In this document: positions 1 to 64,000 of the stretch, piece after piece | Layout of the letters: every line of letters begins with the position of its first letter | Numbering within the stretch: the first letter of the stretch is position 1 | NCBI GenBank assembly: GCA_044892525.1 | Contig: CM097887.1 | Coordinates: forward strand, 109,842,397-109,906,396 | Source: Schmidtea polychroa | Taxonomy: Eukaryota | DNA: 64,000 nt | Direction: 5' to 3' | The notes under the pieces: generated by a model | What the model saw: the letters and a program-made list of their open reading frames with translations, nothing else | The model's database searches: none | What the model was told of the DNA's origin: nothing | Made by a program: the position numbers and the translations under genes

Positions 1-39
1 TAGTTTCATAACGTCATTGCTTAAATCTTTGTTGTTTAA

Positions 40-606
40 CCCTTTCAATACTGTAGGGACATATTGTCCCAGAGAATTTCTATTAATTATTAAAATAATT
101 TAAATGCTTACAAATGCATTGGGATCTGGGATTTTAGTACTGTACGGTCATAGGCTTCTAAACAAGTCCCAACCTGTCTGCTTTGGTGCTGTTTGCTGTC
201 TGCTTTTTTTCTATTCTATAAATTTTTGTCAGTCTAGATGTTGCTAACAAACAGTAGACACGTGTCACGCTTATTACTAACTGTGTTTTTATATGTGCTG
301 TGCTTGGAATTGCCAAGTAAGCTATTTATAATTTTATTTTACTTATTTAGTCTGCAGCAATAGTTTTTATGAGTTTTTTATTTCCAAAAATAACAAAGTG
401 ACATATGTCCCAATAGTGTTAATTATATTATGTCCCATTAGTATTGAGTAACCTATATATTCAAAATTTTCGTTTTTGAATGGATAAACCTTTGTCAGAT
501 CATTTATTAAAATATTTGTTTTTCCCGTCAAACTAAATTAGCAATTAAATATTTTGTGCTATAAATATTACATGAATTATTAAAATAAAAAATAGTATTG
601 AAAGGG
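40..606. mobile_element. piggyBac-type MITE (non-autonomous)
   Basis: 13-bp TIRs CCCTTTCAATACT (40) / AGTATTGAAAGGG (606), TTAA on both sides (36-39, 607-610), subterminal ATGTCCC repeats, no ORF. Confidence 0.9.
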
Positions 607-2557
607 TTAAAAGGCACATAAGCAATCGTTTATCTGACAATGATGGAATGAAGAATAACTTTTAGTAATCAAAACTGTACTGCCTAAATTTCTTTTTAGA
701 TTAGCCTATGTTTAGTGAAATTAAGCTAATTTAATAAGAGTAATAAAAAATAACTAACTACCAGTTTTTATTTTTGATAATATTTTCTTAAAAATTTTCC
801 TTTCAATATTCCGGAAACAAATGAACGTGTTTGTCTCTCACATTCGTATTTAATTATTGACAAATTGATCAAGTCAGTGCAAGTACGAGTATTCCCGCAC
901 TGCCTTTGCGAAGCAATGGATAAGAATGAACTGTAATTTATACTGCGTGTATGCGTGTAACTGTAACATGATGATACTGGTATAATCATATGCAACATTT
1001 TACAAGTTCAAAGGTTATTGCGATCACAAATCGAATAGCCCAATTGCACAATTTTATAAAAAATACTTAATTATTATGTAATTGGGAGTAGTAAATACAA
1101 TAAAAATGTGTACTATAAAATCCCTACTTCACTACTAATATTATAATTGCGAAAATAAGCTTTTCTGTTTGTTACGCTTTCTCGTCAAACCATAATAATA
1201 TGTTTTACTTCTCATAAAAAAAGCAACAAATCTCCATGATTTTTTACGCAAATAAAGTTGGAGGTCTAGCCAGGTAGAGAGTTGACACAGACTACAATTT
1301 ACCGAGGAAATGTTTTAAAAAATATAAACTTTCCTTTCTGTTTGGTATCTTTTTCTTTGCAATTCACACATGCGAATATCTAAGAAAAAGGATGTTATTT
1401 TTTTTCTCAATTTTCCTATAACGGTTTTTACAAACACAATTTTAAAATATTATGCATAATGTTTATTGTACATATTTTCTGCTTATTAAATTTTTGATTG
1501 CATTTTATTTTTGAAAAATTTTCTTCTAAAATATTAGTTTGTGATATTTTGAAGAAACTGAATAATATTTGAAAATTCGTTAATTATGTCATTTATAAAA
1601 TCTTAACTACAATCGTATTGTAATATTGTTACATTTTATGTAGTATTAATAATCTCTAAAATAAATAAATACTTATTTCAGTCATATGATGATATTGTAA
1701 TGTTTGCTAGAATAATAATAATTAATCATAAAATGGAAAGCTGGGGTATAAACACACAACATGCTTCTTTTTGTTATTCTAAATCCTTTAAAGAAATTGG
1801 TTTGTTCTTTCACGGATCCTCCTTCCTACTCTTTTCCCATAGAATATTAAAATCAAAATACATTCGTGAAAAGCATTAGAGTGTGAATACACCCAAGGTT
1901 TGCATCGCAGAATTAAAATATATAGTGAGGACAAAGGTCATTTAATTGTAATGTGTCAACAATATGTAAATTTACTATTCTGTGGCTTTTCTTCTTCTGC
2001 CCCAAATCTTCAAAATTTTATTTGAAGAAATTTTTTTGGAAACAAAAATTAATTTTTAAAAATTCAACAATTTGAAAATGGACTAATGATATAACTTCTT
2101 TGCTCTTATATATCAATCTAACATGTTTTTAAATAAATCAGATTGATCTAAGATTAGGAATTCGTCATTTAAAATTGCTTGATCGTTATTAAAATCCATG
2201 AATAAGAGATTTTTAAAAATATTTTTAAAAATATCCATTTATTAATGATATTATATTGGGGCCCCTAATTTAAACCCAACTAGCGTGGAATTCGAAAGAA
2301 TATTTTAAATTTCATTAAAATTTCTCTACTAAAAAAATGAAATGAAATGGCTTGAAATATTTCGAAAATTTCTCGTTGAAGTTTTAAATTTAAAATTGTC
2401 GGTGTTAAACTGAATTAAAGTTTGTTTATATTGTTTGTGCTTCTATTTGATAAAAATTAATTTCAATAAATTTTAATACTAAAAGAAGTGAACAAAACGT
2501 ATGAAAATTTTTTTTCGATTGAAATATATCCCTTAATTTAATGAATATTTAATTGAG

Positions 2558-3410
2558 ATGAAAAGACACAAGAGTAGAGCAGAAAAACGAAAAGACATTA
2601 AGAAGCGAAAAGAAGCTATCGATAAATCAGCGAAAATCACCTCATTTTTGAAGAGAGCAAGCCAAAACAATGAAGAAGATTCTTTTGAATCATTAAACGC
2701 ATAAGTCAATGGCGATTCATTTGATACATTCGTTCAAGAACATGAAGATTTAACAGTTGCAGAAGAAAAAAAATTGAATACGTCGAGTGATTTAGATCAG
2801 AGCTTCTCAAACTTTTTTTACTTAGCGACCTCATTAACCCTAGCAAATATTCTGCCGATGAAAATAGTAATATAAAATAAAATATTTATTATATTCAAAA
2901 AATATTTTATTTTGAAGCCAACCTAATGTTTTTTTAGTTACAATCTTCCGTTTTCTTGAAATTTCTACGACCCCATCGTGGGTCGCGACCCACACTTTGA
3001 GAACCACTGATTTAGATAATGATCATTATTTAGTTTCAAAAGTCGTTTTTGATATCGCTCTTCTTCAGTCAAACGATCCACATATAAGAAAAACATTCTT
3101 GAATGCTGAGCGCATAATTCCTCAATCACTTCCAATCGACATCGACAACAAAAAATTTCCAGTTCATATCTTTAATAAAACGCTTCAGAATGGAGAAAAG
3201 GCATCTCGGGATTGGATTTATTATAGTGAGTCGACAAAATCTATTTACTGTGCTTGCTGCTTATTTGCAAATGAATTAGCAAGTAATTTCACAAAAGGTT
3301 GGAACCGTGATAAAGGTTGGCAAAAATTAAAAGACAAAGTTCCTGCACATGAAAATTCAAATTCTCACTTAAAAAATTATGTTAATTGGAAGAATGAAAC
3401 ACAAGTGGAA
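2558..3410 (+). pseudogene. hAT transposase N-terminal fragment (ZMYM1-like, TTF-type zinc finger), interrupted by a MITE
   Basis: MKRHKSRAEKRKDIKKRK... start at 2558 with an in-frame stop; continues after the MITE as RDWIYYSESTKSIYCACCLF...WQKLKDKVPAHENSNSH, the WLxYSxxxxxxYCxxC...HExSxxH pattern of TTF zinc fingers. Confidence 0.75.
2798..3009. mobile_element. hAT (Charlie/Buster-type) MITE
   Basis: TIRs CAGAGCTTCTCAAA / TTTGAGAACCACTG, perfect 8-bp TSD ATTTAGAT (2790-2797, 3010-3017), subterminal GGGTCGCGACCC. Confidence 0.9.
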
Positions 3411-3589
3411 GATTCTTACATATATGATATTTACAGCTTTACCATTCAGCAATTCAAGCACATATTCTCCGGTAGGAGTTTGATGCATTTCGAAACAGAA
3501 AAAGGATGTTATTTTTTTTGTTTCTTAATTTTCCTAAAACGGTTTTTACAAACAGTTCACAATATTTCCGTCTTTGACGAATCTCAAAA

Positions 3590-4000
3590 ATGATAGTAGT
3601 TGCACATTTTCGATGATGTCTAGTTGAATTGTCCACAATTTTAAATATCATCTTTCGAATGACCAAATGTTTCTCTTAGTCGATATCTTCAGAAATATCT
3701 TATTTTTTTCGAGCGAGGGTTTTTGATGACAACGAACGATTTTTAGATTTTTCTACATCCTTATTCGACAACATGGTTTCAGCTGCAATTTTCAATGCGG
3801 ATTTAATGATTTCTTCAGTCTCTGCAGATGGATTTTTTCGTTTGAAGTTGATAAATCTTTAAGCTCTTAAACTAAGCTGATCTGACATAGGTGTAAACTT
3901 TTTCAATCTTTCCTATTGGTTTTGAAGACTTGATCGCAGAGTATCAAATAAATTGATCGGGTTATTCTTATGATCTGAATGTTTCATCTTAAAATGTCTT
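3590..4000 (-). pseudogene. Buster/ZBED-type hAT transposase fragment
   Basis: Minus strand reads LKRHFKMKH...AETEEIIKSALKIAAETMLSNKDVEK...SLSSKTLARK..DISEDID with stops and frameshifts; same region as in the 18.5-20.7 kb element. Confidence 0.65.
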
Positions 4001-5286
4001 TTTAACACTATTATATTATAGCCATTGACGATTAGTCGTAATAATAAAAAAATAATATAAAAATGTGAATAAAAATATTTCGTAAGATAACTATTTTATT
4101 ATCACTTTTATTATTACTATTTTATTACTATTTTTTATTACTAATTTTTATTTAATCAGAAATCCCGGGATTGGAAACTTAATAGTCAAGTTACTAACCT
4201 TTTTCTTGGTTTTAATTTAGGTCTCCCTAAATTTCAAATTACATATTACTGTAAACTCTTTAAATTTGAAAAGGTTTCAAAAAATTATATTTTTTCGATG
4301 CTTGCCAGATTTTTGTGACACCCTTAAAACACCAGTGGCTCGACATTGATTTAGACTAAATTTGTTATGAAGGATGCAGTTTATAGACACGTAATTTTCA
4401 TTTTATACAATTTTTCGACATATCCTTTATAAAGACTATCGAAATTTGGTTAAACATTAATATTTAGTTATATTTTCTCCCTCGCTTGTTTCTATGTTTA
4501 AATCTAAAATTTCTTCCATCAAAAAATTAATTCCAGGACAGAATGATTTCACGATTTCACGATTTTGGAAAAGTCTAAAATTTCAATTGGAATCTAAGTT
4601 GAAGTTCACAGTTCTCTTTAAAACAATACCTCATTTTAAATATGTTCTAAACATTTTGAAACTATTCCAACATGAATCCAAAGCCGCTTCTATATTTCTG
4701 ACAGAGTAGTTTTAGGATCAGTTTCAGCGACACATCTCATCTCATTGTCAAGGTTTCCCAAATTTCATCTCCTTCAAACTTATATTTAGAGATTCACCTT
4801 CAATTCTATTTTTTTTCAATTTATTTTGTGGGCTGCCTTTAATGGATTGTGGTGAAATATAGATAAATTTCTCGTAAATCACCATTTTCCATTATTACTT
4901 TTAATTAGTAATAAAATAAACAGACAATTGAAAGCTAATATGCAATATGTTGAACATCGTCCTTTTTACTAAATTATTTATAAATAAATTCAATCTCCTG
5001 CTTGTTTATTTAAGAAATTTAATCATTTAACCCTTTCGCAACTCATGGTACACATGTACACCAATAAGTTTTATGTAAACAAAAATACGACGCGAAATAG
5101 TTAAACAGTTAATTTTTAAACGGACATTTCATTTTGAAAAAGCTCAATCTTATTATTTTATTTCTATAAATATATGAAATATATTTTGAAATTTACTGAG
5201 AAAACATTGGTAAAAGTCTTAGTGATCGAATGTTGTCATTTGACACTGATTATTTGATTATATTGACTATTAATATTATTTTATAG

Positions 5287-5866
5287 TTATTTGAGCTGGA
5301 TATTTATTATACCAACAATTTTTGATTTACTTGGAACAAGTGTTGCTGGTAATTTATAATAATAAGCTGCTGGTAAAATATAAATAATATGTAGGGATAA
5401 GCCTTTTATATATCGATGCTTCGGTTTGGCAAATGATGAGAGGTTCCTTGATTATCTTTGTTGGAATTTTATCAGTTAGACATTAATTTGTTTATAATTA
5501 AATAATAATTTTCTGATAGTTGATTTTTCTTAAACGTGTCCTACATTTGTTTCATTGGACTGGAATGTCTTTTACTGTTATTGGACTTCTTTTAGTCGGC
5601 CTATCTGGTGTTCTCAAAACTAAAGATCCCGGTTCAACTGGTGGACACAAAGTACTTGGTAAATTAATACCAAAATTAGGTTTCGAATTATAAATTTCAC
5701 ATAATATAGGCGTTGGACTGGTGTTAGCTGGATCACTTATATCAGCAATGCAAATGGTTTTAGAAGAAGGTTTATTAAAGAAAAGAGGTTTTCATCCTTT
5801 ACAGGTTGTTGGAAGTGAAGGAGTAATAGGAACTCTTTTAACAGGCTTAGTATGTGAATATTGAAC

Positions 5867-5908
<42 letters not shown>

Positions 5909-8736
5909 TTTTTTTTTAATATTATATTTAAGGAAAGTGTTAAATTTATGTTTGTTAATATTTCATAATAGACTTCTTGTTTTCAGGTGGTTTTACCGAT
6001 TTTATATTTCATAAAAGGATCTGACTATGGTTCATATGAGAACGTATTGGATGGTATAGTTCAAATAGGCCAGAACCCAGTTCTTCTAATAAACATGATT
6101 TTGTACATAATCTCAATAGCTTTCTACAATTATTTCGGTCTTTCTATCTCAAAAAATCTGACAGGTAATATTTTTTTTATTATCCCTTTCAAATATTTAT
6201 TAATTTTCATAAATTTTAATTTTTATGTAAATTTATTATAATAATTAAATTGACATATTTTAAATTATTATGTTTAATATATATTGAATTCAATTGTACA
6301 TATGTTGCGGTGAAATTTACTAATATTCATTAATTTCAATCGATCGTGTGAAAACGTTAAAATTGAAAGGCGGTGAAATATTATTTGAAAAATATCATTT
6401 AGTTCAATAATGTAGTTGATTTTTATTTTATTTTTCTCTTTAAAGTTGGTAAAGAAAATCCATTTGATCGTGAGAAAAATCTTTTAAACATTTTAATGAA
6501 GGAAAATAATAAATGCTGATTTGCATTGATAATAGAATTATATTTCAGTTGGACGAGATAATTGTAAAGATAATTTAAGAAAATAAATAATTGAAAAAAT
6601 TAAATAAATTAGTAATTTATTATTTTATTGATATGAATATTATTATTGATATGAATATTATTATTGATATGAATATTATTATTGATATGAATATTATTAT
6701 TGATATGAATATTATGAGGAAGTTGAAAGATTCTTAAAGATTAATTACAAATTTTGTTAAATTTAAAATATATTTTTATTGAAAAATATTTTAAAAAGAA
6801 GACCGAAATTTATCATTTTTAAAAAATATTTTAAGAATAACTGAAATTTGTTTAAATAACAAAAATAAGAAGAGACAAGTTTTTGAGTATATAATTTATT
6901 AAATAAAATTTATGGAATTATTTAGTGATTTGAAAACGGATATTAATGTTCTCACGGATGAGAATCCTAATAAATATTATTATTGATGACTATGACGCCA
7001 CTGAAACGTCACACGATATTCTTGTCATTTTCGGGTGGGTAGAACATACTATGGATGTTATAGATTTAATAAACAAATTACGAAATTTATTATTAAAAAA
7101 TTTTCAAGTAAATTTAAATAATTAATTATTTTTAAATTAAACTATTTATTCTTTAAAATTATTTAAAAGATTTTAATAATTTTTTTTTAATTTTTTTTAT
7201 TCACGCGCATTTAAAATTTTATTTTATCAATCAATTTTAAAAATTTTAAAAATAAACTATTTAACAACAATCCATTTTCACTATATTTACCATCTTAACT
7301 ATTTAAAAATATTTTAAACGTTTTTGAATTTTAAGTAACTTTTAAGACTTGAATTTTGAATTTTGTAAAAGGTTTTTCGACACACTTACACCCACACAAT
7401 TACAACAAATTACATATGATCACAATAAACATAAATCTCGATCGATCATTAAAAACCCGACCCATGCACACTCAGCACACCAAAGCGTATCAATTGTGTG
7501 CATCAAGGACACATACATATTATGGTCAGTTGATAATATTTAAGTTATTTTTCATTATATTTACATTTGTTTAAAGGTTTTTAAATATTTAATTTTCTAA
7601 TGTTAATAATATTTTTAATGAAATGAAAATGCCGTATTTATTATAAATTTCATGACATTATTTTCAAAAAGGTAAGATTTATTAAAATTTTATTTGCACC
7701 ACATCTTTAAATGTCTCCTTAAAATGCTAATAATTTCTAGAAGAATTTTTTGTGATTGCAATGATTTTCTCTCCGTTTCATGACTCGGATCAATCTCTTA
7801 TCAATTTCTGAATAAATTAATTTAATATTTCAATTATTGGTTGCTTACGTTTTTCGAAGCTTTTCTTCTACATTTTCCATAATTTCTGTTCATCTATTAT
7901 CATTTTCCAAATGTCTAAAAACGTTTTAAATTGGTATCTTGTTAAATAAATTAAAATTTACATTAACCTTTTTTGCTCCATTTCTCTCATAGAAAGTTGA
8001 AACGTGATAAAGCGCTTGAAATATCTTGAAATTGCATATTTTTATCATTACAAATGTTCGTAATAAATGATTAAATTGTACATAATTTTTAACCTTTTGC
8101 GTATATTATATTTTTATCACCAAAATTATTTTTCTGTCTTTTTATAGTAAATGCCCTTAATTTTTGTCCTTATTTCAATTAGGTATTTATTTTTTATATA
8201 TATAAATTAATTATTTTATATTAGACATTAATTTGTGACTTTCCGCCCGTAATTTATGTGCTTGCTGTATTATTGTGTGTATTTAACCCAGTTGACTTCA
8301 AAATAAATGATTTCAAATCTTTTTCCTTATCGATTTTATTTTTACTCCAAATAAATTTTTATTCTATTAAGCCGTCCATCGAACCTTGATCGATGCTCTC
8401 CGGACAATATTAGTCTGGGGGGTAAATTTGATCATTTACTACGGCGTGGAAACAAAATTCGGTGAAAGATTTGACACGACATATGGATTATTGCAGAGTA
8501 TAGTTTTTTTATAACTTGCTATTTCTGACATTTCGAAAACATTTCCAGTCGACGGATTTGCATTCCTAATGATAGGCACGATGCTATACAATCGGGTTAT
8601 GAATTTAAATTTCATACCGTTTTGCTATGTGGAAGACCAGAAACCTACAGCGCCTCTGGATAATATTATCAACGAGGAAAGGATTTACACAGACGAAGGT
8701 GAAGAGGACAATGAGAAAAAATCATTAATAAATTAG
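5287..8736 (+). CDS. SLC35F6: SLC35F6-like nucleotide-sugar transporter family protein, 3' part (exons 5287-5348, 5395-5474, 5520-5658, 5710-5849, 5987-6164, 8372-8497, 8549-8736); 5' exons not located
   Basis: GT-AG splicing gives an open frame: IPTIFDLLGTSVAGISLLYIDASVWQMMRGSLIIF...SAMQMVLEE...LQVVGSEG...SIAFYNYFGLSISKNLTAVHRTLIDALRTILVW...LQIDGFAFLMIGTMLYN, stop TAG at 8734-8736; four introns of 45-51 nt, one of 137 nt and one of 2.2 kb. Confidence 0.88.
5869..5907. repeat. (ATT)n microsatellite in intron
   Basis: Direct reading. Confidence 0.95.
6622..6714. repeat. 18-bp tandem repeat ATTGATATGAATATTATT x~5
   Basis: Direct reading. Confidence 0.9.
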
Positions 8737-8869
8737 AAATAATTATTTTCATTATTTTTATTCATACAATTTTGTGATTGTTTTATTTTTGGTTTAATTT
8801 CAATAAAGTTTTTAGAAATATATTTGTAATTTTTATAATAAAAATTTATGTAGATTTATGTTTCATATT

Positions 8870-9120
8870 TTATAATTTGTAATTTCTTATTTTCTATTTA
8901 TAATTTTTTATTTATAATTTATAATTTCTTATTTTTTATTTATAATTTCTTATTTTTTATTTATAATTTTTTATTTATAATTTATAATTTCTTATTTATA
9001 ATTTCTTATTTATAATTTCTTATTTTTTATTTATAATTTCTTATTTTTTATTTATAATTTCTTATTTTTTATTTATAATTTCTTATTTTTTATTTATAAT
9101 TTCTTATTTTTTGTTTACAA
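8870..9120. repeat. ~21-bp degenerate tandem repeat TTATAATTTCTTATTTTTTAT
   Basis: Direct reading. Confidence 0.9.
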
Positions 9121-10620
9121 TTTGTTATTCGTAACATATTTTCTTTTTTACCATTACTATTCAATAATAATCTTCACTGTTTCTTTTATTTGCATTGCAG
9201 GATTACTCAAAAACATGGTTGCCACGAAAACATAACCTTTTCCAGCTCGACATTACTTTATTAAATATGCCATGTCGTATACGTATCTCAATAACTAGGA
9301 CAGCTAGATTATTGGCCTTTTTACTGCTATCGGTCATAAATAACATTTAATTTTTTAAATAAATTTGAAAATAGTATGCATTTATTTTCATAGAAAATGG
9401 TAAATATCTGTCGATACAAAGATGTGAATAAAAATGAACCAGAACTTTATTGGGTTGTACACCATTTCAAAATTCAATCTGTTATAAACAGACAATTTGT
9501 AAGTTATATGCCCGTGAGATTTTTTCTGATTATATAAAAATACAAAGCACAATTAATTTGAAATAGTGAGTCATTTGTGATTTTGAAGGAGTTGGGCAGA
9601 ACCGGATGTATTTTTTATTTGTCCCGTGGTTCTGACTGCATGTTTCTAAAAAGTAAGTGTGCGGAATTGTATAAATTTGTCTGCTTATAGCAAATTGAAA
9701 ATGAAAATGGTGTAACTATTAATAAACGACACCCGGTCAACTACTAAACCATAATACTTGTTAATCAACATATGCTCCTCACAAATTTACCTATACAGTG
9801 ATCTTACAAAATATATTCTTTATCAATAACTAAATCAAACACTAATGGTAGAGACTGAGACTAAACAATTTAATAGCAATATCCTTATTATTTGATAATT
9901 ATTAATCTTGTGTTCTTTTCTTTTAAAGGCAAAAAGTCTATTTTCTAAATATATCATATTATTTTATTATCTGTATAAATATTACAAATATAAATTTTGA
10001 AACATTTAGTAACTATTTTCTTTCCTATTCTAAAATTTAAAAACAATTAAATCACATTTTAATTCATTAATAAAAAATAAATCCGGAACTCTCTAGACGA
10101 TTAAAAATAAAGTTTTAAGTAATCTAAATGAGCTGAAAAATTGTCAGCAAAAGTTGGAAATTTTGTCTTAATTTGTAAATGTAAAAGGTCTAGACTAAGG
10201 GAAACAATTGTATTAATATAAAATAAAATTGCATTAATAAAATTTTTAATAAAAAACCTTATAAACATTTAGTTAATATAAAATACAGTGTCAATGAACT
10301 GAAATAAACATTTAAAAATTTGTTTCAATTTTAACCAGAACATTTTTAGATATTAATAGTTAGTAAAACAAAAAATGCTTTTAATTTTCAAATAACTAAC
10401 AATGGATTTGTGAGGGAGTAAATTAAATTAAATATCCATTAATTTTTTTATTAAATTATTATATAGCTAATTGCATGTGAAAATTTATTGTCAATATTAT
10501 CATTAATTATTTAAAATATTTGTCACAAGAAATTTGTTTAAATAATATAACAAATAGTTTTGAATTCGAATAAATAAAAATTATCTTCTATATTTATTTA
10601 ATACATAACACGAATAAACA

Positions 10621-11874
10621 TGTAGTGATGGAGTCAATGAGAATGCAAATTCTGTTAATTTCGAAGAGGACTAGGATTTTTTTTGGCACGGTTTGATGGA
10701 GAGAAAGGGATTGTGAAATGGAATTGGATCGAGAACGACCCAACGGCGCTGATGACTTCGATATTTTAGTGTTGGATTAGAACTGATTTTGAGCCTAAGT
10801 GGTTGAATCGTATTTGAAAAAGTTGGGACATAGCACACAAACATAATATGAAGTTGAGTTAAAATTAAACACGTCCTAACATTAATTAAACAATTAAATA
10901 GAATCCACTCAACACAAAAATAATAAACACAAAAGTAAACTTAAATGAAACAAAACCAAGAAATTGACTCAAACACAACATAGATACATAACAGAAGTAG
11001 GCAAATCTGGAAAGCCTCAGTGAAGGCGCAGACGACCACGTGGTTCGGGAAAGAAACAGCACTATCAATAAAGCATTAGAGTGTGATCTCCGGTCATTCA
11101 ATGGAATTAACTATGTTATACAATTTGTCTTGTGTTAGAATTGTTTAGGAATAAAATTTGGTTAGTAACTTCGTTGCGTCTTTTTGGAAATATAGGTCGA
11201 TGACAGGATAAAGTTGATATAATGGTTGTAATCAGGGGTGTTTGGGTAATGGGGCAATGATGGACTGCGGAATAAGGAAAACAAGGGAAAATAATAGCTG
11301 TCTCTCAATTTTTTCCAGTTTATTTGGTTTTTACACCTCATGTTTATATCATATTCAGTGTTACGATTGATGGAAAAAATATGAGCGAATCGCGAAGCGG
11401 CCCTGCAACTGGCGAACACTTTAAAAGTACGCGTTGAGAAGCTCAGGGGAGAGCGCGAGAGTTGAAGAGCAAATGGTTTCATTCAGAGGTGATGCAGAAG
11501 TGTATGAAACAAATCGGCCTCTTACAAACACAAGCCGGCCAAGATCAAGTTGAAATCCAGACATTAAAGATTAGAAACAAAAGTGAATCAGGCTGCCATT
11601 AAGCTGTTCATCAGCGAGATACAGCCGGTGACCAGTGTAGGAGTAGACGTGACAAGAGGGGCGTGCTCAACAACAAGACACAATCGGCCTGGGAAACAGG
11701 AGCATGTCCGGCGACGTGCTCGCAAAGAAGCGTGCATCACAGGATGTGTAAATAAACAATTATTGTAGTAAATTGAATTAATGGTGTAGCCTCTAGTCTT
11801 CGAATTTTATATATAATTAAGTCAATGAATAACGGGTTCTAGTAAAGTCGAGTTGTTAGACGAGACCTGCTACA
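10621..11874. mobile_element. Probable solo LTR
   Basis: Block more GC-rich than its flanks, bounded by TGTAG...CTACA; no matching TSD found. Confidence 0.4.
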
Positions 11875-11875
11875 G

Positions 11876-12515
11876 TTACACGATTATTTGTAATAAGGGG
11901 ACCTGAATATAAGACGGATACACTTTTTGAAAGTTCTCATCCGTTCGATACAGTACCAACGTTGATTTATCAACGAGTATCGAGTTGAATAGAAACCTTG
12001 TATCCTGTGCTATGCTGGAAACAGACGAACGGGTAATCCACCTGTAATCCACCATTAGTATAAATTTTCCCACAGACCTGAGAATGGAGTTAATGAAGTT
12101 GTTGAAAGTTGTGTCAAGAACTGATGGTGGTAGCCTTATAATACTGAGATCAGGGCGGGGCTTCATCTGATGACAGAAATTCAACAAAACAAAATGACAC
12201 CAGTTTTAGACTATCGAAAAATCAACGAATATGTTTTAAGTCACAATGTGTAGGCCGATGCCGGTTAGAAAAAATTGAGAAAATGGCGGAAATATGGATA
12301 TGATGTTGATATAGTTGATTTGAAATGATGATAAAGAAAACGAAAAACAAATCCTCTCGTCATATTTCGCTTGTATTTATTCACAAAAGCTCTCAGGAGT
12401 AGTTTAAAGACTAGTATCAGTCGCTTTTCTGTGAATTTCAGTCGATAAGATTCTTCCTTCCGTTGAATAAGCAGGTCCAAAAACGGTATCAGACATTTTT
12501 TCTTCTTCACACGTA
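11876..12515 (-). pseudogene. Penelope-like retroelement fragment (RT C-terminus/thumb and linker)
   Basis: LIPFLDLLIQR...STEIHRKATDTSL...FVNKYKRNMTRGFVFR across frameshifts resembles the PLE pattern LPFLDVLI...TSVYRKPT...YKRGLI. Confidence 0.6.
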
Positions 12516-12889
12516 AATTTAATATTCATATGCAAATCATTCATAAACTAAGAAAGACCTTACATGCTCACGATTCTCAAACACTAAAAAAATATCATCA
12601 ACATAACGTTTATACACAGTTGGTTTAGTTCAATTTTCTTTTCTAAACTTGACATAAAAATAGACGCCATTGTTGGAGTCAATGGGAAACCCATTGCAAA
12701 ACCATGAACCTGTCTATACCACTCATTGTTAAAAAAGAAAATTCACATTCGACGTTACAAATTCAAGTAATTTACTAAATGCAATTTCATCAACTATCTT
12801 ATGTTCAATAACATTTTCTTTCCACATCATTTAGTTGTTATTATTACGATTCCTAGACTGAAGTAGGTTGTTAAACTGTCGAAATATAT

Positions 12890-15139
12890 TAGGGTGGAGC
12901 TTATTTTTGAACTTTCAAAATATTACCTTCTTACCCTCCCATTCTGTTCCTATATATGAAAGAAAAATTCAGGCAAAATATGAACACAATTGAACAATAT
13001 TTAGGGGTAGCTCAAGGACAGAGAAGTTTCTGATACTCTTAAGCAGCGGCCGCCCATTTATTTACGGTACTTTACTATAGTAACTGAGAACTAAGTAAAT
13101 TGAGACTTTCTCAGACTCTGATAATCATACAACATTTCAATCCTATTTTTACAATATACAATTAACACAAATTCTTCATAGTCCAGGCATGATCAGACTT
13201 GTTTAGTATGTTTACTGTGTGGACTGGCTATTGCAGGAGTTTGACAAATGTGTTTATAAATTTAAATTGTAAACAGTTGATAACACAACTATTAAAGTGA
13301 GCATTAAATTGCTGGTAGGCCACTGAAGTGAAGCAAGCCTTCCTGAATCTATAGCTGCTGGTAAGTTAGTTGAATGTTATTTGAATATTGAATATTATTT
13401 TCAATGTTTAAGTGTGAATAGTAATTAAATGAAGATATAGATTAGTTAGATAAGTAAATGTGAATTTTGTAATACAATTATTCAAATTAACATATCAATC
13501 CATGATTCCAAAGTCAATGCTATTTTTATAATATTCATTTCAGATTCATTTCTGTAAGAAAATGTCATCAGTTGCAAAAGCAACACGATCTCAAACTGAG
13601 TTGTATCTTCTTGGCGATTCCGTGACTCAGTTACGTGGCAGCAAGCTGCCATCTTTACGTATGGCTCTTGGACTCTTCCTACATCACCATCTGGAACTGA
13701 AAGAGACAATAAGACAATCATCGGCTGTTACCATTATAGAAGTATCGAAGTTTTGGCAGAAAGCGAGGATCCCGATGAGAGATCATCAAAACTGCCAAAC
13801 CAAGGTTGAGCATGCATTTGAAGAATGGCGTCTTCTGAAAAAGAACAAGGCACGATTATCAGCAACTCAACTAGCGAGAGAATCAGCTTTTAGTTCCAAG
13901 CTCGAAGATCTCTTTGATCTTGCTCATGCTGATGCACTGACCAGCCCCTCGGTACTACAGGAAGATAAAAATTTCTTGTTAGCCCAGAGAGAAAAAGGAA
14001 GAAGGGGGTCGATGACTGGTGCAGATGAAAAACTTGCTGCTAAGGAGAAAAGATCATTTGAACGAGATGAGCAAATGCTTGCGAGGCGACAGCGAATGGA
14101 GCAAGTGAAGCAGTTAGCAGCTTCTACCGCTGAACTGATATCGTCATCTTCTGAAACCAGCTTAGATGGTGGAAACATGAAAAGTGGAGAAAATCTGAGT
14201 GATGATACTGCTGTATTTGCAGTACGAGTGTACCTGAAAGCTTGGATATCTGCACCTCAAGCAGCAGGTGCTCCATTCAGTGACTTGCTGCTGCTGAAGT
14301 CGCTGCTCGAGTACTCATCAATACATGCAGCCATTTCAAAGGCAACATCTCGCAAGTTTGCAAATCATTTGTGGTACTTATCTGAGAAACTGGTAAGCTT
14401 GGCTTTTTTCGACAGTCGGGTCAGTTCGTCAACCAAACGACTGATGGTGAGTGCCATGCAAAATGATGAAAACCAGGATTCTGATCATTGCAAACGTATC
14501 ACAGTTGCTCTTGGTTCATTCAAAGAGAAAAACTTGGAAGATTTTGTCACAGCTAAATCAATGATTCTGCTTCAACAGCTTGAACTGCCAGATGGATTTC
14601 TTGCAGTTGACCCAGACTTGTGGGGAGACAGAGATGATTACAAACAAGCTGCAGAAACAGTTACATCTCTAAAAGTTGTAAATGACCATGCTGAGCGTGG
14701 AGTGGCCCTCATTCAGGAATACAGTGGATTATTCACCCGAGATGAAACACAACTTCAATTCTTGCTGCAAGTTGTCCAGGACCATCGCAAAATGTATCCC
14801 GACAGCAGGAAAAAGACTCTGTCCGCCATCTCTGGGTTTACATAATAACAGTTAATTTCAAGTTTGCTGGACATTTACAGATTGTTTGTGTCAGAAGCTA
14901 AAGAAACATTTCACTATTAATGTCTATGTGTGTAACACTGAAGTTTGCAAAAAAATAAAATAGAATCAGAATTTGTTGAATTTACAAAAATTTTATCATA
15001 TTTCAGGCACTTGAGCTACCTCTAAACATAAAAATTTATTGCTTAAACTTTTTATACAGTGTTTCTATACCATAAGGAACAGATTAGGGGGGTAAGACTT
15101 TCAAAAATTATTTTTTTTTATTTATTAAGCTCCACCCTA
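12890..15139 (+). mobile_element. hATm-like DNA transposon, internally deleted
   Basis: 14-bp perfect TIR TAGGGTGGAGCTTA, similar subterminal blocks, perfect 8-bp TSD AAATATAT (12882-12889, 15140-15147). Confidence 0.88.
13562..14845 (+). CDS. Truncated hATm-like transposase (427 aa, in-frame internal deletion)
   Basis: Uninterrupted ORF with QLRGSKLPS, KLEDLFDLAHADAL, HLWYLSE and KVVNDHAERGVALIQEY motifs; the central CRHH / HHARW region I expect in this family is absent. Confidence 0.7.
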   Translation: MSSVAKATRSQTELYLLGDSVTQLRGSKLPSLRMALGLFLHHHLELKETIRQSSAVTIIEVSKFWQKARIPMRDHQNCQTKVEHAFEEWRLLKKNKARLSATQLARESAFSSKLEDLFDLAHADALTSPSVLQEDKNFLLAQREKGRRGSMTGADEKLAAKEKRSFERDEQMLARRQRMEQVKQLAASTAELISSSSETSLDGGNMKSGENLSDDTAVFAVRVYLKAWISAPQAAGAPFSDLLLLKSLLEYSSIHAAISKATSRKFANHLWYLSEKLVSLAFFDSRVSSSTKRLMVSAMQNDENQDSDHCKRITVALGSFKEKNLEDFVTAKSMILLQQLELPDGFLAVDPDLWGDRDDYKQAAETVTSLKVVNDHAERGVALIQEYSGLFTRDETQLQFLLQVVQDHRKMYPDSRKKTLSAISGFT

Positions 15140-15633
15140 AAATATATAGCAATGTTATATTTTAATATTGACAAGGACTATCGTATAGTCAAAACATTTT
15201 TCATTTGTATTAAATATATTATTTGCACCAAAGGCTAAAATTATCATTTAATTGTTTAAAATTTGATATACTTAGTTGGCGATTTCATTTATTAAAATTT
15301 TNNNNNNNNNNNNNNNNNNNNNNNNNNNNNNNNNNNNNNNNNNNNNNNNNNNNNNNNNNNNNNNNNNNNNNNNNNNNNNNNNNNNNNNNNNNNNNNNNNN
15401 NNNNNNNNNNNNNNNNNNNNNNNNNNNNNNNNNNNNNNNNNNNNNNNNNNNNNNNNNNNNNNNNNNNNNNNNNNNNNNNNNNNNNNNNNNNNNNNNNNNN
15501 NNNNNNNNNNNTGACATTTTATTATTTTATATCAATGGTTCTCAAAATGTGAACCACGACTTTAATTGAGTTCACAGGATTTTTTGAGTCCATGAAAAAT
15601 TTAATTGCATTAGATATAAAATTTTGATATAAA

Positions 15634-16695
15634 TGTTGGGTTATTGAGTTGGTGATAAAATTTAATGTTACTCTGACTCCAAGCGTGTCTTTATATAATT
15701 CACAAATAACACTTGACAATAGGAATCTTTATTGATAATCACAAATAAACTTTTTCTTGACACTGACAATAAATTCAACACTCTGCTGGGTGACTATACA
15801 GTGCTTATTGCAACACTCGGTGAGGAATAGCACTTTCGTATAACACCGGATTAAAAGATCACAAATTACTGATTGGTTTCTAAACTGGGATTTTGAGCTG
15901 GTTGTTTTCTTTGACTTTCTTTCAAACTTTATTCAAATAATCAATAACTTCTTTTCGTTTTATTATTCAACTAATTTTTCTCTTCAACTTTTCTCCAATA
16001 ACTGTTTTCCACAATTATTTCCTTTACAATTATCTTGACAATCGTTTGTCCAACAACGTTTCGTCCAACGTCTGATTTTCTCCAATAATTATTTTCTCAA
16101 ATCGTATCTCAAATCGTATCTCAATTCGTCTTCCAAATAGTCTCTCAAATCGTCTCTAATTTTCCTTCTAAATTTGTCGTCTCTTTTTGCTCCCCTTTTT
16201 GTTCTCCGTTGGTTCTCCTTTGGTTCTCCTTTGGTTCTAATTTCATGTTCACCAGTTTTCCCTTATATAGTTATTTTATTTATGGCACTGGCGACAGCTT
16301 TCGTTTTCCCATTTCCATTTTTTTTGCGTTCCCCGCTATGTCATCTTTATCTCTGACAGATGTCGAGATATTTTGCTTTTTCCCTTTTTATTTTAACCGC
16401 CTTCTCCCAGCAATTCTGTTATCACTCGCAAGATGTCGAGATAAGGATATTGTTGTTTTCCTTTTTCCCTGATTTCAAAATTCCTTTTCCTTTTTGTACT
16501 AATTAATTAGTACTGACCTTGATTTTTATTTTCTTGTTTGATAACTTTTATTTCCTTTCTCTTTCTCATTTTTAATTTCTTTTTACTTCCGTTTTCTTTT
16601 CTGAGTCTCTATAGATCGTCCCGTTTGTCATGGCGATCTTCCCCCAGGTAATTTTATTTATTTCTTTATGAATTATTATTTAGGTATCCTCAACA
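15634..16695. mobile_element. Gypsy-type solo LTR (copy 1)
   Basis: TGTTG...CAACA termini, 4-bp TSD TAAA (15630-15633, 16696-16699); inverted homolog at 39857-40853. Confidence 0.85.
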
Positions 16696-17148
16696 TAAAA
16701 TATTTATTGCCTTCACCAGCTGCATATCTTTGAGATGGTAATTTTTACCGTCTTGTCAATAATAAAAGCAAAACAAGAGAAAAGCTCAATCCTGAACATG
16801 ATTTACAATGGTCAAAAAATAATTTCGAAGCCTCGATTTGAGTTACTGATATAAATTTTCTCATCATCACTGAAATTATTTATTATAATTTATAGATATT
16901 ATTAATATATTATAATTTTTTCTCAGTTTTCTTCATGTCTTTTATTTTAGATCTCAAAGGAAATATATTTTATAATTTGAGATCACAGACACAAACTTTG
17001 GAAACCTTTTTTTTATATATAATTAAAACAAATGACTCATTTTAATTTTATTTCATACAAATAAGCACATTAATTATTAAGTTAAACTATTTAATTAAAT
17101 AAACAATAAGTATGTTTCACAAACAAATAATAAACAAATAAAATCGTT

Positions 17149-18054
17149 TCATAAAACAATTGTTTCTTTTGAGAACGGAAAAGTTTTCTTAGATTGAATA
17201 TTTCTGAGAATAAATGAAACGATAAATTCGTTTCCATAAATTAACAAAATTGGGTCAATGAAAACATTGAAATAAAATAAATAATAAATATGGAACGGCA
17301 AATTCAGAATCATTCCTGAATTCGACACGATGATTGGCATGAGATTCACAGTGTAAATCACGGTAATCATCAACAGGTACCGGCCAAACTTCATGAGTTT
17401 TGCCTTATTTTTATTTTCATTCTTTGTAATTTGTTCACTGGTCATCTTTCTAATTCGACAAGAAAACAAAACAAACAAACTAAGATAAATAAAAATGTTT
17501 ACAATCAACAAAACGATACAACATGTTCCATAAATCAGTAAATAACTCAGCTGTAAAATGAATTTCTTTCCACAGTCAATATCGATTCGTTCCATGACAT
17601 TGATCAACAAATCTGCCAGTCCACAAGTGATGAAGTAAGAAATTGAAATGATTACTATTTTCCTTTTTGTCCATTTCAAAGATAAAGGAAAGCTAATTGC
17701 AAAAAGCCGATCGACAGCCATCAGAGTCAAAACAATGACTTCGTAACCGATGAGAAGGTTCCGAGTACTATAGAAAATCACCAAATACGGATTGTCGCTA
17801 TTAGTGAAAAAGTGCAATAATATCAGATTGATCATTAAAACAAATGTCATTACTAAATCAGAAGCGTTAAGAATTCTCATTATCAGATTGAAAGTCATTC
17901 TTTTTCCAAGAACTCTCACCTCATATTTGCAATATAGATAAAGAATGAAACCATTGAGAATCACAGACGAACCACAAATAATTCCGTATAAAATATAAAA
18001 ACTCGCGTCAGGTTCTTTGCGTTCTATTTCGTATGTTTTATTACAAATTTTCAT
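17149..18054 (-). CDS. Intronless class A (rhodopsin-like) GPCR, 301 aa
   Basis: Seven hydrophobic segments; N1.50 (ILNGFI), D2.50 (NASDL), DRL at end of TM3, LMP in TM6, NVFIDP in TM7. Confidence 0.88.
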   Translation of the reverse strand: MKICNKTYEIERKEPDASFYILYGIICGSSVILNGFILYLYCKYEVRVLGKRMTFNLIMRILNASDLVMTFVLMINLILLHFFTNSDNPYLVIFYSTRNLLIGYEVIVLTLMAVDRLFAISFPLSLKWTKRKIVIISISYFITCGLADLLINVMERIDIDCGKKFILQLSYLLIYGTCCIVLLIVNIFIYLSLFVLFSCRIRKMTSEQITKNENKNKAKLMKFGRYLLMITVIYTVNLMPIIVSNSGMILNLPFHIYYLFYFNVFIDPILLIYGNEFIVSFILRNIQSKKTFPFSKETIVL

Positions 18055-18541
18055 TATTTATATTTTTAAATGATCCTATTGGATAATTTTGAGCTGATAT
18101 TTATATTCAATTAAAAAATATTTCAACTTATCCGAGAGACAATTGACAGAATAATTAATGAAAATGAGAACTGTAAATAACTTATCATTTCTCCCTTATT
18201 TGTTGCACGAGTTTTATTGAGGAAATTTTTTACATCTGTCATTGTCACATTTTTTTCATCAACATTTTTCAAAGATTTTCAATTTAAAACTCAAGCAAAT
18301 GTTGAGGTTATGAAATCAAAAATTATTTCTTTCCTCTTTCTAGGTGAAATCGAATTTTTTCCAATGTTTGTTTTTATTATCGTTATTATTATTAATATTA
18401 TTATTGTTGTTATTATTGTTTGTTTAATTTGTTTCTATTGATAAAAAAATGTAAAATTGAAATTTTAATTGACATTTTTATTTTGATATAAAAATATTCA
18501 AATTCATGGAAATAGGGTTTTTTGGGTGGCATCTTTTAATA

Positions 18542-20678
18542 AAGGGGTTCTCAACCTTTTCAGCTCATGGCACATTGAGCTTATCTGAAAATTTACTCCC
18601 TCTCGTCCCTATGATAACAATATCTTTCAGTTTCTATTTTCCTTTTGAAGTTAAAAATATTGTTCCAAAGGTTTTTTTTCCTGTTCGGATTTAACATTTT
18701 TAATGAGAAGGCTGAGCCTGCTTTCGAGAGCATATCATACTGAATCGAGGTTCTAATGTTGACAGGCAAGCGCGCATTTTGTCGAGGATGTTAAGAAGTC
18801 GCTCTCTCTTTTTAGATTTGATTTCAGTTAGAGTCGAATATCCAAATTCACAAAAGCAAATTGCAGAAGGATTTTAATTGCTTTTGAACTTGTCAAAGGA
18901 TATAACTTCTTAAGAGAGAAACAAAATTCGTCCAAGCTCTTCCCAGGAAATGCTAAATGATGGAATTTGTTGTTCTTTAAGTCGATGAGCTCTTTTTCTT
19001 CCCCAGTTGAAAGATTTGTTGTTTCAAGCATCCCAAATGGATTGATCACCCAGTCATATTCGTCAGCGACGGAAAGCGATGGGAAATAATGATGAAATGA
19101 CGATTGGAGACCTCTGAGTAAAATAACGATGTCAGCGGCAATTTTATTCTTTGATTGTGATTCATTGACAGAAGGAAAGCAGTCAAAGATACAATTGGAT
19201 TTCTTTTGCTCTTCCACAACTTCAGGTTTTCATCAAACGACTTCATTTTTGATGTTGATGTAATAATATTTTCCAATGGTCTTTGAAGACTTAAGTTCAA
19301 AAAATTCAATTTTTTGAACAAATCTGAGATTAATTGAACTTTCAGCCACCAGATTTCATCATGAAGAGGAAATCCAAAATCGGCTTCCTCGATCTCCAAA
19401 AACGAAATAACTTCCACTTTAAGGTGAATAAGACGCTTTAAAACTTTCCTTTTGAGAGCCAACGAACTTCGTGTGGTAAAGCAGACATTTGTAATCGGAA
19501 TCCATTGCATCACAAAGTTGAGAGAAATTTAGAAATTGGACTGGTTCATGACAGGTTGTAGATTTTCTGGCAAAGATTTAGCGGTGAGAGCTTTTCTGTG
19601 GATTATGCAGTGAGTTGATATGACGTTTGAATTCTTTTGAACCACGAGATTGACGAATCCTTTATTTTTTCCTCCCATTGAAGAACAACCATCGGTGCAA
19701 ATGCTGACACAGATTTACCAATTTAACTTGACAAGTGAAATATTCTCGTTCACCAGCTCAAAAATGTCTTCATCCCTCGTGTTGCTTTCTAAATCTTTGC
19801 AAAATAAGATCTCGTTTACAAACTTTCCGTCTTTAAGGAATCGAACGGATGCCAGAAGCTGAGCTTTTCCACTTATATCAGTAGATTCATCAACTTGTAA
19901 AGACCAATCCATTGAGGGATCTTCCTCAAAATCTGATCTTTTAGATCTGATGATAAATCTTCGATTCGCCGAGAAATTGTGACATTTGACAATGGAACTT
20001 TCTTGACTTTTGCGGCCGCTTCGGTGCTAAAATTGTTTCAACAATTATTGCTAATGCTGAAGCGATAATCGTTTCAGCTTCTGTATGTGCTTTCTTTCTT
20101 TTTGCAAACAAGTGAGAGATTTTGTAGCTTGCCATCAATCTTTTTCGGGTATTTTATTGTACCTTGAAAGTTTTTTTGCTTGTTTAGATTGTTTTCTAAA
20201 GGTTTTCGAAGTATTCTTTTTATTTGTTTTTTAAAGCTGGATGTTTAGCTTCAAAATGTCTCTTCAATTTGCTTGCAATGAGAGACTCGTTTGATAATGT
20301 TTTATTATAGTTGAGGCAGAATGGTGGTTGGGAGTCTTCAGATTCCAACGCGATGAAGACATACTAAATATATTCGTCTTTAAATTTTCGCTTTGTTCCG
20401 GACTTTTCCATGGCTAACCGATAAAATCAATTGATAACCATTAAGTTTAATTATTAAACGATAAATTATAAACTTACTTTGATTATAAGTTTCATAAATT
20501 CCTTCTTAAAAATTATTGTGATATTAAAAACTTCAAAACTAAAGAAGCATTCAAAAATGATGTCAATTAAAAATATTTTCAAAAAACCCGTTAAAACTTT
20601 TTAAGATTGAGGTTTCAAAACGTTAGCAATTTGAAAAATTTTGAAATAATTTCGCGGCACACAGGTTGAGAATCACTG
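18542..20678 (-). mobile_element. Buster/ZBED5-8-type hAT transposon with decayed transposase
   Basis: TIRs (A)AGGGGTTCTCAACCT / AGGTTGAGAATCACTG, 8-bp TSD TTTTAATA (18534-18541, 20679-20686); broken frames WSLQVDESTDISGKAQLLASVRF, STHCIIHRKAL, KAIKILLQFA. Confidence 0.92.
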
Positions 20679-21175
20679 TTTTAATAGATACAAAATATAT
20701 AAGTATTTTTTTTGATTTTTTCTCATTATCAAAAAATACCAAAAATTAATTTCCTATGCAATGCAAAGTTAAGGAAAAGCCAAAAAAATTATTTCTGTTT
20801 TGTAGAAAATTAATTTTTATTTTTTATCATAATAAAAATAAATGAAACATAAAAAACAAATCATATGTGACCGAAAAACTAAAAGATTTTACAGATCAAG
20901 ATAAGAATTTTATTTATTTATTCTGTTGATAATGTTTTAATATTCGATTACTTTTACCTCAACGAATAAATGGGACAGATTATAATTTTGCGAATGAATT
21001 GTTTCTTTAAATAAAGTTACATCAAAACATATTTATCTATTTAAAATTTCGTGAATTAGTTTTTTACAACAAAATTATTCTAATAACACGTTTTAATTTC
21101 TAATCAGAAACCGTATATTTCAATTTTATTGAATCTTACCATATCTCTCTTAAATATATAAATAATCGAAAAGTA

Positions 21176-21393
21176 CCATATATACTCGCGTATAAGTCGA
21201 GTAAATTTTAAGAGGTTTTTAAGTCCTGGATTGGAAACCCGCGTATAAGTCGAAGTAACAAAAATAAAAAAAAGGTTTAATGATTTCATTAAAAATTAAT
21301 TTGTACGTTTTTTGACCCGCGTATAAGTCGAAGTGGCTATTTTGACTTGAAAATTTGACGTAAATTTCTCGACTTTTACGCGAGTATATACGG
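21176..21393. mobile_element. Tc1/mariner-pogo-type MITE
   Basis: TIRs CCATATATACTCGCGTATAAGTCGAG / CTCGACTTTTACGCGAGTATATACGG, TA on both sides, internal CGCGTATAAGTCGA repeats. Confidence 0.88.
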
Positions 21394-21672
21394 TAAACAA
21401 AACATTTCAAAAGGGATATAAGTTTAAGTTTTTATCAATCCATCATATCACATATGAGAGCGAATACCGAAGACAATCTAATCTATTCTTCGGTACTAAT
21501 GAAAATTACAGATAAAAGATGAATNNNNNNNNNNNNNNNNNNNNNNNNNNNNNNNNNNNNNNNNNNNNNNNNNNNNNNNNNNNNNNNNNNNNNNNNNNNN
21601 NNNNNNNNNNNNNNNNNNNNNNNNNNNNNNNNNNNNNNNNNNNNNNNNNNNNNNNNNNNNNNNNNNTTAAAT

Positions 21673-23513
21673 TATTCTTTGAATTTAGAAAATAACCACC
21701 CAACTCAAATTGTAAATAAGTGGAATAATAAAACTCAGAATAAATATAAACTTGAATTGTCACAGATAATATAAATACTTTTTTTGATCTGGAAAGCTTT
21801 ATTGCTAGGTGTCAAAACTCTGTATAATTTACAGAAATAATCACCTTCAAAAATATTCCAACTGCCAGTTAATCCAAATTGATCTTTTTTGTTTTCTTTT
21901 TGCTTTCTTTGTAATTCGTTTGAATAAATTAAAAAGTTTCCACAATCTCGTTTCTTTTTTATCTAATGCAAAATGAATGTTATTTAAGATTTTCAAAATA
22001 TAGTGAAATATTCTGTTTAATTATTAACTTTAGAACCAACTTGACAGTCCTTAGACAACGTTCCCATTGATATTTTTAGCAAGTCATTTCAAAAATGAAA
22101 TAATTAAATGTTCCATTATATTGCTTCATCATGCTGTCTTCTGAATTTCTAGTTTTTTTCCCGTTGTTTACCAAAATTCGAATTTATTGTTAATAAATAA
22201 AAAATTAATTAATTACTAAAATCAATTTTTTTTTCATACTTGAGTTTTCCGCGTACTTTGATGCTTTTCTTGACAAAATTCTTGATGTCGAATTCTCCAC
22301 ACTCATTTATTCTATCCTTCACGACGGCTTTATTCTATTTTATTTTATTTTCATTCAATTCGTTTTCTAAATAGTTTCNNNNNNNNNNNNNNNNNNNNNN
22401 NNNNNNNNNNNNNNNNNNNNNNNNNNNNNNNNNNNNNNNNNNNNNNNNNNNNNNNNNNNNNNNNNNNNNNNNNNNNNNNNNNNNNNNNNNNNNNNNNNNN
22501 NNNNNNNNNNNNNNNNNNNNTATTTTATATATAATTAAAACAAATGATTCATTTTTATTTTATTTCACACAAGTAAGCACATTAATTATTAAGTTAAACT
22601 ATTTAATTAAATAAACAATAAGTATGTTTCACAAACAAATAATAAACAAATAAAATCGTTTCATAAAACAATTGTTTCTTTTGAGAACGGAAAAGTTTTC
22701 TTAGATTGAATATTTCTGAGAATAAATGAAACGATAAATTCGTTTCCATAAATTAACAAAATTGGGTCAATGAAAACATTGAAATAAAATAAATAATAAA
22801 TATGGAACGGCAAATTCAGAATCATTCCTGAATTCGACACGATGATTGGCATGAGATTCACAGTGTAAATCACGGTAATCATCAACAGGTACCGGCCAAA
22901 CTTCATGAGTTTTGCCTTATTTTTATTTTCATTCTTTGTAATTTGTTCACTGGTCATCTTTCTAATTCGACAAGAAAACAAAACAAACAAACTAAGATAA
23001 ATAAAAATGTTTACAATCAACAAAACGATACAACATGTTCCATAAATCAGTAAATAACTCAGCTGTAAAATGAATTTCTTTCCACAGTCAATATCGATTC
23101 GTTCTATGACATTGTTCAACAAAAAGGTTGTCTAAGGACTGTCAAGTTGGTTCTAAAGTTAATAATTAAACAGAATATTTCACTATATTTTGAAAATCTT
23201 AAATAACATTCATTTTGCATTAGATAAAAAAGAAACGAGATTGTGGAAACTTTTTAATTTATTCAAACGAATTACAAAGAAAGCAAAAAGAAAACAAAAA
23301 AGATCAATTTGGATTAACTGGCAGTTGGAATATTTTTGAAGGTGATTATTTCTGTAAATTATACAGAGTTTTGACACCTAGCAATAAAGCTTTCCAGATC
23401 AAAAAAAGTATTTATATTATCTGTGACAATTCAAGTTTATATTTATTCTGAGTTTTATTATTCCACTTATTTACAATTTGAGTTGGGTGGTTATTTTCTA
23501 AATTCAAAGAATA
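21673..23513. mobile_element. Foldback/Pack-type element: 387-bp inverted repeats enclosing a captured GPCR 3' half
   Basis: 21673-22059 is the reverse complement of 23127-23513; right flank CATTAAAT and visible left flank TTAAAT (rest in N gap) are in register for an 8-bp TSD. Confidence 0.6.
22661..23122 (-). pseudogene. 5'-truncated duplicate of the 17149-18054 GPCR (TM5-TM7 plus 3' flank from 22521)
   Basis: Translation identical to the C-terminal ~150 aa of the 17149 gene except at the junction; no promoter or true start. Confidence 0.85.
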
Positions 23514-23536
23514 CATTAAATCAGTAACTAGCCAAC

Positions 23537-23611
<75 letters not shown>

Positions 23612-23621
23612 CATTATTATT
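23537..23621. repeat. (ATT)n microsatellite
   Basis: Direct reading. Confidence 0.95.
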
Positions 23622-23817
23622 TTGGGAAATAATTCAACCAGTTCTCTTTTAAAATGTTATACAAACTTAAGTAGATTTTCTAAAAATAATAAATTTAAAG
23701 AAAAATTAAATGAATATTTATTTTCTAAAATCTAAACATAATTATAAACATGCTAACTTTGTTTAATCAGAGTGTCTAAACTAAGTTGAAATAAATATAT
23801 GGCAAACTAAACTCTTA

Positions 23818-24720
23818 TTATGCAACCGAGTTTTTCGAAGAAGGGTAGGATTTATTTTTGTTTGTTTTAGAAATGATATATGCAACAATAAATTCATTTC
23901 CCGAAATGAAAATGACCGGATCAACAAAAATATTAAAATAAAATAAATAATAAACATGATATGGAATGTTTCGAATCAAACCCGAATTGGAGATGATGAC
24001 AGGAATTAGCCCAATTGTGTAGAACACGGTAATAACAAACAAATATCTGCCGAATTTCAAGATCTTTGAAATATTTTTCGTTTCTTTTTTGTTTTTCTGC
24101 TCTGCCGTAAATTTTCCAATTCGATAATAGAAGAAAATAAACAAACTGAGATATGTGCAAATATTGATTAATAATAATATCAAACAAGAGGCCCCGTAAA
24201 GTATGAGATATACCAATTGCAATTTTGCCTTATCTGAACATGAAATGAAATTGGTGTTTAAAAAAATGTTGCAAATTATATCTGCAACTCCTTCGGTAAA
24301 AATCCCAACGAGAATATAGTAAATCTTTTTTTTCGTCCAATTTTTCGATGTTGGATAACTGATGGCTACGAACCGATCGAAAGCCATTATTGTCAATACG
24401 ACAGTTTCAAAGACAATCATCATGTTTCGACTACTGTAGAAAATCGCCAAATAGGGATTTGTACTGTCTTGAAAATAGCTAATAACAAATAGATTTGCTA
24501 TGACTACAAATGACATAAAAAGATCAGCCCCATTGACAAGTTTCATAATAAAGTTAAAGGTGATTCGCTTCCCAAGAACTCTCACCTCATGCTTTTGGTA
24601 AAGATAGGCAATAAATGAATTTAGAATGATTGAAAAAGATGAAATGAAACCATAAAGACAATAAAAACTGATATCAGGTTTATTCCGGGCAATCACTTGT
24701 GTGGAATTACAAACTGACAT
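23818..24720 (-). CDS. Intronless class A GPCR paralog, 300 aa
   Basis: Same architecture; NGADL, DRF, LIP, NIFVDP motifs. Confidence 0.88.
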   Translation of the reverse strand: MSVCNSTQVIARNKPDISFYCLYGFISSFSIILNSFIAYLYQKHEVRVLGKRITFNFIMKLVNGADLFMSFVVIANLFVISYFQDSTNPYLAIFYSSRNMMIVFETVVLTIMAFDRFVAISYPTSKNWTKKKIYYILVGIFTEGVADIICNIFLNTNFISCSDKAKLQLVYLILYGASCLILLLINICTYLSLFIFFYYRIGKFTAEQKNKKETKNISKILKFGRYLFVITVFYTIGLIPVIISNSGLIRNIPYHVYYLFYFNIFVDPVIFISGNEFIVAYIISKTNKNKSYPSSKNSVA

Positions 24721-24786
24721 TGAAACTTCATCATAAAATTAAGCTTAAAACCATACTTTTTATAATAAATTGTACACATCATTCTG

Positions 24787-24791
24787 ATTGG
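24787..24791 (-). promoter_or_regulatory. CCAAT box upstream of GPCR (CCAATCAGAAT)
   Basis: 67 bp upstream of the ATG; same CCAATCAGAAT 11-mer at 28497 upstream of another paralog. Confidence 0.45.
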
Positions 24792-26239
24792 TCAATTCGA
24801 CTTAATTATGCGACTAATAACCCTTATGAAAATAAAAATATCAAAAATAAAATAATATTTTAAAAAATTCTCAAAATCAATTTTTCCTTAAAATTCTCCG
24901 TGATATTCCTACTTTGATATTTTTTGTTTTAATAAAAACATCAAATATGAATAATATCATAAATGTATTTTATTTTGTTTAAATTTATATTTTACTTGAA
25001 TAAATAATCTAATTAATTTCATGTGAAATTAGTGCGAGGCGGAAAATATTCTGGACATACAAAAAATAATAAAAATTGGGTTAAATTCGGAGGATGATGG
25101 ACGCATTAAATTGCTATTTTAAACTGAAATTTAAAATAATTAATATTTTATTAAAAAGTTTTGTATATTTATTATTATAATCAAATGATTTTGGTTTTTA
25201 ATATAAGTTAATTATTAAAGTAATTTTTAATGTGATTTTTTATTCGAATTTTAATGGTAAACTCATTTTAAGTTTATTTGGCTCTCATCCAGTGATGCAG
25301 TCAGGTTTACACGCCAAGTCAGCAAGACCACATAAAAAAAGCACGCCATCGAAATGTCAAAAAAATCTAGGCGAAAATTGTATACGAAATCATATAATAA
25401 AGTCTATGAGTCTAATATCTAAAGACTGTTGACAGTTACACAACATGTATAAAAGTACAATACAAGACTGCTTGAATGTAAAAATAATTTAGATTTAGAT
25501 AGAAAAAAGATGGAAACTTAACAAAGATTTTTTATTTTTCTTAATAAAATGAAAAAGTATTAATTTTGTGAATACATTGTACAAATAAGTATAATGAATG
25601 TTTAAAACAACAAAATTACTGCAGTTTTGATAGTTAGTGCTTCATTCCTACTACAATCCACTTCATTAGCTAAATATTCTTTGGTGTTGCCTCCCTCTTA
25701 CATTTACCTTAGCTATGCTACTGCTCTCAATGGTAGGATGCAAGAAACCATGTAATATAGAACCCAGCTTTACGATCAGATTTCAGAATCTGACCCTTTC
25801 GGTACTTCTATTGTCGTTTTCATTAAAAGTATAAAAATTCAGTTAATATCGCGCAAACCAGGAGCAAAAGAGCAGTTTATATCATTTTTAGTTTTTATCA
25901 CCGTATAGGGATAATTAGAGGTAAAGTTTTTAATGCCTATCAATGGAAGTAAGTACTTTAATAAAATAAATTATGTTTGTTTTCAGAAGACTTTCCGATT
26001 AAATTATAAAGCTTTTAACTTTTATTTGAAAAATGTTGATAAAAATTTTCTAATCACGAATTTTTAATTTTAATTTTCACCACTGATCGAAAATAAAGAT
26101 TATTTTTGATTGGTTGTCGCATATTTATTATATTAATTGTTCTAGAAGAAGAGCAAAAAGTATAAACTAAATAAAAGTAACTTAAAATTCATTTTTAATT
26201 AGATAATAGTTATATAATAAATAAGTAAGATTTTTACGC

Positions 26240-26860
26240 GCAAGTGAGCATATTTCTCCAACTCAAAAGGGGAAATTATCTAAAAAAATACCTCAAGGAA
26301 CTGCTGAATACAAACGCATCTGTCGGGATAATGAAACATCAGAAGAGGTCACACTGCACCGAGCCAAAACTGCCACAGAGAGTTTATCACAAGATGCTTT
26401 ACGAATACATCGAACAAGCTCCAAGCGACTAGCTAAAAGGTCTAAAGAGGTAGCAGTCACACGCCGAGCAGAAGTTGCTGGAGCAAGTCAAGGTGTTCTA
26501 CGCTCTTTGATACCAAATCATGACACTTTTATTGATAATGAAGTTCATGAGCATGACTACGAACCTACAATTCTCTTAATTTTCAAGCTGATAGAGCGAA
26601 GGATGGAACTTTCAAGTATTGTTTTCACAAGGGGACTGTTTTAATAGAGTTAAATTTTCACCAAGTGCGTCCGTTTCTGGACAATCTTGAAGAGATTTTA
26701 AGAAATCCAACACATCCGCAATATCGCAATTTTCATGACAATATACGTTCGTATAATTCGCATCAATGGGCACTCAAATCGATCACTTAACTGACCGTAT
26801 TCCACATGTTTGCCGTGTACACGGTGAGATTTATCACCGTGCTGTTAACCATCAAAAATG
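26240..26860 (+). pseudogene. Helitron Rep/Hel N-terminal fragment
   Basis: RNFHDNIRSYNS..SMGTQIDHLTDRIPHVCRVHGEIYHR matches the Helitron pattern F..NIR.YNS..FASMGA....GPY.FRIHGQIYHR; frameshifted. Confidence 0.75.
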
Positions 26861-27144
26861 ACGGAGAAATATGAGAATTTTGTCAAAAGGTTTTTATCAA
26901 AGTTTTCTAGATGGAGTATATTTACCACAACCAGTCTTTGTTAATTGGTGGCTCTATGTTGCACTTACTCAATGCAGAAATCATGAGAAATTGAGAGTGT
27001 TCATTAAAAAATTTATTATCAAGGCAGAGTTGCCAATGATTGCCGAGTTTTTACAAAAAAATGTTGTGATAAAAGAGATTTTGAATTAAAATAAACTCTG
27101 ATTTTTCAATGAAATAAAGTTGATTTTTTTTCTATATTTTAGAT

Positions 27145-27366
27145 CAGTGGTCTTCAAACTGTGTTCCGTGGAACCCTAGAGTTCCATGAAATTCCTCAAG
27201 GGTTCCAAAAATAAATCAATAATTTAAAATAAATTGCTTCATTTCTCACCAAAAAAACATCAATAAAAATTTCAAGAATTTCATAAAAAAACTTAAATAA
27301 AATCTATATTGTAACGCATCATTTCACATAAGGGTTCCGCGAGCTTTTGAAGTTTGAAGACCACTC
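27145..27366. mobile_element. hAT MITE (old)
   Basis: TIRs CAGTGGTCTTCAAACT / AGTTTGAAGACCACT, GGGTTCC subterminal repeats; TSD not preserved. Confidence 0.7.
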
Positions 27367-28496
27367 ACAATAGAAAATTTTGATACAAACATTTTGACAA
27401 AATTCTCATATTTTCCGGTAATTTTTGTCGGCTAACAGCAAGTAATTAATAACCCTTTAAATTTCAAACAAACTGAGGATGCGAATTGAAAATCTTACCC
27501 ATCAAAAAAAATGCAACATTTATACTATGTGTTATGTCTGAGTTTCCTATATTGTTGTAAATGTATTATTTTAAATTATTTGTTCTTTATTTATTTGATA
27601 ATTCGTGCTGTATAAGGAATATTGTAGAGCCCAGCCGAGTCTCCTTTAAATGAAACTGTCTCGGGACAGCTGTGGTGAATGAATGTACTGTAAAAATTTT
27701 TATCAAAAACGAACAATCACAGTTTTACAATTTCAAACTTTATTTATAAAACAATGAAATAAAGACCTTAGCTATTTCTTTGATATTGGTTTCACTTTCT
27801 TCTATATTAGTCTTTGGCTTCTTTCTTCTTTAATACTTTCGTTAATATACAGCTATTTCAGTTCCAAATAATATTTCCAATAAAAATTTGTTAAAAGGAA
27901 TAGACTAAGAAACAAAAATAACAATTTTACGAATTCAAATGTTCGTTTATAAAATAATAAGAAAGGCAACCTCGTTATTACTTTAGTATTTGATTCACTT
28001 TCTTATTTGTTAATTTTCTGTTTCCTTCTTCTTTATCGGTTTTCACAAAAGGTTATCATGTATAAATTCGATAATTTCGGTTCTGGATAATATTTCCAAT
28101 CGAAATTTTAAAGCAAATAATTTCTAGTCTGATCTTGATAATTTTTACAAGTTTTCTTAATTTTTTTATTGACTTTTTTTACTTTTGTCAATTTTTCTAT
28201 AGCGATAATTTACTATAGTAAATTGAATTATAATAAACGAAAAAAAATCATATAACAGTACATTACACTATGTAACAGAAAGGAATGATTTGACCTAAAA
28301 TCTAAGTGAATTTTTATAAAATGTCAAGAAAATATTTTAAAATTGTATCTTATCCAAACTTAAAACGTTTAAGCAAGAGTTGAATAAAACATTTGAGTTT
28401 AAAAAGTAAAAGTTTTTATCTAATTGCAAAATATTTCTAATTAACTTTAATTCAAATATCTTATTTTCAATTATTTTTCTTTGAAAATTAATCCAA

Positions 28497-28541
28497 CCAA
28501 TCAGAATATTTGAATTTTATATTTAGTAAGTAGTATAAAAA
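28497..28541 (+). promoter_or_regulatory. CCAAT box plus TATA-like element upstream of GPCR
   Basis: CCAATCAGAAT at 28497 and TATAAAA at ~28534; equivalent CCAAT and TATAAA occur at the same spacing before the 47468 paralog. Confidence 0.45.
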
Positions 28542-28576
28542 ATCTGGATTTTAATAAAGAATTCAAAATTGAAATT

Positions 28577-29482
28577 ATGGTCAACTGCTCTTACGTATTA
28601 ATAAGTCCACGAGATTATCCGGATTCAGGCTTCTACATTTTTTATGGGATATTATCTCTGAGCTCTTTATTTGTCAATACTTTCCTCTCTTATATGTACC
28701 ATAAACAGGAAAGGAAAGTGCTTGGGAAACGAACCACTTTCAATCATATCATGAAGTTTCTCAACATAGCGGACATTATGATGGCTTTTGTTTTAATTGC
28801 CAATCTTGTGATTTTGTACATATTTTATCCATTTAATAGTCAAAGTACACTCCCATTTTTTAGTGTTCGTAATATTATAATAGGTTTGGAAGTCGTAGTG
28901 TTGATGCTGTTGGCTCTCGACAGGTTGATAGCATTCACATTGCCGATGACCACGAAATGGATTAACAAAAAAGTTAACATTGTTATAATTATTTATTTTG
29001 TTGGAATTATATTTTATGATGTTACTGTCAATATCATTTTCATTTTCATCCCTTCTTGTGAACTTAAACCATTCATCCAAACTATTTATATTATGATTTA
29101 TGGTGGTGCATGTTTATTCTTTTTACTCGTAAATATTTTCATTTATTTTGTTTTGTTTATCATGTTCTATATGCAAACAAGGAAAATGAAAAAGGATAAA
29201 ATAAATAATATAAATCTAGAAAGTGACGCAAAAATCATTAAATTTGGTCGTCATTTATTTGCAATTACCTTTATCTATACTTGTTGTTTCATACCGATCG
29301 TTTTATCGAATTCAAATGCAGTTTTATATGTTCCGTTTTATGTTTATTACTTCTTTTATTTAAATATTATTATGAATCCCTTTATTTTTATTTTGGGTAA
29401 TAAATTTATTAAAAATTATTTGTGGAGAATGTTTTCGAGAAATAAAATCGAGCCATTTCATTTTCAGTTCACTAAAAGTTAA
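28577..29482 (+). CDS. Intronless class A GPCR paralog, 301 aa
   Basis: NIADI, DRL, FIP, NIIMNP motifs; seven hydrophobic segments. Confidence 0.88.
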   Translation: MVNCSYVLISPRDYPDSGFYIFYGILSLSSLFVNTFLSYMYHKQERKVLGKRTTFNHIMKFLNIADIMMAFVLIANLVILYIFYPFNSQSTLPFFSVRNIIIGLEVVVLMLLALDRLIAFTLPMTTKWINKKVNIVIIIYFVGIIFYDVTVNIIFIFIPSCELKPFIQTIYIMIYGGACLFFLLVNIFIYFVLFIMFYMQTRKMKKDKINNINLESDAKIIKFGRHLFAITFIYTCCFIPIVLSNSNAVLYVPFYVYYFFYLNIIMNPFIFILGNKFIKNYLWRMFSRNKIEPFHFQFTKS

Positions 29483-30819
29483 TAATGAGTATTTTGTTTA
29501 AATTGATGGAAAGAATAATAATTTGTGTTTTGTGTTTTAATGATAACAATAGATGAAATTATTTATTTCAAATAGTTATCTCATATATTTGGACATTTTG
29601 AAAGCAAAAAGTAAAATTATGTAAATTATAGTTTTTATTTATCCATGTGAATGAAATTATTTTTTTTATTAATAATAAATATTTCGTCTTGGTCTTTTAT
29701 TTGCAATAAATAATCATTATATATATATATAATAGAATCAATAATTAATGTTTTATATAATAGATTCAATAAATAATAAAACTAATTTATTAGGTAACAA
29801 TATTAATATATTTTTAAAAGATTTCATTTAAAATATACATTTTTTCATAATTTACATAATTTCTCGTAACCCATGCGATATAAAGAGGTTCATCTACATG
29901 TTTTAAGACTTGAAGTTTTCAAGGGTATAGAAAACAGGTGAGGGTTAAAGTCAGACATTTCAATATCCACTGTTTATAAAGAAACAGTTTGTATGTATAT
30001 TTTTAAAAATTATTTTAAAAATTATTTTGATTTCTTCAACTGGTATTAGAAAATTGTGTTTTTGTATTTTATTTTTCTGCGCTTTTATATTACATATATA
30101 TTTTCATATTCAATATAAATTTAAATTTAAAACTTTACATCATTATATTTAACACTATATTTCATAAATAAAAATATTTTTCTTTTAAATTTAAAATTTT
30201 TAAATAATGAATTTTAATTTTTGCTTTTCAAATGATTTTGAAAATATTTTCATTTATTATTCTGTATTACTAAGTTTTTACTTTTAAAATAAATATCATT
30301 TTTATAATTTATTAAAAGAAAAATATATTTAAATAAAAAATAACATATTAAGTCTTTGAGAAAAAAACTCTAATTAAAAATTAAATTATTTATTGACGCT
30401 TAGAGTACATTTTAAAATATAATTTTCAATCTAAATACTAATTAGATCCATTTAATTTATCAAATAACTTTAATTATTCGCAAGGAGAATTAATTTTAAT
30501 CAATTAAAATGATAGTAAATTGACAAATTTTGACAAATACATTTAAACAAAAGGATTAGTTCGAAAAACTTTTAAAAATTACATAAATATTTATAAATAT
30601 CACATTTTTAAACATCTAATTGAACGTTTCTAAGAATAAATTTCGAATATATATTTTTTTAAAGACAAATTAGTTTAGCTTACTTTATCGTTCCAGGAGC
30701 AAGTTCATTAAGTGAATTGCGTTTTCCCATAACAATATATGTAAAAAAAATTTAAATTCGATCTGTAGCATAAAATATTGTATGGTAACATAAAAAAGAT
30801 TTATTTAAAAAAGAATTTT

Positions 30820-31522
30820 TAGTCATACTCAGATTTAAGAAAGTCTACAGAAACTTGCAGGGTCAAGGCCTCCTGTTCTATCCTTTGCTTCTTGACTGCA
30901 AGCTTCTTTAAAAAACTTTCCAAGGTATTCCATTTATCCCATTTCTTCAACACCTGCCGGAGATAACGGGCAAGGGTTTCATTGTAGATATCGCCTTTCA
31001 CCTGCCTATCCTTATTCCAAATAACCAACAGCCATTTGATTTCCTCGTGGATTAAAGACCTATGCATTTCATGGAAAAGCTTTGACACTCCTTTGACCAC
31101 CATCAGTGACTTGATGGCATCCTTCTTGGTCAAAATAGTGCAGATGATGATCTTGCCGAGACCAAACTCTTTTACCAGGTTGCACTGTTCCATTCCACAT
31201 CCACTTCTTCTAATTCTTTCTTGTATTATTTCAACAGAAATCACTTCTCTGGTTTGTTTAGAAGCCATAATATAGACACACAAAGTATATTTATTAAAAC
31301 AAATACGTGCGTAAGATAAGCACAGAGAAGAAAGACTGCCGCACGTGATGATTGTTCGTAAAAGTTTGTGCAAGTTCGTGCATTGGTTCTGTGCGACCTT
31401 GTAAGCAGGAATGATACTTCATGATACCCAGGTGAGTTCGAGCGGCAAGATGAAATACGATACAGTCGATTGTGTGAACCGAAGTTCGTTATGCGAGGCG
31501 TTCATTATATGAAGCATCACTG
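30820..31522 (-). pseudogene. Tigger/pogo transposase N-terminal (CENP-B-type HTH) remnant with its 5' end
   Basis: MASKQTREVISVEIIQE...LVKEFGLGKIIICTILTKKDAIK...KGVSKL...RSLIHEEIKWLLVIW; TA-CAGT terminus at 31522. Confidence 0.7.
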
Positions 31523-31924
31523 TATTTAATAAAATTCTCAAGTTCAAGTCAAGCACTTCTGACATTGAACTTTTTGCAGTACAAGTATACTTGTCAGACA
31601 TATACAATATCAATTATTTTATTTAAGATTGCCATCTCTTGATCAAAAAATTTTCCAACTGAAATTCCATTATGATGAACCCCAGTTAAATTCCAGTTCA
31701 TTTCGAACAATAGAGTTTGAGTGAAGTAATAATACAGAAGGAAACTAAATATTACGCAATTTAAGTCACATAAAATATTTTCCTTAAGGAACATTACTGA
31801 TGCATCAAAAAACCTTAACAAACCTCATGAAAATTATTTACAAACTTTTATAAAACATTACAAATTCCAACTAAATTTCAGAAATTCTGACCCCTCAAAG
31901 GAGCAAGGACGTGCTCCTATAAAT

Positions 31925-33332
31925 TAGGTTGACCAGCCAAATTTGAAAAAAATACGGGACATTGTAAATTTTTTCATTTAAGCCGATTTAACCTGAACTT
32001 TAACGAATTTTTTTAGAATTGTATGCGAAATTTCGCTTATTTTAGTATTTAAAAGAAGTTTAATTTATAAAATAAGATGGCGCGCCCCCAAAACATCGAC
32101 TTCTAGATAATCAACAACCAAATAATCAACTTCTAATTCATCTATTGGCGAAAACATCTACTGTCTAAAACATCGAGTCCAAAACATCAACAACAAATAC
32201 ATCGATTGTCAATAAAATCTACTTTTAAAACTTCTAAATCATCGAGTTTTAAAACATCTACAAATTAAAATTAAATTAATTGAGGTTAATTAAACTTTCA
32301 TCTGATATTAAAATTTGTTGAATTAATTAAATTGATGAAAATATAACGAAAATGTTTCGCGGCACACTGGTTGGGAAGCTATGATATAAACATTTACATT
32401 TTGTCTCAGTTTATCCGACAAAGTATTTTGACCGCCGAGAAATACAGATCACATGGGGACTGGTCGTACTCAACACACACACACACACACACCACGCCTG
32501 CACGATTCGTGTAAAAGTCTTTTTTTAGGAAGAAAAGTACACACGAACGGTACTTTAAGATACAACAGAGGAGTATTAAAATTTTACGAATTAATTAAAT
32601 TGATGAAAATATAACGAAAAGAGATGGTTTCAAAATTAAACAAATTAAAAAAAACTATTAAAATTAAAAAAAATGATGAGAGCATTTAATTAAAAAAGGT
32701 TTTATAAACTCGATGTTTTAGGCGATTGATGTTCTTGCTTTTTATTACTAGATGTTATTGACAGTTGATGTTTTTGACAGTAGATGTTTTCGACAATAGA
32801 TGTTTTAAGGCTAAAAGTAGATCTTTTCACACTCGATGTTTTAAAAATCGATGTACTAGAAGTCGATTTTATGAGGTGACCCGAAATAAGATGAACAGTA
32901 AAATTTGAAGAAAAAAATCTTTAATTGTATTAATTTTTATTTTTGGTACTTTTCTTCACTGATAACATTATTTAAAAATTTATTAAAAATTATTAACAAC
33001 ACATTAAAAGGCATATTTCAGTATAAAATATTGCAAATTGTGTAAAAAAATTCGAAAAATTGAAATAAAATTACTTTAAGTCAATAATTTTAATGTAGTA
33101 ACCTTTTTCAATCTCAGTTACCAAAAACTTTAATTTGCTAAAATTTGAAGGAAAAACTTAGTAGGTATTTTTGATTTGCAACCCCCTTGGAAAAATGGCT
33201 TAAAGTGGAAGAAAAAGTATAAAAATTTTAACATTTTGAAAATACTGGACAAATTTTGCCAAAAACGGGACACGCGACATTTGATGAAAATACAGGATTG
33301 TCCCTTGAAAATGCCAGTAGATGGTCACCCTA
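31925..33332. mobile_element. Blackjack-type hAT non-autonomous element
   Basis: TIRs TAGGTTGACCA / TGGTCACCCTA, CGGGACA subterminal motifs, perfect 8-bp TSD CTATAAAT (31917-31924, 33333-33340). Confidence 0.88.
32080..32883. mobile_element. MULE-like element nested in the hAT element
   Basis: 10-bp direct repeat AAATAAGATG (32070-32079, 32884-32893); long imperfect TIRs built from AAAACATCGA/C sub-repeats. Confidence 0.7.
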
Positions 33333-34449
33333 CTATAAATAGATCAAATTCTGGGAGAGGTGATAATTCAAGTTTTACTCTAAGAATACCGTTGGTCATA
33401 CAATCCGTTGGTTTGGCAAGTTTTTTTATAAAAATTAGGATTTCTTATATATAAAACTAAGTCAAATGTAAATACACAATTTCCATATTGAATCTGCTAT
33501 ACACCTAAGTAGAAATATTACGTACAGAGGGTAAGTTTAAAGTTATATTTTTCATTATATTTGCATTTAAAAAAAGTTTTGTTACGTTCATAACTCTGTT
33601 TATTACCTGACTCTAAAAGGCCATGATTAGTAATTGGGTCGGGACATGTAGTTTAATTCGAATAAATAATATGATTTAAATATTTAATTTGAACAAAATT
33701 TTACAAAGTAGCAACAAAATACAAAAAGACAGTTCTTCTATTATCTCTGACAGCTGTCAAAATATATAATTTTTAAAATTCGCTCTCTGGACTTTTCCGG
33801 TGATCCCTTTATTTAACCTCAGATTGAATATCGAAATATGGAAATTTAATTTCCATTTTGTTTTCCTTCTTCAATATCCACCCTCCATTCATTTAATACT
33901 TATTGGATTTTATTATTTAATTATCTTCAGCATATCTCCCCCTTTAAAAAATCCCGTCCTCGAAATATTTTGACATTCATTCTTAATCTTGACAAACTCC
34001 ATACTTCTTCACAGTTTCATTATATTTGATGGTTGCATCCAGTATTTTCCTTTACCTACTCAATCTCAATATCAACAAAAATTCAAATAATCACTTAAAA
34101 ATTCCAACATGTAAATGTTTAATGTCTTTTTGTCTTTCTCATCTATTCAGATAAAGTCTCAGTAAAATAAAATTTGCGTTTTGCAAAAAAAATTTACCAA
34201 CTACTTTTCAAATTCCTGGATAATTATTGACATTTTGACTCTTTATAACTTTTTATCCAATACTCACACAACTAAGGTAAGGTTCCCATTGTCAATTCTG
34301 TCCGTCCCATTAAGCTCTACAAAATATCAAAAGTGAAATTTTTCGAAACTATTTTTATTTTGAAATAAGTTACTTATGTTTATAAGTAAATAATCCTCCC
34401 TTGAATTTGTGACTTCTATTAAGATTCACTACCTACCTAAATGACAAGA

Positions 34450-34451
<2 letters not shown>

Positions 34452-34539
<88 letters not shown>
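34452..34539. repeat. (TA)n microsatellite
   Basis: Direct reading. Confidence 0.97.
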
Positions 34540-34542
<3 letters not shown>

Positions 34543-34779
34543 TGGCGGAACTTCAAAATTTGGGCCCCCTCGCAATGTAAAATATTTCCACTTAAATTTT
34601 TCGGTTAAAGTTTAATACATAGTTATTCACAGCAGCCGCTATTTAATGATAGTTTTATGTTTGTAGGTAAATATAACTGCCGGAAAAAAAGTTTCAGAAA
34701 ATGTTTGTAAATATTTTTTTAGTAATACTTTTGGGTCCCCGCAACGGTAAAAATGGTGAATGGAAAATTTCCAATACTG
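34540..34779. mobile_element. Degenerate hAT MITE
   Basis: CAGTGGCGGAAC start, two GGG(C/T)CCCC..GCAA subterminal motifs, ...ATACTG end; TSD only 6/8. Confidence 0.4.
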
Positions 34780-35053
34780 AATAAATAAAAAGTAAAAGAA
34801 TCCAAAGAACAAATCTAGAAAAAATATTCAATCCGGTATATTAGAAGATGGATAGGAGCCTGCTGATTCACACACTCCCCTGCTGAGGATCCTCCTAAAA
34901 GTCCTTTTATTTTTATGTAGGTCAGCTCAATGTTTATAATTTTCTACGATTTTCAAAGTTTTTTACACGAAATTTTCCTGTTTTCATGTTGGTCAAATCG
35001 ACTTTAAAAGTAGGGGATCGCTAACTTAAAATTGATTATTGAGAATTCCTGAC

Positions 35054-35556
35054 CAGGGGCGGAACAAGAAATTTTGTCTAAGTCGAGCGTCCTAGGCAAA
35101 CTTTTATGAAGCGCCTACCCTAAAGAATGTCAACTGAAACATAACCTTTCAATCTATATAACTATATAAGCTAACCAAACCAAACTTTGCCTTACCTAAC
35201 CTGACCAACCTTGACTAATTTACAAAGTTTGATGAGGCTAGCTTATATAGTTTAGGAGACATGGCCACATTTGTATTTTAAAATTCTACAAAAAAAACAT
35301 TTTTTGATTTTATAATACAAAGAAATGCATACAAATCCTTACGAGACGTCACCAAATTTGAGCTAGAATACAGCTAAATTCAATCATTATTTGAAGATAA
35401 ATTTATTATAAAAAAATGTTAAATTATCAAACGCATATTTTAATAAATAATTTTTTTTCTATATTCAAGAAATAATTTATTAAAATATTTTACCGCCTTA
35501 CAAAATTGAGCGCCCTAGCGGCCGCCTACTCCGCCTATATGGAAGAGCCGTCCCTG
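35054..35556. mobile_element. hAT MITE inserted in the Polinton left TIR
   Basis: CAGGGGCGG / CCGTCCCTG termini, perfect 8-bp TSD TTCCTGAC; the empty site is seen in the opposite TIR copy at ~41760. Confidence 0.9.
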
Positions 35557-35899
35557 TTCCTGACAAAGTATTTCGGCAATCAATGTCTCATTTCGAAGAG
35601 TTTTTATCGGGGTACCTAAATATATATTGTGATGATCCAAGGTATTGCAATGGTATTGTAAGGGTCATTTTGAAGAGTTTTATGGACGGTCAACTAAAAA
35701 TTTAAATAACTGCGCACATAGATATATTTGAAGGAACCCAAATTAATATAATTAAAAACCATCAATTATTAACAAATGAATATTATTATAATCAAATACA
35801 ATAAAAAAATGTATTTGATTCCATATAAAAATCAAGACGTTAAAAGATATTTTGGTTTTTTCCAAGATTTATTAAATAAAAGACCATAATCAAAATCTT

Positions 35900-38330
35900 C
35901 CACCATTCAGCTGCATAGAATTCAAAATAATGTCCAAATGCGAGACTGATATTTTGCCCCACCCATAATTTTTTTATCATCGTTATTATTTAATGCTATT
36001 TAATGGTTTTTAATAGTAAATAACTGATGATTGGGCGTCCCCATTCTCTTTTGTGGCACTGAAAAAATTTCATTATTATTATAAAACTCTAAATAAAACT
36101 GGTGCCCAATCTCGGTCCCCAATAATTCAACACCTTTCGTTCTCATTGTTGACTTGTTTCCTAACAAACTTAAACATTTAGGTCTTATGAAAACTCATTT
36201 TTTGTACCCAATACCTTTACTCTCATCCTTAAACTTTCCAATCACTGACTCATGGTTTCTTGAGTACAAGAAATGAGCAGAGTCATAATTTGAAGTATCT
36301 AAAAGCTGGTCTCTAATCATTGCTTAACCTCAAGAAAAAAGGAGTCGGTGTCATTGGCAACGATATTCATTATACAATTAAATTCACCTTTATATTATGC
36401 TAAATCTTTATATTGTAGCTGGGTCTATCTAAGCAGATAACCTCTTTTATTTAAATGCACCGCAATCAAATCCTCATTAGTACTGATTGATTTTCAGAAT
36501 TGCGGCTTTGGCGCATATGTAATTGACTTGTCAGCTAAATTACACAGCCTCAAATTCATTGTTTTTTGAGGATTTCTACGGATTTCCTGTAGCAAACTTT
36601 TATTAAACAATTTATAAAGGTCTCAGTATAATTCAATTGTGTATTTTTATCGATTTAATGTTTAAAATTTGTGCCTGTTTAAATTTAATAACTCTGTGCA
36701 TTTTATCGACTTTTACACCTAGTTCGATATAAAGCTTTAAAGGTTTACAATAAAGAATATGGTTCTTCTTGGGATAATACATGGGCTTCAATTTCTGAAC
36801 ATTTGAACCGGGCGGGCACATATTTTTCCGGTCCCACAGGAAAGTCATTCAAAAATTCATGGTCTCAGGATTTAACTTCCATAGTGTAACCATATGGAAA
36901 ACAGCAACAAGATTGGCATAAATCCAAGTAAAATTACCATACGAAATATATTGGCTAAGAGCCCAACCAAATAAATTATTAATGGCAATATACAAAAATT
37001 CCGTGTCTTCAGAACTTGCAGCAAAATGTTTGCAGTTAATGTTTGTAACCCACATTTCTATATCTTGTAAACGTTTTATGGGTTCCTGTAATGTCATTAG
37101 GGCGGAAGCCCATGAAATACCAGGGAGTCAATATATATCAAGAGGTTCTAGGCCAGTATAAGCAATTACCTCGGCGCGGAATTGTTGAAAATAATCTGCA
37201 AGGTAGAATTCGTACAATTATAAGTAGATTTACATGTAATCTAACATATTATTGCAATTTTTAAAATTTAATAATTTTTTTTCAAAAAGTTTGTACAGTG
37301 TAGTGCCTACTTAGTTTTTATACAAAGTGCAACATGCATGTTAAATGCTTTTCGTGTCGAAAGCCATCTAATTCTAACGTTGCATTCACTGCTAGAGTGA
37401 CAATTCATTAATTTCTGAAGATTAAAAACTGTGGTGTAATTACCACCATCTTTTAAAAGTAGTAAATATAAAGGTTCACCATCAGCAACCTTCGATCGGT
37501 GAATTATATCTAATTTGGGATGATGACGTAATCAATATCGTCATTATCAACCTCTATATTTATTGTAAGTTTATAGTAAAATACATTTATAGCTTTAAAT
37601 ATTTATTCTTTCGATCCGAATTTGGGTATGTCACATAACTTCATGGGACAGCCCTTAATTGTATCATATTTTATTTCTGATAAGTATTGGGTGTAAAACC
37701 TGACACGTTCCTTATTCCTGGTTATAATATTACGTTTTAATAGTGCTAAAACACTGTATATGAGACATATGTGATCAATGTTTTAAACTCTAATTATTGC
37801 CTTTTTAAGATTAAGGAAGTTGAGGTTTTTATATAACTATGGCCGGATAATTTATTTATTGCCAATATTTTGTCAAAATAAAATCTATCTCCCTAATTTT
37901 AAAAACCCGCCATCTGCTGCTCAGATATATGTAAACTTTTCTATTTTTTCATGTAACCTTCTTAGCGTATCAAAGAGAAAGTTATCGGAAAAACTAAGGC
38001 ACTATTTGAGAAAAAAGTTATCTTTAATCTACTCATCTTTCTCGAATTGAATGATAATTGTAAATTGAATTTTTACAGACCCCATTTTTTCAATCTCTAT
38101 AATTAATTTAATTTTGTAAAGGATATTTGAACAAGATTTTGTAATCTAAGTTAGATCTGATATTTTTTCGGGCCCCCTTTTAATCTTCTTCTATTTCAAG
38201 CTCGTCATCAATATTAACAGAGTTGAAATATGCTGAACAACAACCTCATCATCACTTATGACAATTGTCTCGATTTTAATAATTTTAGAGGAAGCACAAG
38301 ACCCAATATTAACAGCAGGTNNNNNNNNNN
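35900..38330 (-). pseudogene. Protein-primed family B DNA polymerase pseudogene
   Basis: Colinear with the 53160-57010 PolB (YLADYFQQFRA, SWASAL, INNLFGWALSQ, KEWVFIRPKC); many stops and frameshifts, and the EndoVII/exonuclease region is deleted. Confidence 0.9.
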
Positions 38331-38579
38331 NNNNNNNNNNNNNNNNNNNNNNNNNNNNNNNNNNNNNNNNNNNNNNNNNNNNNNNNNNNNNNNNNNNNNN
38401 NNNNNNNNNNNNNNNNNNNNNNNNNNNNNNNNNNNNNNNNNNNNNNNNNNNNNNNNNNNNNNNNNNNNNNNNNNNNNNNNNNNNNNNNNNNNNNNNNNNN
38501 NTAAATTACTGTTTTTACTATATATTTTAGGATATAATTTCTTCTTGTTAGAACTAAATTGATTTAAATGGCTAAAGAA

Positions 38580-38904
38580 CTCCCTATAAAAATCTCTAGA
38601 TTTTATCTCTATATTTTCTATTAATGCTTTGTAAATGTATGTATTGATACCGCCTTCAATCTTGATATTATTTAATCCGAGAACTTGTTTGATATCGTAG
38701 AATCTGGTTCAACCAAATCCTTTTTATCTTCATCTACAACCTTGATCTGAACAATCAATAAAGTATCGTTCAAATCCAAATATTCAGATATTTCTACTAT
38801 CAGTAATGGAATTCATTGGAAATACTTCTTCAAAGGCCCCAAATTCAATTATTGCATGGGGATAGTCGATCAAATATACACAATTCCAATTTATCGCAAA
38901 TCAT
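38580..38904 (-). pseudogene. Polinton major capsid protein (hexon-like) N-terminal fragment
   Basis: MICDKLELCIFD...IIEFGAFEEVFPMNSITDS...EYLDLNDTLLIVQIKVVD...GGINTYIYKALIEN resembles the Maverick MCP pattern KSELDLF...EYxP...YIDLxxTxLxV...YPYRAYIE. Confidence 0.75.
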
Positions 38905-38981
38905 TGTTCATATACAGTTCCATATCCTTTCATCCGTTTGTTTATATGCGATGACCGGTGTTTCCTACGTCTTGGACCATG

Positions 38982-39275
38982 TTATAGCGATGTGGCTGGT
39001 TTCACGTCCTTTTGAAACATACCCGCAACATTGGGTAAAACTTTCCCTAATTCTGAAAAATCATTTGTTTTCTGAGATAGTAATATCTTTATATCATTCA
39101 TAATCACATCTTTAACAGTTTTCATACCAAAAATTCCTATATGTTTAAGAATCGGGAGTGCAAATCTACCAATTGTTCGAAACCAACTTGAGCCATACTG
39201 CTTACCGACAAAATAAGGTAATTTGCCAACAGATTGGCTACTACTATACATTGAAATAATATCGAAATTAGCCAT
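38982..39275 (-). pseudogene. Polinton small core protein (pX/pVII-like)
   Basis: YFVGKQYGSSWFRTIGRFALPILKHIG fits the QxGxGxGxxFRxxxRxAxPxLK pattern; its ATG overlaps the penton stop (ATGGCTAA); lies between penton and hexon. Confidence 0.6.
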
Positions 39276-40890
39276 CTACTTTACGAAAGTGCAATGTCAA
39301 ATGTGTTTTGAATTTTTTGCGAAATTGATTAATTTACCAGAATCATCGCGTAAATTTATTTCTATATTGTTTATATATGATCTTGAAATCGGTAAATACA
39401 TTGGATCTTCTATTTGGAATTGTACAACTTCACCTTATTCGTGTTTTTCATTCCTTACAGCTTTCATCAGTGGAACCAGAGCATCACCAATAACAACTGA
39501 TTATGGAGTGTTATTACTTTCGATTTTTCAAAAATAAAAAAACAACTTTCAAAATCTCCATATCATCAACAGTATTTGGTAATTGTGTGAAACCCAAACG
39601 TTTTGCATCATTTAATGCATTAAATAAAAGTTGATATGGCTGAATTATACAATAAATGTGAATATGAGTATCTTGAATAAATATTAACACTTGTATTTGA
39701 TGATAATCCAAAATTATATAGAGAGTTTACAATTGCAACTCTGATGTCTTCAATTTTAGATGCAATCTTGGTATATTCAACTACTTCCCACCTGTCGTGT
39801 AAATATATCGGATTTTGAAAATCTACTCTAAAATCGCTTGCTGTATTGTTTGAATGTGTTGAGGATACCTAAATAATAATTCATAAAGAAATAAATAAAA
39901 TTACCTGGGGGAAGATCGCCATGACAAACGGGACGATCTATAGAGACTCAGAAAAGAAAACGAAAGTGAAAAGAAATCAAAAATGAGAAAGAGAAAGGAA
40001 ATAAAAGTTATCAAACAGGAAAATAAAAATCAAGGTCAGTACTAATTAATTAGTACAAAAAGGAAAAGAAATTTTGAAATCAGGAAAAAAGGAAAACAAC
40101 AATATTCTTATCTCGACAGCTTGCGAGTGATAATAGAATTGATGGGAGAAGGCGGCCAAACAAGAAAGGAAAAAGGGAAAAACAACTTGACAGCTGTCAG
40201 AGATAAAAATGGGACAGTCGGGAAAAGCAGGAGATGGAAAGTGGAAAAACACTCGATTATCTGGAGTGCCACAAGAGAAGCGAACTATATAAGGGAAAGC
40301 TGGTGAACATGAAATTAGAACCAAAGGAGGACAAAGGGAGAAACGATTTGAGAGACGATTTGGAAGACGATTTGAGAAACGATTTCAGAGACGATTTGAG
40401 AAATAGAATTATTGAAGAAAATTAGACGTTAGACGAAACTTTGTTGAATAAATGATTGTCAAAATAATTGTAAAGGAAATAATTGTGGAAAATAATTATT
40501 GGAGAAGAGTTGAAGAGAAGAATTAGCTGAATAATAAAACGAAAAGAAGTTATTGATTATTTGAATAAAGTTTGAACGAAAGTCAAAGAAAACAACCAGC
40601 TCAAAATCCCAGTTTAGAAACCAATCAGTGATTGTGATCTTTTAATCCGGTGTTATACGAAAGTGCTATTCCTCACCGAGTGTTGTAATAAGCATTGTAT
40701 AGTCACCAAGTAGAGTGTTGAATTTATTGTCAGTGTCAAGTGAAAATTTATTTGTGATTATCAAGTGTTGTCAAGTGTTATTTGTGAATTATATAAAGTC
40801 ACGCTTGGAGTCAGAGTAACATTAAATTTCATCACCAACTCAATAACACAACAAATGAATAAGTGGACAACGATTGCTGAATAAAATAGT
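39268..40890 (-). pseudogene. Polinton minor capsid (penton) pseudogene split by a solo LTR
   Basis: Removing the LTR restores ILFSNRCPLIHSNNTASDFRVDFQNPIYLHDRWEV; C-terminus VIGDALVPLM...PMYLPISRSYINNIEINLRDDSG...LTLHFRK is typical of Maverick penton. Confidence 0.8.
39857..40853. mobile_element. Gypsy-type solo LTR (copy 2, inverted relative to copy 1)
   Basis: TGTTG...CAACA termini, 4-bp TSD AATG (39853-39856, 40854-40857). Confidence 0.88.
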
Positions 40891-40898
40891 CTAGAAAT

Positions 40899-41460
40899 TT
40901 ACTTGACCAAATCTTTTGCTAACATCCATGTTGGGTTTGGATATTCAACGCACTTGACATAGTATTGTTTTTCCTTGCCTACCTTGATAGTTTTCAAATT
41001 TTCTGGATTCTGAACATTGTAGGTTGTGGGATAACTTGTAATTCATGCTCATAAAATTTCCCGTGTACAACATTATTATCACAGTCTTTAATGACATACA
41101 TAACAGGATACTATTTTACACTAACTTTTGAAATAACAAAAACTTCATCATTCCAATTTGTATCGAAATATTTGATGAATGGTGATGCTCTAATTTCACT
41201 AATTCTAACATGATAACCGACTTTATATTTCGATTTTATAATTTTTTTAACTTTTTAGAAAGAAATGAATAAACTGAACTTTTCGATGAGATATCTACCG
41301 GTTTCAATCCTTTTAGACCTTGCTATGATGAATGATTATAATTTTAGGCAAAACGTGTATCCATATTTTATTACCTTGGTGTACAAAATATTTCTTCAAT
41401 CTATCTCCCAATGTCCGATTAAATCTCTCGAAATTGGCGGTTTGTATTGAGAATGTACTG
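40899..41460 (-). pseudogene. Polinton retroviral-type integrase, C-terminal part with chromodomain
   Basis: VRISRASPFIKYFDTNWNDEVFVISKV...GKFYEHELQVIPQPTMFRIQKI...KQYYVKCVEYPNPTW matches the Maverick integrase pattern VRIS...NWTEE.F...G.FYEEELQ plus chromodomain. Confidence 0.8.
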
Positions 41461-43594
41461 AGTAATGATTTATTTTAAGACGATCCAAGATTTGCTTATC
41501 ATATTAAATCATATTAATTCATTTATTTAAATTAAAAAATAATTAGAAATAAATAATGAAAATTTAAATATAGATGATTTTTTATTTTCTTTATTATTTT
41601 CTTACTAAAAACTTACTATATACATTTTGAGTTGACCGTCCATTAAACTCTACAAAATGACACTTGCAATACACTTCTAATACCTTGGATTATCACAATA
41701 AACATTTGGGTACCCTGATAAAAGCTCTTCAAAATGAGCCATTGGTCGCCAAAATACTTTGTCAGGAATTCTCAATAATTAATTTTAAGTTAGTGAACCC
41801 CTACTTTTAAAGTCTATCTGGCCTACATAATTTTTTATAAAAATTTTCGATTCTTAAATTTGTTGAATTATTCTTTATTTTATTGTCCATTACACACATT
41901 TACGCATACGGTGAGCTTTTCTAGCCCCGATATATTTTTCTTACATGACCTACTTTAGGTTTTACTATTTACAACTAATTCCGAAATTTAGTAACTTTAT
42001 AGTATAAAAAAAATCAATAAATTTATAGTATTACTTGTGTGTAGAAATTTATTGTTCCGAATTTTAATAACTTTATTATAAGATTTGTGAAGGTGAGAGA
42101 AAAATAATTGAACATACCAACACAAAACACATAATGAAAAATGTATGCAAATTTATTATAGCGTTTTTTGTTCCGAAATAAATAACCATTAACATATTGT
42201 TAAAATATAATTATTTTGAAATTATTAAAAAATTATGCAGGAAATACTTTTAATTTAGAATCCAACAGCTCTACCTTGAGCTTCAGAGAAAAAGAAGAAA
42301 GTACATCGTAAAATTTAATTATAAAATAATTTAGAATATAAACTTTCTTTAGATTCACAGATATTTCCTTTTCGCGAAGTTGAAAATCTGACAATGTAAG
42401 ATTTATTCATTAAATTACAAAACATTAAAATATTTCTGTTAGCAATAGGTGTGAAAGGTGCAATTCATCACCAATTAATTATAGGATCATACAAAAAGGA
42501 TACCTACCAAAATGTGCTACAGAAAGAAGATTATAAAAATTTTAAAAACTATTTCATACATGTACACCGCTTCTTTCCTAATTGTATTAAAAAAATAAAT
42601 GTCTTCGGTGATTAGTTTATTTATTTATAGTTAAAAATATATCAAACTTACATTTTATCGAAATAATTCCAAATAAATTCATAAAATGTCATAAAATTCC
42701 TAAAAAAACACCTGAAATTTAATTATCAATATGTTATATTATAAATGCTGACTAACAGTAATATTTAAAAACTTGAATAATAATCGTATAATTATATTAA
42801 ATTAAAATTCCAGTCTTAAAAGTTACTTGAAATTAAAAAAAATTACCTCAAAACCATTTTTAAGAAATTGAATAAATGAAGTTATTAACTTCATTTTTAG
42901 GTAAATGGTTAGTCACCTCAACTAGTGTGTAAACCAACGTGAATTAAATTAAATTACTAATTAATTAAATTGCTAAATTTCGGAATTGGGTGTATTGACA
43001 CTATATAGTGTGTGTATTTTACCTGCTTTGAGTTAGCGATCCCGTGCTTTTAAAGTTGATTTGTCTAACTTGAAAACTGGGAAATTTCGTGAAAAAAATT
43101 GAAAATCGGAAAAAATTAGGGTTGACCTACATAAAAATACGAGGAATTTGAAGGGGAGTGGTATGTAAGTTAGCCGGCCCCTATCCATCTACTAATATCA
43201 TTAACTAAATCTTTATTTTTATAATAAATCCCTATTTTCTGATATTATCTTATATTATTAATTTTTTTAATTTTTTTAATTTGAATAAGATTATTTGTTT
43301 TAATGTTAATTTTTATATTTTATATAATAATTTGTTTTTCATAACATCCACTGAATATTATACAGTATGATCCTCAATCACCTCTATATATTTCGGTCAT
43401 TTTCACATTCATATTATCATTTACATGTTAATTCATTACTATATACAAAATTTGAATAAAAAAATAAAATAAAAAAAGTATTATTTATAAAATATTTGAT
43501 AAAAAAAATGTTGAGCTTCAATATTACACATAGATCATTAAATAAAACATTTTATTACATAACTTACATAAAATTTACATGCTATACTTTAGAG

Positions 43595-44769
43595 CAGGGC
43601 TTCTTAAACTTTTTTCATTCACAACCCCATTTATGACTGTAAACTTTTTTTGTGACCCCTTATAATTTAATATAAAGATATATTAATATAAATTTTTTGT
43701 GAAGATTTATTAAATAGGTAATAATATATGAAAAAATTGACTTTTCAGAGTTTAATTATAAACACAAGGATATGAAATTACAAATTCCACAAAAGTTGCA
43801 AAATTATATTTATTATAATTTCAAAAGTTATATGCCCTATTTTTCATCAAAACTGCATTTTTTTCATAAATACAATTACAAAAACATAAATAAATAAAAA
43901 TGAAAGAAAATTTAGCAAACTATTAGTCGCTGGTATATATTTGAATATTCAAATCCGTCTTATTTCATTCAAAAATATACAAGTCCAGTGGTTAAGAATA
44001 TAAAAAAAGGAAAAATCGTTTTTTAATGAGACGGGTGTGTTTGTTTTTTACTACATAATAATTTCAATCTTGGTGCAATTTTTTACACTGCTGGACGTAA
44101 AATCTCTTCAACATTCTTAAGCGATGAACGATATTGGGATTTAATGTGTTTAGGCTGAAAAAAGAAGTTCACATAAATAGGTGGTGTTGAATGGCAGAAG
44201 AAGACTCATCATATTTTCTTTTTCTCAGATTAGATACCTGTTTGTCAACCCTAAGTCCTGATTTGAGAAACTTTATAGCATTGTCATCCTTTCTTACTTA
44301 TTTTCAGCCATTTATCCATGGTCAAAATTATTTAAATCCTAAATATTAATAAATATATAAAACTAACATTTTTCATCTAATAATTAATTTATTATTGACT
44401 ATCTAAATTATTCTTGCGATTTTACTCTTGTGTTGCTGTTTAAATGAGAAAATGACTAGTGAAATAGCAAAAACACTACAGTAGTTCAAACAATAAAAAT
44501 GCAAAATATCAGTGCCTCCTAAATTCAATGATATGAGACACACTAGACTGTTACGCAACAATGAACATGTAAATAAATTTTAATGTTTCAAACAAGTATT
44601 GTTATATTTTAATGAAATTTAAGTACTGCAAATCGCTAAATAGATCGTTAAAACATTCTACAATTATGCAATTTTATGTATTTGGATATTTTATATAAAA
44701 TTTTCGTGACCCCAATATTTCGCAAGGTGACCCCATTTGGGGTCGCGACCCATAGTTTAAGAAGCCCTG
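43595..44769 (-). mobile_element. SPIN/Buster-type hAT deletion derivative
   Basis: TIRs CAGGGCTTCTTAAACT / AGTTTAAGAAGCCCTG, perfect 8-bp TSD CTTTAGAG; remnant LLPFNTTYLCELLFSA.THIKSQYRS of the transposase C-terminus. Confidence 0.92.
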
Positions 44770-44859
44770 CTTTAGAGCAATATGACTATTAAATAAAATC
44801 CTGTCTTGATAAAGCATTTTCTACATACCGGAAAAATCTACAAACTCTTCACTTAGTAT

Positions 44860-45960
44860 TTCTAAAATTTTAAATTTAAAATCATTTCGGTTGCTCATAA
44901 TATTCTCTTGGCTATTTAACCTGGACTTAAAGTAGCTAAAATATTCCTCTACAGCAGGGATATTCAACTGGCGGCCCGCGGGCCTGATCAGGCCCGCCGA
45001 AATTTGAAAAAGGCCCTTTCAATATCTTGGAATATTACACATATAAAAATATTTTGTGATATCTGCATATCTGCATAGTTTTTAATTGATACGGCCCTCG
45101 ATTGCCGTTATAAGAAAAATTTGGCCCTTCATAATATTTAGTTGAATACCCATGCTCTATAGGATTTAACTGTGGATAATGCCATGTTGATTAAATAAAT
45201 TTATTATATCACTTCTTTTGTGAAATCTACAATTATCAAGGACTAAAACATTATTAGGATGCATTAGGAAGTCTGGTATCAAAAATTCATTTATAAATTC
45301 AATAAATACAATTCCATTAAAAGAACCATCTTTTACTTTAAAGCCAATTATTCCTAATTTTTTGATTGCTACCATGCAAGAAATGTTAGTACCTCTTTTC
45401 GATTTAACAATTTTAAAAGCTTTACAATTCTTGGGAGAGTAGCCATAGTTTCTGCTATGGTGTAGATTTGCATCATTTTCATCTAAATTCCATATGCCTG
45501 TCGGAGATTTATATATTTTTCTGAATTTCGATCTTCATACACCCGAAATAATCCTTTCCAAGTATACTCCATTGTTTTTAAGTCCCTCCATATAGTACTT
45601 TGCGATTTTCTAATCCAAGTTTTCTCAGTTCAATTTAAATTTTGTTGGGAAAAAGAAGAATCTTTCAATAAAAATTTGGATATTTTCGTTTTTGCTATGC
45701 TTTTATTTTTAACAGGTCTTATTGTTTCTTCGATAAAATTTGTTCATTTTTCATACCTTCTGAAATTTTATGGACAATATTGTATGCTGTTTCTAAGGAT
45801 ATATCAGCATCTTCGGCGATATTTTTAATAGAAAATTCTTTTTCTAACCCTTTTCTAATCCTTTTCAATATATCAACTGATATTTGTTGCTTAGGTTTTC
45901 TGGCTTTTCTTTGGCTTTCGTTTGATTTAAATTCTTCTGCGTTTATGTTTTAGTCCATAA
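44860..45960 (-). pseudogene. IS630/Tc1-type DDE transposase pseudogene
   Basis: HTH-like N-terminus (SIKNIAEDADISLETAYNIV), DENDANLHHSRNYGYS, KDGSFNGIVFIEFI...VLVLDNCRFHK, VEEYFSYFKS; interrupted by the 44955 MITE. Confidence 0.75.
44955..45154. mobile_element. hAT MITE
   Basis: TIRs CAGGGATATTCAACT / AGTTGAATACCCATG, TSD CTCTACAG / CTCTATAG (7/8), GGCCCG subterminal motifs. Confidence 0.88.
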
Positions 45961-47467
45961 AATATAGGTATTTTTAATGGATTATGAATTTTAAAAAATA
46001 GTAGAATTAGGATAAATTGATGTTTTATTTAACTTAGTAATGGTATTTTTTTATTTAAATTTTCTATATATTTATGAATAAATCTGTAACTAATATTTAA
46101 AATATTGTATTGCAAAATAAAGATAAATATTTTTAATAAATGTTTTAATAATTTTAAAAAACTTGTTTAAATGAATTATAGAAAATCTTTTAAATTACCC
46201 TCATTTTCTTTCATTGAAAAAGCAATTATCCGAACGAATAATAAAAGTTATTTAATAAATTAAATGGATTTAATTTGGATTAAATTGCAACTTAAAGATT
46301 CTCCTCATTAAATTTTTAACCGTCCTTTAATGTCCCGGGAAAATGTTAATTTTTAATTAGATTTAATTAGATTTTTCTTAAATCCCTTCCATATATTTGC
46401 AAAAAGAAAATTTAATCATTAGAAATAAATTATTTTTAGCATACAATCATTTTAGAATATAAAATTTTTCAATTATAAAATTTATTAAATTATAATATTT
46501 TTTATTAAAATATTTAACAAAAATATATAAAATTAAATTTTAAATAATATTTATATATTTTTGCATATAGGAAAATAGAATTGTCTTCATTAATTTTTAA
46601 TCTGAAAAGAAATTTAGATAAAACGAATTGTTAGAAAACAGATCAAAGGTAAACAAAATCAGGAGAGGGCAACAATATCATTAAATCAAAAGAAGAAAAT
46701 TTTGGGAAAACATACCCACAGAAAAGTGGTGTGCGAACAATTAGTATCAGGTTAACATGCCAAGGAAACTTTGATAGATTTATAAGGTGTGATTTTGACT
46801 GGTATCAAAACTGATAAATAGTGATATACTAACAGATAACCATTACTTTTTGCTCAAAAAACCACGAACCAGAAGGCTTGGCCTAAAATACATGAGATTC
46901 CGGTTAAAAATTAATTTGGAAATTACGCGCAGACTGAGCAAATGAGATAACGAAACACAAGAACCTTTATAAAATTAGTGCCTAAAAGATCAAATGCAGT
47001 TGGAAATAAGAATTATATAGTTCATTATAAAGCGTTTCTGGGCTTAACACGACTTTTAGATCCAATTTTGTTACATTGCTTTTTTGTACTATTTTTGATT
47101 GGTTCATAAATGAGTTTTTATCGGTCATTTTTTGGATCAGTTTATGTGAAATTTTAGTTAATTCAAATGTAGTTATATTTTTTAAAATTTGTGACTTGAA
47201 TTGAGTATGAAAAAATCAATTCAAATTTGCGTAATATCAAATATTTTTAAAATTATTAATTTTATTTTTATATTTTTGAAAATTGTAATTTTTCATTAAT
47301 TCAAATTAAAACAATAAAATCAAGTGTTTGTAAAAATTTGTTAAAATTATTTAATTTACAATTATTTTCCCTTGGAAATAAATCTAACCAATGAAATTAT
47401 TTGAATTTTATATTCCGCATGTGGTATAAATATTCTGACATTAATGAAATATGCAAAATTAACATAA

Positions 47468-48372
47468 TGGTCAACTGTTCTTACGTACGAAAAATTCCAA
47501 TACATTATCCGGATTCAGGCTTTTATATCTTTTATGGGATAATTTCTTTGACTTCTTTGCTTGCCAATACTTTCCTCTCTTATATGTACCATAAACAGGA
47601 AAGGAAAGTGCTTGGGAAACGAACCACTTTCAATCATATCATGAAGTTTCTCAACATAGCGGACATTATGATGGCTTTTGTTTTAATTGCCAATCTTGTG
47701 ATTTTGAACATATCTTATTGGTATGTGTATTCAAGTTTTGTATTGTTTTATAGCGTTCGTAATATTGTAATAGGTTTGGAAGTCGTAATGTTGTTGCTGT
47801 TGGCTCTCGACAGGTTGATAGCATTCACATTGCCGATGACCACGAAATGGATTAACAAAAAAGTTAACATTGTTATAATTATTTATTTTGTTGGAATTAT
47901 ATTTTATGATGTTACTGTCAATATCATTTTCATTTTCATCCCTTTTTGTGAACTTAAACCATTCATCCAAACTATTTATATTATGATTTATGGTGGTGCA
48001 TGTTTATTCTTTTTACTCGTAAATATTTTCATTTATTTTGTTTTGTTTATCATGTTCTATATGCAAACAAGGAAAATGAAAAAGGATAAAATAAATAATA
48101 TAAATCTAGAAAGTGACGCAAAAATCATTAAATTTGGTCGTCATTTATTTGCAATTACCTTTATCTATACTTGTTGTTTCATACCGATCGTTTTATGGAA
48201 TTCAAATGCAGTTTTATATGTTCCGTTTTATGTTTATTACTTCTTTTATTTAAATATTATTATGAATCCCTTTATTTTTATTTTGGGTAACAAATCTATT
48301 AAAGTTTATTTGTGGAGAATGTTTTCGAGAAATAAAATCGAGCCATTTCGTTTTCAGTTCACTAAAAGTTAA
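47468..48372 (+). CDS. Intronless class A GPCR, recent duplicate of 28577-29482 (301 aa from the ATG at 47468)
   Basis: MVNCSY start homologous to the 28577 gene; the ORF track start at 47401 is a TTG upstream; the duplication extends ~600 bp into the 3' flank. Confidence 0.9.
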
Positions 48373-50603
48373 TAATGAGTATTTTGTTTAAATTGATGAA
48401 AAGAATAATAATTTGTGTTTTGTGTTTTAATGATAACAATAGATGAAATTATTTATTTCAAATAGTTATCTCATATATTTGGACATTTTGAAAGCAAAAA
48501 TTAAAATTATGTAAATTATAGTTTTTATTTATCCATGTGAATGAAATTCTTTTTTTATTAATAATAAATATTTCGTCTTGGTCTTTTATTTGCAATAAAT
48601 AATCATTATATATATAATAGAATCAATAATTAATGTTTTATATAATAGATTCAATAAATTATAAAACTAATTTTATTAGATAACAATTTATTAATATTTT
48701 TTTTAAAAAATTATAAAACTAATTTTATTACGTAACATTATATTTAATATATTTTTAAAAGATTTCATTTAAAATATACATTTTTTCATAATTCACATAA
48801 TTTTTCGTAACCCATGCGATATAAAGAGGTTCATCTACATGTTTTAGGACTTGAAGTTTTCAAGGGTATCGAAAACAGGCGAGGGTTAAAGTGAGACATT
48901 TCAATTTCCACTGTTTATAAAGAAACAGTTTGTATTTACATTTTTTAAAAATTATTTTGATTTCTTCAACTGGTATGAGAAAATTGTGTTTTTGTATTTT
49001 ATATTATACAATCAATTAATTAATATTTTATATAATAAATTCAATAAATTATAAAACCAATTTTATTAGATAACAATTTATTAATATTTTTATTTAGAAA
49101 ATTTCATTTAATAATAAAAATAAACAATTTTTTTTCATTGATAAAAATTATAATTAAAAAAAAATTAAAATTAATATAAAATATCAAAGTGTATAAACAA
49201 TATGGGTACATACTTTGATGAATAAAATGTTTTCTTTACATTTGTAAGTTATTGTTGTGTAGTGTTATACTTTTTGTTTTTTATTTATGATTACAGTTTA
49301 TAAATATGTATTGTTACTTTTATTATCGCGTATCTCGTACAAAAATAAAATTAAAAAAAACTATATAGGGATAATTTACTATTGTAAATTATGGCTATAG
49401 AAAAATTGATTTTAAAAAAAACCAATAAAAACTATGAAATAATATTCTAGAAATTGAACTATAAAATCAGAAGAAACATAAAATTAAATAAAGAAAAAAA
49501 TTGAAAAAAAAACTAAAGCCAAAGCGAAGAAAAAATTAAATAAACAAACTATACCGAATCAAAACCAAATTTAGTTAGAATTAAATTACTAAAGTTTGGA
49601 CGATTCCGTTCTGTCGACAATCCTGTATTTAATACAGTGTATTATATTCCGTTCAATTACCAAAACTTAAAATCGAAGGAAAAAGAAGATTTCAAACTAA
49701 ATTCAAGGAAATAAAGATTTCAGTAAATTTGTAGATTCCTTGAAAGTACTATAGAGTCTATAGACCGATTAATCCCAAAATCCATTTCAACCTCTTAAGG
49801 TTTATTTTCAATTTTTATTGTTTCTAATATAATTTTATAAAAATTTGTAAATTGTTTGTTTTAATAAATTAGCATTCACTACACACTAGCACCCCGGTTG
49901 TCCCGTTACATTTTTAAAAATGACTCTACAGGGTTCTAACAAATCTCTCGATACACAATCCCTTAAACAACAATAGAAAAAATATATAAATTTAACAGCT
50001 ATTATAACGATAAGATTTGTAGATCACACAATAATTATCATAAGCAAATCATGAGTCGCATGAGACTCAGAAAAATAAGTCATCATAAACCACATGCTTC
50101 TTGAACAATCACTCTATACAGGGAACTCTGTACATTTCGATCACTCTTAAAATCATTTGAATTTATGTATTACATGATTTTTATAATAATATTTGAACTT
50201 GTCATATAAGGCAAAATTAAATATTTTTTATATTAATATTTAAATTTGTATCATTAGTAAAATGCAAAATGTTTTTATGATAGTATTGAAACTTGTAAAT
50301 TTATGAAAAACAAATTATTTTTTGCGGCTTAAAAAATGCAGTAAATAATTTCATATTTAGTTCGAAAACGGGCGAATTTAAACGTTGGCAAGAACTTATC
50401 TGTAAAATCAAAGATTTTACCAAAAATTAAATTAAGAAATCCAGAAAAACCATCAAACCTAATTAAATACAAATTTTTAATTTCAAAGTAGAATAAAATT
50501 GTAAGTTATTATAAATCACTAATTATTGTCAATCATAAGAAACCGTCAAATTCTTTATCAGATTCATAATTAAAGGCTTCCTGAATATCTTTATACTCTA
50601 ATA

Positions 50604-51256
50604 CAGGAGTGGCCAACCGGCGGCCCGCGGGTCATCAATTGGCGGCCCGCATGCTTTAATATTTTGAAAATATAATAAAAACTTTTTAAAATACGATATA
50701 ATACAAAAAATGTAATAAATGCAACACAAAGAATATATAGTTAATAATTACAATACAAACTATAAAAATTTTTATCAAAAAAACGAAACCTAACCAATAA
50801 ATTAAAAAGGTAAATTGCATAATTTAATAACTGTGTTACTTTTGTTGATCGTCAATTTACGGTGCATATATCATATTGCTTCCAGATAATTAATAATCGT
50901 GCAAACTTTGTTTATTTCATATTTTTCATCTATTTTAACCAATTAGTTTTGTATGCTACATTTTGAAAATTTGCCCGACACATTATGCTTTATAATCAGG
51001 GCTATCAAGTATAAATAGTGCCAGTTTATCCTGTACCTAAGAAGCATAATTTATTTAACATGCACGCAAATGCTTTATTGTTTTATTAGCGGTTGTCTCA
51101 GACCCCACTACGGGCTATTACTGCACTTCTCCTGTTCCTTAGTTGGAATTAGCACAGAAGCATTAGTTAAAAATTTACGCCTTTCAAACCTGCGGCCCGC
51201 CGCATTATTCAAAAATATTGTAATGGCCCTTTTACCAAAAAGGTTGGCCACCCCTG
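50604..51256. mobile_element. hAT non-autonomous element
   Basis: TIRs CAGGAGTGGCCAACC / GGTTGGCCACCCCTG, perfect 8-bp TSD CTCTAATA, GCGGCCCGC subterminal motifs. Confidence 0.92.
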
Positions 51257-53159
51257 CTCTAATAAATCAGAATCTTTATCAATATTATTTTCATTATCTT
51301 ATTCTGAATCTTTATCACTATATATACGCTAGATCAACAATGGCGAACATTTTTAACAAGGGGTTCACAATTGAATTTATTTTTTGAATATATCAACCTA
51401 CTGGTCAAGTATTATTTTATTTATTAAAAATTTAACAAAAATTCATGTAAATATAATATGATTTTATTTATTATACATTAATTAGGTATATTCGAAATCA
51501 TTCGTATGATGATAATTTTATAATTAAAAAAACAAAACAACTTGTTACTTGAATTGGTTGCGTGGGGCAGTGTCTGAACCGTGGGTCATAGGTTCGCCGT
51601 CGCTGGGCTAGATTAATAATTACGAATGAAGAATATTATAATTTAAATTTTAATTAAAATTTTATTTCATTATGAACTAGCAGTTCTAGTAAATTTCATT
51701 TTGAAAATATTTAATTTAACATCTTACTGACAATTTATAAGTAAAATATTCGATTAAACTAATCTTTATGCGCTACTATCTTTTTCAGTTATCACTTAAA
51801 TTGTTATAAAATATAATTAAAAATTATTAAAATTGTTGATTAAAGAAATTTGTGGAATATAAATGTCGAGAAATGACGTTTTGAAAAACACTTAAAAATT
51901 GTATATATTTTTCGACTTTATGAAAAATTTTAATTTTAATTAATAATGGTGGAAATAAATTGTGTAGTTTGATTATGATGGGGGTTAGGGTTATTACAAT
52001 ATTACAATTTATTTTATTTTGAGAACTAACGTCAATTTATATTTTTTAGACTTGTAATTGTTGCTCAATAAATACTATTTGTTTTTATTGGACGCATTTC
52101 TGGAAATCCCTGGAAAGGTTTGTTCAAATTATTTGTGGTAATTCTGTATTTGTAATAAACTACAAAAATAAATGAAAAAAGTAACCTTTAAGTTTCTTGT
52201 ATTTTAAATTCGATTGTAAAAGTCGACAACAAAATATACAGATCACGATAAAAGAGTACAATATAATATTTCATGCATAGTTTTTTTCGATATATTTCAG
52301 ACATTTGACATTTTCTTCAGAATAATGAACCCATCGACCTACTTATTTATTTATTAAATCTATATGACCTAAGTAGATGGATAGGGCACCGCTAGACCAG
52401 GACTCCGCTGGACCACATACCCCCCCCCACCCCCACTCTAAGGGAAATTTTTAAAATTATTTTCAAGGTCAAATTTTTTAATGTAAAGTTCATTTTTTTT
52501 TTTAAATTTGAAATTTGAGAGTTCCCGACAAGAGATATTATTATTATTTGAAAATAAAGGTCTTTGAAACACAGGGATTATTATTATATATATCCTAGTC
52601 TATCCGACAAAATATTTTGTCCCCCTATGGGTATTGTTCACAAAGGTACTGGTCATATTCCACATGTCGCGAGGGTATTATNNNNNNNNNNNNNNNNNNN
52701 NNNNNNNNNNNNNNNNNNNNNNNNNNNNNNNNNNNNNNNNNNNNNNNNNNNNNNNNNNNNNNNNNNNNNNNNNNNNNNNNNNNNNNNNNNNNNNNNNNNN
52801 NNNNNNNNNNNNNNNNNNNNNNNNNNNNNNNNNNNNNNNNNNNNNNNNNNNNNNNNNNNNNNNNNNNNNNNNNNNNNNNNNNNNNNNNNNNNNNNNNNNN
52901 NNNNNNNNNNNNNNNNNNNNNNNNNNNNNNNNNNNNNNNNNNNNNNNNNNNNNNNNNNNNNNNNNNNNNNNNNNNNNNNNNNNNNNNNNNNNNNNNNNNN
53001 NNNNNTTAGTTTTCATAATAAATTAAGACATTAAAAGATATATTGAATCACAGATCAATTCGATAACAATACGTCATCTATATCAATATCATTGGCATCA
53101 TTGGCTTCATTGTCATCATCATTGAAATCTGGACTCATTCCGCTAAAAAGTGGACGAAT

Positions 53160-56100
53160 TTATGAAATTACTTGATCAACATCTGGAACATCGACTCCTA
53201 AATAATGTCCATATGCGAGACTAGTATTAGGACCCACCCAAAGGCGCTTGTCATCGTTGTTCGACAAGGCTATTTTATTATTTTTAAAAGTAAAGAGCTG
53301 GTGGTTTCTTGTTCCTATTCTCGTTTGTGGCACCGTATATACTACGCTGTTGTTGTAGCAGTCTAAATACGACTGGTGCCCTATCTCAGTATTACCAAGC
53401 TGAACTCCCTTTGCTTTTAAATGATCTTTATCCCCTAACAAACTATAACACTTAGGTCTTAAGAAAACCCATTCCTTATACCCTAAACCTTTACTCTCAT
53501 CCTTAAACTTCCCTATCACAGAATCAAGGTTTCTAGAGTATAAGGGATGTGCTGGGTCATAGTTGCTAGTATCTAAAAGATTATCACGAATCATTGCCGG
53601 CAAAAGAGTGTCAAGCTTACAATGCTTTATCTCTAAGAAAAAGGAGTCAGTGTCACCGGCAACGATATTTATATCACAATTAAATTTAGACCTGTACTTG
53701 GCCAATTCCACATATTGTAGTTGATACATTCTTAGTTTAGACAAATCTAACACTGTTTGACCAATATAGCTAGGCCTGTCTAAACATATAGAATCTTTAT
53801 CCAGATGAGCCACAATCAGATCATCAGCAATTTTGATAGATTTTCTGAAAGTTGGCTTTGAGGCATATACAATCATCTTTTCAGCTGAATTGCATAGCCT
53901 CAAATTCATCCTTTTCTTTAAGTTCTCAACGGATTTCCCATATAAGCTGTTGTTATAAAGCTTAAACAAATCTCTATATAACTCACTGGTGGATTGTGCT
54001 CTTGATGTTGTGTTTTTATCAATGTACGATTTAAAAATGGGTGCTTGCGTGAATTTAACTGCTCTATAAATTTTAACCACCGTCACACCGAGTGAAAGAT
54101 AAAGTTTAAGAAGTCTCCAATGAAGAACATAGTTCTTCTTTGGCCAATGCGTGAGCATCAGCTTCTCGACTTTGGAGTTCGGTGGACACATCTTTTCCGC
54201 AGCAATAGGAAAGTCATTAAGGAAGTCATGCAAGCATTCGGGTATATCGATATCAACTTCCATAGTATACCCATATGGAAGGTTATCAATATCATCATTC
54301 ACAAATTCAGAAAGTATAATATCCAAATCACCATACACCCATACAAAGTCAGCATAAGGCAGATTTTGGCTTAAGGCCCAACCATACAAGTTATTAATAT
54401 ATATGTACAAGAGTTCAGTGTCTTCAGAACTAGCAACATAATGTTTGTTAACAAATGTTAACCCACCCCGTATCCCTCCTTCATAGAAATTAAACATTTC
54501 CATGTCCTGCAAAAGTTCTATGGGTTCCGTTAATGTCATAAGCGCTGAGGCCCATGACATACCGGGAATGCCATAGAAATTAAGAGGCTCAAGACCATTG
54601 TAAGCAATGGCCTTTGCACGGAATTGTTGAAAATAGTCTGCGAGGAGAAATACATCTAATTTAAGGTAAGTTAACATGTAATCTAACATGTTGTTGCAAT
54701 TTTGCTGAGTCCAAATAACTTGGGCTAATGCATACTCATCATTAGACACTGAATCCCAGATCGGAGGTAGTTCATATGTAGTCTCAAGAACATCAAATGA
54801 GGTAGCGAAGTCATATGGAAAGATACCTTTGGATCGAACAATTGCGCCATCAAAAACAGAAGAAGTTAAAGGCAGATCGGAAAGAGTCTTAACCGCTTTT
54901 GCTAAAGATGAATTAACAAACTGCATGCTGTCAATAAAACGAACAGGCAATTTGTTAATATACGCAATGAGGGAGATGAATTTTTCAGTAGTAGTCGGAA
55001 TAATATTTAATTCCCAAGAAGGAAAATTATTCAAGCCATATTTCAAAATATGATGGAGATCATATCCCCTCAAATTGTGAAAAACAACAGGTAACTGTCT
55101 CTGAATTCGCCGAGACACATTACATTTCCTACAAGCAGCACCAAGATACTTGCCTGAGAAGTGGCAATGGTCCCTAACTCTATCTCTAATGAATTTTTTA
55201 CAAAGGTAACAGGTTCTGGAATCTCTATATGCCCGCTGTTGAACGAAAGACAAAGTTTGAATAGGTTTTCGCCCATTAATTTCGTAATATGGCAGGACAA
55301 TTGTGACAGCAATTTCCTCCACCTTACGCAAGAAAGACAACACACAATCATCACCAACAAACTCATAATAAAATCTAGTTTTATTATAATTATTAATTAA
55401 TAACATGCCTGCTGTTATTGGCAAGTGCTTTTGATGGTGTATTATATCCTCAGGTAAAATTGCCTCAAAATCGGCATATATCACGAATGGCGGGGTGATT
55501 GTCGTCGCATAATTTTGAAAAATTAAATTTTTCTCCTTAGGTAGTGTGTATAATGTAGTACCTATCTGGTTTTTTATGCATAAGGCGACATGAATATCAA
55601 ATGCATTTTTATGTCTAAAACCATTGAGACAATGGGGACACCAGTTCACTCTAATCCAAAGGTTGCAGGAGCTACTGGGATGTGAGTTCATTAATTTTTG
55701 TAAGTTAAAAACTGCGGTATAATGGAAATTATCACCGTCTTCCAATAATAATAAATATATGGGTTCACCACCTATAACCTTAGATCGGTGAATAATATCT
55801 AAATGAGGATGATGGGGAATATAGTTACTATCATCGTTTTCTATAGGCTTAGCTGGGGTCTTTTTATAAATTAAAACATTTATTGATAAATTTAAATCCT
55901 TGTTTTTCCTTTCAAATTTAGGGATATCACATAATTTCATGGGGCAATCATCTATGGGGTCAAAATTTAACTCGTCAAGATAATTTTCATAGGAACTAAC
56001 ACGATTTCTATGATGACGTATAACATTACGTTTTAACAGTGCTAAAATACTATAGATAAAGCACATATCATCGGTGTTTTTGACGTTTACTATTGCTTTT

Positions 56101-57010
56101 TAAGAATTTAAAGCTGATGGGGTGGGTATATAACTATGTCCAGCTAGCCTATTCATATGGGTAAATTTTGTTAATATAAAATCTATCTCTTTGATTTTAA
56201 CCACCCGCCATCCGCTACCCAAATATGTGAATTTTTCTATTTTCTCATTTAACTTAGTGATACCCTCTACTAGAAAATTTTCTGAAAAAACTTCTGCGCT
56301 ATTAGAGAAAAAATTATCTTTAATTTCCCCATCTTTTTCGAATTGGATTAAAACGGTGAATTGTATTTTAACTGTGCCCATACCTACGATTTCGGCAATT
56401 AATTTATTTATAATTTTATTTGTAAGGGAAATTTGCACCAAGTTATCCTTTTCCATATTAAAGCGTAAATTTTTTCTCGCCCCTTAAAATCGACTTCTAT
56501 TTCTGGTTCATCGTCAATATCGATAGAACTCTTATTATTTACTGAACCACCTATTTGATTATATACGGAAACACCAGTTGTATTAATTTTAATAATTTTA
56601 GAGGGAACACCAGACCCAAAACTAACAGCAGGCTGTTTATTATTTAGAATATTATTTATTTTAGTATTTAGATTAGTATTATTTACATTATTATTTACAT
56701 GTTTTGTATTATTATTTATAGGTTTTGTATTTATGTGTTTTGTGGTATTATGTGTTGATTGTTGTATTTTAATAAACAATTTCTTTTTATTTAAAGAGAA
56801 CCGATTTAAATGTGATTTGTGAATATTATAAAACTCTATATATTTAATGCTTTGGGAAGTCTCGCATATTGGACATATAAAGTAGTTGATGCCAAAGAAT
56901 CTATGACCGTAGTATTTTTTCATATTTTTATGGCATATATTTGTATGATCATTTGATGACATGCAGTAGCGTGGGTATAATTTACCTGATAAATTATAAA
57001 TATATATCAA
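53160..57010 (-). pseudogene. Protein-primed family B DNA polymerase with EndoVII-like zinc domain; three point lesions
   Basis: 968-aa ORF (YADFE, RDHCHFSGKYLGAAC, FHNLRGYD, KLYNNSLYGK, AGDTDS, LRPKCY) is in frame with ORF 56100-56456 across one TAA, and joins ORF 56408-57010 after a 1-nt deletion at ~56480-56483; motif A Asp is Tyr. Confidence 0.92.
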
Positions 57011-57349
57011 ATATATTAATAGATTTAAATATTAATAAAATATTGCATTTATATTTAATGACTTTATTAACAATTCTTAAGCCGTATTTATCGCATAATA
57101 ATTATAAAACGGAATAATAATCGGAATACATATATAATTTATTGTAATATTATCATTATCAGAGGTATAAAATATGGGAGATATCATAAATATTATTATA
57201 ATTGTTATTATTATTATTATATCTAATATTACTATTTTTTTTTAATATTATTATTAGAGAAAGTAGTTGCGTGCTCAATGCAAACTATGTTTCACAATTA
57301 ATATTTTCAAAGTATTATTTCTATTCAATTATTATTTTCATAACAACTT

Positions 57350-57770
57350 ATTAATTTCAACATCATTTTCAGGAACATATTCATATTTGTCATAATTTTC
57401 AGATTTTTCATAATTTTTTATTTTTTTTTTCAGAAAAATTTTCATAATTTTCAGGAACATTTCAGGATTTTCATCATTTTCATTATAATTTCAGGAACAT
57501 CTTCATGATTTTTCAGATTTTTCATAATTATTTTCAAAAACATTTTCATAATTTTCAAGAAAACATTTCATTATTTTCAACATTTTCATAATTATTTTCA
57601 CAAAAATTTTCATATTTTTCATAATTTTCAACATTTTCATAATAATTTCAGGAACATTTTCATAATTTTCAGCATTTTCATAAGTTTCTGGAACATTCTC
57701 ATAATTTTCAACATTTTCATAATAATTTCAGGAATATTTTCATCATTTTCAACATTTTCATAATTTATAT
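57350..57770. repeat. Degenerate 8-20-bp tandem repeat (TTTTCATAA / TTTCAGGAACA) between PolB and the acidic gene
   Basis: Direct reading; a similar repeat borders the gap at 58540-58633. Confidence 0.85.
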
Positions 57771-57840
57771 GTGGTTATTAAACAAATTAATTATCAAACA
57801 CAATTTTTAATTAATTTAAAAAAATAATAATAAAATATAA

Positions 57841-58335
57841 CTAACATTTTGATTCTATATCGGAATCATCCTCAGATTCATCCCCATAAGAAACGGAGGC
57901 ATGATTAATTTCCTCCTCAATAGACGTGAGGGCATATTCACCAGAAACATTATTAATATTTGGGGCATATCCAACATTTGAGGTATCATCACCTTAAGTT
58001 TATGTAATTCATTAATTAAATAAAATAAATTTACCCATTGATTCCATGATAATATCTCGGGTATTGTCTTCAATAACATTTTCACCGTCATTAATAGGCT
58101 GATCAACTAAATAATTTTATTTTCAATTAAATTTTAAAAATAAATTTACTTAATAAAATATCTTCTTCATCGTCACTAATAATAATTGGCTGATCTTGAT
58201 TATAGTTGTCGGCCTCGGTGACTTCATACCATAAATTCTCTAAAATAATAAATAATAATAATAATAAAAATAAAATAATTTACCGTTTTCTCCTGCCAAC
58301 ATGGCGCGTAAAATATTATCTAATTCACTGTCCAT
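57841..58335 (-). CDS. Spliced gene for a 121-aa acidic protein of unknown function (exons 58335-58284, 58239-58150, 58106-58035, 57992-57841)
   Basis: Three GT-AG AT-rich introns of 44, 43 and 42 nt, all phase 1, give MDSELDNILRAMLAGENENLWYEVTEADNYNQDQPIIISDDEEDILLIDQPINDGENVIEDNTRDIIMESMGDDTSNVGYAPNINNVSGEYALTSIEEEINHASVSYGDESEDDSDIESKC* with no internal stop. Confidence 0.75.
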
Positions 58336-58893
58336 TTTTAATCAAAATTTTTTAGTCTAAAATTTGTAAAATTTAAAAATAATTTTGACGATTTTGAAAA
58401 TTGTAACTGCTTATAAAGAAAATGATTATTTTCCGGTCCAATCAAAATCAAGGAAGGGATAGGACAAAAATACATTACGTTGTGGTATTTTAAAACTTAA
58501 ATATATATTTTAAAAACACATTTTGACACTAAATTTGATTTATTTAAAATTTTCATAATTTGCATTAATTTCATGAGTATTTTCAATATTTTCACGATTT
58601 TCAATATTTTCATGATTGTTTTCTTCAAAAATCNNNNNNNNNNNNNNNNNNNNNNNNNNNNNNNNNNNNNNNNNNNNNNNNNNNNNNNNNNNNNNNNNNN
58701 NNNNNNNNNNNNNNNNNNNNNNNNNNNNNNNNNNNNNNNNNNNNNNNNNNNNNNNNNNNNNNNNNNNNNNNNNNNNNNNNNNNNNNNNNNNNNNNNNNNN
58801 NNNNNNNNNNNNNNNNNNNNNNNNNNNNNNNNNNNNNNNNNNNNNNNNNNNNNNNNNNNNNNNNNNNNNNNNNNNNNNNNNNATAAAATGAAG

Positions 58894-59500
58894 AAAACAT
58901 GTGTGTATTACACACAACATACGAGTCATAATTTTTAATCAAGCTATTTTATAGAAAATTAAATTTTATCTATATAATATATGAATAAAAATCCAAGGAA
59001 ATTACGTTAACGTATAATAAATACAAATTTATCATAAAAACATGTGTGTATTACACACAAAACAAGATATATAATTTCTAATCAATCCATTTTATAGAAA
59101 ATTAAATTTTATCTATATATATTATACGAATAAAATCCTAAGAAAATTACGTTAACTGTTTGAAAAATACAAATTTATTGTAAAAACATGTGTGTATTAC
59201 ACACAACATACGAGACATAATTTTTAATCAAGCTATTTTATAGAAAATTAAATTTTATCTATATGTTATATGAATAAAATCCTATGAAAATTACGGTTAA
59301 TGTATGAAAAATACAACTTTATTGTAAAATCTTGTGTGTATTAAACACAAAACAAGATACATAAATTTTAATCAAGTTATTTTATAGAAAATTAAATTTC
59401 ATCTATATATTATATGAATAAAAATCCAAAAAAATAACGTTAACCGCGCGAAAAATTACAAATTTATTGTAAAAACATGCGTGCATTACACACAAAGCAC
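58894..59500. repeat. ~145-bp tandem array (4 units plus a partial) with an imperfect palindrome
   Basis: Core CATGTGTGTATTACACACAA at 58898, 59041, 59187, 59331, 59476 (spacing 143-146 bp). Confidence 0.92.
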
Positions 59501-60754
59501 CAAACTGAAATTGTAATTGCGCCATGTTGTAGAGAATGTAATTCTGCCTATACATGGTTACACTTAAATCTCGATCAGACCTGTTAAAAGTGACAAAAAA
59601 GAGTAAAAACAGTAGAGTAGATGGTAGTGGACCATCTAGACCAGGNNNNNNNNNNNNNNNNNNNNNNNNNNNNNNNNNNNNNNNNNNNNNNNNNNNNNNN
59701 NNNNNNNNNNNNNNNNNNNNNNNNNNNNNNNNNNNNNNNNNNNNNNNNNNNNNNNNNNNNNNNNNNNNNNNNNNNNNNNNNNNNNNNNNNNNNNNNNNNN
59801 NNNNNNNNNNNNNNNNNNNNNNNNNNNNNNNNNNNNNNNNNNNNNNNNNNNNNNNNNNNNNNNNNNNNNNNNNNNNNNNNNNNNNNNNNNNNNNNNNNNN
59901 NNNNNNNNNNNNNNNNNNNNNNNNNNNNNNNNNNNNNNNNNNNNNNNNNNNNNNNNNNNNNNNNNNNNNNNNNNNNNNNNNNNNNNNNNNNNNNNNNNNN
60001 NNNNNNNNNNNNNNNNNNNNNNNNNNNNNNNNNNNNNNNNNNNNNNNNNNNNNNNNNNNNNNNNNNNNNNNNNNNNNNNNNNNNNNNNNNNNNNNNNNNN
60101 NNNNNNNNNNNNNNNNNNNNNNNNNNNNNNNNNNNNNNNNNNNNNNNNNNNNNNNNNNNNNNNNNNNNNNNNNNNNNNNNNNNNNNNNNNNNNNNNNNNN
60201 NNNNNNNNNNNNNNNNNNNNNNNNNNNNNNNNNNNNNNNNNNNNNNNNNNNNNNNNNNNNNNNNNNNNNNNNNNNNNNNNNNNNNNNNNNNNNNNNNNNN
60301 NNNNNNNNNNNNNNNNNNNNNNNNNNNNNNNNNNNNNNNNNNNNNNNNNNNNNNNNNNNNNNNNNNNNNNNNNATAATACCCTTGCGACATGTGGAATAT
60401 GACCAGTACCTTTGTGAACAATACCCATAGGGGGACAAAATATTTTGTCGGATAGACTAGGATATATATAATAATAATCCCTGTGTTTCAAAGACCTTTA
60501 TTTTCAAATAATAATAATATCTCTTGTCGGGAACTCTCAAATTTAAAATTTAAAAAAAAAATGAACTTTACATTAAAAATTTTGACCTTGAAAAGAATTT
60601 TAAAAATTTCCCCTAGGGGGGGGGGGGGGGGTTGGGGGTATGTGATCCAGCGGAGTCCTGGTCTAGCGGTGCCCTATCCATCTACTGACCTACTTATTTA
60701 TTTATTAAAATTTATTAAAAATTTATTTATATATATTATGTGTTTATGACAAAG

Positions 60755-60952
60755 ATTTGACCTACTTAAAATATGATTAATTTGACATGAAATACATTTT
60801 AAAAACCTTGAAAACATAGTAATTCTTTAAAAAGCAGAAAAATTTCAATGAAAAACACAAAAATTATGTGAAAAACTTAAAAATTCCTTGACCTACATAC
60901 AAATTCAGCAGAGAGGAGGGGTACTGTGCCAGAAGGGACCAATCCATCTACT
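60755..60952. mobile_element. Right terminus of a further Polinton-like element
   Basis: Ends ATCCATCTACT (60952), preceded by TTGACCTACATA and a G-rich tract, as at the 43193 terminus. Confidence 0.6.
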
Positions 60953-61126
60953 CTCTTGTTAAAAATACTGAATGTGATAAATATATCATTCAAATGGCTG
61001 CAAACCAAAATTTTAGATCTTATGATTGTTTCAGCATCTCTACAAAATGCTGCAACTTTTGATTACGCAATTGCTGCAACTCACATTCTTTGCTTTCAGG
61101 GATTTTTGGTCCAAATTTTTTTTTAT

Positions 61127-62700
61127 CACACTATAGTGAGGGGGTCTCGATGGTCCTGGGATTTTCAATACAAATAAAATTTTTTCAATACAAAAAGGCG
61201 GTCTACACTAAAAAAGCATGGATTTTTCACACTATAGTGAGGGGGTCTCGATGGTCCTGGGATTTTCAATACAAATAAAATTTTTTCTATACAAAAATCC
61301 GACTATCAATAAAAAAGTCAAGGATTTATCACACTATAGTGAGGGGGTCTCGATGGTCCTGGGATTTTCAATACAAAAAAATTTTTTTCAATACAAAAAG
61401 GCGGTCTCACTAAAAAAGCCAAGGAAGGGGTCTCGATGGTCCTGGGATTTTCAATACAAAAAAATTTTTTTCAATACAAAAATCCGACTATCAATAAAAA
61501 TGCATCGTAATTTAAGGTCTCATGATATTTTCAATACAAATAGGTGATCTACACTAAAAAAGCCAAGGATTTTTTCACACTATAGTGAGGGGGTCTCGAT
61601 GGTCCTGGGATTTTCAATACAAATAAAATTTTTCTATACAAAAATCCGACTACCACTAAAAAAGCATGGAATTTTCACACTATAGTGAGGGGGTCTCGAT
61701 GGACCTGGGATTTTCAATACAAATAAAATTTTTTCTATACAAAAATCCGACTACCACTAAAAAAGCCAAGGATTATTCACACTATAGTGATAGGGTCTCG
61801 ATGGTCCTGGGATTTTCAATACAAAAAAATTTTTTTCAATACAAAAACGATGGTCCTGGGATTTTCAATACAAAAAAAATTTTTCAATACAAAAAGCTGG
61901 TCTACACTAAAAAAGCATCGTAATTTAAGGTCTCATGATATTTTCAATACAAATAGGTGGTCTACACTAAAAAAGCCAAGGATTTTTTCACACTATAGTG
62001 AGGGGTTCTCGATGGTCCTGGGATTTTCAATACAAATAAAATTTTTTCTATACAAAAATCCGACTACCACTAAAAAAGCCAAGGATTATTCACACTATAG
62101 TGAGGGGGTCTCGATGGTCCTGGGATTTTCAATACAAAAAAATTTTTTTCAATACAAAAACGATGGTCCTGGGATTTTCAATACAAAAAAAATTTTTCAA
62201 TACAAAAAGCTGGTCTACACTAAAAAAGCCTAGGATTTTTCAGACTATAGTGAGGTGAGTCTCCTTGGTCCTGAGAAATAGGTGGTCTACACTAAAAAAA
62301 CGTGGTAATTTAAGGTCTCAGGATATTTTCAATACAAAAAGCTGGTCTACATTAAAAAAGCATGGTAATTTAAGGTCTCAGGATATTTTCAATACAAAAA
62401 TCCGACTACCACTAAAAAAGCCAAGGATTTTTCAGACTATAGTGAGGTGAGTCTCCTTGGTCCTGAGAAATAGGTGGTCTACACTAAAAAAACGTGGTAA
62501 TTTAAGGTCTCAGGATATTTTCAATACAAAAAGCTGGTCTACACTAAAAAAGCATGGTAATTTAAGGTCTCAGGATATTTTCAATACAATAAGCTGGTCT
62601 ACACTAAAAAAGCCAAGGATTTTTCAGACTATAGTGAGGTGAGTCTCCTTGGTCCTGAGAATTTCAATAGACAAAGGTGGTCTACACTAAAAAACGTGGT
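61127..62700. repeat. Complex satellite (~100-120-bp modular units)
   Basis: Recurrent CACTATAGTG palindrome, GGTCTCGATGGTCCTGGGATTTTCAATACAAA and GGTCTACACTAAAAAA modules. Confidence 0.92.
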
Positions 62701-62729
62701 AAATTTTTTAAAATAAAGCAAATTATGGG

Positions 62730-63250
62730 TCTATAAATTGAATTACAGTAAATTATGAGCTAAGATTTTTAAATTAAAGTGATGGTCCAAATTTTAAAAT
62801 TAAAGTAAATTATGGTTTTAAAAATTAAATTATAGTAAATTATGGCTCAAATTTTGAATTACAGTAATTAATGGTTCTTAAAAATTAAATTATAGTAAAT
62901 TACGGTCAAAATTTTTGAATTACAGTAAATTATGGTCCAAAAAATTAAATTAAAGTAAATTATGGTCCTAAAAATTGAATTAAAGTAAATTATGGTCCTA
63001 AAAATTAAATTACAGTAAATTATGGTCCAGATTTTTCAATTAAAGTAAATAATGGTCCAAATTTTAAAATTAAAGTAAATTTAAGTTCTTAAAAATTAAA
63101 TTACAGTAAATAATGGTCCAAATTTTTAAATTAAGTAATCAATGGTAAAAAATTTTAAATAAGTAAATTAAAGTAATAATTTTTAAATTAAGTAATCAAT
63201 GGTAAAAAATTTTAAATAAGTAAATTAAAGTAAATTAAAGTAAGATTTTA
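62730..63250. repeat. ~30-bp satellite AGTAAATTATGGTCC(A/T)AAAAATT(A/G)AATTA(A/C)
   Basis: Direct reading; it reappears at 63840-64000. Confidence 0.9.
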
Positions 63251-63464
63251 AAATTTAATTACAAAATAATAGAAGGTGTTTGATAATTGAAATTTTTTTT
63301 ATGAAAATTTTTATGGAATAATTTTTTAAGTAATTTTTAATGGAAATTTTTAAGAAATATTTTTCAATGATAATTTTAGATGGAAATTTTTAAGATAATT
63401 TTTATTGAAAACTTTTATGAAATATTTTTCAAAGACAAATTTTAATAATAATTCAACAACAAAT

Positions 63465-63790
63465 CAACAACTTAGTACCAACAACCAGTAACTTACGAAC
63501 ATGTATTACCAACCAGATACCTACAACCAGTTACCTGATACCAAGTACCAACAACCAAAACATGCAACCAACTAGGTACCAAGTACTAACAACTAACTAC
63601 CAAGTACATACAACCAACAACAACCAGGTACTAAGCATTATTAACCACCTACTAAGTACCAACAACTAGATACCAAGTACATACAACCAACATCAACCAG
63701 GTACTAAGCATTATCAACCAAGTACTAACAACCAAGTAACTTACCTAGTACTAAGCACTGTCAACTAGATACCAAACACTTACAACCAGA
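63465..63790. repeat. Degenerate C/A-rich repeat (CAACCAAGTAC / GGTACTAAGCA)
   Basis: Direct reading. Confidence 0.8.
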
Positions 63791-64000
63791 TGACCACATG
63801 AAATTAATGGTTAAATATGAAAATAAGGATTATATTTAGTTGTTAAGTAAATTATGGTGTAAAATTAAGAAATAAAGAATAATTAGGTAAATTAAAGTAA
63901 TAATTTTTAAAAAAGTAAATTAAGGTTCAAATTTTAAATTAAGTAACCAATGGTTCAAATTTTAAATTAAAGCTAAATAAGTAAATTAAAGTAAGATTTT

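Follow-up and report, generated by a model that had tools for sequence, protein, structure and literature searches.

A Polinton-type element at positions 52372..60686 of the window (the whole 64-kb stretch of Schmidtea polychroa DNA analyzed here) carries a polymerase gene, PolB, and no gene for an integrase or a virion. This raises the question of what such an element is, and by what means it was inserted. The copy itself is dead and reduced, and the interest lies in the family behind it. In our reading, it is probably a one-armed member of a fold-back (snap-back) family of Polinton satellites, which would synthesize themselves and be integrated in trans.

A dead, one-armed Polinton-type copy

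The insertion is real. Both ends of the element (52372 and 60686) start with AGTAGATGGATAGG, and the sequence GACCTA directly flanks each of them, a match with a chance of about 7e-4 at the local base composition. Including the adjoining microsatellite, the arms comprise some 637 bases that match at 95%. The long, near-identical TIRs beginning with AGTAG and the perfect 6-bp TSD of the preliminary description were both confirmed (Table 1). TIRs with an AG-rich end motif and a TSD within 5-8 bp are typical of Polintons/Mavericks, while the length of 8,315 bp falls short of the 13-25 kb of an autonomous one. The element lies 266 bases inside the end of a second Polinton-type element, the other end of which was not found within the 64-kb window.

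PolB is classed here as a protein-primed family B polymerase, although Pfam gave a weak endonuclease VII match alone for this copy and it is close relatives that carry the precomputed PF03175 domain. No direct Pfam PolB match was obtained for these proteins, and a PDB sequence search returned 0 matches. The gene is uninterrupted in some sisters and broken in this copy, by a frameshift near 56480, a stop codon at 56100-56102, and an altered polymerase motif A; the copy is a dead, one-armed family member.

What had been described as a separate small spliced gene most likely represents four leader exons of PolB, and hence a single predicted gene. The exons, of 52, 90, 72, and 147 nt, all finish in phase 1 and join the acceptor at 56986 in the frame of the PolB main exon, on which ground a separate gene was rejected. 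The rest of the described content, PolB without helper genes, was borne out: sequence searches of the element found no integrase, ATPase, capsid, or other helper genes, tblastn with the capsid-like, PZ, and ATPase proteins of families A and C gave no matches in it, and no spare ORF was present. The three N stretches (324, 249, and 728 bases) had been judged too short for an integrase, hexon, or ATPase gene. In the genome's own copy of this locus (L050), they are AAT/ATT trinucleotide microsatellite throughout (97-98% A+T), and they therefore conceal no gene; the integrase or capsid genes that, if hidden there, would have told against the earlier reading are not present.

Table 1. Features of the element and its surroundings, in window positions
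Feature	Position	Strand	Basis or remark
Decayed full-length-type Polinton, neighboring; remnants of PolB, major capsid, PZ, and integrase	34843..43193		
Left TSD, GACCTA	52366..52371	+	Sequence directly outside the left end
Left TIR, outer non-repetitive part, begins AGTAG	52372..52681	+	309 bases aligned with the right end, 9 of them mismatched
Left TIR, (ATT)n microsatellite, N in the window	52682..53005	+	Genome copy L050
PolB	53160..56985	-	ORF and translation, weak Pfam match, PF03175 of relatives
Predicted 860-nt intron with low-complexity repeat tract (57340-57766)	56986..57845	-	Splice signals and phase
Four acidic PolB leader exons (58335-58284, 58239-58150, 58106-58035, 57992-57846); introns of 44, 43, and 42 nt	57846..58335	-	Prediction from phase and frame
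Second (ATT)n-type microsatellite, N in the window	58634..58882	+	Turnaround of sisters E1 and E10
144-bp tandem array, 4.2 copies; central module of three PolB-only lineages	58894..59496		Undetected in full-length elements
Unique part of central module	59497..59610		Over 59490-59645, 91-95% identity with lineages D and F
Inward-facing Polinton-type terminus within the element, AGTAG AGTAGATGG..., truncated after about 50 bases	59611..59663	+	Type of the other end of full-length copies
Right TIR, (AAT)n microsatellite, N in the window; marks where the right arm was lost	59664..60373	+	Abuts the internal terminus
Right TIR, outer part	60374..60686	-	Comparison with the left end
Right TSD, GACCTA	60687..60692	+	
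End of another Polinton-type element, insertion target of the copy	60693..60952	-	Terminus at 60952

Relatives are quasi-palindromes with two PolB genes

Many copies of the same length had been predicted. No uniform 8.3-kb family was found, however, and this length does not characterize the family. Instead, all 12 other end-paired copies examined were quasi-palindromes with PolB sequence inverted in both arms, and a typical member of the lineage is a palindrome of 10-18 kb with two PolB genes. The sisters measure 8-27 kb overall, with arms of 2.1-7 kb and widely variable turnaround points. Exact 6-bp TSDs, each one different, were found for 12 of the 13 end pairs (the present copy included), and the remaining pair matches at 5 of 6 positions; the proposed check on internal content and TSDs thus did turn up many capsid-less, PolB-only copies at separate insertion sites. 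A further 15 stretches were retrieved from unpaired ends, most of which could not be closed within 10 kb.

The typical layout runs from a terminus through PolB, the leader exons, and a central module with an inward-facing terminus as its last part to a short spacer, and is followed by its mirror image. Two other lineages, D and F, have the same build and the same central module (78-95% identical), with PolBs that are about 53-56% identical to those of the present lineage. The module and the leader region were undetected in the autonomous family A and in the A' copies described below, and the junction motif of the module gave 200 exact matches against 0 for the control. The spacer, which lies between the internal termini of the two halves, is predicted to fold end to end (z -7.95). 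The PolB-side end is found at both outer ends, while the other end type of the parent occurs internally only, as in a snap-back product.

Among the best 40 candidates of each search, on which pairing was scored, inverted PolB pairs less than 30 kb apart accounted for 26 of 40 in the present lineage, 30 of 40 in D, and 24 of 40 in F, against 0 of 40 in family A. Both of the unpaired D matches that were retrieved were palindromes as well. Across 42 palindrome loci, no helper-gene matches were found except those of one nested, unrelated Polinton.

Proposed fold-back during replication, or repair after insertion

We propose that these elements originate when a strand displaced in protein-primed replication folds back at paired internal termini or at AAT/ATT tracts. 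The folded strand would copy the PolB-bearing left arm, which would leave the left end at both sides. Copying would start from the AGTAG ends and be carried out by the element's own PolB or that of a sister, and the integrase of a co-resident full-length Polinton, recognizing the same ends, would insert the product. Re-copying in replication, together with arm-to-arm repair after insertion, would keep the arms alike. In the present copy, a deletion that joined the internal terminus to the right AAT tract, or a premature fold-back between the two, may have removed the right arm. In this proposal, the palindromes and arm identity are taken from the assembly, all copies are integrated ones, and the hairpin is a folding prediction for the spacer.

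The two arms of one element are 0-0.3% apart, compared with a dS of up to 0.5 between copies. They cluster together in the tree for 9 elements of the present lineage and for F1, F2, and D1, and are not paired for D2. In D1, 163 bases of the left-hand host flank recur in inverted orientation inside the true right end of the element, which shows that arm-to-arm copying took place after insertion. Private lesions were found in both arms 15 times and as real one-arm lesions 3 times; those common to both arms could stem from such copying and not from replication. Most copies of the lineage are broken. The frameshift of the present copy also occurs in E10, at a different site with a different TSD, which would be consistent with movement of an already broken lineage, but it lies within a short run of A residues, where the same change could have arisen more than once.

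The trace in D1 and the shared lesions, together with the variable turnaround points and the single-PolB forms (the present copy, L136/137, and L127), also suit a model in which single-armed, capsid-less elements are what moves and palindromes arise after insertion, by break repair that copies the opposite arm. We consider this unlikely. All D matches are about 100% identical and are narrowly spaced, at 8.8-12.1 kb, and the youngest copies are therefore already palindromic. In addition, none of the 40 PolB matches of family A is paired despite the TIRs of that family, and the palindromes have ends of the same type on both sides with exact TSDs outside them.

Full-length relatives and candidate helpers

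Full-length Polintons with matching ends reside in the same genome. Family A encodes an integrase with rve and chromo matches, an A32-type ATPase, and a double-jelly-roll-like capsid, and 21 of the first 22 bases of its terminus are in common with the present family. The A' copies combine the exact end and the PolB of the present family with a capsid block. They were found in three stretches, and the idea that no full-length parent with this end exists was rejected. The carboxyl-terminal half of PolB in full-length A' copies is 98-99% identical to that of the present family. Rather than forming a single clade, the A' copies are nested among capsid-less copies (AU p 3e-42), and PolB has been exchanged repeatedly between full-length Polintons and the PolB-only family.

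We infer that the integrase is borrowed in trans from full-length relatives, because the elements have 6-bp TSDs and no integrase gene of their own. The capsid would likewise be borrowed, if PolB-only elements are packaged at all. Foldback-type DNA transposons are moved by the cut-and-paste transposase of their own superfamily; here, the sequence of the ends and the length of the TSD point to a Polinton integrase, and not to such a transposase. Elements of the kind postulated as helpers in the preliminary description do exist as co-residents with matching ends (A and A'), but the neighbor it named, at 34843..43193, is too decayed to be a working helper. Candidate helpers are younger full-length families elsewhere in the genome. 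Between its two options, a deletion derivative or a satellite, the PolB-only copies, their different TSDs, purifying selection, and helpers with the same ends speak for a satellite, and deletion is true of the present copy only.

The mean dN/dS of PolB was 0.15 over 20 elements of the present lineage and 0.19-0.21 in D and F. Judging by these ratios, PolB is under purifying selection in the PolB-only lineages, which could in part reflect time spent in full-length A' elements. One conserved gene under selection and a common non-coding central module would also be expected of plasmid-like linear or hairpin replicons that persist extrachromosomally by means of their own PolB and are only occasionally captured by a helper integrase; pPolB linear plasmids, with the hairpin forms derived from them, are similar. 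This we regard as improbable: the evidence comes wholly from integrated copies, many insertions are young, and the exchange of PolB with full-length Polintons argues for replication in common with the helpers.

The A' copies, with the same end and a nearly identical PolB half, and the majority of broken copies could suggest ordinary decay, in which full-length A' Polintons underwent deletions and rearrangements independently of each other and no satellite lifestyle is involved. There is little probability in this reading, which is already largely ruled out by the separate TSDs of the copies and by the leader region and central module, common to the distant lineages D and F and undetected in A' and A; the nested position of A' speaks against it as well. 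It is very improbable that the palindromes or arm identity are assembly or polishing artefacts, hard as long inverted repeats are to assemble. Artefacts are difficult to square with the exact TSDs in unique flanking sequence that bound 12 of the 13 end pairs of the present lineage and all 4 of the D and F copies in which both ends were seen, with the insertions, deletions, and point differences that set individual arms apart, or with the lack of such pairing for family A in the same assembly.

Comparison with known systems

The PolB-only family resembles Polintons/Mavericks, which are described in two surveys as having a protein-primed PolB, TIRs, an AG-rich end motif, and a 6-bp TSD (bioRxiv 10.1101/2023.08.22.554363; PMC8097293). 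The PolB is of the same type, and PolB exchange between Polinton lineages is described there for nematodes (Jeong et al., bioRxiv 10.1101/2023.08.22.554363; Barreat and Katzourakis, PMC8097293). It differs in that integrase, ATPase, and capsid are missing, no protease gene was recognized, and an internal terminus is present. Whereas the TIRs given in these surveys measure 100-1500 bp, the inverted arms are 2-7 kb long here, with PolB inside. Both surveys required PolB to be linked to integrase, and would therefore miss PolB-only elements. Two further reports describe TIRs of about 2 kb that duplicate hexon and adenain, mobile Polintons without polB, and PolB with a TIR but without integrase at 10 loci (Pannagram, bioRxiv 10.1101/2025.02.07.637071; C. 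elegans loci, bioRxiv 10.1101/2024.01.15.575659). Partial Polintons, as presented there, retain virion genes or count as remnants, whereas the PolB-only family retains PolB alone, doubled, in a repeat that covers almost the whole element.

Inverted duplication of one end with loss of the remainder is also a feature of derivatives of phage phi29 and yeast pGKL1. In phi29 palindromes, one end is duplicated in inverted orientation by the protein-primed, strand-displacing polymerase and the rest is lost, and pGKL1 gives rise to hairpin and inverted-dimer plasmids. These derivatives are free, laboratory-derived molecules, while the PolB-only elements are integrated, selected, and long-lived lineages with a common central module. 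Short palindromic phi29 DNAs are mentioned in PMC2175359, which refers to Esteban 1997; a literature search for pGKL1 hairpin plasmids found nothing. Hairpin priming has been proposed for Polinton-like elements in a report on endogenous virophages and PLVs with terminal palindromes, but these palindromes are 52 nt long and mark the ends of complete elements, most of them non-pPolB (bioRxiv 10.64898/2026.07.28.741278). Teratorn has internal TIRs bounding long inverted repeats, as in the PolB-only family, but is a fusion of piggyBac and a herpesvirus (PMC6431247).

Implications for Polinton biology

Our literature searches on Polinton palindromes, fold-back, and satellites found no such elements, which repeat libraries (Repbase), subscription papers, or supplements may already record. 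Among metagenome and viral contigs, no relatives with DNA context were confirmed. The division of labor seen here, in which the polymerase is retained and integrase and capsid are given up, was not found in the literature searched either.

More tentatively, the three lineages may represent a distinct class of self-synthesizing Polinton satellites: single-gene replicons, with a hairpin or palindromic dimer as the unit, in which PolBs from different Polinton lineages would have been recruited onto a common cis module around a captured helper end. Such satellites would parasitize the integrase, and perhaps the capsids, of their helpers, to which the dimers are close in length, and trade PolB back to them. 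To our knowledge, Polinton replication has been modeled but never demonstrated. Long-lived, selected palindromes with both ends derived from one side are the expected residue of protein-primed strand displacement and fold-back, and they offer concrete probes in the hairpin species, the internal terminus, and the common module. If the elements are indeed a class of satellites, their copies in the genome would preserve a lasting record of how Polintons replicate by strand displacement and fold-back.

A broken, probably single-gene copy in the window

GACCTA lies immediately beyond each end of the window copy, a 6-base match expected by chance with a probability of ~7e-4 at its base composition, and its outer terminal inverted repeats (TIRs) show 9 mismatches over 309 aligned bases. 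The preliminary description had reported near-identical TIRs starting AGTAG and a perfect 6-bp target-site duplication (TSD), and was accurate in both. Its proposed refutation, integrase or capsid genes hidden in the three gaps, fails. In the genome's version of this locus, L050 (L-numbers denote stretches of the searched 781-Mb genome, which contains the window), the gaps consist of AAT/ATT microsatellite (A+T content 97-98%), lack any real ORF, and hence hide no such genes.

Pfam returned a weak endonuclease VII match for PolB and nothing else, while PF03175 is precomputed on its top-ranking relatives in the database, which are at most 61% identical. The gene is disrupted by a frameshift near 56480 and by a stop codon at 56100-56102, and its motif A is altered. 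Exon phases make it most likely that the "small spliced gene" previously described as separate represents PolB's acidic leader: each of its four exons (52, 90, 72, and 147 nt; introns of 44, 43, and 42 nt) ends in phase 1, the phase in which the acceptor at 56986 enters the PolB frame. From its sequence, the window copy most likely carries one gene, PolB, which is broken there. Past the leader follow a second microsatellite, a 144-bp array, and an inward-facing terminus. The copy is ordinary debris; the interest lies in the family behind it.

The insertion site lies 266 bases inside another Polinton-type end, for which no second end was found in the window, and GACCTAC-like motifs recur in both flanks. 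The neighbouring Polinton contains decayed PolB, capsid, PZ, and integrase genes. The window also holds tandem arrays just past the host terminus, resembling sequence that flanks one copy of the distant lineage D, as well as two inverted pairs and a cluster of intronless hydrophobic ORFs that, judged by eye, look like seven-helix receptors.

Locations of features in the window and in other stretches of the genome
Feature	Location	Strand	Remarks
Window copy, Polinton-type element	52372-60686		both ends begin AGTAGATGGATAGG
PolB of window copy	within element	-
Central module	58890-59645
Inward-facing Polinton-type terminus	starts 59611		continues ~50 bases, then right AAT tract
Host Polinton-type end	60693-60952
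Tandem arrays	61122-63966		periods about 101, 60, 30, 73
Neighbouring Polinton	34843-43193
Inverted pair	15634-16695, 39857-40853		93-97%; 23-25 kb apart; one copy within neighbouring Polinton
Inverted pair, 396 bp	21667-23519		surrounds partial receptor-like ORF
Hydrophobic ORFs	17149-18057, 22661-23131, 23818-24738, 28514-29482, 47395-48372		~300-325 aa, one partial
D1 inverted flank copy	L145:7701-7979 with L144:1144-1306
ATGAGTCA/TGACCTTG repeat-rich tracts	L073:2500-2860, L074:8100-8500, L127:7780-7990
TBP-like protein, family A	L072:7622-8083	+	154 aa; PF00352, E 1.5e-15
Element in one arm of E4	L037:550-3580		3 kb, own inverted ends
Insert at centre of E9	L046:8600-L047:1430		transposase-like
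Centre of E11	L084		>9 kb, ORF-free, itself palindromic

PolB-only palindromes in three lineages

Scoring the best 40 of 1813 TIR candidates yielded 13 end pairs of 8-27 kb, and each of the 12 besides the window copy carries PolB sequence in both halves, inverted; their arms measure 2.1-7 kb and share 97-99.6% identity over the main blocks. All TSDs differ, and 12 of the 13 pairs have exact ones (the remaining pair matches at 5 of 6 bases). Of the capsid-less copies of equal length with different TSDs that a satellite family had been expected to show, the differing TSDs were thus found and the equal length was not. The exact 30-base end of this lineage (B) occurs 26 times in the genome, so its numbers are modest.

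Two further lineages, D and F, were reached through searches with the central module. Their PolB is ~53-56% identical to that of B over most of its length, and they have their own subterminal sequences following AGTAG. These are also palindromes, with exact TSDs in all four copies in which both ends were seen. Among the 40 best PolB matches of each group, 26 in B, 30 in D, and 24 in F lie in inverted pairs spanning under 30 kb, and none does in the autonomous full-length family A; both unpaired D matches that were fetched proved palindromic, with partners outside the best 40. No helper genes were detected in 42 palindrome loci, except within one nested, unrelated Polinton. Single-PolB forms are a minority (the window copy, L136/137, and L127). 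The 15 stretches taken from unpaired ends included three that are part of full-length elements, one abutting a capsid fragment, and one partial palindrome (L130); the majority of the others did not close within 10 kb. Individual B copies (E4, E9, and E11) also carry insertions or an unusual centre (see table).

Selection and homogenisation of arms

Over PolB residues 700-1270 (37 of 48 segments usable), mean dN/dS was 0.15 for lineage B (20 elements) and 0.19-0.21 for D and F. The two arms of one element differ by 0-5 changes, with dS between elements reaching 0.5; in all nine B elements represented in the tree by both arms, these cluster together. Across 24 elements, 15 private stops or frameshifts are present in both arms; one-arm lesions comprise seven entries, three once four compensating pairs are removed. 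Because private lesions are mostly in both arms and the arms are near-identical, we conclude that the arms are actively homogenised. In the lineage D copy D1, 163 bases of the host flank on its left recur in inverted orientation, with a second terminus, inside the true right end. This duplicate can only have been made at or after insertion, and is a trace of arm-templated repair, one visible route of homogenisation.

Full-length relatives and exchange of PolB

Family A is young and numerous, with PolB ~75% identical to that of B and 21 of the first 22 terminal bases equal. Its genes include an integrase (weak rve and chromo matches), an A32-type ATPase, and a TBP-like protein. A further product of 426 aa is a lead for a capsid: its neighbours in the Atlas are double-jelly-roll-like at 0.97, with low recognition flagged. 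In the family A integrase, the reading frame is preserved across a trinucleotide microsatellite that varies in length (ORFs of 401, 387, and 417 aa in L057, L059, and L060). A further family with distant PolB (~27% identity) has its own integrase, ATPase, and capsid-like genes (L086-L088, L077-L082), and one copy is nested in the B palindrome E12.

Three stretches, termed A', combine a B-type end and B-like PolB with the capsid-integrase block of A. One was closed at 15.4 kb (TSD CTCATT), its opposite end being of the type seen internally in palindromes. In the suggested PolB phylogeny with capsid-bearing copies, run without D and F rows, two A' copies nest among capsid-less ones, and a single A' clade is rejected (AU p 3e-42). 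One A' copy matches the window copy at 98-99% in the C-terminal half of PolB and at 72-77% near the main-exon start. PolB has been exchanged between lineage B and full-length elements.

The central module was detected in D and F, at 78-95% identity, but in neither A nor A'. Exact matches to its junction motif number 200 in the genome (control, 0), and 48 of the first 100 listed, counted by eye, form inward pairs of <1.3 kb. In the L127 spacer, the internal termini are predicted to pair (z -7.95). Helper-type ends and the palindrome central spacer are packed with ATGAGTCA and TGACCTTG repeats, which in palindromes sit between the two divergent PolB genes; these repeats resemble AP-1 and nuclear-receptor sites.

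A proposed fold-back model

The anatomy, separate insertions, missing genes, selection, shared module, and exchange are established; from the known chemistry of protein-primed polymerases with strand displacement, we infer that the family probably consists of fold-back (snap-back) Polinton satellites. A displaced strand ending 3' in a terminus could pair with the inverted internal terminus, and extension would copy the arm, giving a palindrome that bears one type of end at both extremities. E1, E10, and the window copy may have arisen by fold-back or deletion at AAT/ATT tracts. Integrase would be supplied in trans, since TSDs require it and the palindromes lack the gene. The window copy and E10, at different sites, have a frameshift in common, which fits supply of polymerase in trans as well; the change could recur.

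Beside the post-insertion repair seen in D1, formation of the palindromes themselves after insertion is unlikely. Plasmid-like free replicons are less probable again, and plain decay is a poor account. An artefact is very improbable.

A hairpin plasmid of yeast provides a mechanistic precedent for fold-back. Palindromic phi29 DNAs provide another (Esteban 1997, as cited in PMC2175359). The family resembles autonomous Polintons in ends, TSD, and polymerase, but does not belong among them. Published Polinton TIRs span 100-1500 bp, and the surveys admit PolB only where it is linked to an integrase (bioRxiv 10.1101/2023.08.22.554363; PMC8097293), whereas lineage B arms span 2.1-7 kb. The closest parallels in print are 2-kb TIRs containing hexon and adenain and mobile copies lacking polB (bioRxiv 10.1101/2025.02.07.637071), Caenorhabditis elegans loci with PolB and TIRs and without integrase (bioRxiv 10.1101/2024.01.15.575659), short terminal palindromes in protist elements (bioRxiv 10.64898/2026.07.28.741278), and internal TIRs in Teratorn (PMC6431247). 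No description of PolB-only palindromic Polintons was found in the literature searched, and no relatives were confirmed among metagenome and viral contigs. The family behind the window copy makes Polinton replication testable.

Follow-up and report, generated by a model that had tools for sequence, protein, structure and literature searches.

A stretch of 64,000 nt of the Schmidtea polychroa genome, here called the window, harbors a Polinton-type element in which four short exons lie upstream of the gene for a family B DNA polymerase (PolB). The original prediction described these exons as a complete gene for a highly acidic protein of 121 amino acids, and the question raised by the locus is whether such a gene exists or whether the exons belong to the polymerase. 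Comparison with related elements of the same genome makes it likely, as far as sequence can tell, that the four exons represent a spliced 5' coding leader of the protein-primed PolB gene and not a separate gene; if a variant with an additional short product is included, a spliced leader of PolB becomes very probable. The system does not constitute a new class, and the proposed stand-alone DNA-mimic gene is probably nonexistent as such.

The element and its relatives

The element spans positions 52372 to 60686 and contains leader exons, PolB, and repeats alone. Its boundaries and larger components are as follows.

52372..53005, plus strand: left terminal inverted repeat with an AGTAG... end, partly N, preceded by the target site duplication (TSD) GACCTA
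53160..56985, minus strand: main exon of the protein-primed PolB, broken in this copy by one frameshift and one stop; the fold matches adintovirus/MELD PolB
58894..59496, no strand assigned: 144-bp tandem repeat inside the element, from repeat detection
60050..60686, minus strand: right terminal inverted repeat, partly N, followed by the TSD GACCTA

Terminal inverted repeats, a 6-bp TSD, and a protein-primed family B polymerase are traits of Polintons/Mavericks, and 6-bp duplications were also present at three of nine other regions examined. In contrast to autonomous Polintons, no integrase, ATPase, protease, or capsid genes were found between the inverted repeats, parts of which, together with one inner stretch, read N. 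Since these genes are missing here but present in the related families B and J, the element is regarded as a non-autonomous derivative. Family B consists of full Polintons with integrase-chromo, A32 ATPase, protease, and capsid-position genes, whose PolB shares 84% DNA identity with that of the window's family (A). Family J is a full Polinton of the same PolB lineage (60% protein identity in PolB). Genes of the B-type integrase, capsid, ATPase, or protease were likewise not detected in the 60 loci L001 to L060, 40 of which comprise only 1.5 kb of flank, and family A looks like a deletion derivative.

Many copies of family A are head-to-head palindromic, or partly so, in the order PolB-leader, leader-PolB (for example, L041 to L043, L048 and L049, L052 and L053, and L059 and L060), and one palindromic dimer examined carries a 6-bp TSD at its outer ends, suggesting that such dimers originate from fold-back during protein-primed replication. 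At 59619-60686 of the window, the terminal motif recurs inside the element (AGTAGATGG) and is turned toward the right end, so that the last kilobase on the right may form a small inverted-repeat unit of its own. One other copy of the element starts at this inner motif and has a 6-bp TSD.

The J and B loci L075 and L076 versus L114 to L116 share capsid-position proteins of at least 98% identity, but their PolBs and leaders differ, which indicates an exchange of the polymerase module. In the B loci L109 and L113, the adenain-type protease gene, located just after the capsid-position gene, seems to begin with a short exon followed by a 46-nt phase-0 intron; a short first exon also seems to be present in the J loci L095, L107, and L108, but there only an intron of smaller size would be in phase. 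The genome is also rich in a second Polinton lineage, which is distant from the first (L061 and L062, L052; L079 to L082; L077), with a PolB of about 27% identity, a DJR capsid, and a phospholipase-A2-like domain; it accounts for 126 scored capsid matches, and a Met lies near the start of its PolB frame. Outside the element, the window contains relics resembling the family-B integrase and capsid-position genes (40997-41497 and 38610-38952), a DDE_3 transposase fragment (45166-45534, minus strand), and a hydrophobic, receptor-like host open reading frame of 325 codons without a Pfam match (47395-48372, plus strand).

Anatomy of the probable leader exons

The leader region reads as follows on the minus strand.

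58410..58442, minus strand: putative promoter upstream of exon 1, an inverted CCAAT box plus a TATA-like box
58284..58335, minus strand: leader exon 1 (E1), 52 nt, ATG, 17 codons plus 1 nt
58240..58283, minus strand: intron 1, 44 nt, phase 1
58150..58239, minus strand: leader exon 2 (E2), 90 nt, with the motifs LWYEVTE and PIIISDDEED
58160..58189, minus strand: SIM-like motif PIIISDDEED within E2 (hydrophobic core, Ser, acidic run), conserved as PIIISD[DE] in A, B, and subfamily B'
58107..58149, minus strand: intron 2, 43 nt, phase 1
58035..58106, minus strand: leader exon 3 (E3), 72 nt
57993..58034, minus strand: intron 3, 42 nt, phase 1
57846..57992, minus strand: leader exon 4 (E4), whose last nucleotide is the T that would start a Cys codon
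57841..57992, minus strand: E4 with intron 4 retained, 152 nt from 57992, the frame closing at TAG 57843-57841
56986..57845, minus strand: predicted intron 4 of phase 1, 860 nt long, with the ends GTTAGT..TTATCAG and occupied by degenerate tandem repeats

With intron 4 retained, spliced E1 to E4 amount to 366 nt, i.e., 121 codons plus a stop, and the product is strongly acidic, with 33 D+E and 3 K+R among 120 residues (28% D+E). Introns 1 to 3 are all of phase 1 with the pattern GTAAAT..AG, and their GC content of 0.05 to 0.12 compares with 0.32 to 0.40 in the exons. A chain of at least three introns and at least 100 open codons arose in none of 300 dinucleotide shuffles with GTAAAT donors, in none of 300 with GT[AT]A[AGT] donors, and in 1 of 100 if any GT was accepted. 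The four exons, the GT-AG phase-1 introns of 44, 43, and 42 nt, and the open acidic frame of 121 amino acids are confirmed together with their coordinates. GT-AG ends, compatible phases, and retention across copies, which characterize spliceosomal introns, are found for introns 1 to 4 at the sequence level.

The CCAAT and TATA-like boxes, about 27 to 32 nt apart, stand before the leader in all four groups (A, B, B', and J), and inside the long intron ATTGG/CCAAT is absent from A and J and occurs once in B. The intron sizes had originally been compared with those of a host SLC35F6 gene, which a motif search of the window did not locate; at 42308 and 42396, however, the window has short stretches of 45 and 47 nt that are candidates for host introns.

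A predicted fourth intron between leader and PolB

The stop that seems to close the acidic frame overlaps a fourth phase-1 donor (T|GTTAGT), and 860 nt downstream a phase-1 acceptor at 56987-56986 opens the PolB frame. Both sites had been overlooked. In family A, the donor T|GTTAGT is present in 30 of 30 loci and the acceptor in 27, the other three extending beyond the locus end. Family B has T|GTTAGT in 32 of 35 loci, GTTAAT in 1, and GTAAGC in 2, some places being represented twice. Subfamily B' has the donor T|GTAAGC in 30/30, whereas T|GTAAGT occurs in all 14 J loci with a whole leader, among 21 examined. The phase-1 acceptor at the PolB start is shared by A, B, and J; the overlapping stop exists only in A and B.

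The strongest argument for the predicted intron 4 is a Cys codon that would be completed by the last junction. PolB begins with a Cys/His module, in 34 of 35 copies of which (28 of the 48 outside hits retain the N-terminal half) a Cys stands 5 to 7 residues before the second Cys; the 35th copy is cut off. The genomic frame of A, B, and J reads Gly in this column. Each family has T as the final nucleotide of its last leader exon; joined to PolB, this exon alone gives Cys, and the other donors give Gly or Ser. Conservation of PolB begins at the acceptor, 20 codons ahead of the first Met common to A, B, and J, and purifying selection acts on the 19 codons that separate the acceptor from this Met (pS 0.57, pN 0.17). 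Neither B nor J has a Met in this interval.

These features bear directly on the reading that the exons are a small acidic gene in their own right, whether for a DNA mimic, for a histone chaperone, or captured from the host, and that no splice connects them to PolB, which would be translated from an internal Met. Such a gene would account for an open frame of 121 codons that is closed by a stop and encodes 28% D+E, and PolB has Met codons 9 and 21 codons after the acceptor. The first of these is family A's own, several outside hits are annotated from the later one, and in 20 of the 48 the module has no N-terminal half or the protein starts at the later Met, so that translation of PolB from an internal Met is possible. 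But a stand-alone gene does not account for the retention of the donor, for an acceptor whose phase fits it, for Gly in a column where Cys is conserved, or for the selection upstream of the shared Met. Since the donor is conserved while the stop is not, and since the junction would supply the conserved Cys of PolB, the interpretation as a complete gene of 121 amino acids is probably wrong, and we consider it very unlikely.

The specific functions originally proposed for such a gene have found no support. A DNA mimic or histone chaperone would be expected to have a fold that presents acidic residues at regular intervals or a known chaperone domain; Pfam gave no match for E2 or E4, and a non-acidic leader occupies the same slot in J. 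All homologues found adjoin a Polinton PolB directly on its upstream side, so that a captured host gene is unsupported; when exon 4 was compared with longer proteins, in itself a weak search, it yielded eight candidates, none with E ≤ 0.01, and thus neither a host homologue nor a family.

The preferred reading, a leader spliced to PolB, has to be weighed against a second alternative, a dual output in which mainly the acidic protein of about 121 amino acids is made (intron 4 being retained or polyadenylated) and less often the fusion of leader and PolB. The weak donor would ration the polymerase, and the short protein would act as an early, E1A-like motif hub or as a SUMO decoy. As a donor, GTTAG(T) is weaker than GTAAGT and brings an immediate stop in A and B, which counts against the preferred reading. 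The immediate stop within the donor in A and B and an AATAAA in their long introns, at +423 (A) and +375 (B), are consistent with this scenario, as are the conserved motifs WY[EQ]VTE, PIIISD[DE], and ALTSIEE. However, reading through the donor in B' adds at least 10 mostly hydrophobic residues of intron type, and J also reads on into such residues; the J intron examined lacks AATAAA, a hexamer that is common in AT-rich DNA. In favor of the dual output, the leader occupies the position of the adintovirus "Oncoid", as far as this is covered by the part of PMC8502044 considered here, but it contains no LxCxE, CR1, or CxxC according to exon translations read by eye. We regard the dual output as rather unlikely.

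The long intron itself ranges from 531 to 916 nt in family A. Its repeats at 57365-57766 were rejected as a further coding exon because of this variation and the lack of a TTYAG acceptor. In comparison with mononucleotide shuffles of this repeat DNA, YAG is depleted in the long intron of A (5 versus 18.5 expected) and in J (0 to 2 versus 12 to 19), yet in J the other strand is low as well, and B shows no depletion (17 versus 19.5). On the negative side, the genome gave 0 matches to a pattern representing the last A junction without its intron, and among 3521 near-length candidate proteins for PolB residues 15 to 330, none with E ≤ 0.001 was obtained and no spliced protein was retrieved.

Conservation and selection across copies and subfamilies

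A search with the exon region returned 832 candidates for family A; 40 were scored (95 to 100% identity), and the best 30 of these 40 were examined. All splice sites and the frame are retained in 24 of them, and 6 are broken. Sequence variants among the family-A copies are neutral (15 synonymous and 71 non-synonymous distinct variants, ratio 1.1), as expected from drift after insertion. The intactness of the exons next to a damaged PolB, as originally noted, carries no weight, because the variants are neutral and many copies have an open PolB frame. Of the three PolB lesions first reported, a comparison with another copy showed two: the frame shifts at about 56,470-56,490 and is interrupted by a stop at 56,100-56,102. 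The third was not found.

Between the subfamilies, selection is purifying. The pooled leader exons of A and B' give pS 0.62 and pN 0.25 over 75 codons, and those of B and B' give pS 0.33 versus pN 0.18 over 102 codons. Exon 1 is identical in 12 of 17 residues between A and B' (pS 0.67 versus pN 0.20), and exon 4 is the least constrained (dN/dS 0.60 to 0.78). The dN/dS comparison suggested for this locus has two outcomes, purifying selection between subfamilies and neutrality (1.1) among the copies of family A. A, B, B', and J all stem from one genome and are not independent evidence.

In family B, PolB is likewise preceded by four exons of phase 1; their product can be aligned with that of the window's exons, and the inner introns lie at different positions. 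The A-B leader alignment scores 117, compared with a mean of 23 and a maximum of 63.5 in 500 shuffles, and WY[EQ]VTE, PIIISD[DE], and ALTSIEE are motifs common to the two. In B', intron 1 varies from 38 to 74 nt, but E1 stays at 52 nt in 30/30 copies, and the exon lengths keep the frame in 28/30. The leaders of B, B', and A look mosaic, exon by exon. In family J, three phase-1 exons fill the same slot; this leader is neither acidic nor alignable, so that acidity is not essential.

Chance open frames, or a decayed region copied along with the element, would fit the neutral variants within family A (ratio 1.1) and the 6 broken copies among 30, but not the result of 0/300 shuffles and the purifying selection between subfamilies, and neutral drift is expected in inserted copies anyway; that the exons are non-functional is extremely unlikely. 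The original idea of a sequence adapted to host splicing is supported: the coding region belongs to the element, its predicted introns are of host type, and it is conserved, with purifying selection acting between subfamilies.

The predicted polymerase polyprotein and its outside relatives

Upstream of the polymerase proper, three regions can be delimited in the main exon.

56762..56985, minus strand: N-terminal Cys/His module, C..C..H..C plus CPxC..H..H, likely zinc-binding, the first Cys being absent from the genomic frame
56157..56486, minus strand: alpha/beta domain at the place of the terminal protein (D1), modeled from another copy; terminal protein by position, following the part of 10.1101/2024.03.18.585575 considered
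55695..56120, minus strand: OTU-like protease domain, matching OTU structures with Z 4.4 to 7.0 (model residues 124 to 267)

The best fold matches are the PolB N-termini of Drosophila-associated adintovirus 2 (E 2.8e-19) and of MELD virus, whereas PF03175 gave no match for the A or B PolB and a weak one for the relative P0027. The Cys/His module folds with pLDDT values of 80 to 96; fold searches in PDB and BFVD returned none with E ≤ 0.001 (best Z 2.8). The best PDB matches of the alpha/beta domain are Y-family little-finger domains (Z 8.5), and its designation as terminal protein (D1) follows from position only. The OTU match is middling (best Z 7.0, rmsd 3.1, 94 aligned residues), and about half of the 50 matches listed are of OTU type. 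When the D1/OTU alignment was compared with PDB sequences, no match fell below E 0.1.

A profile of the N-terminal module (HMMER) identified 48 proteins among 1.84 billion. In 13 of these (P0016, P0017, P0021, P0023, P0026, P0028, P0031 to P0033, P0035, P0036, P0042, and P0046), the pattern [GS]-[KNT]-hydrophobic follows the Cys/His module immediately and the protein ends 1 to 46 residues further on, an ending typical of gene predictions that read on into an intron of phase 1. In P0039, an uninterrupted acidic extension precedes the module; an Atlas look-up for this protein returned clusters without names at 0.90 and, more weakly, leads of C2H2 type. No related locus among viral contigs was confirmed, and the one locus from a metagenome scan, L180, was dismissed as a false match, as it carries a bacterial-type methyltransferase gene.

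Possible functions of the leader

The motif PIIISDDEED has the hydrophobic core and the acidic/phosphorylatable flank of a SUMO-interacting motif (SIM) and fits a parallel SIM with a CK2-type Ser. Parallel SIMs, as defined in the part of PMC12751080 considered, combine a core with Ser and an acidic tail; the putative motif resembles them in its PIII core, the following Ser and acidic run, and its location in a likely disordered region, but its pattern is loose. A scan of 51 proteins gave SIM-like matches in 5 of them. In J, as well as in the hits P0005 and P0025, such a motif lies downstream of the Cys/His module, which suggests a mobile motif of the PolB N-terminus. Our tentative proposal, for which we claim less than even confidence, is that the leader provides the start codon and a fast-evolving, disordered docking tail, whose SIM-like motif would bind host SUMO in the nucleus. 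An anti-silencing role through this motif is possible.

In the proposed mechanism, transcription would start from the CCAAT and TATA pair and yield one transcript with the ATG in exon 1, from which host splicing would remove four introns, the last junction supplying the first Cys of the module. The product would consist of about 120 acidic residues, the Cys/His module, a linker, the domain at the terminal-protein position, the OTU protease, and the polymerase. OTU cleavage of the PolB polyprotein has been put forward as a hypothesis in the part of 10.1101/2024.03.18.585575 considered. Here, it would leave the leader on the terminal-protein part, which would prime replication and stay on the genome ends, and the element would borrow the integrase in trans.

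A more far-reaching, doubtful version is that the weak, stop-bearing donor serves as an adenovirus-like switch between a free acidic, SUMO-binding anti-silencing protein and a tail on the genome-linked terminal protein, which would hold the element at SUMO-rich sites of the nucleus during replication; PolB N-termini built by splicing would then be widespread in this lineage and missed by open reading frame annotation.

Comparison with known systems

The PolB of Polintons/Mavericks (adintoviruses, Eupolintoviridae) is protein-primed and has N-terminal terminal-protein and vOTU domains, according to the parts of PMC8502044 and 10.1101/2024.03.18.585575 considered. The element agrees with them in its inverted repeats, 6-bp TSD, and PolB with an OTU-like domain, but differs in that its PolB appears to need four host-type introns, the last one splitting a conserved Cys codon. 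The core genes of vertebrate and nematode Mavericks are reported to be intron-free in the sections of PMC8097293 and 10.1101/2022.07.12.499685 covered. Introns reported in this class, as far as the sections covered go, comprise introners in dinoflagellate eupolintoviral proviruses (PMC12166617), intron-bearing cargo genes in nematode Mavericks (10.1101/2022.07.12.499685), and group I introns in cryptophyte PLVs (PMC12220804). In contrast to these passengers, cargo, and self-splicing introns, those described here would be spliceosomal, apparently required for a core replication protein, and inherited across subfamilies.

In the E2B mRNAs of adenovirus, the main exons for pTP and Pol are joined by splicing to shared exons that lie upstream (PMC11304566, in the part considered). 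The predicted arrangement is alike in that small upstream exons would be spliced onto a distant main exon for terminal protein and polymerase. The differences are that pTP and Pol are separate in adenovirus, whereas here about 120 codons on four exons would precede a fused polyprotein, and that the element is an integrated Polinton derivative. The upstream coding part of adenovirus comprises a few codons only. Like the Oncoid of adintoviruses (PMC8502044, in the part considered), the leader is a small motif-bearing frame with acidic CK2-type sites directly upstream of PolB, yet it appears to be spliced into PolB.

A description of a spliced Polinton PolB leader was not found in the portions of the Polinton, Maverick, and adintovirus literature covered; Repbase reports and supplements may contain annotations of such exons. 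No relevant statement occurs in the parts of PMC10748475, PMC6431247, and 10.1101/2024.03.25.586562 considered.

Implications

The very young, high-copy families make the junction directly testable; among the 40 B copies that were scored, 12 show 100% identity. If the spliced leader is real, its variable sequence would be a natural place for host-interaction motifs. Since Polinton core genes are annotated by open reading frame, the N-termini of their polymerases would be systematically mis-annotated. These Polintons would furthermore depend on nuclear host splicing, as adenoviruses do.
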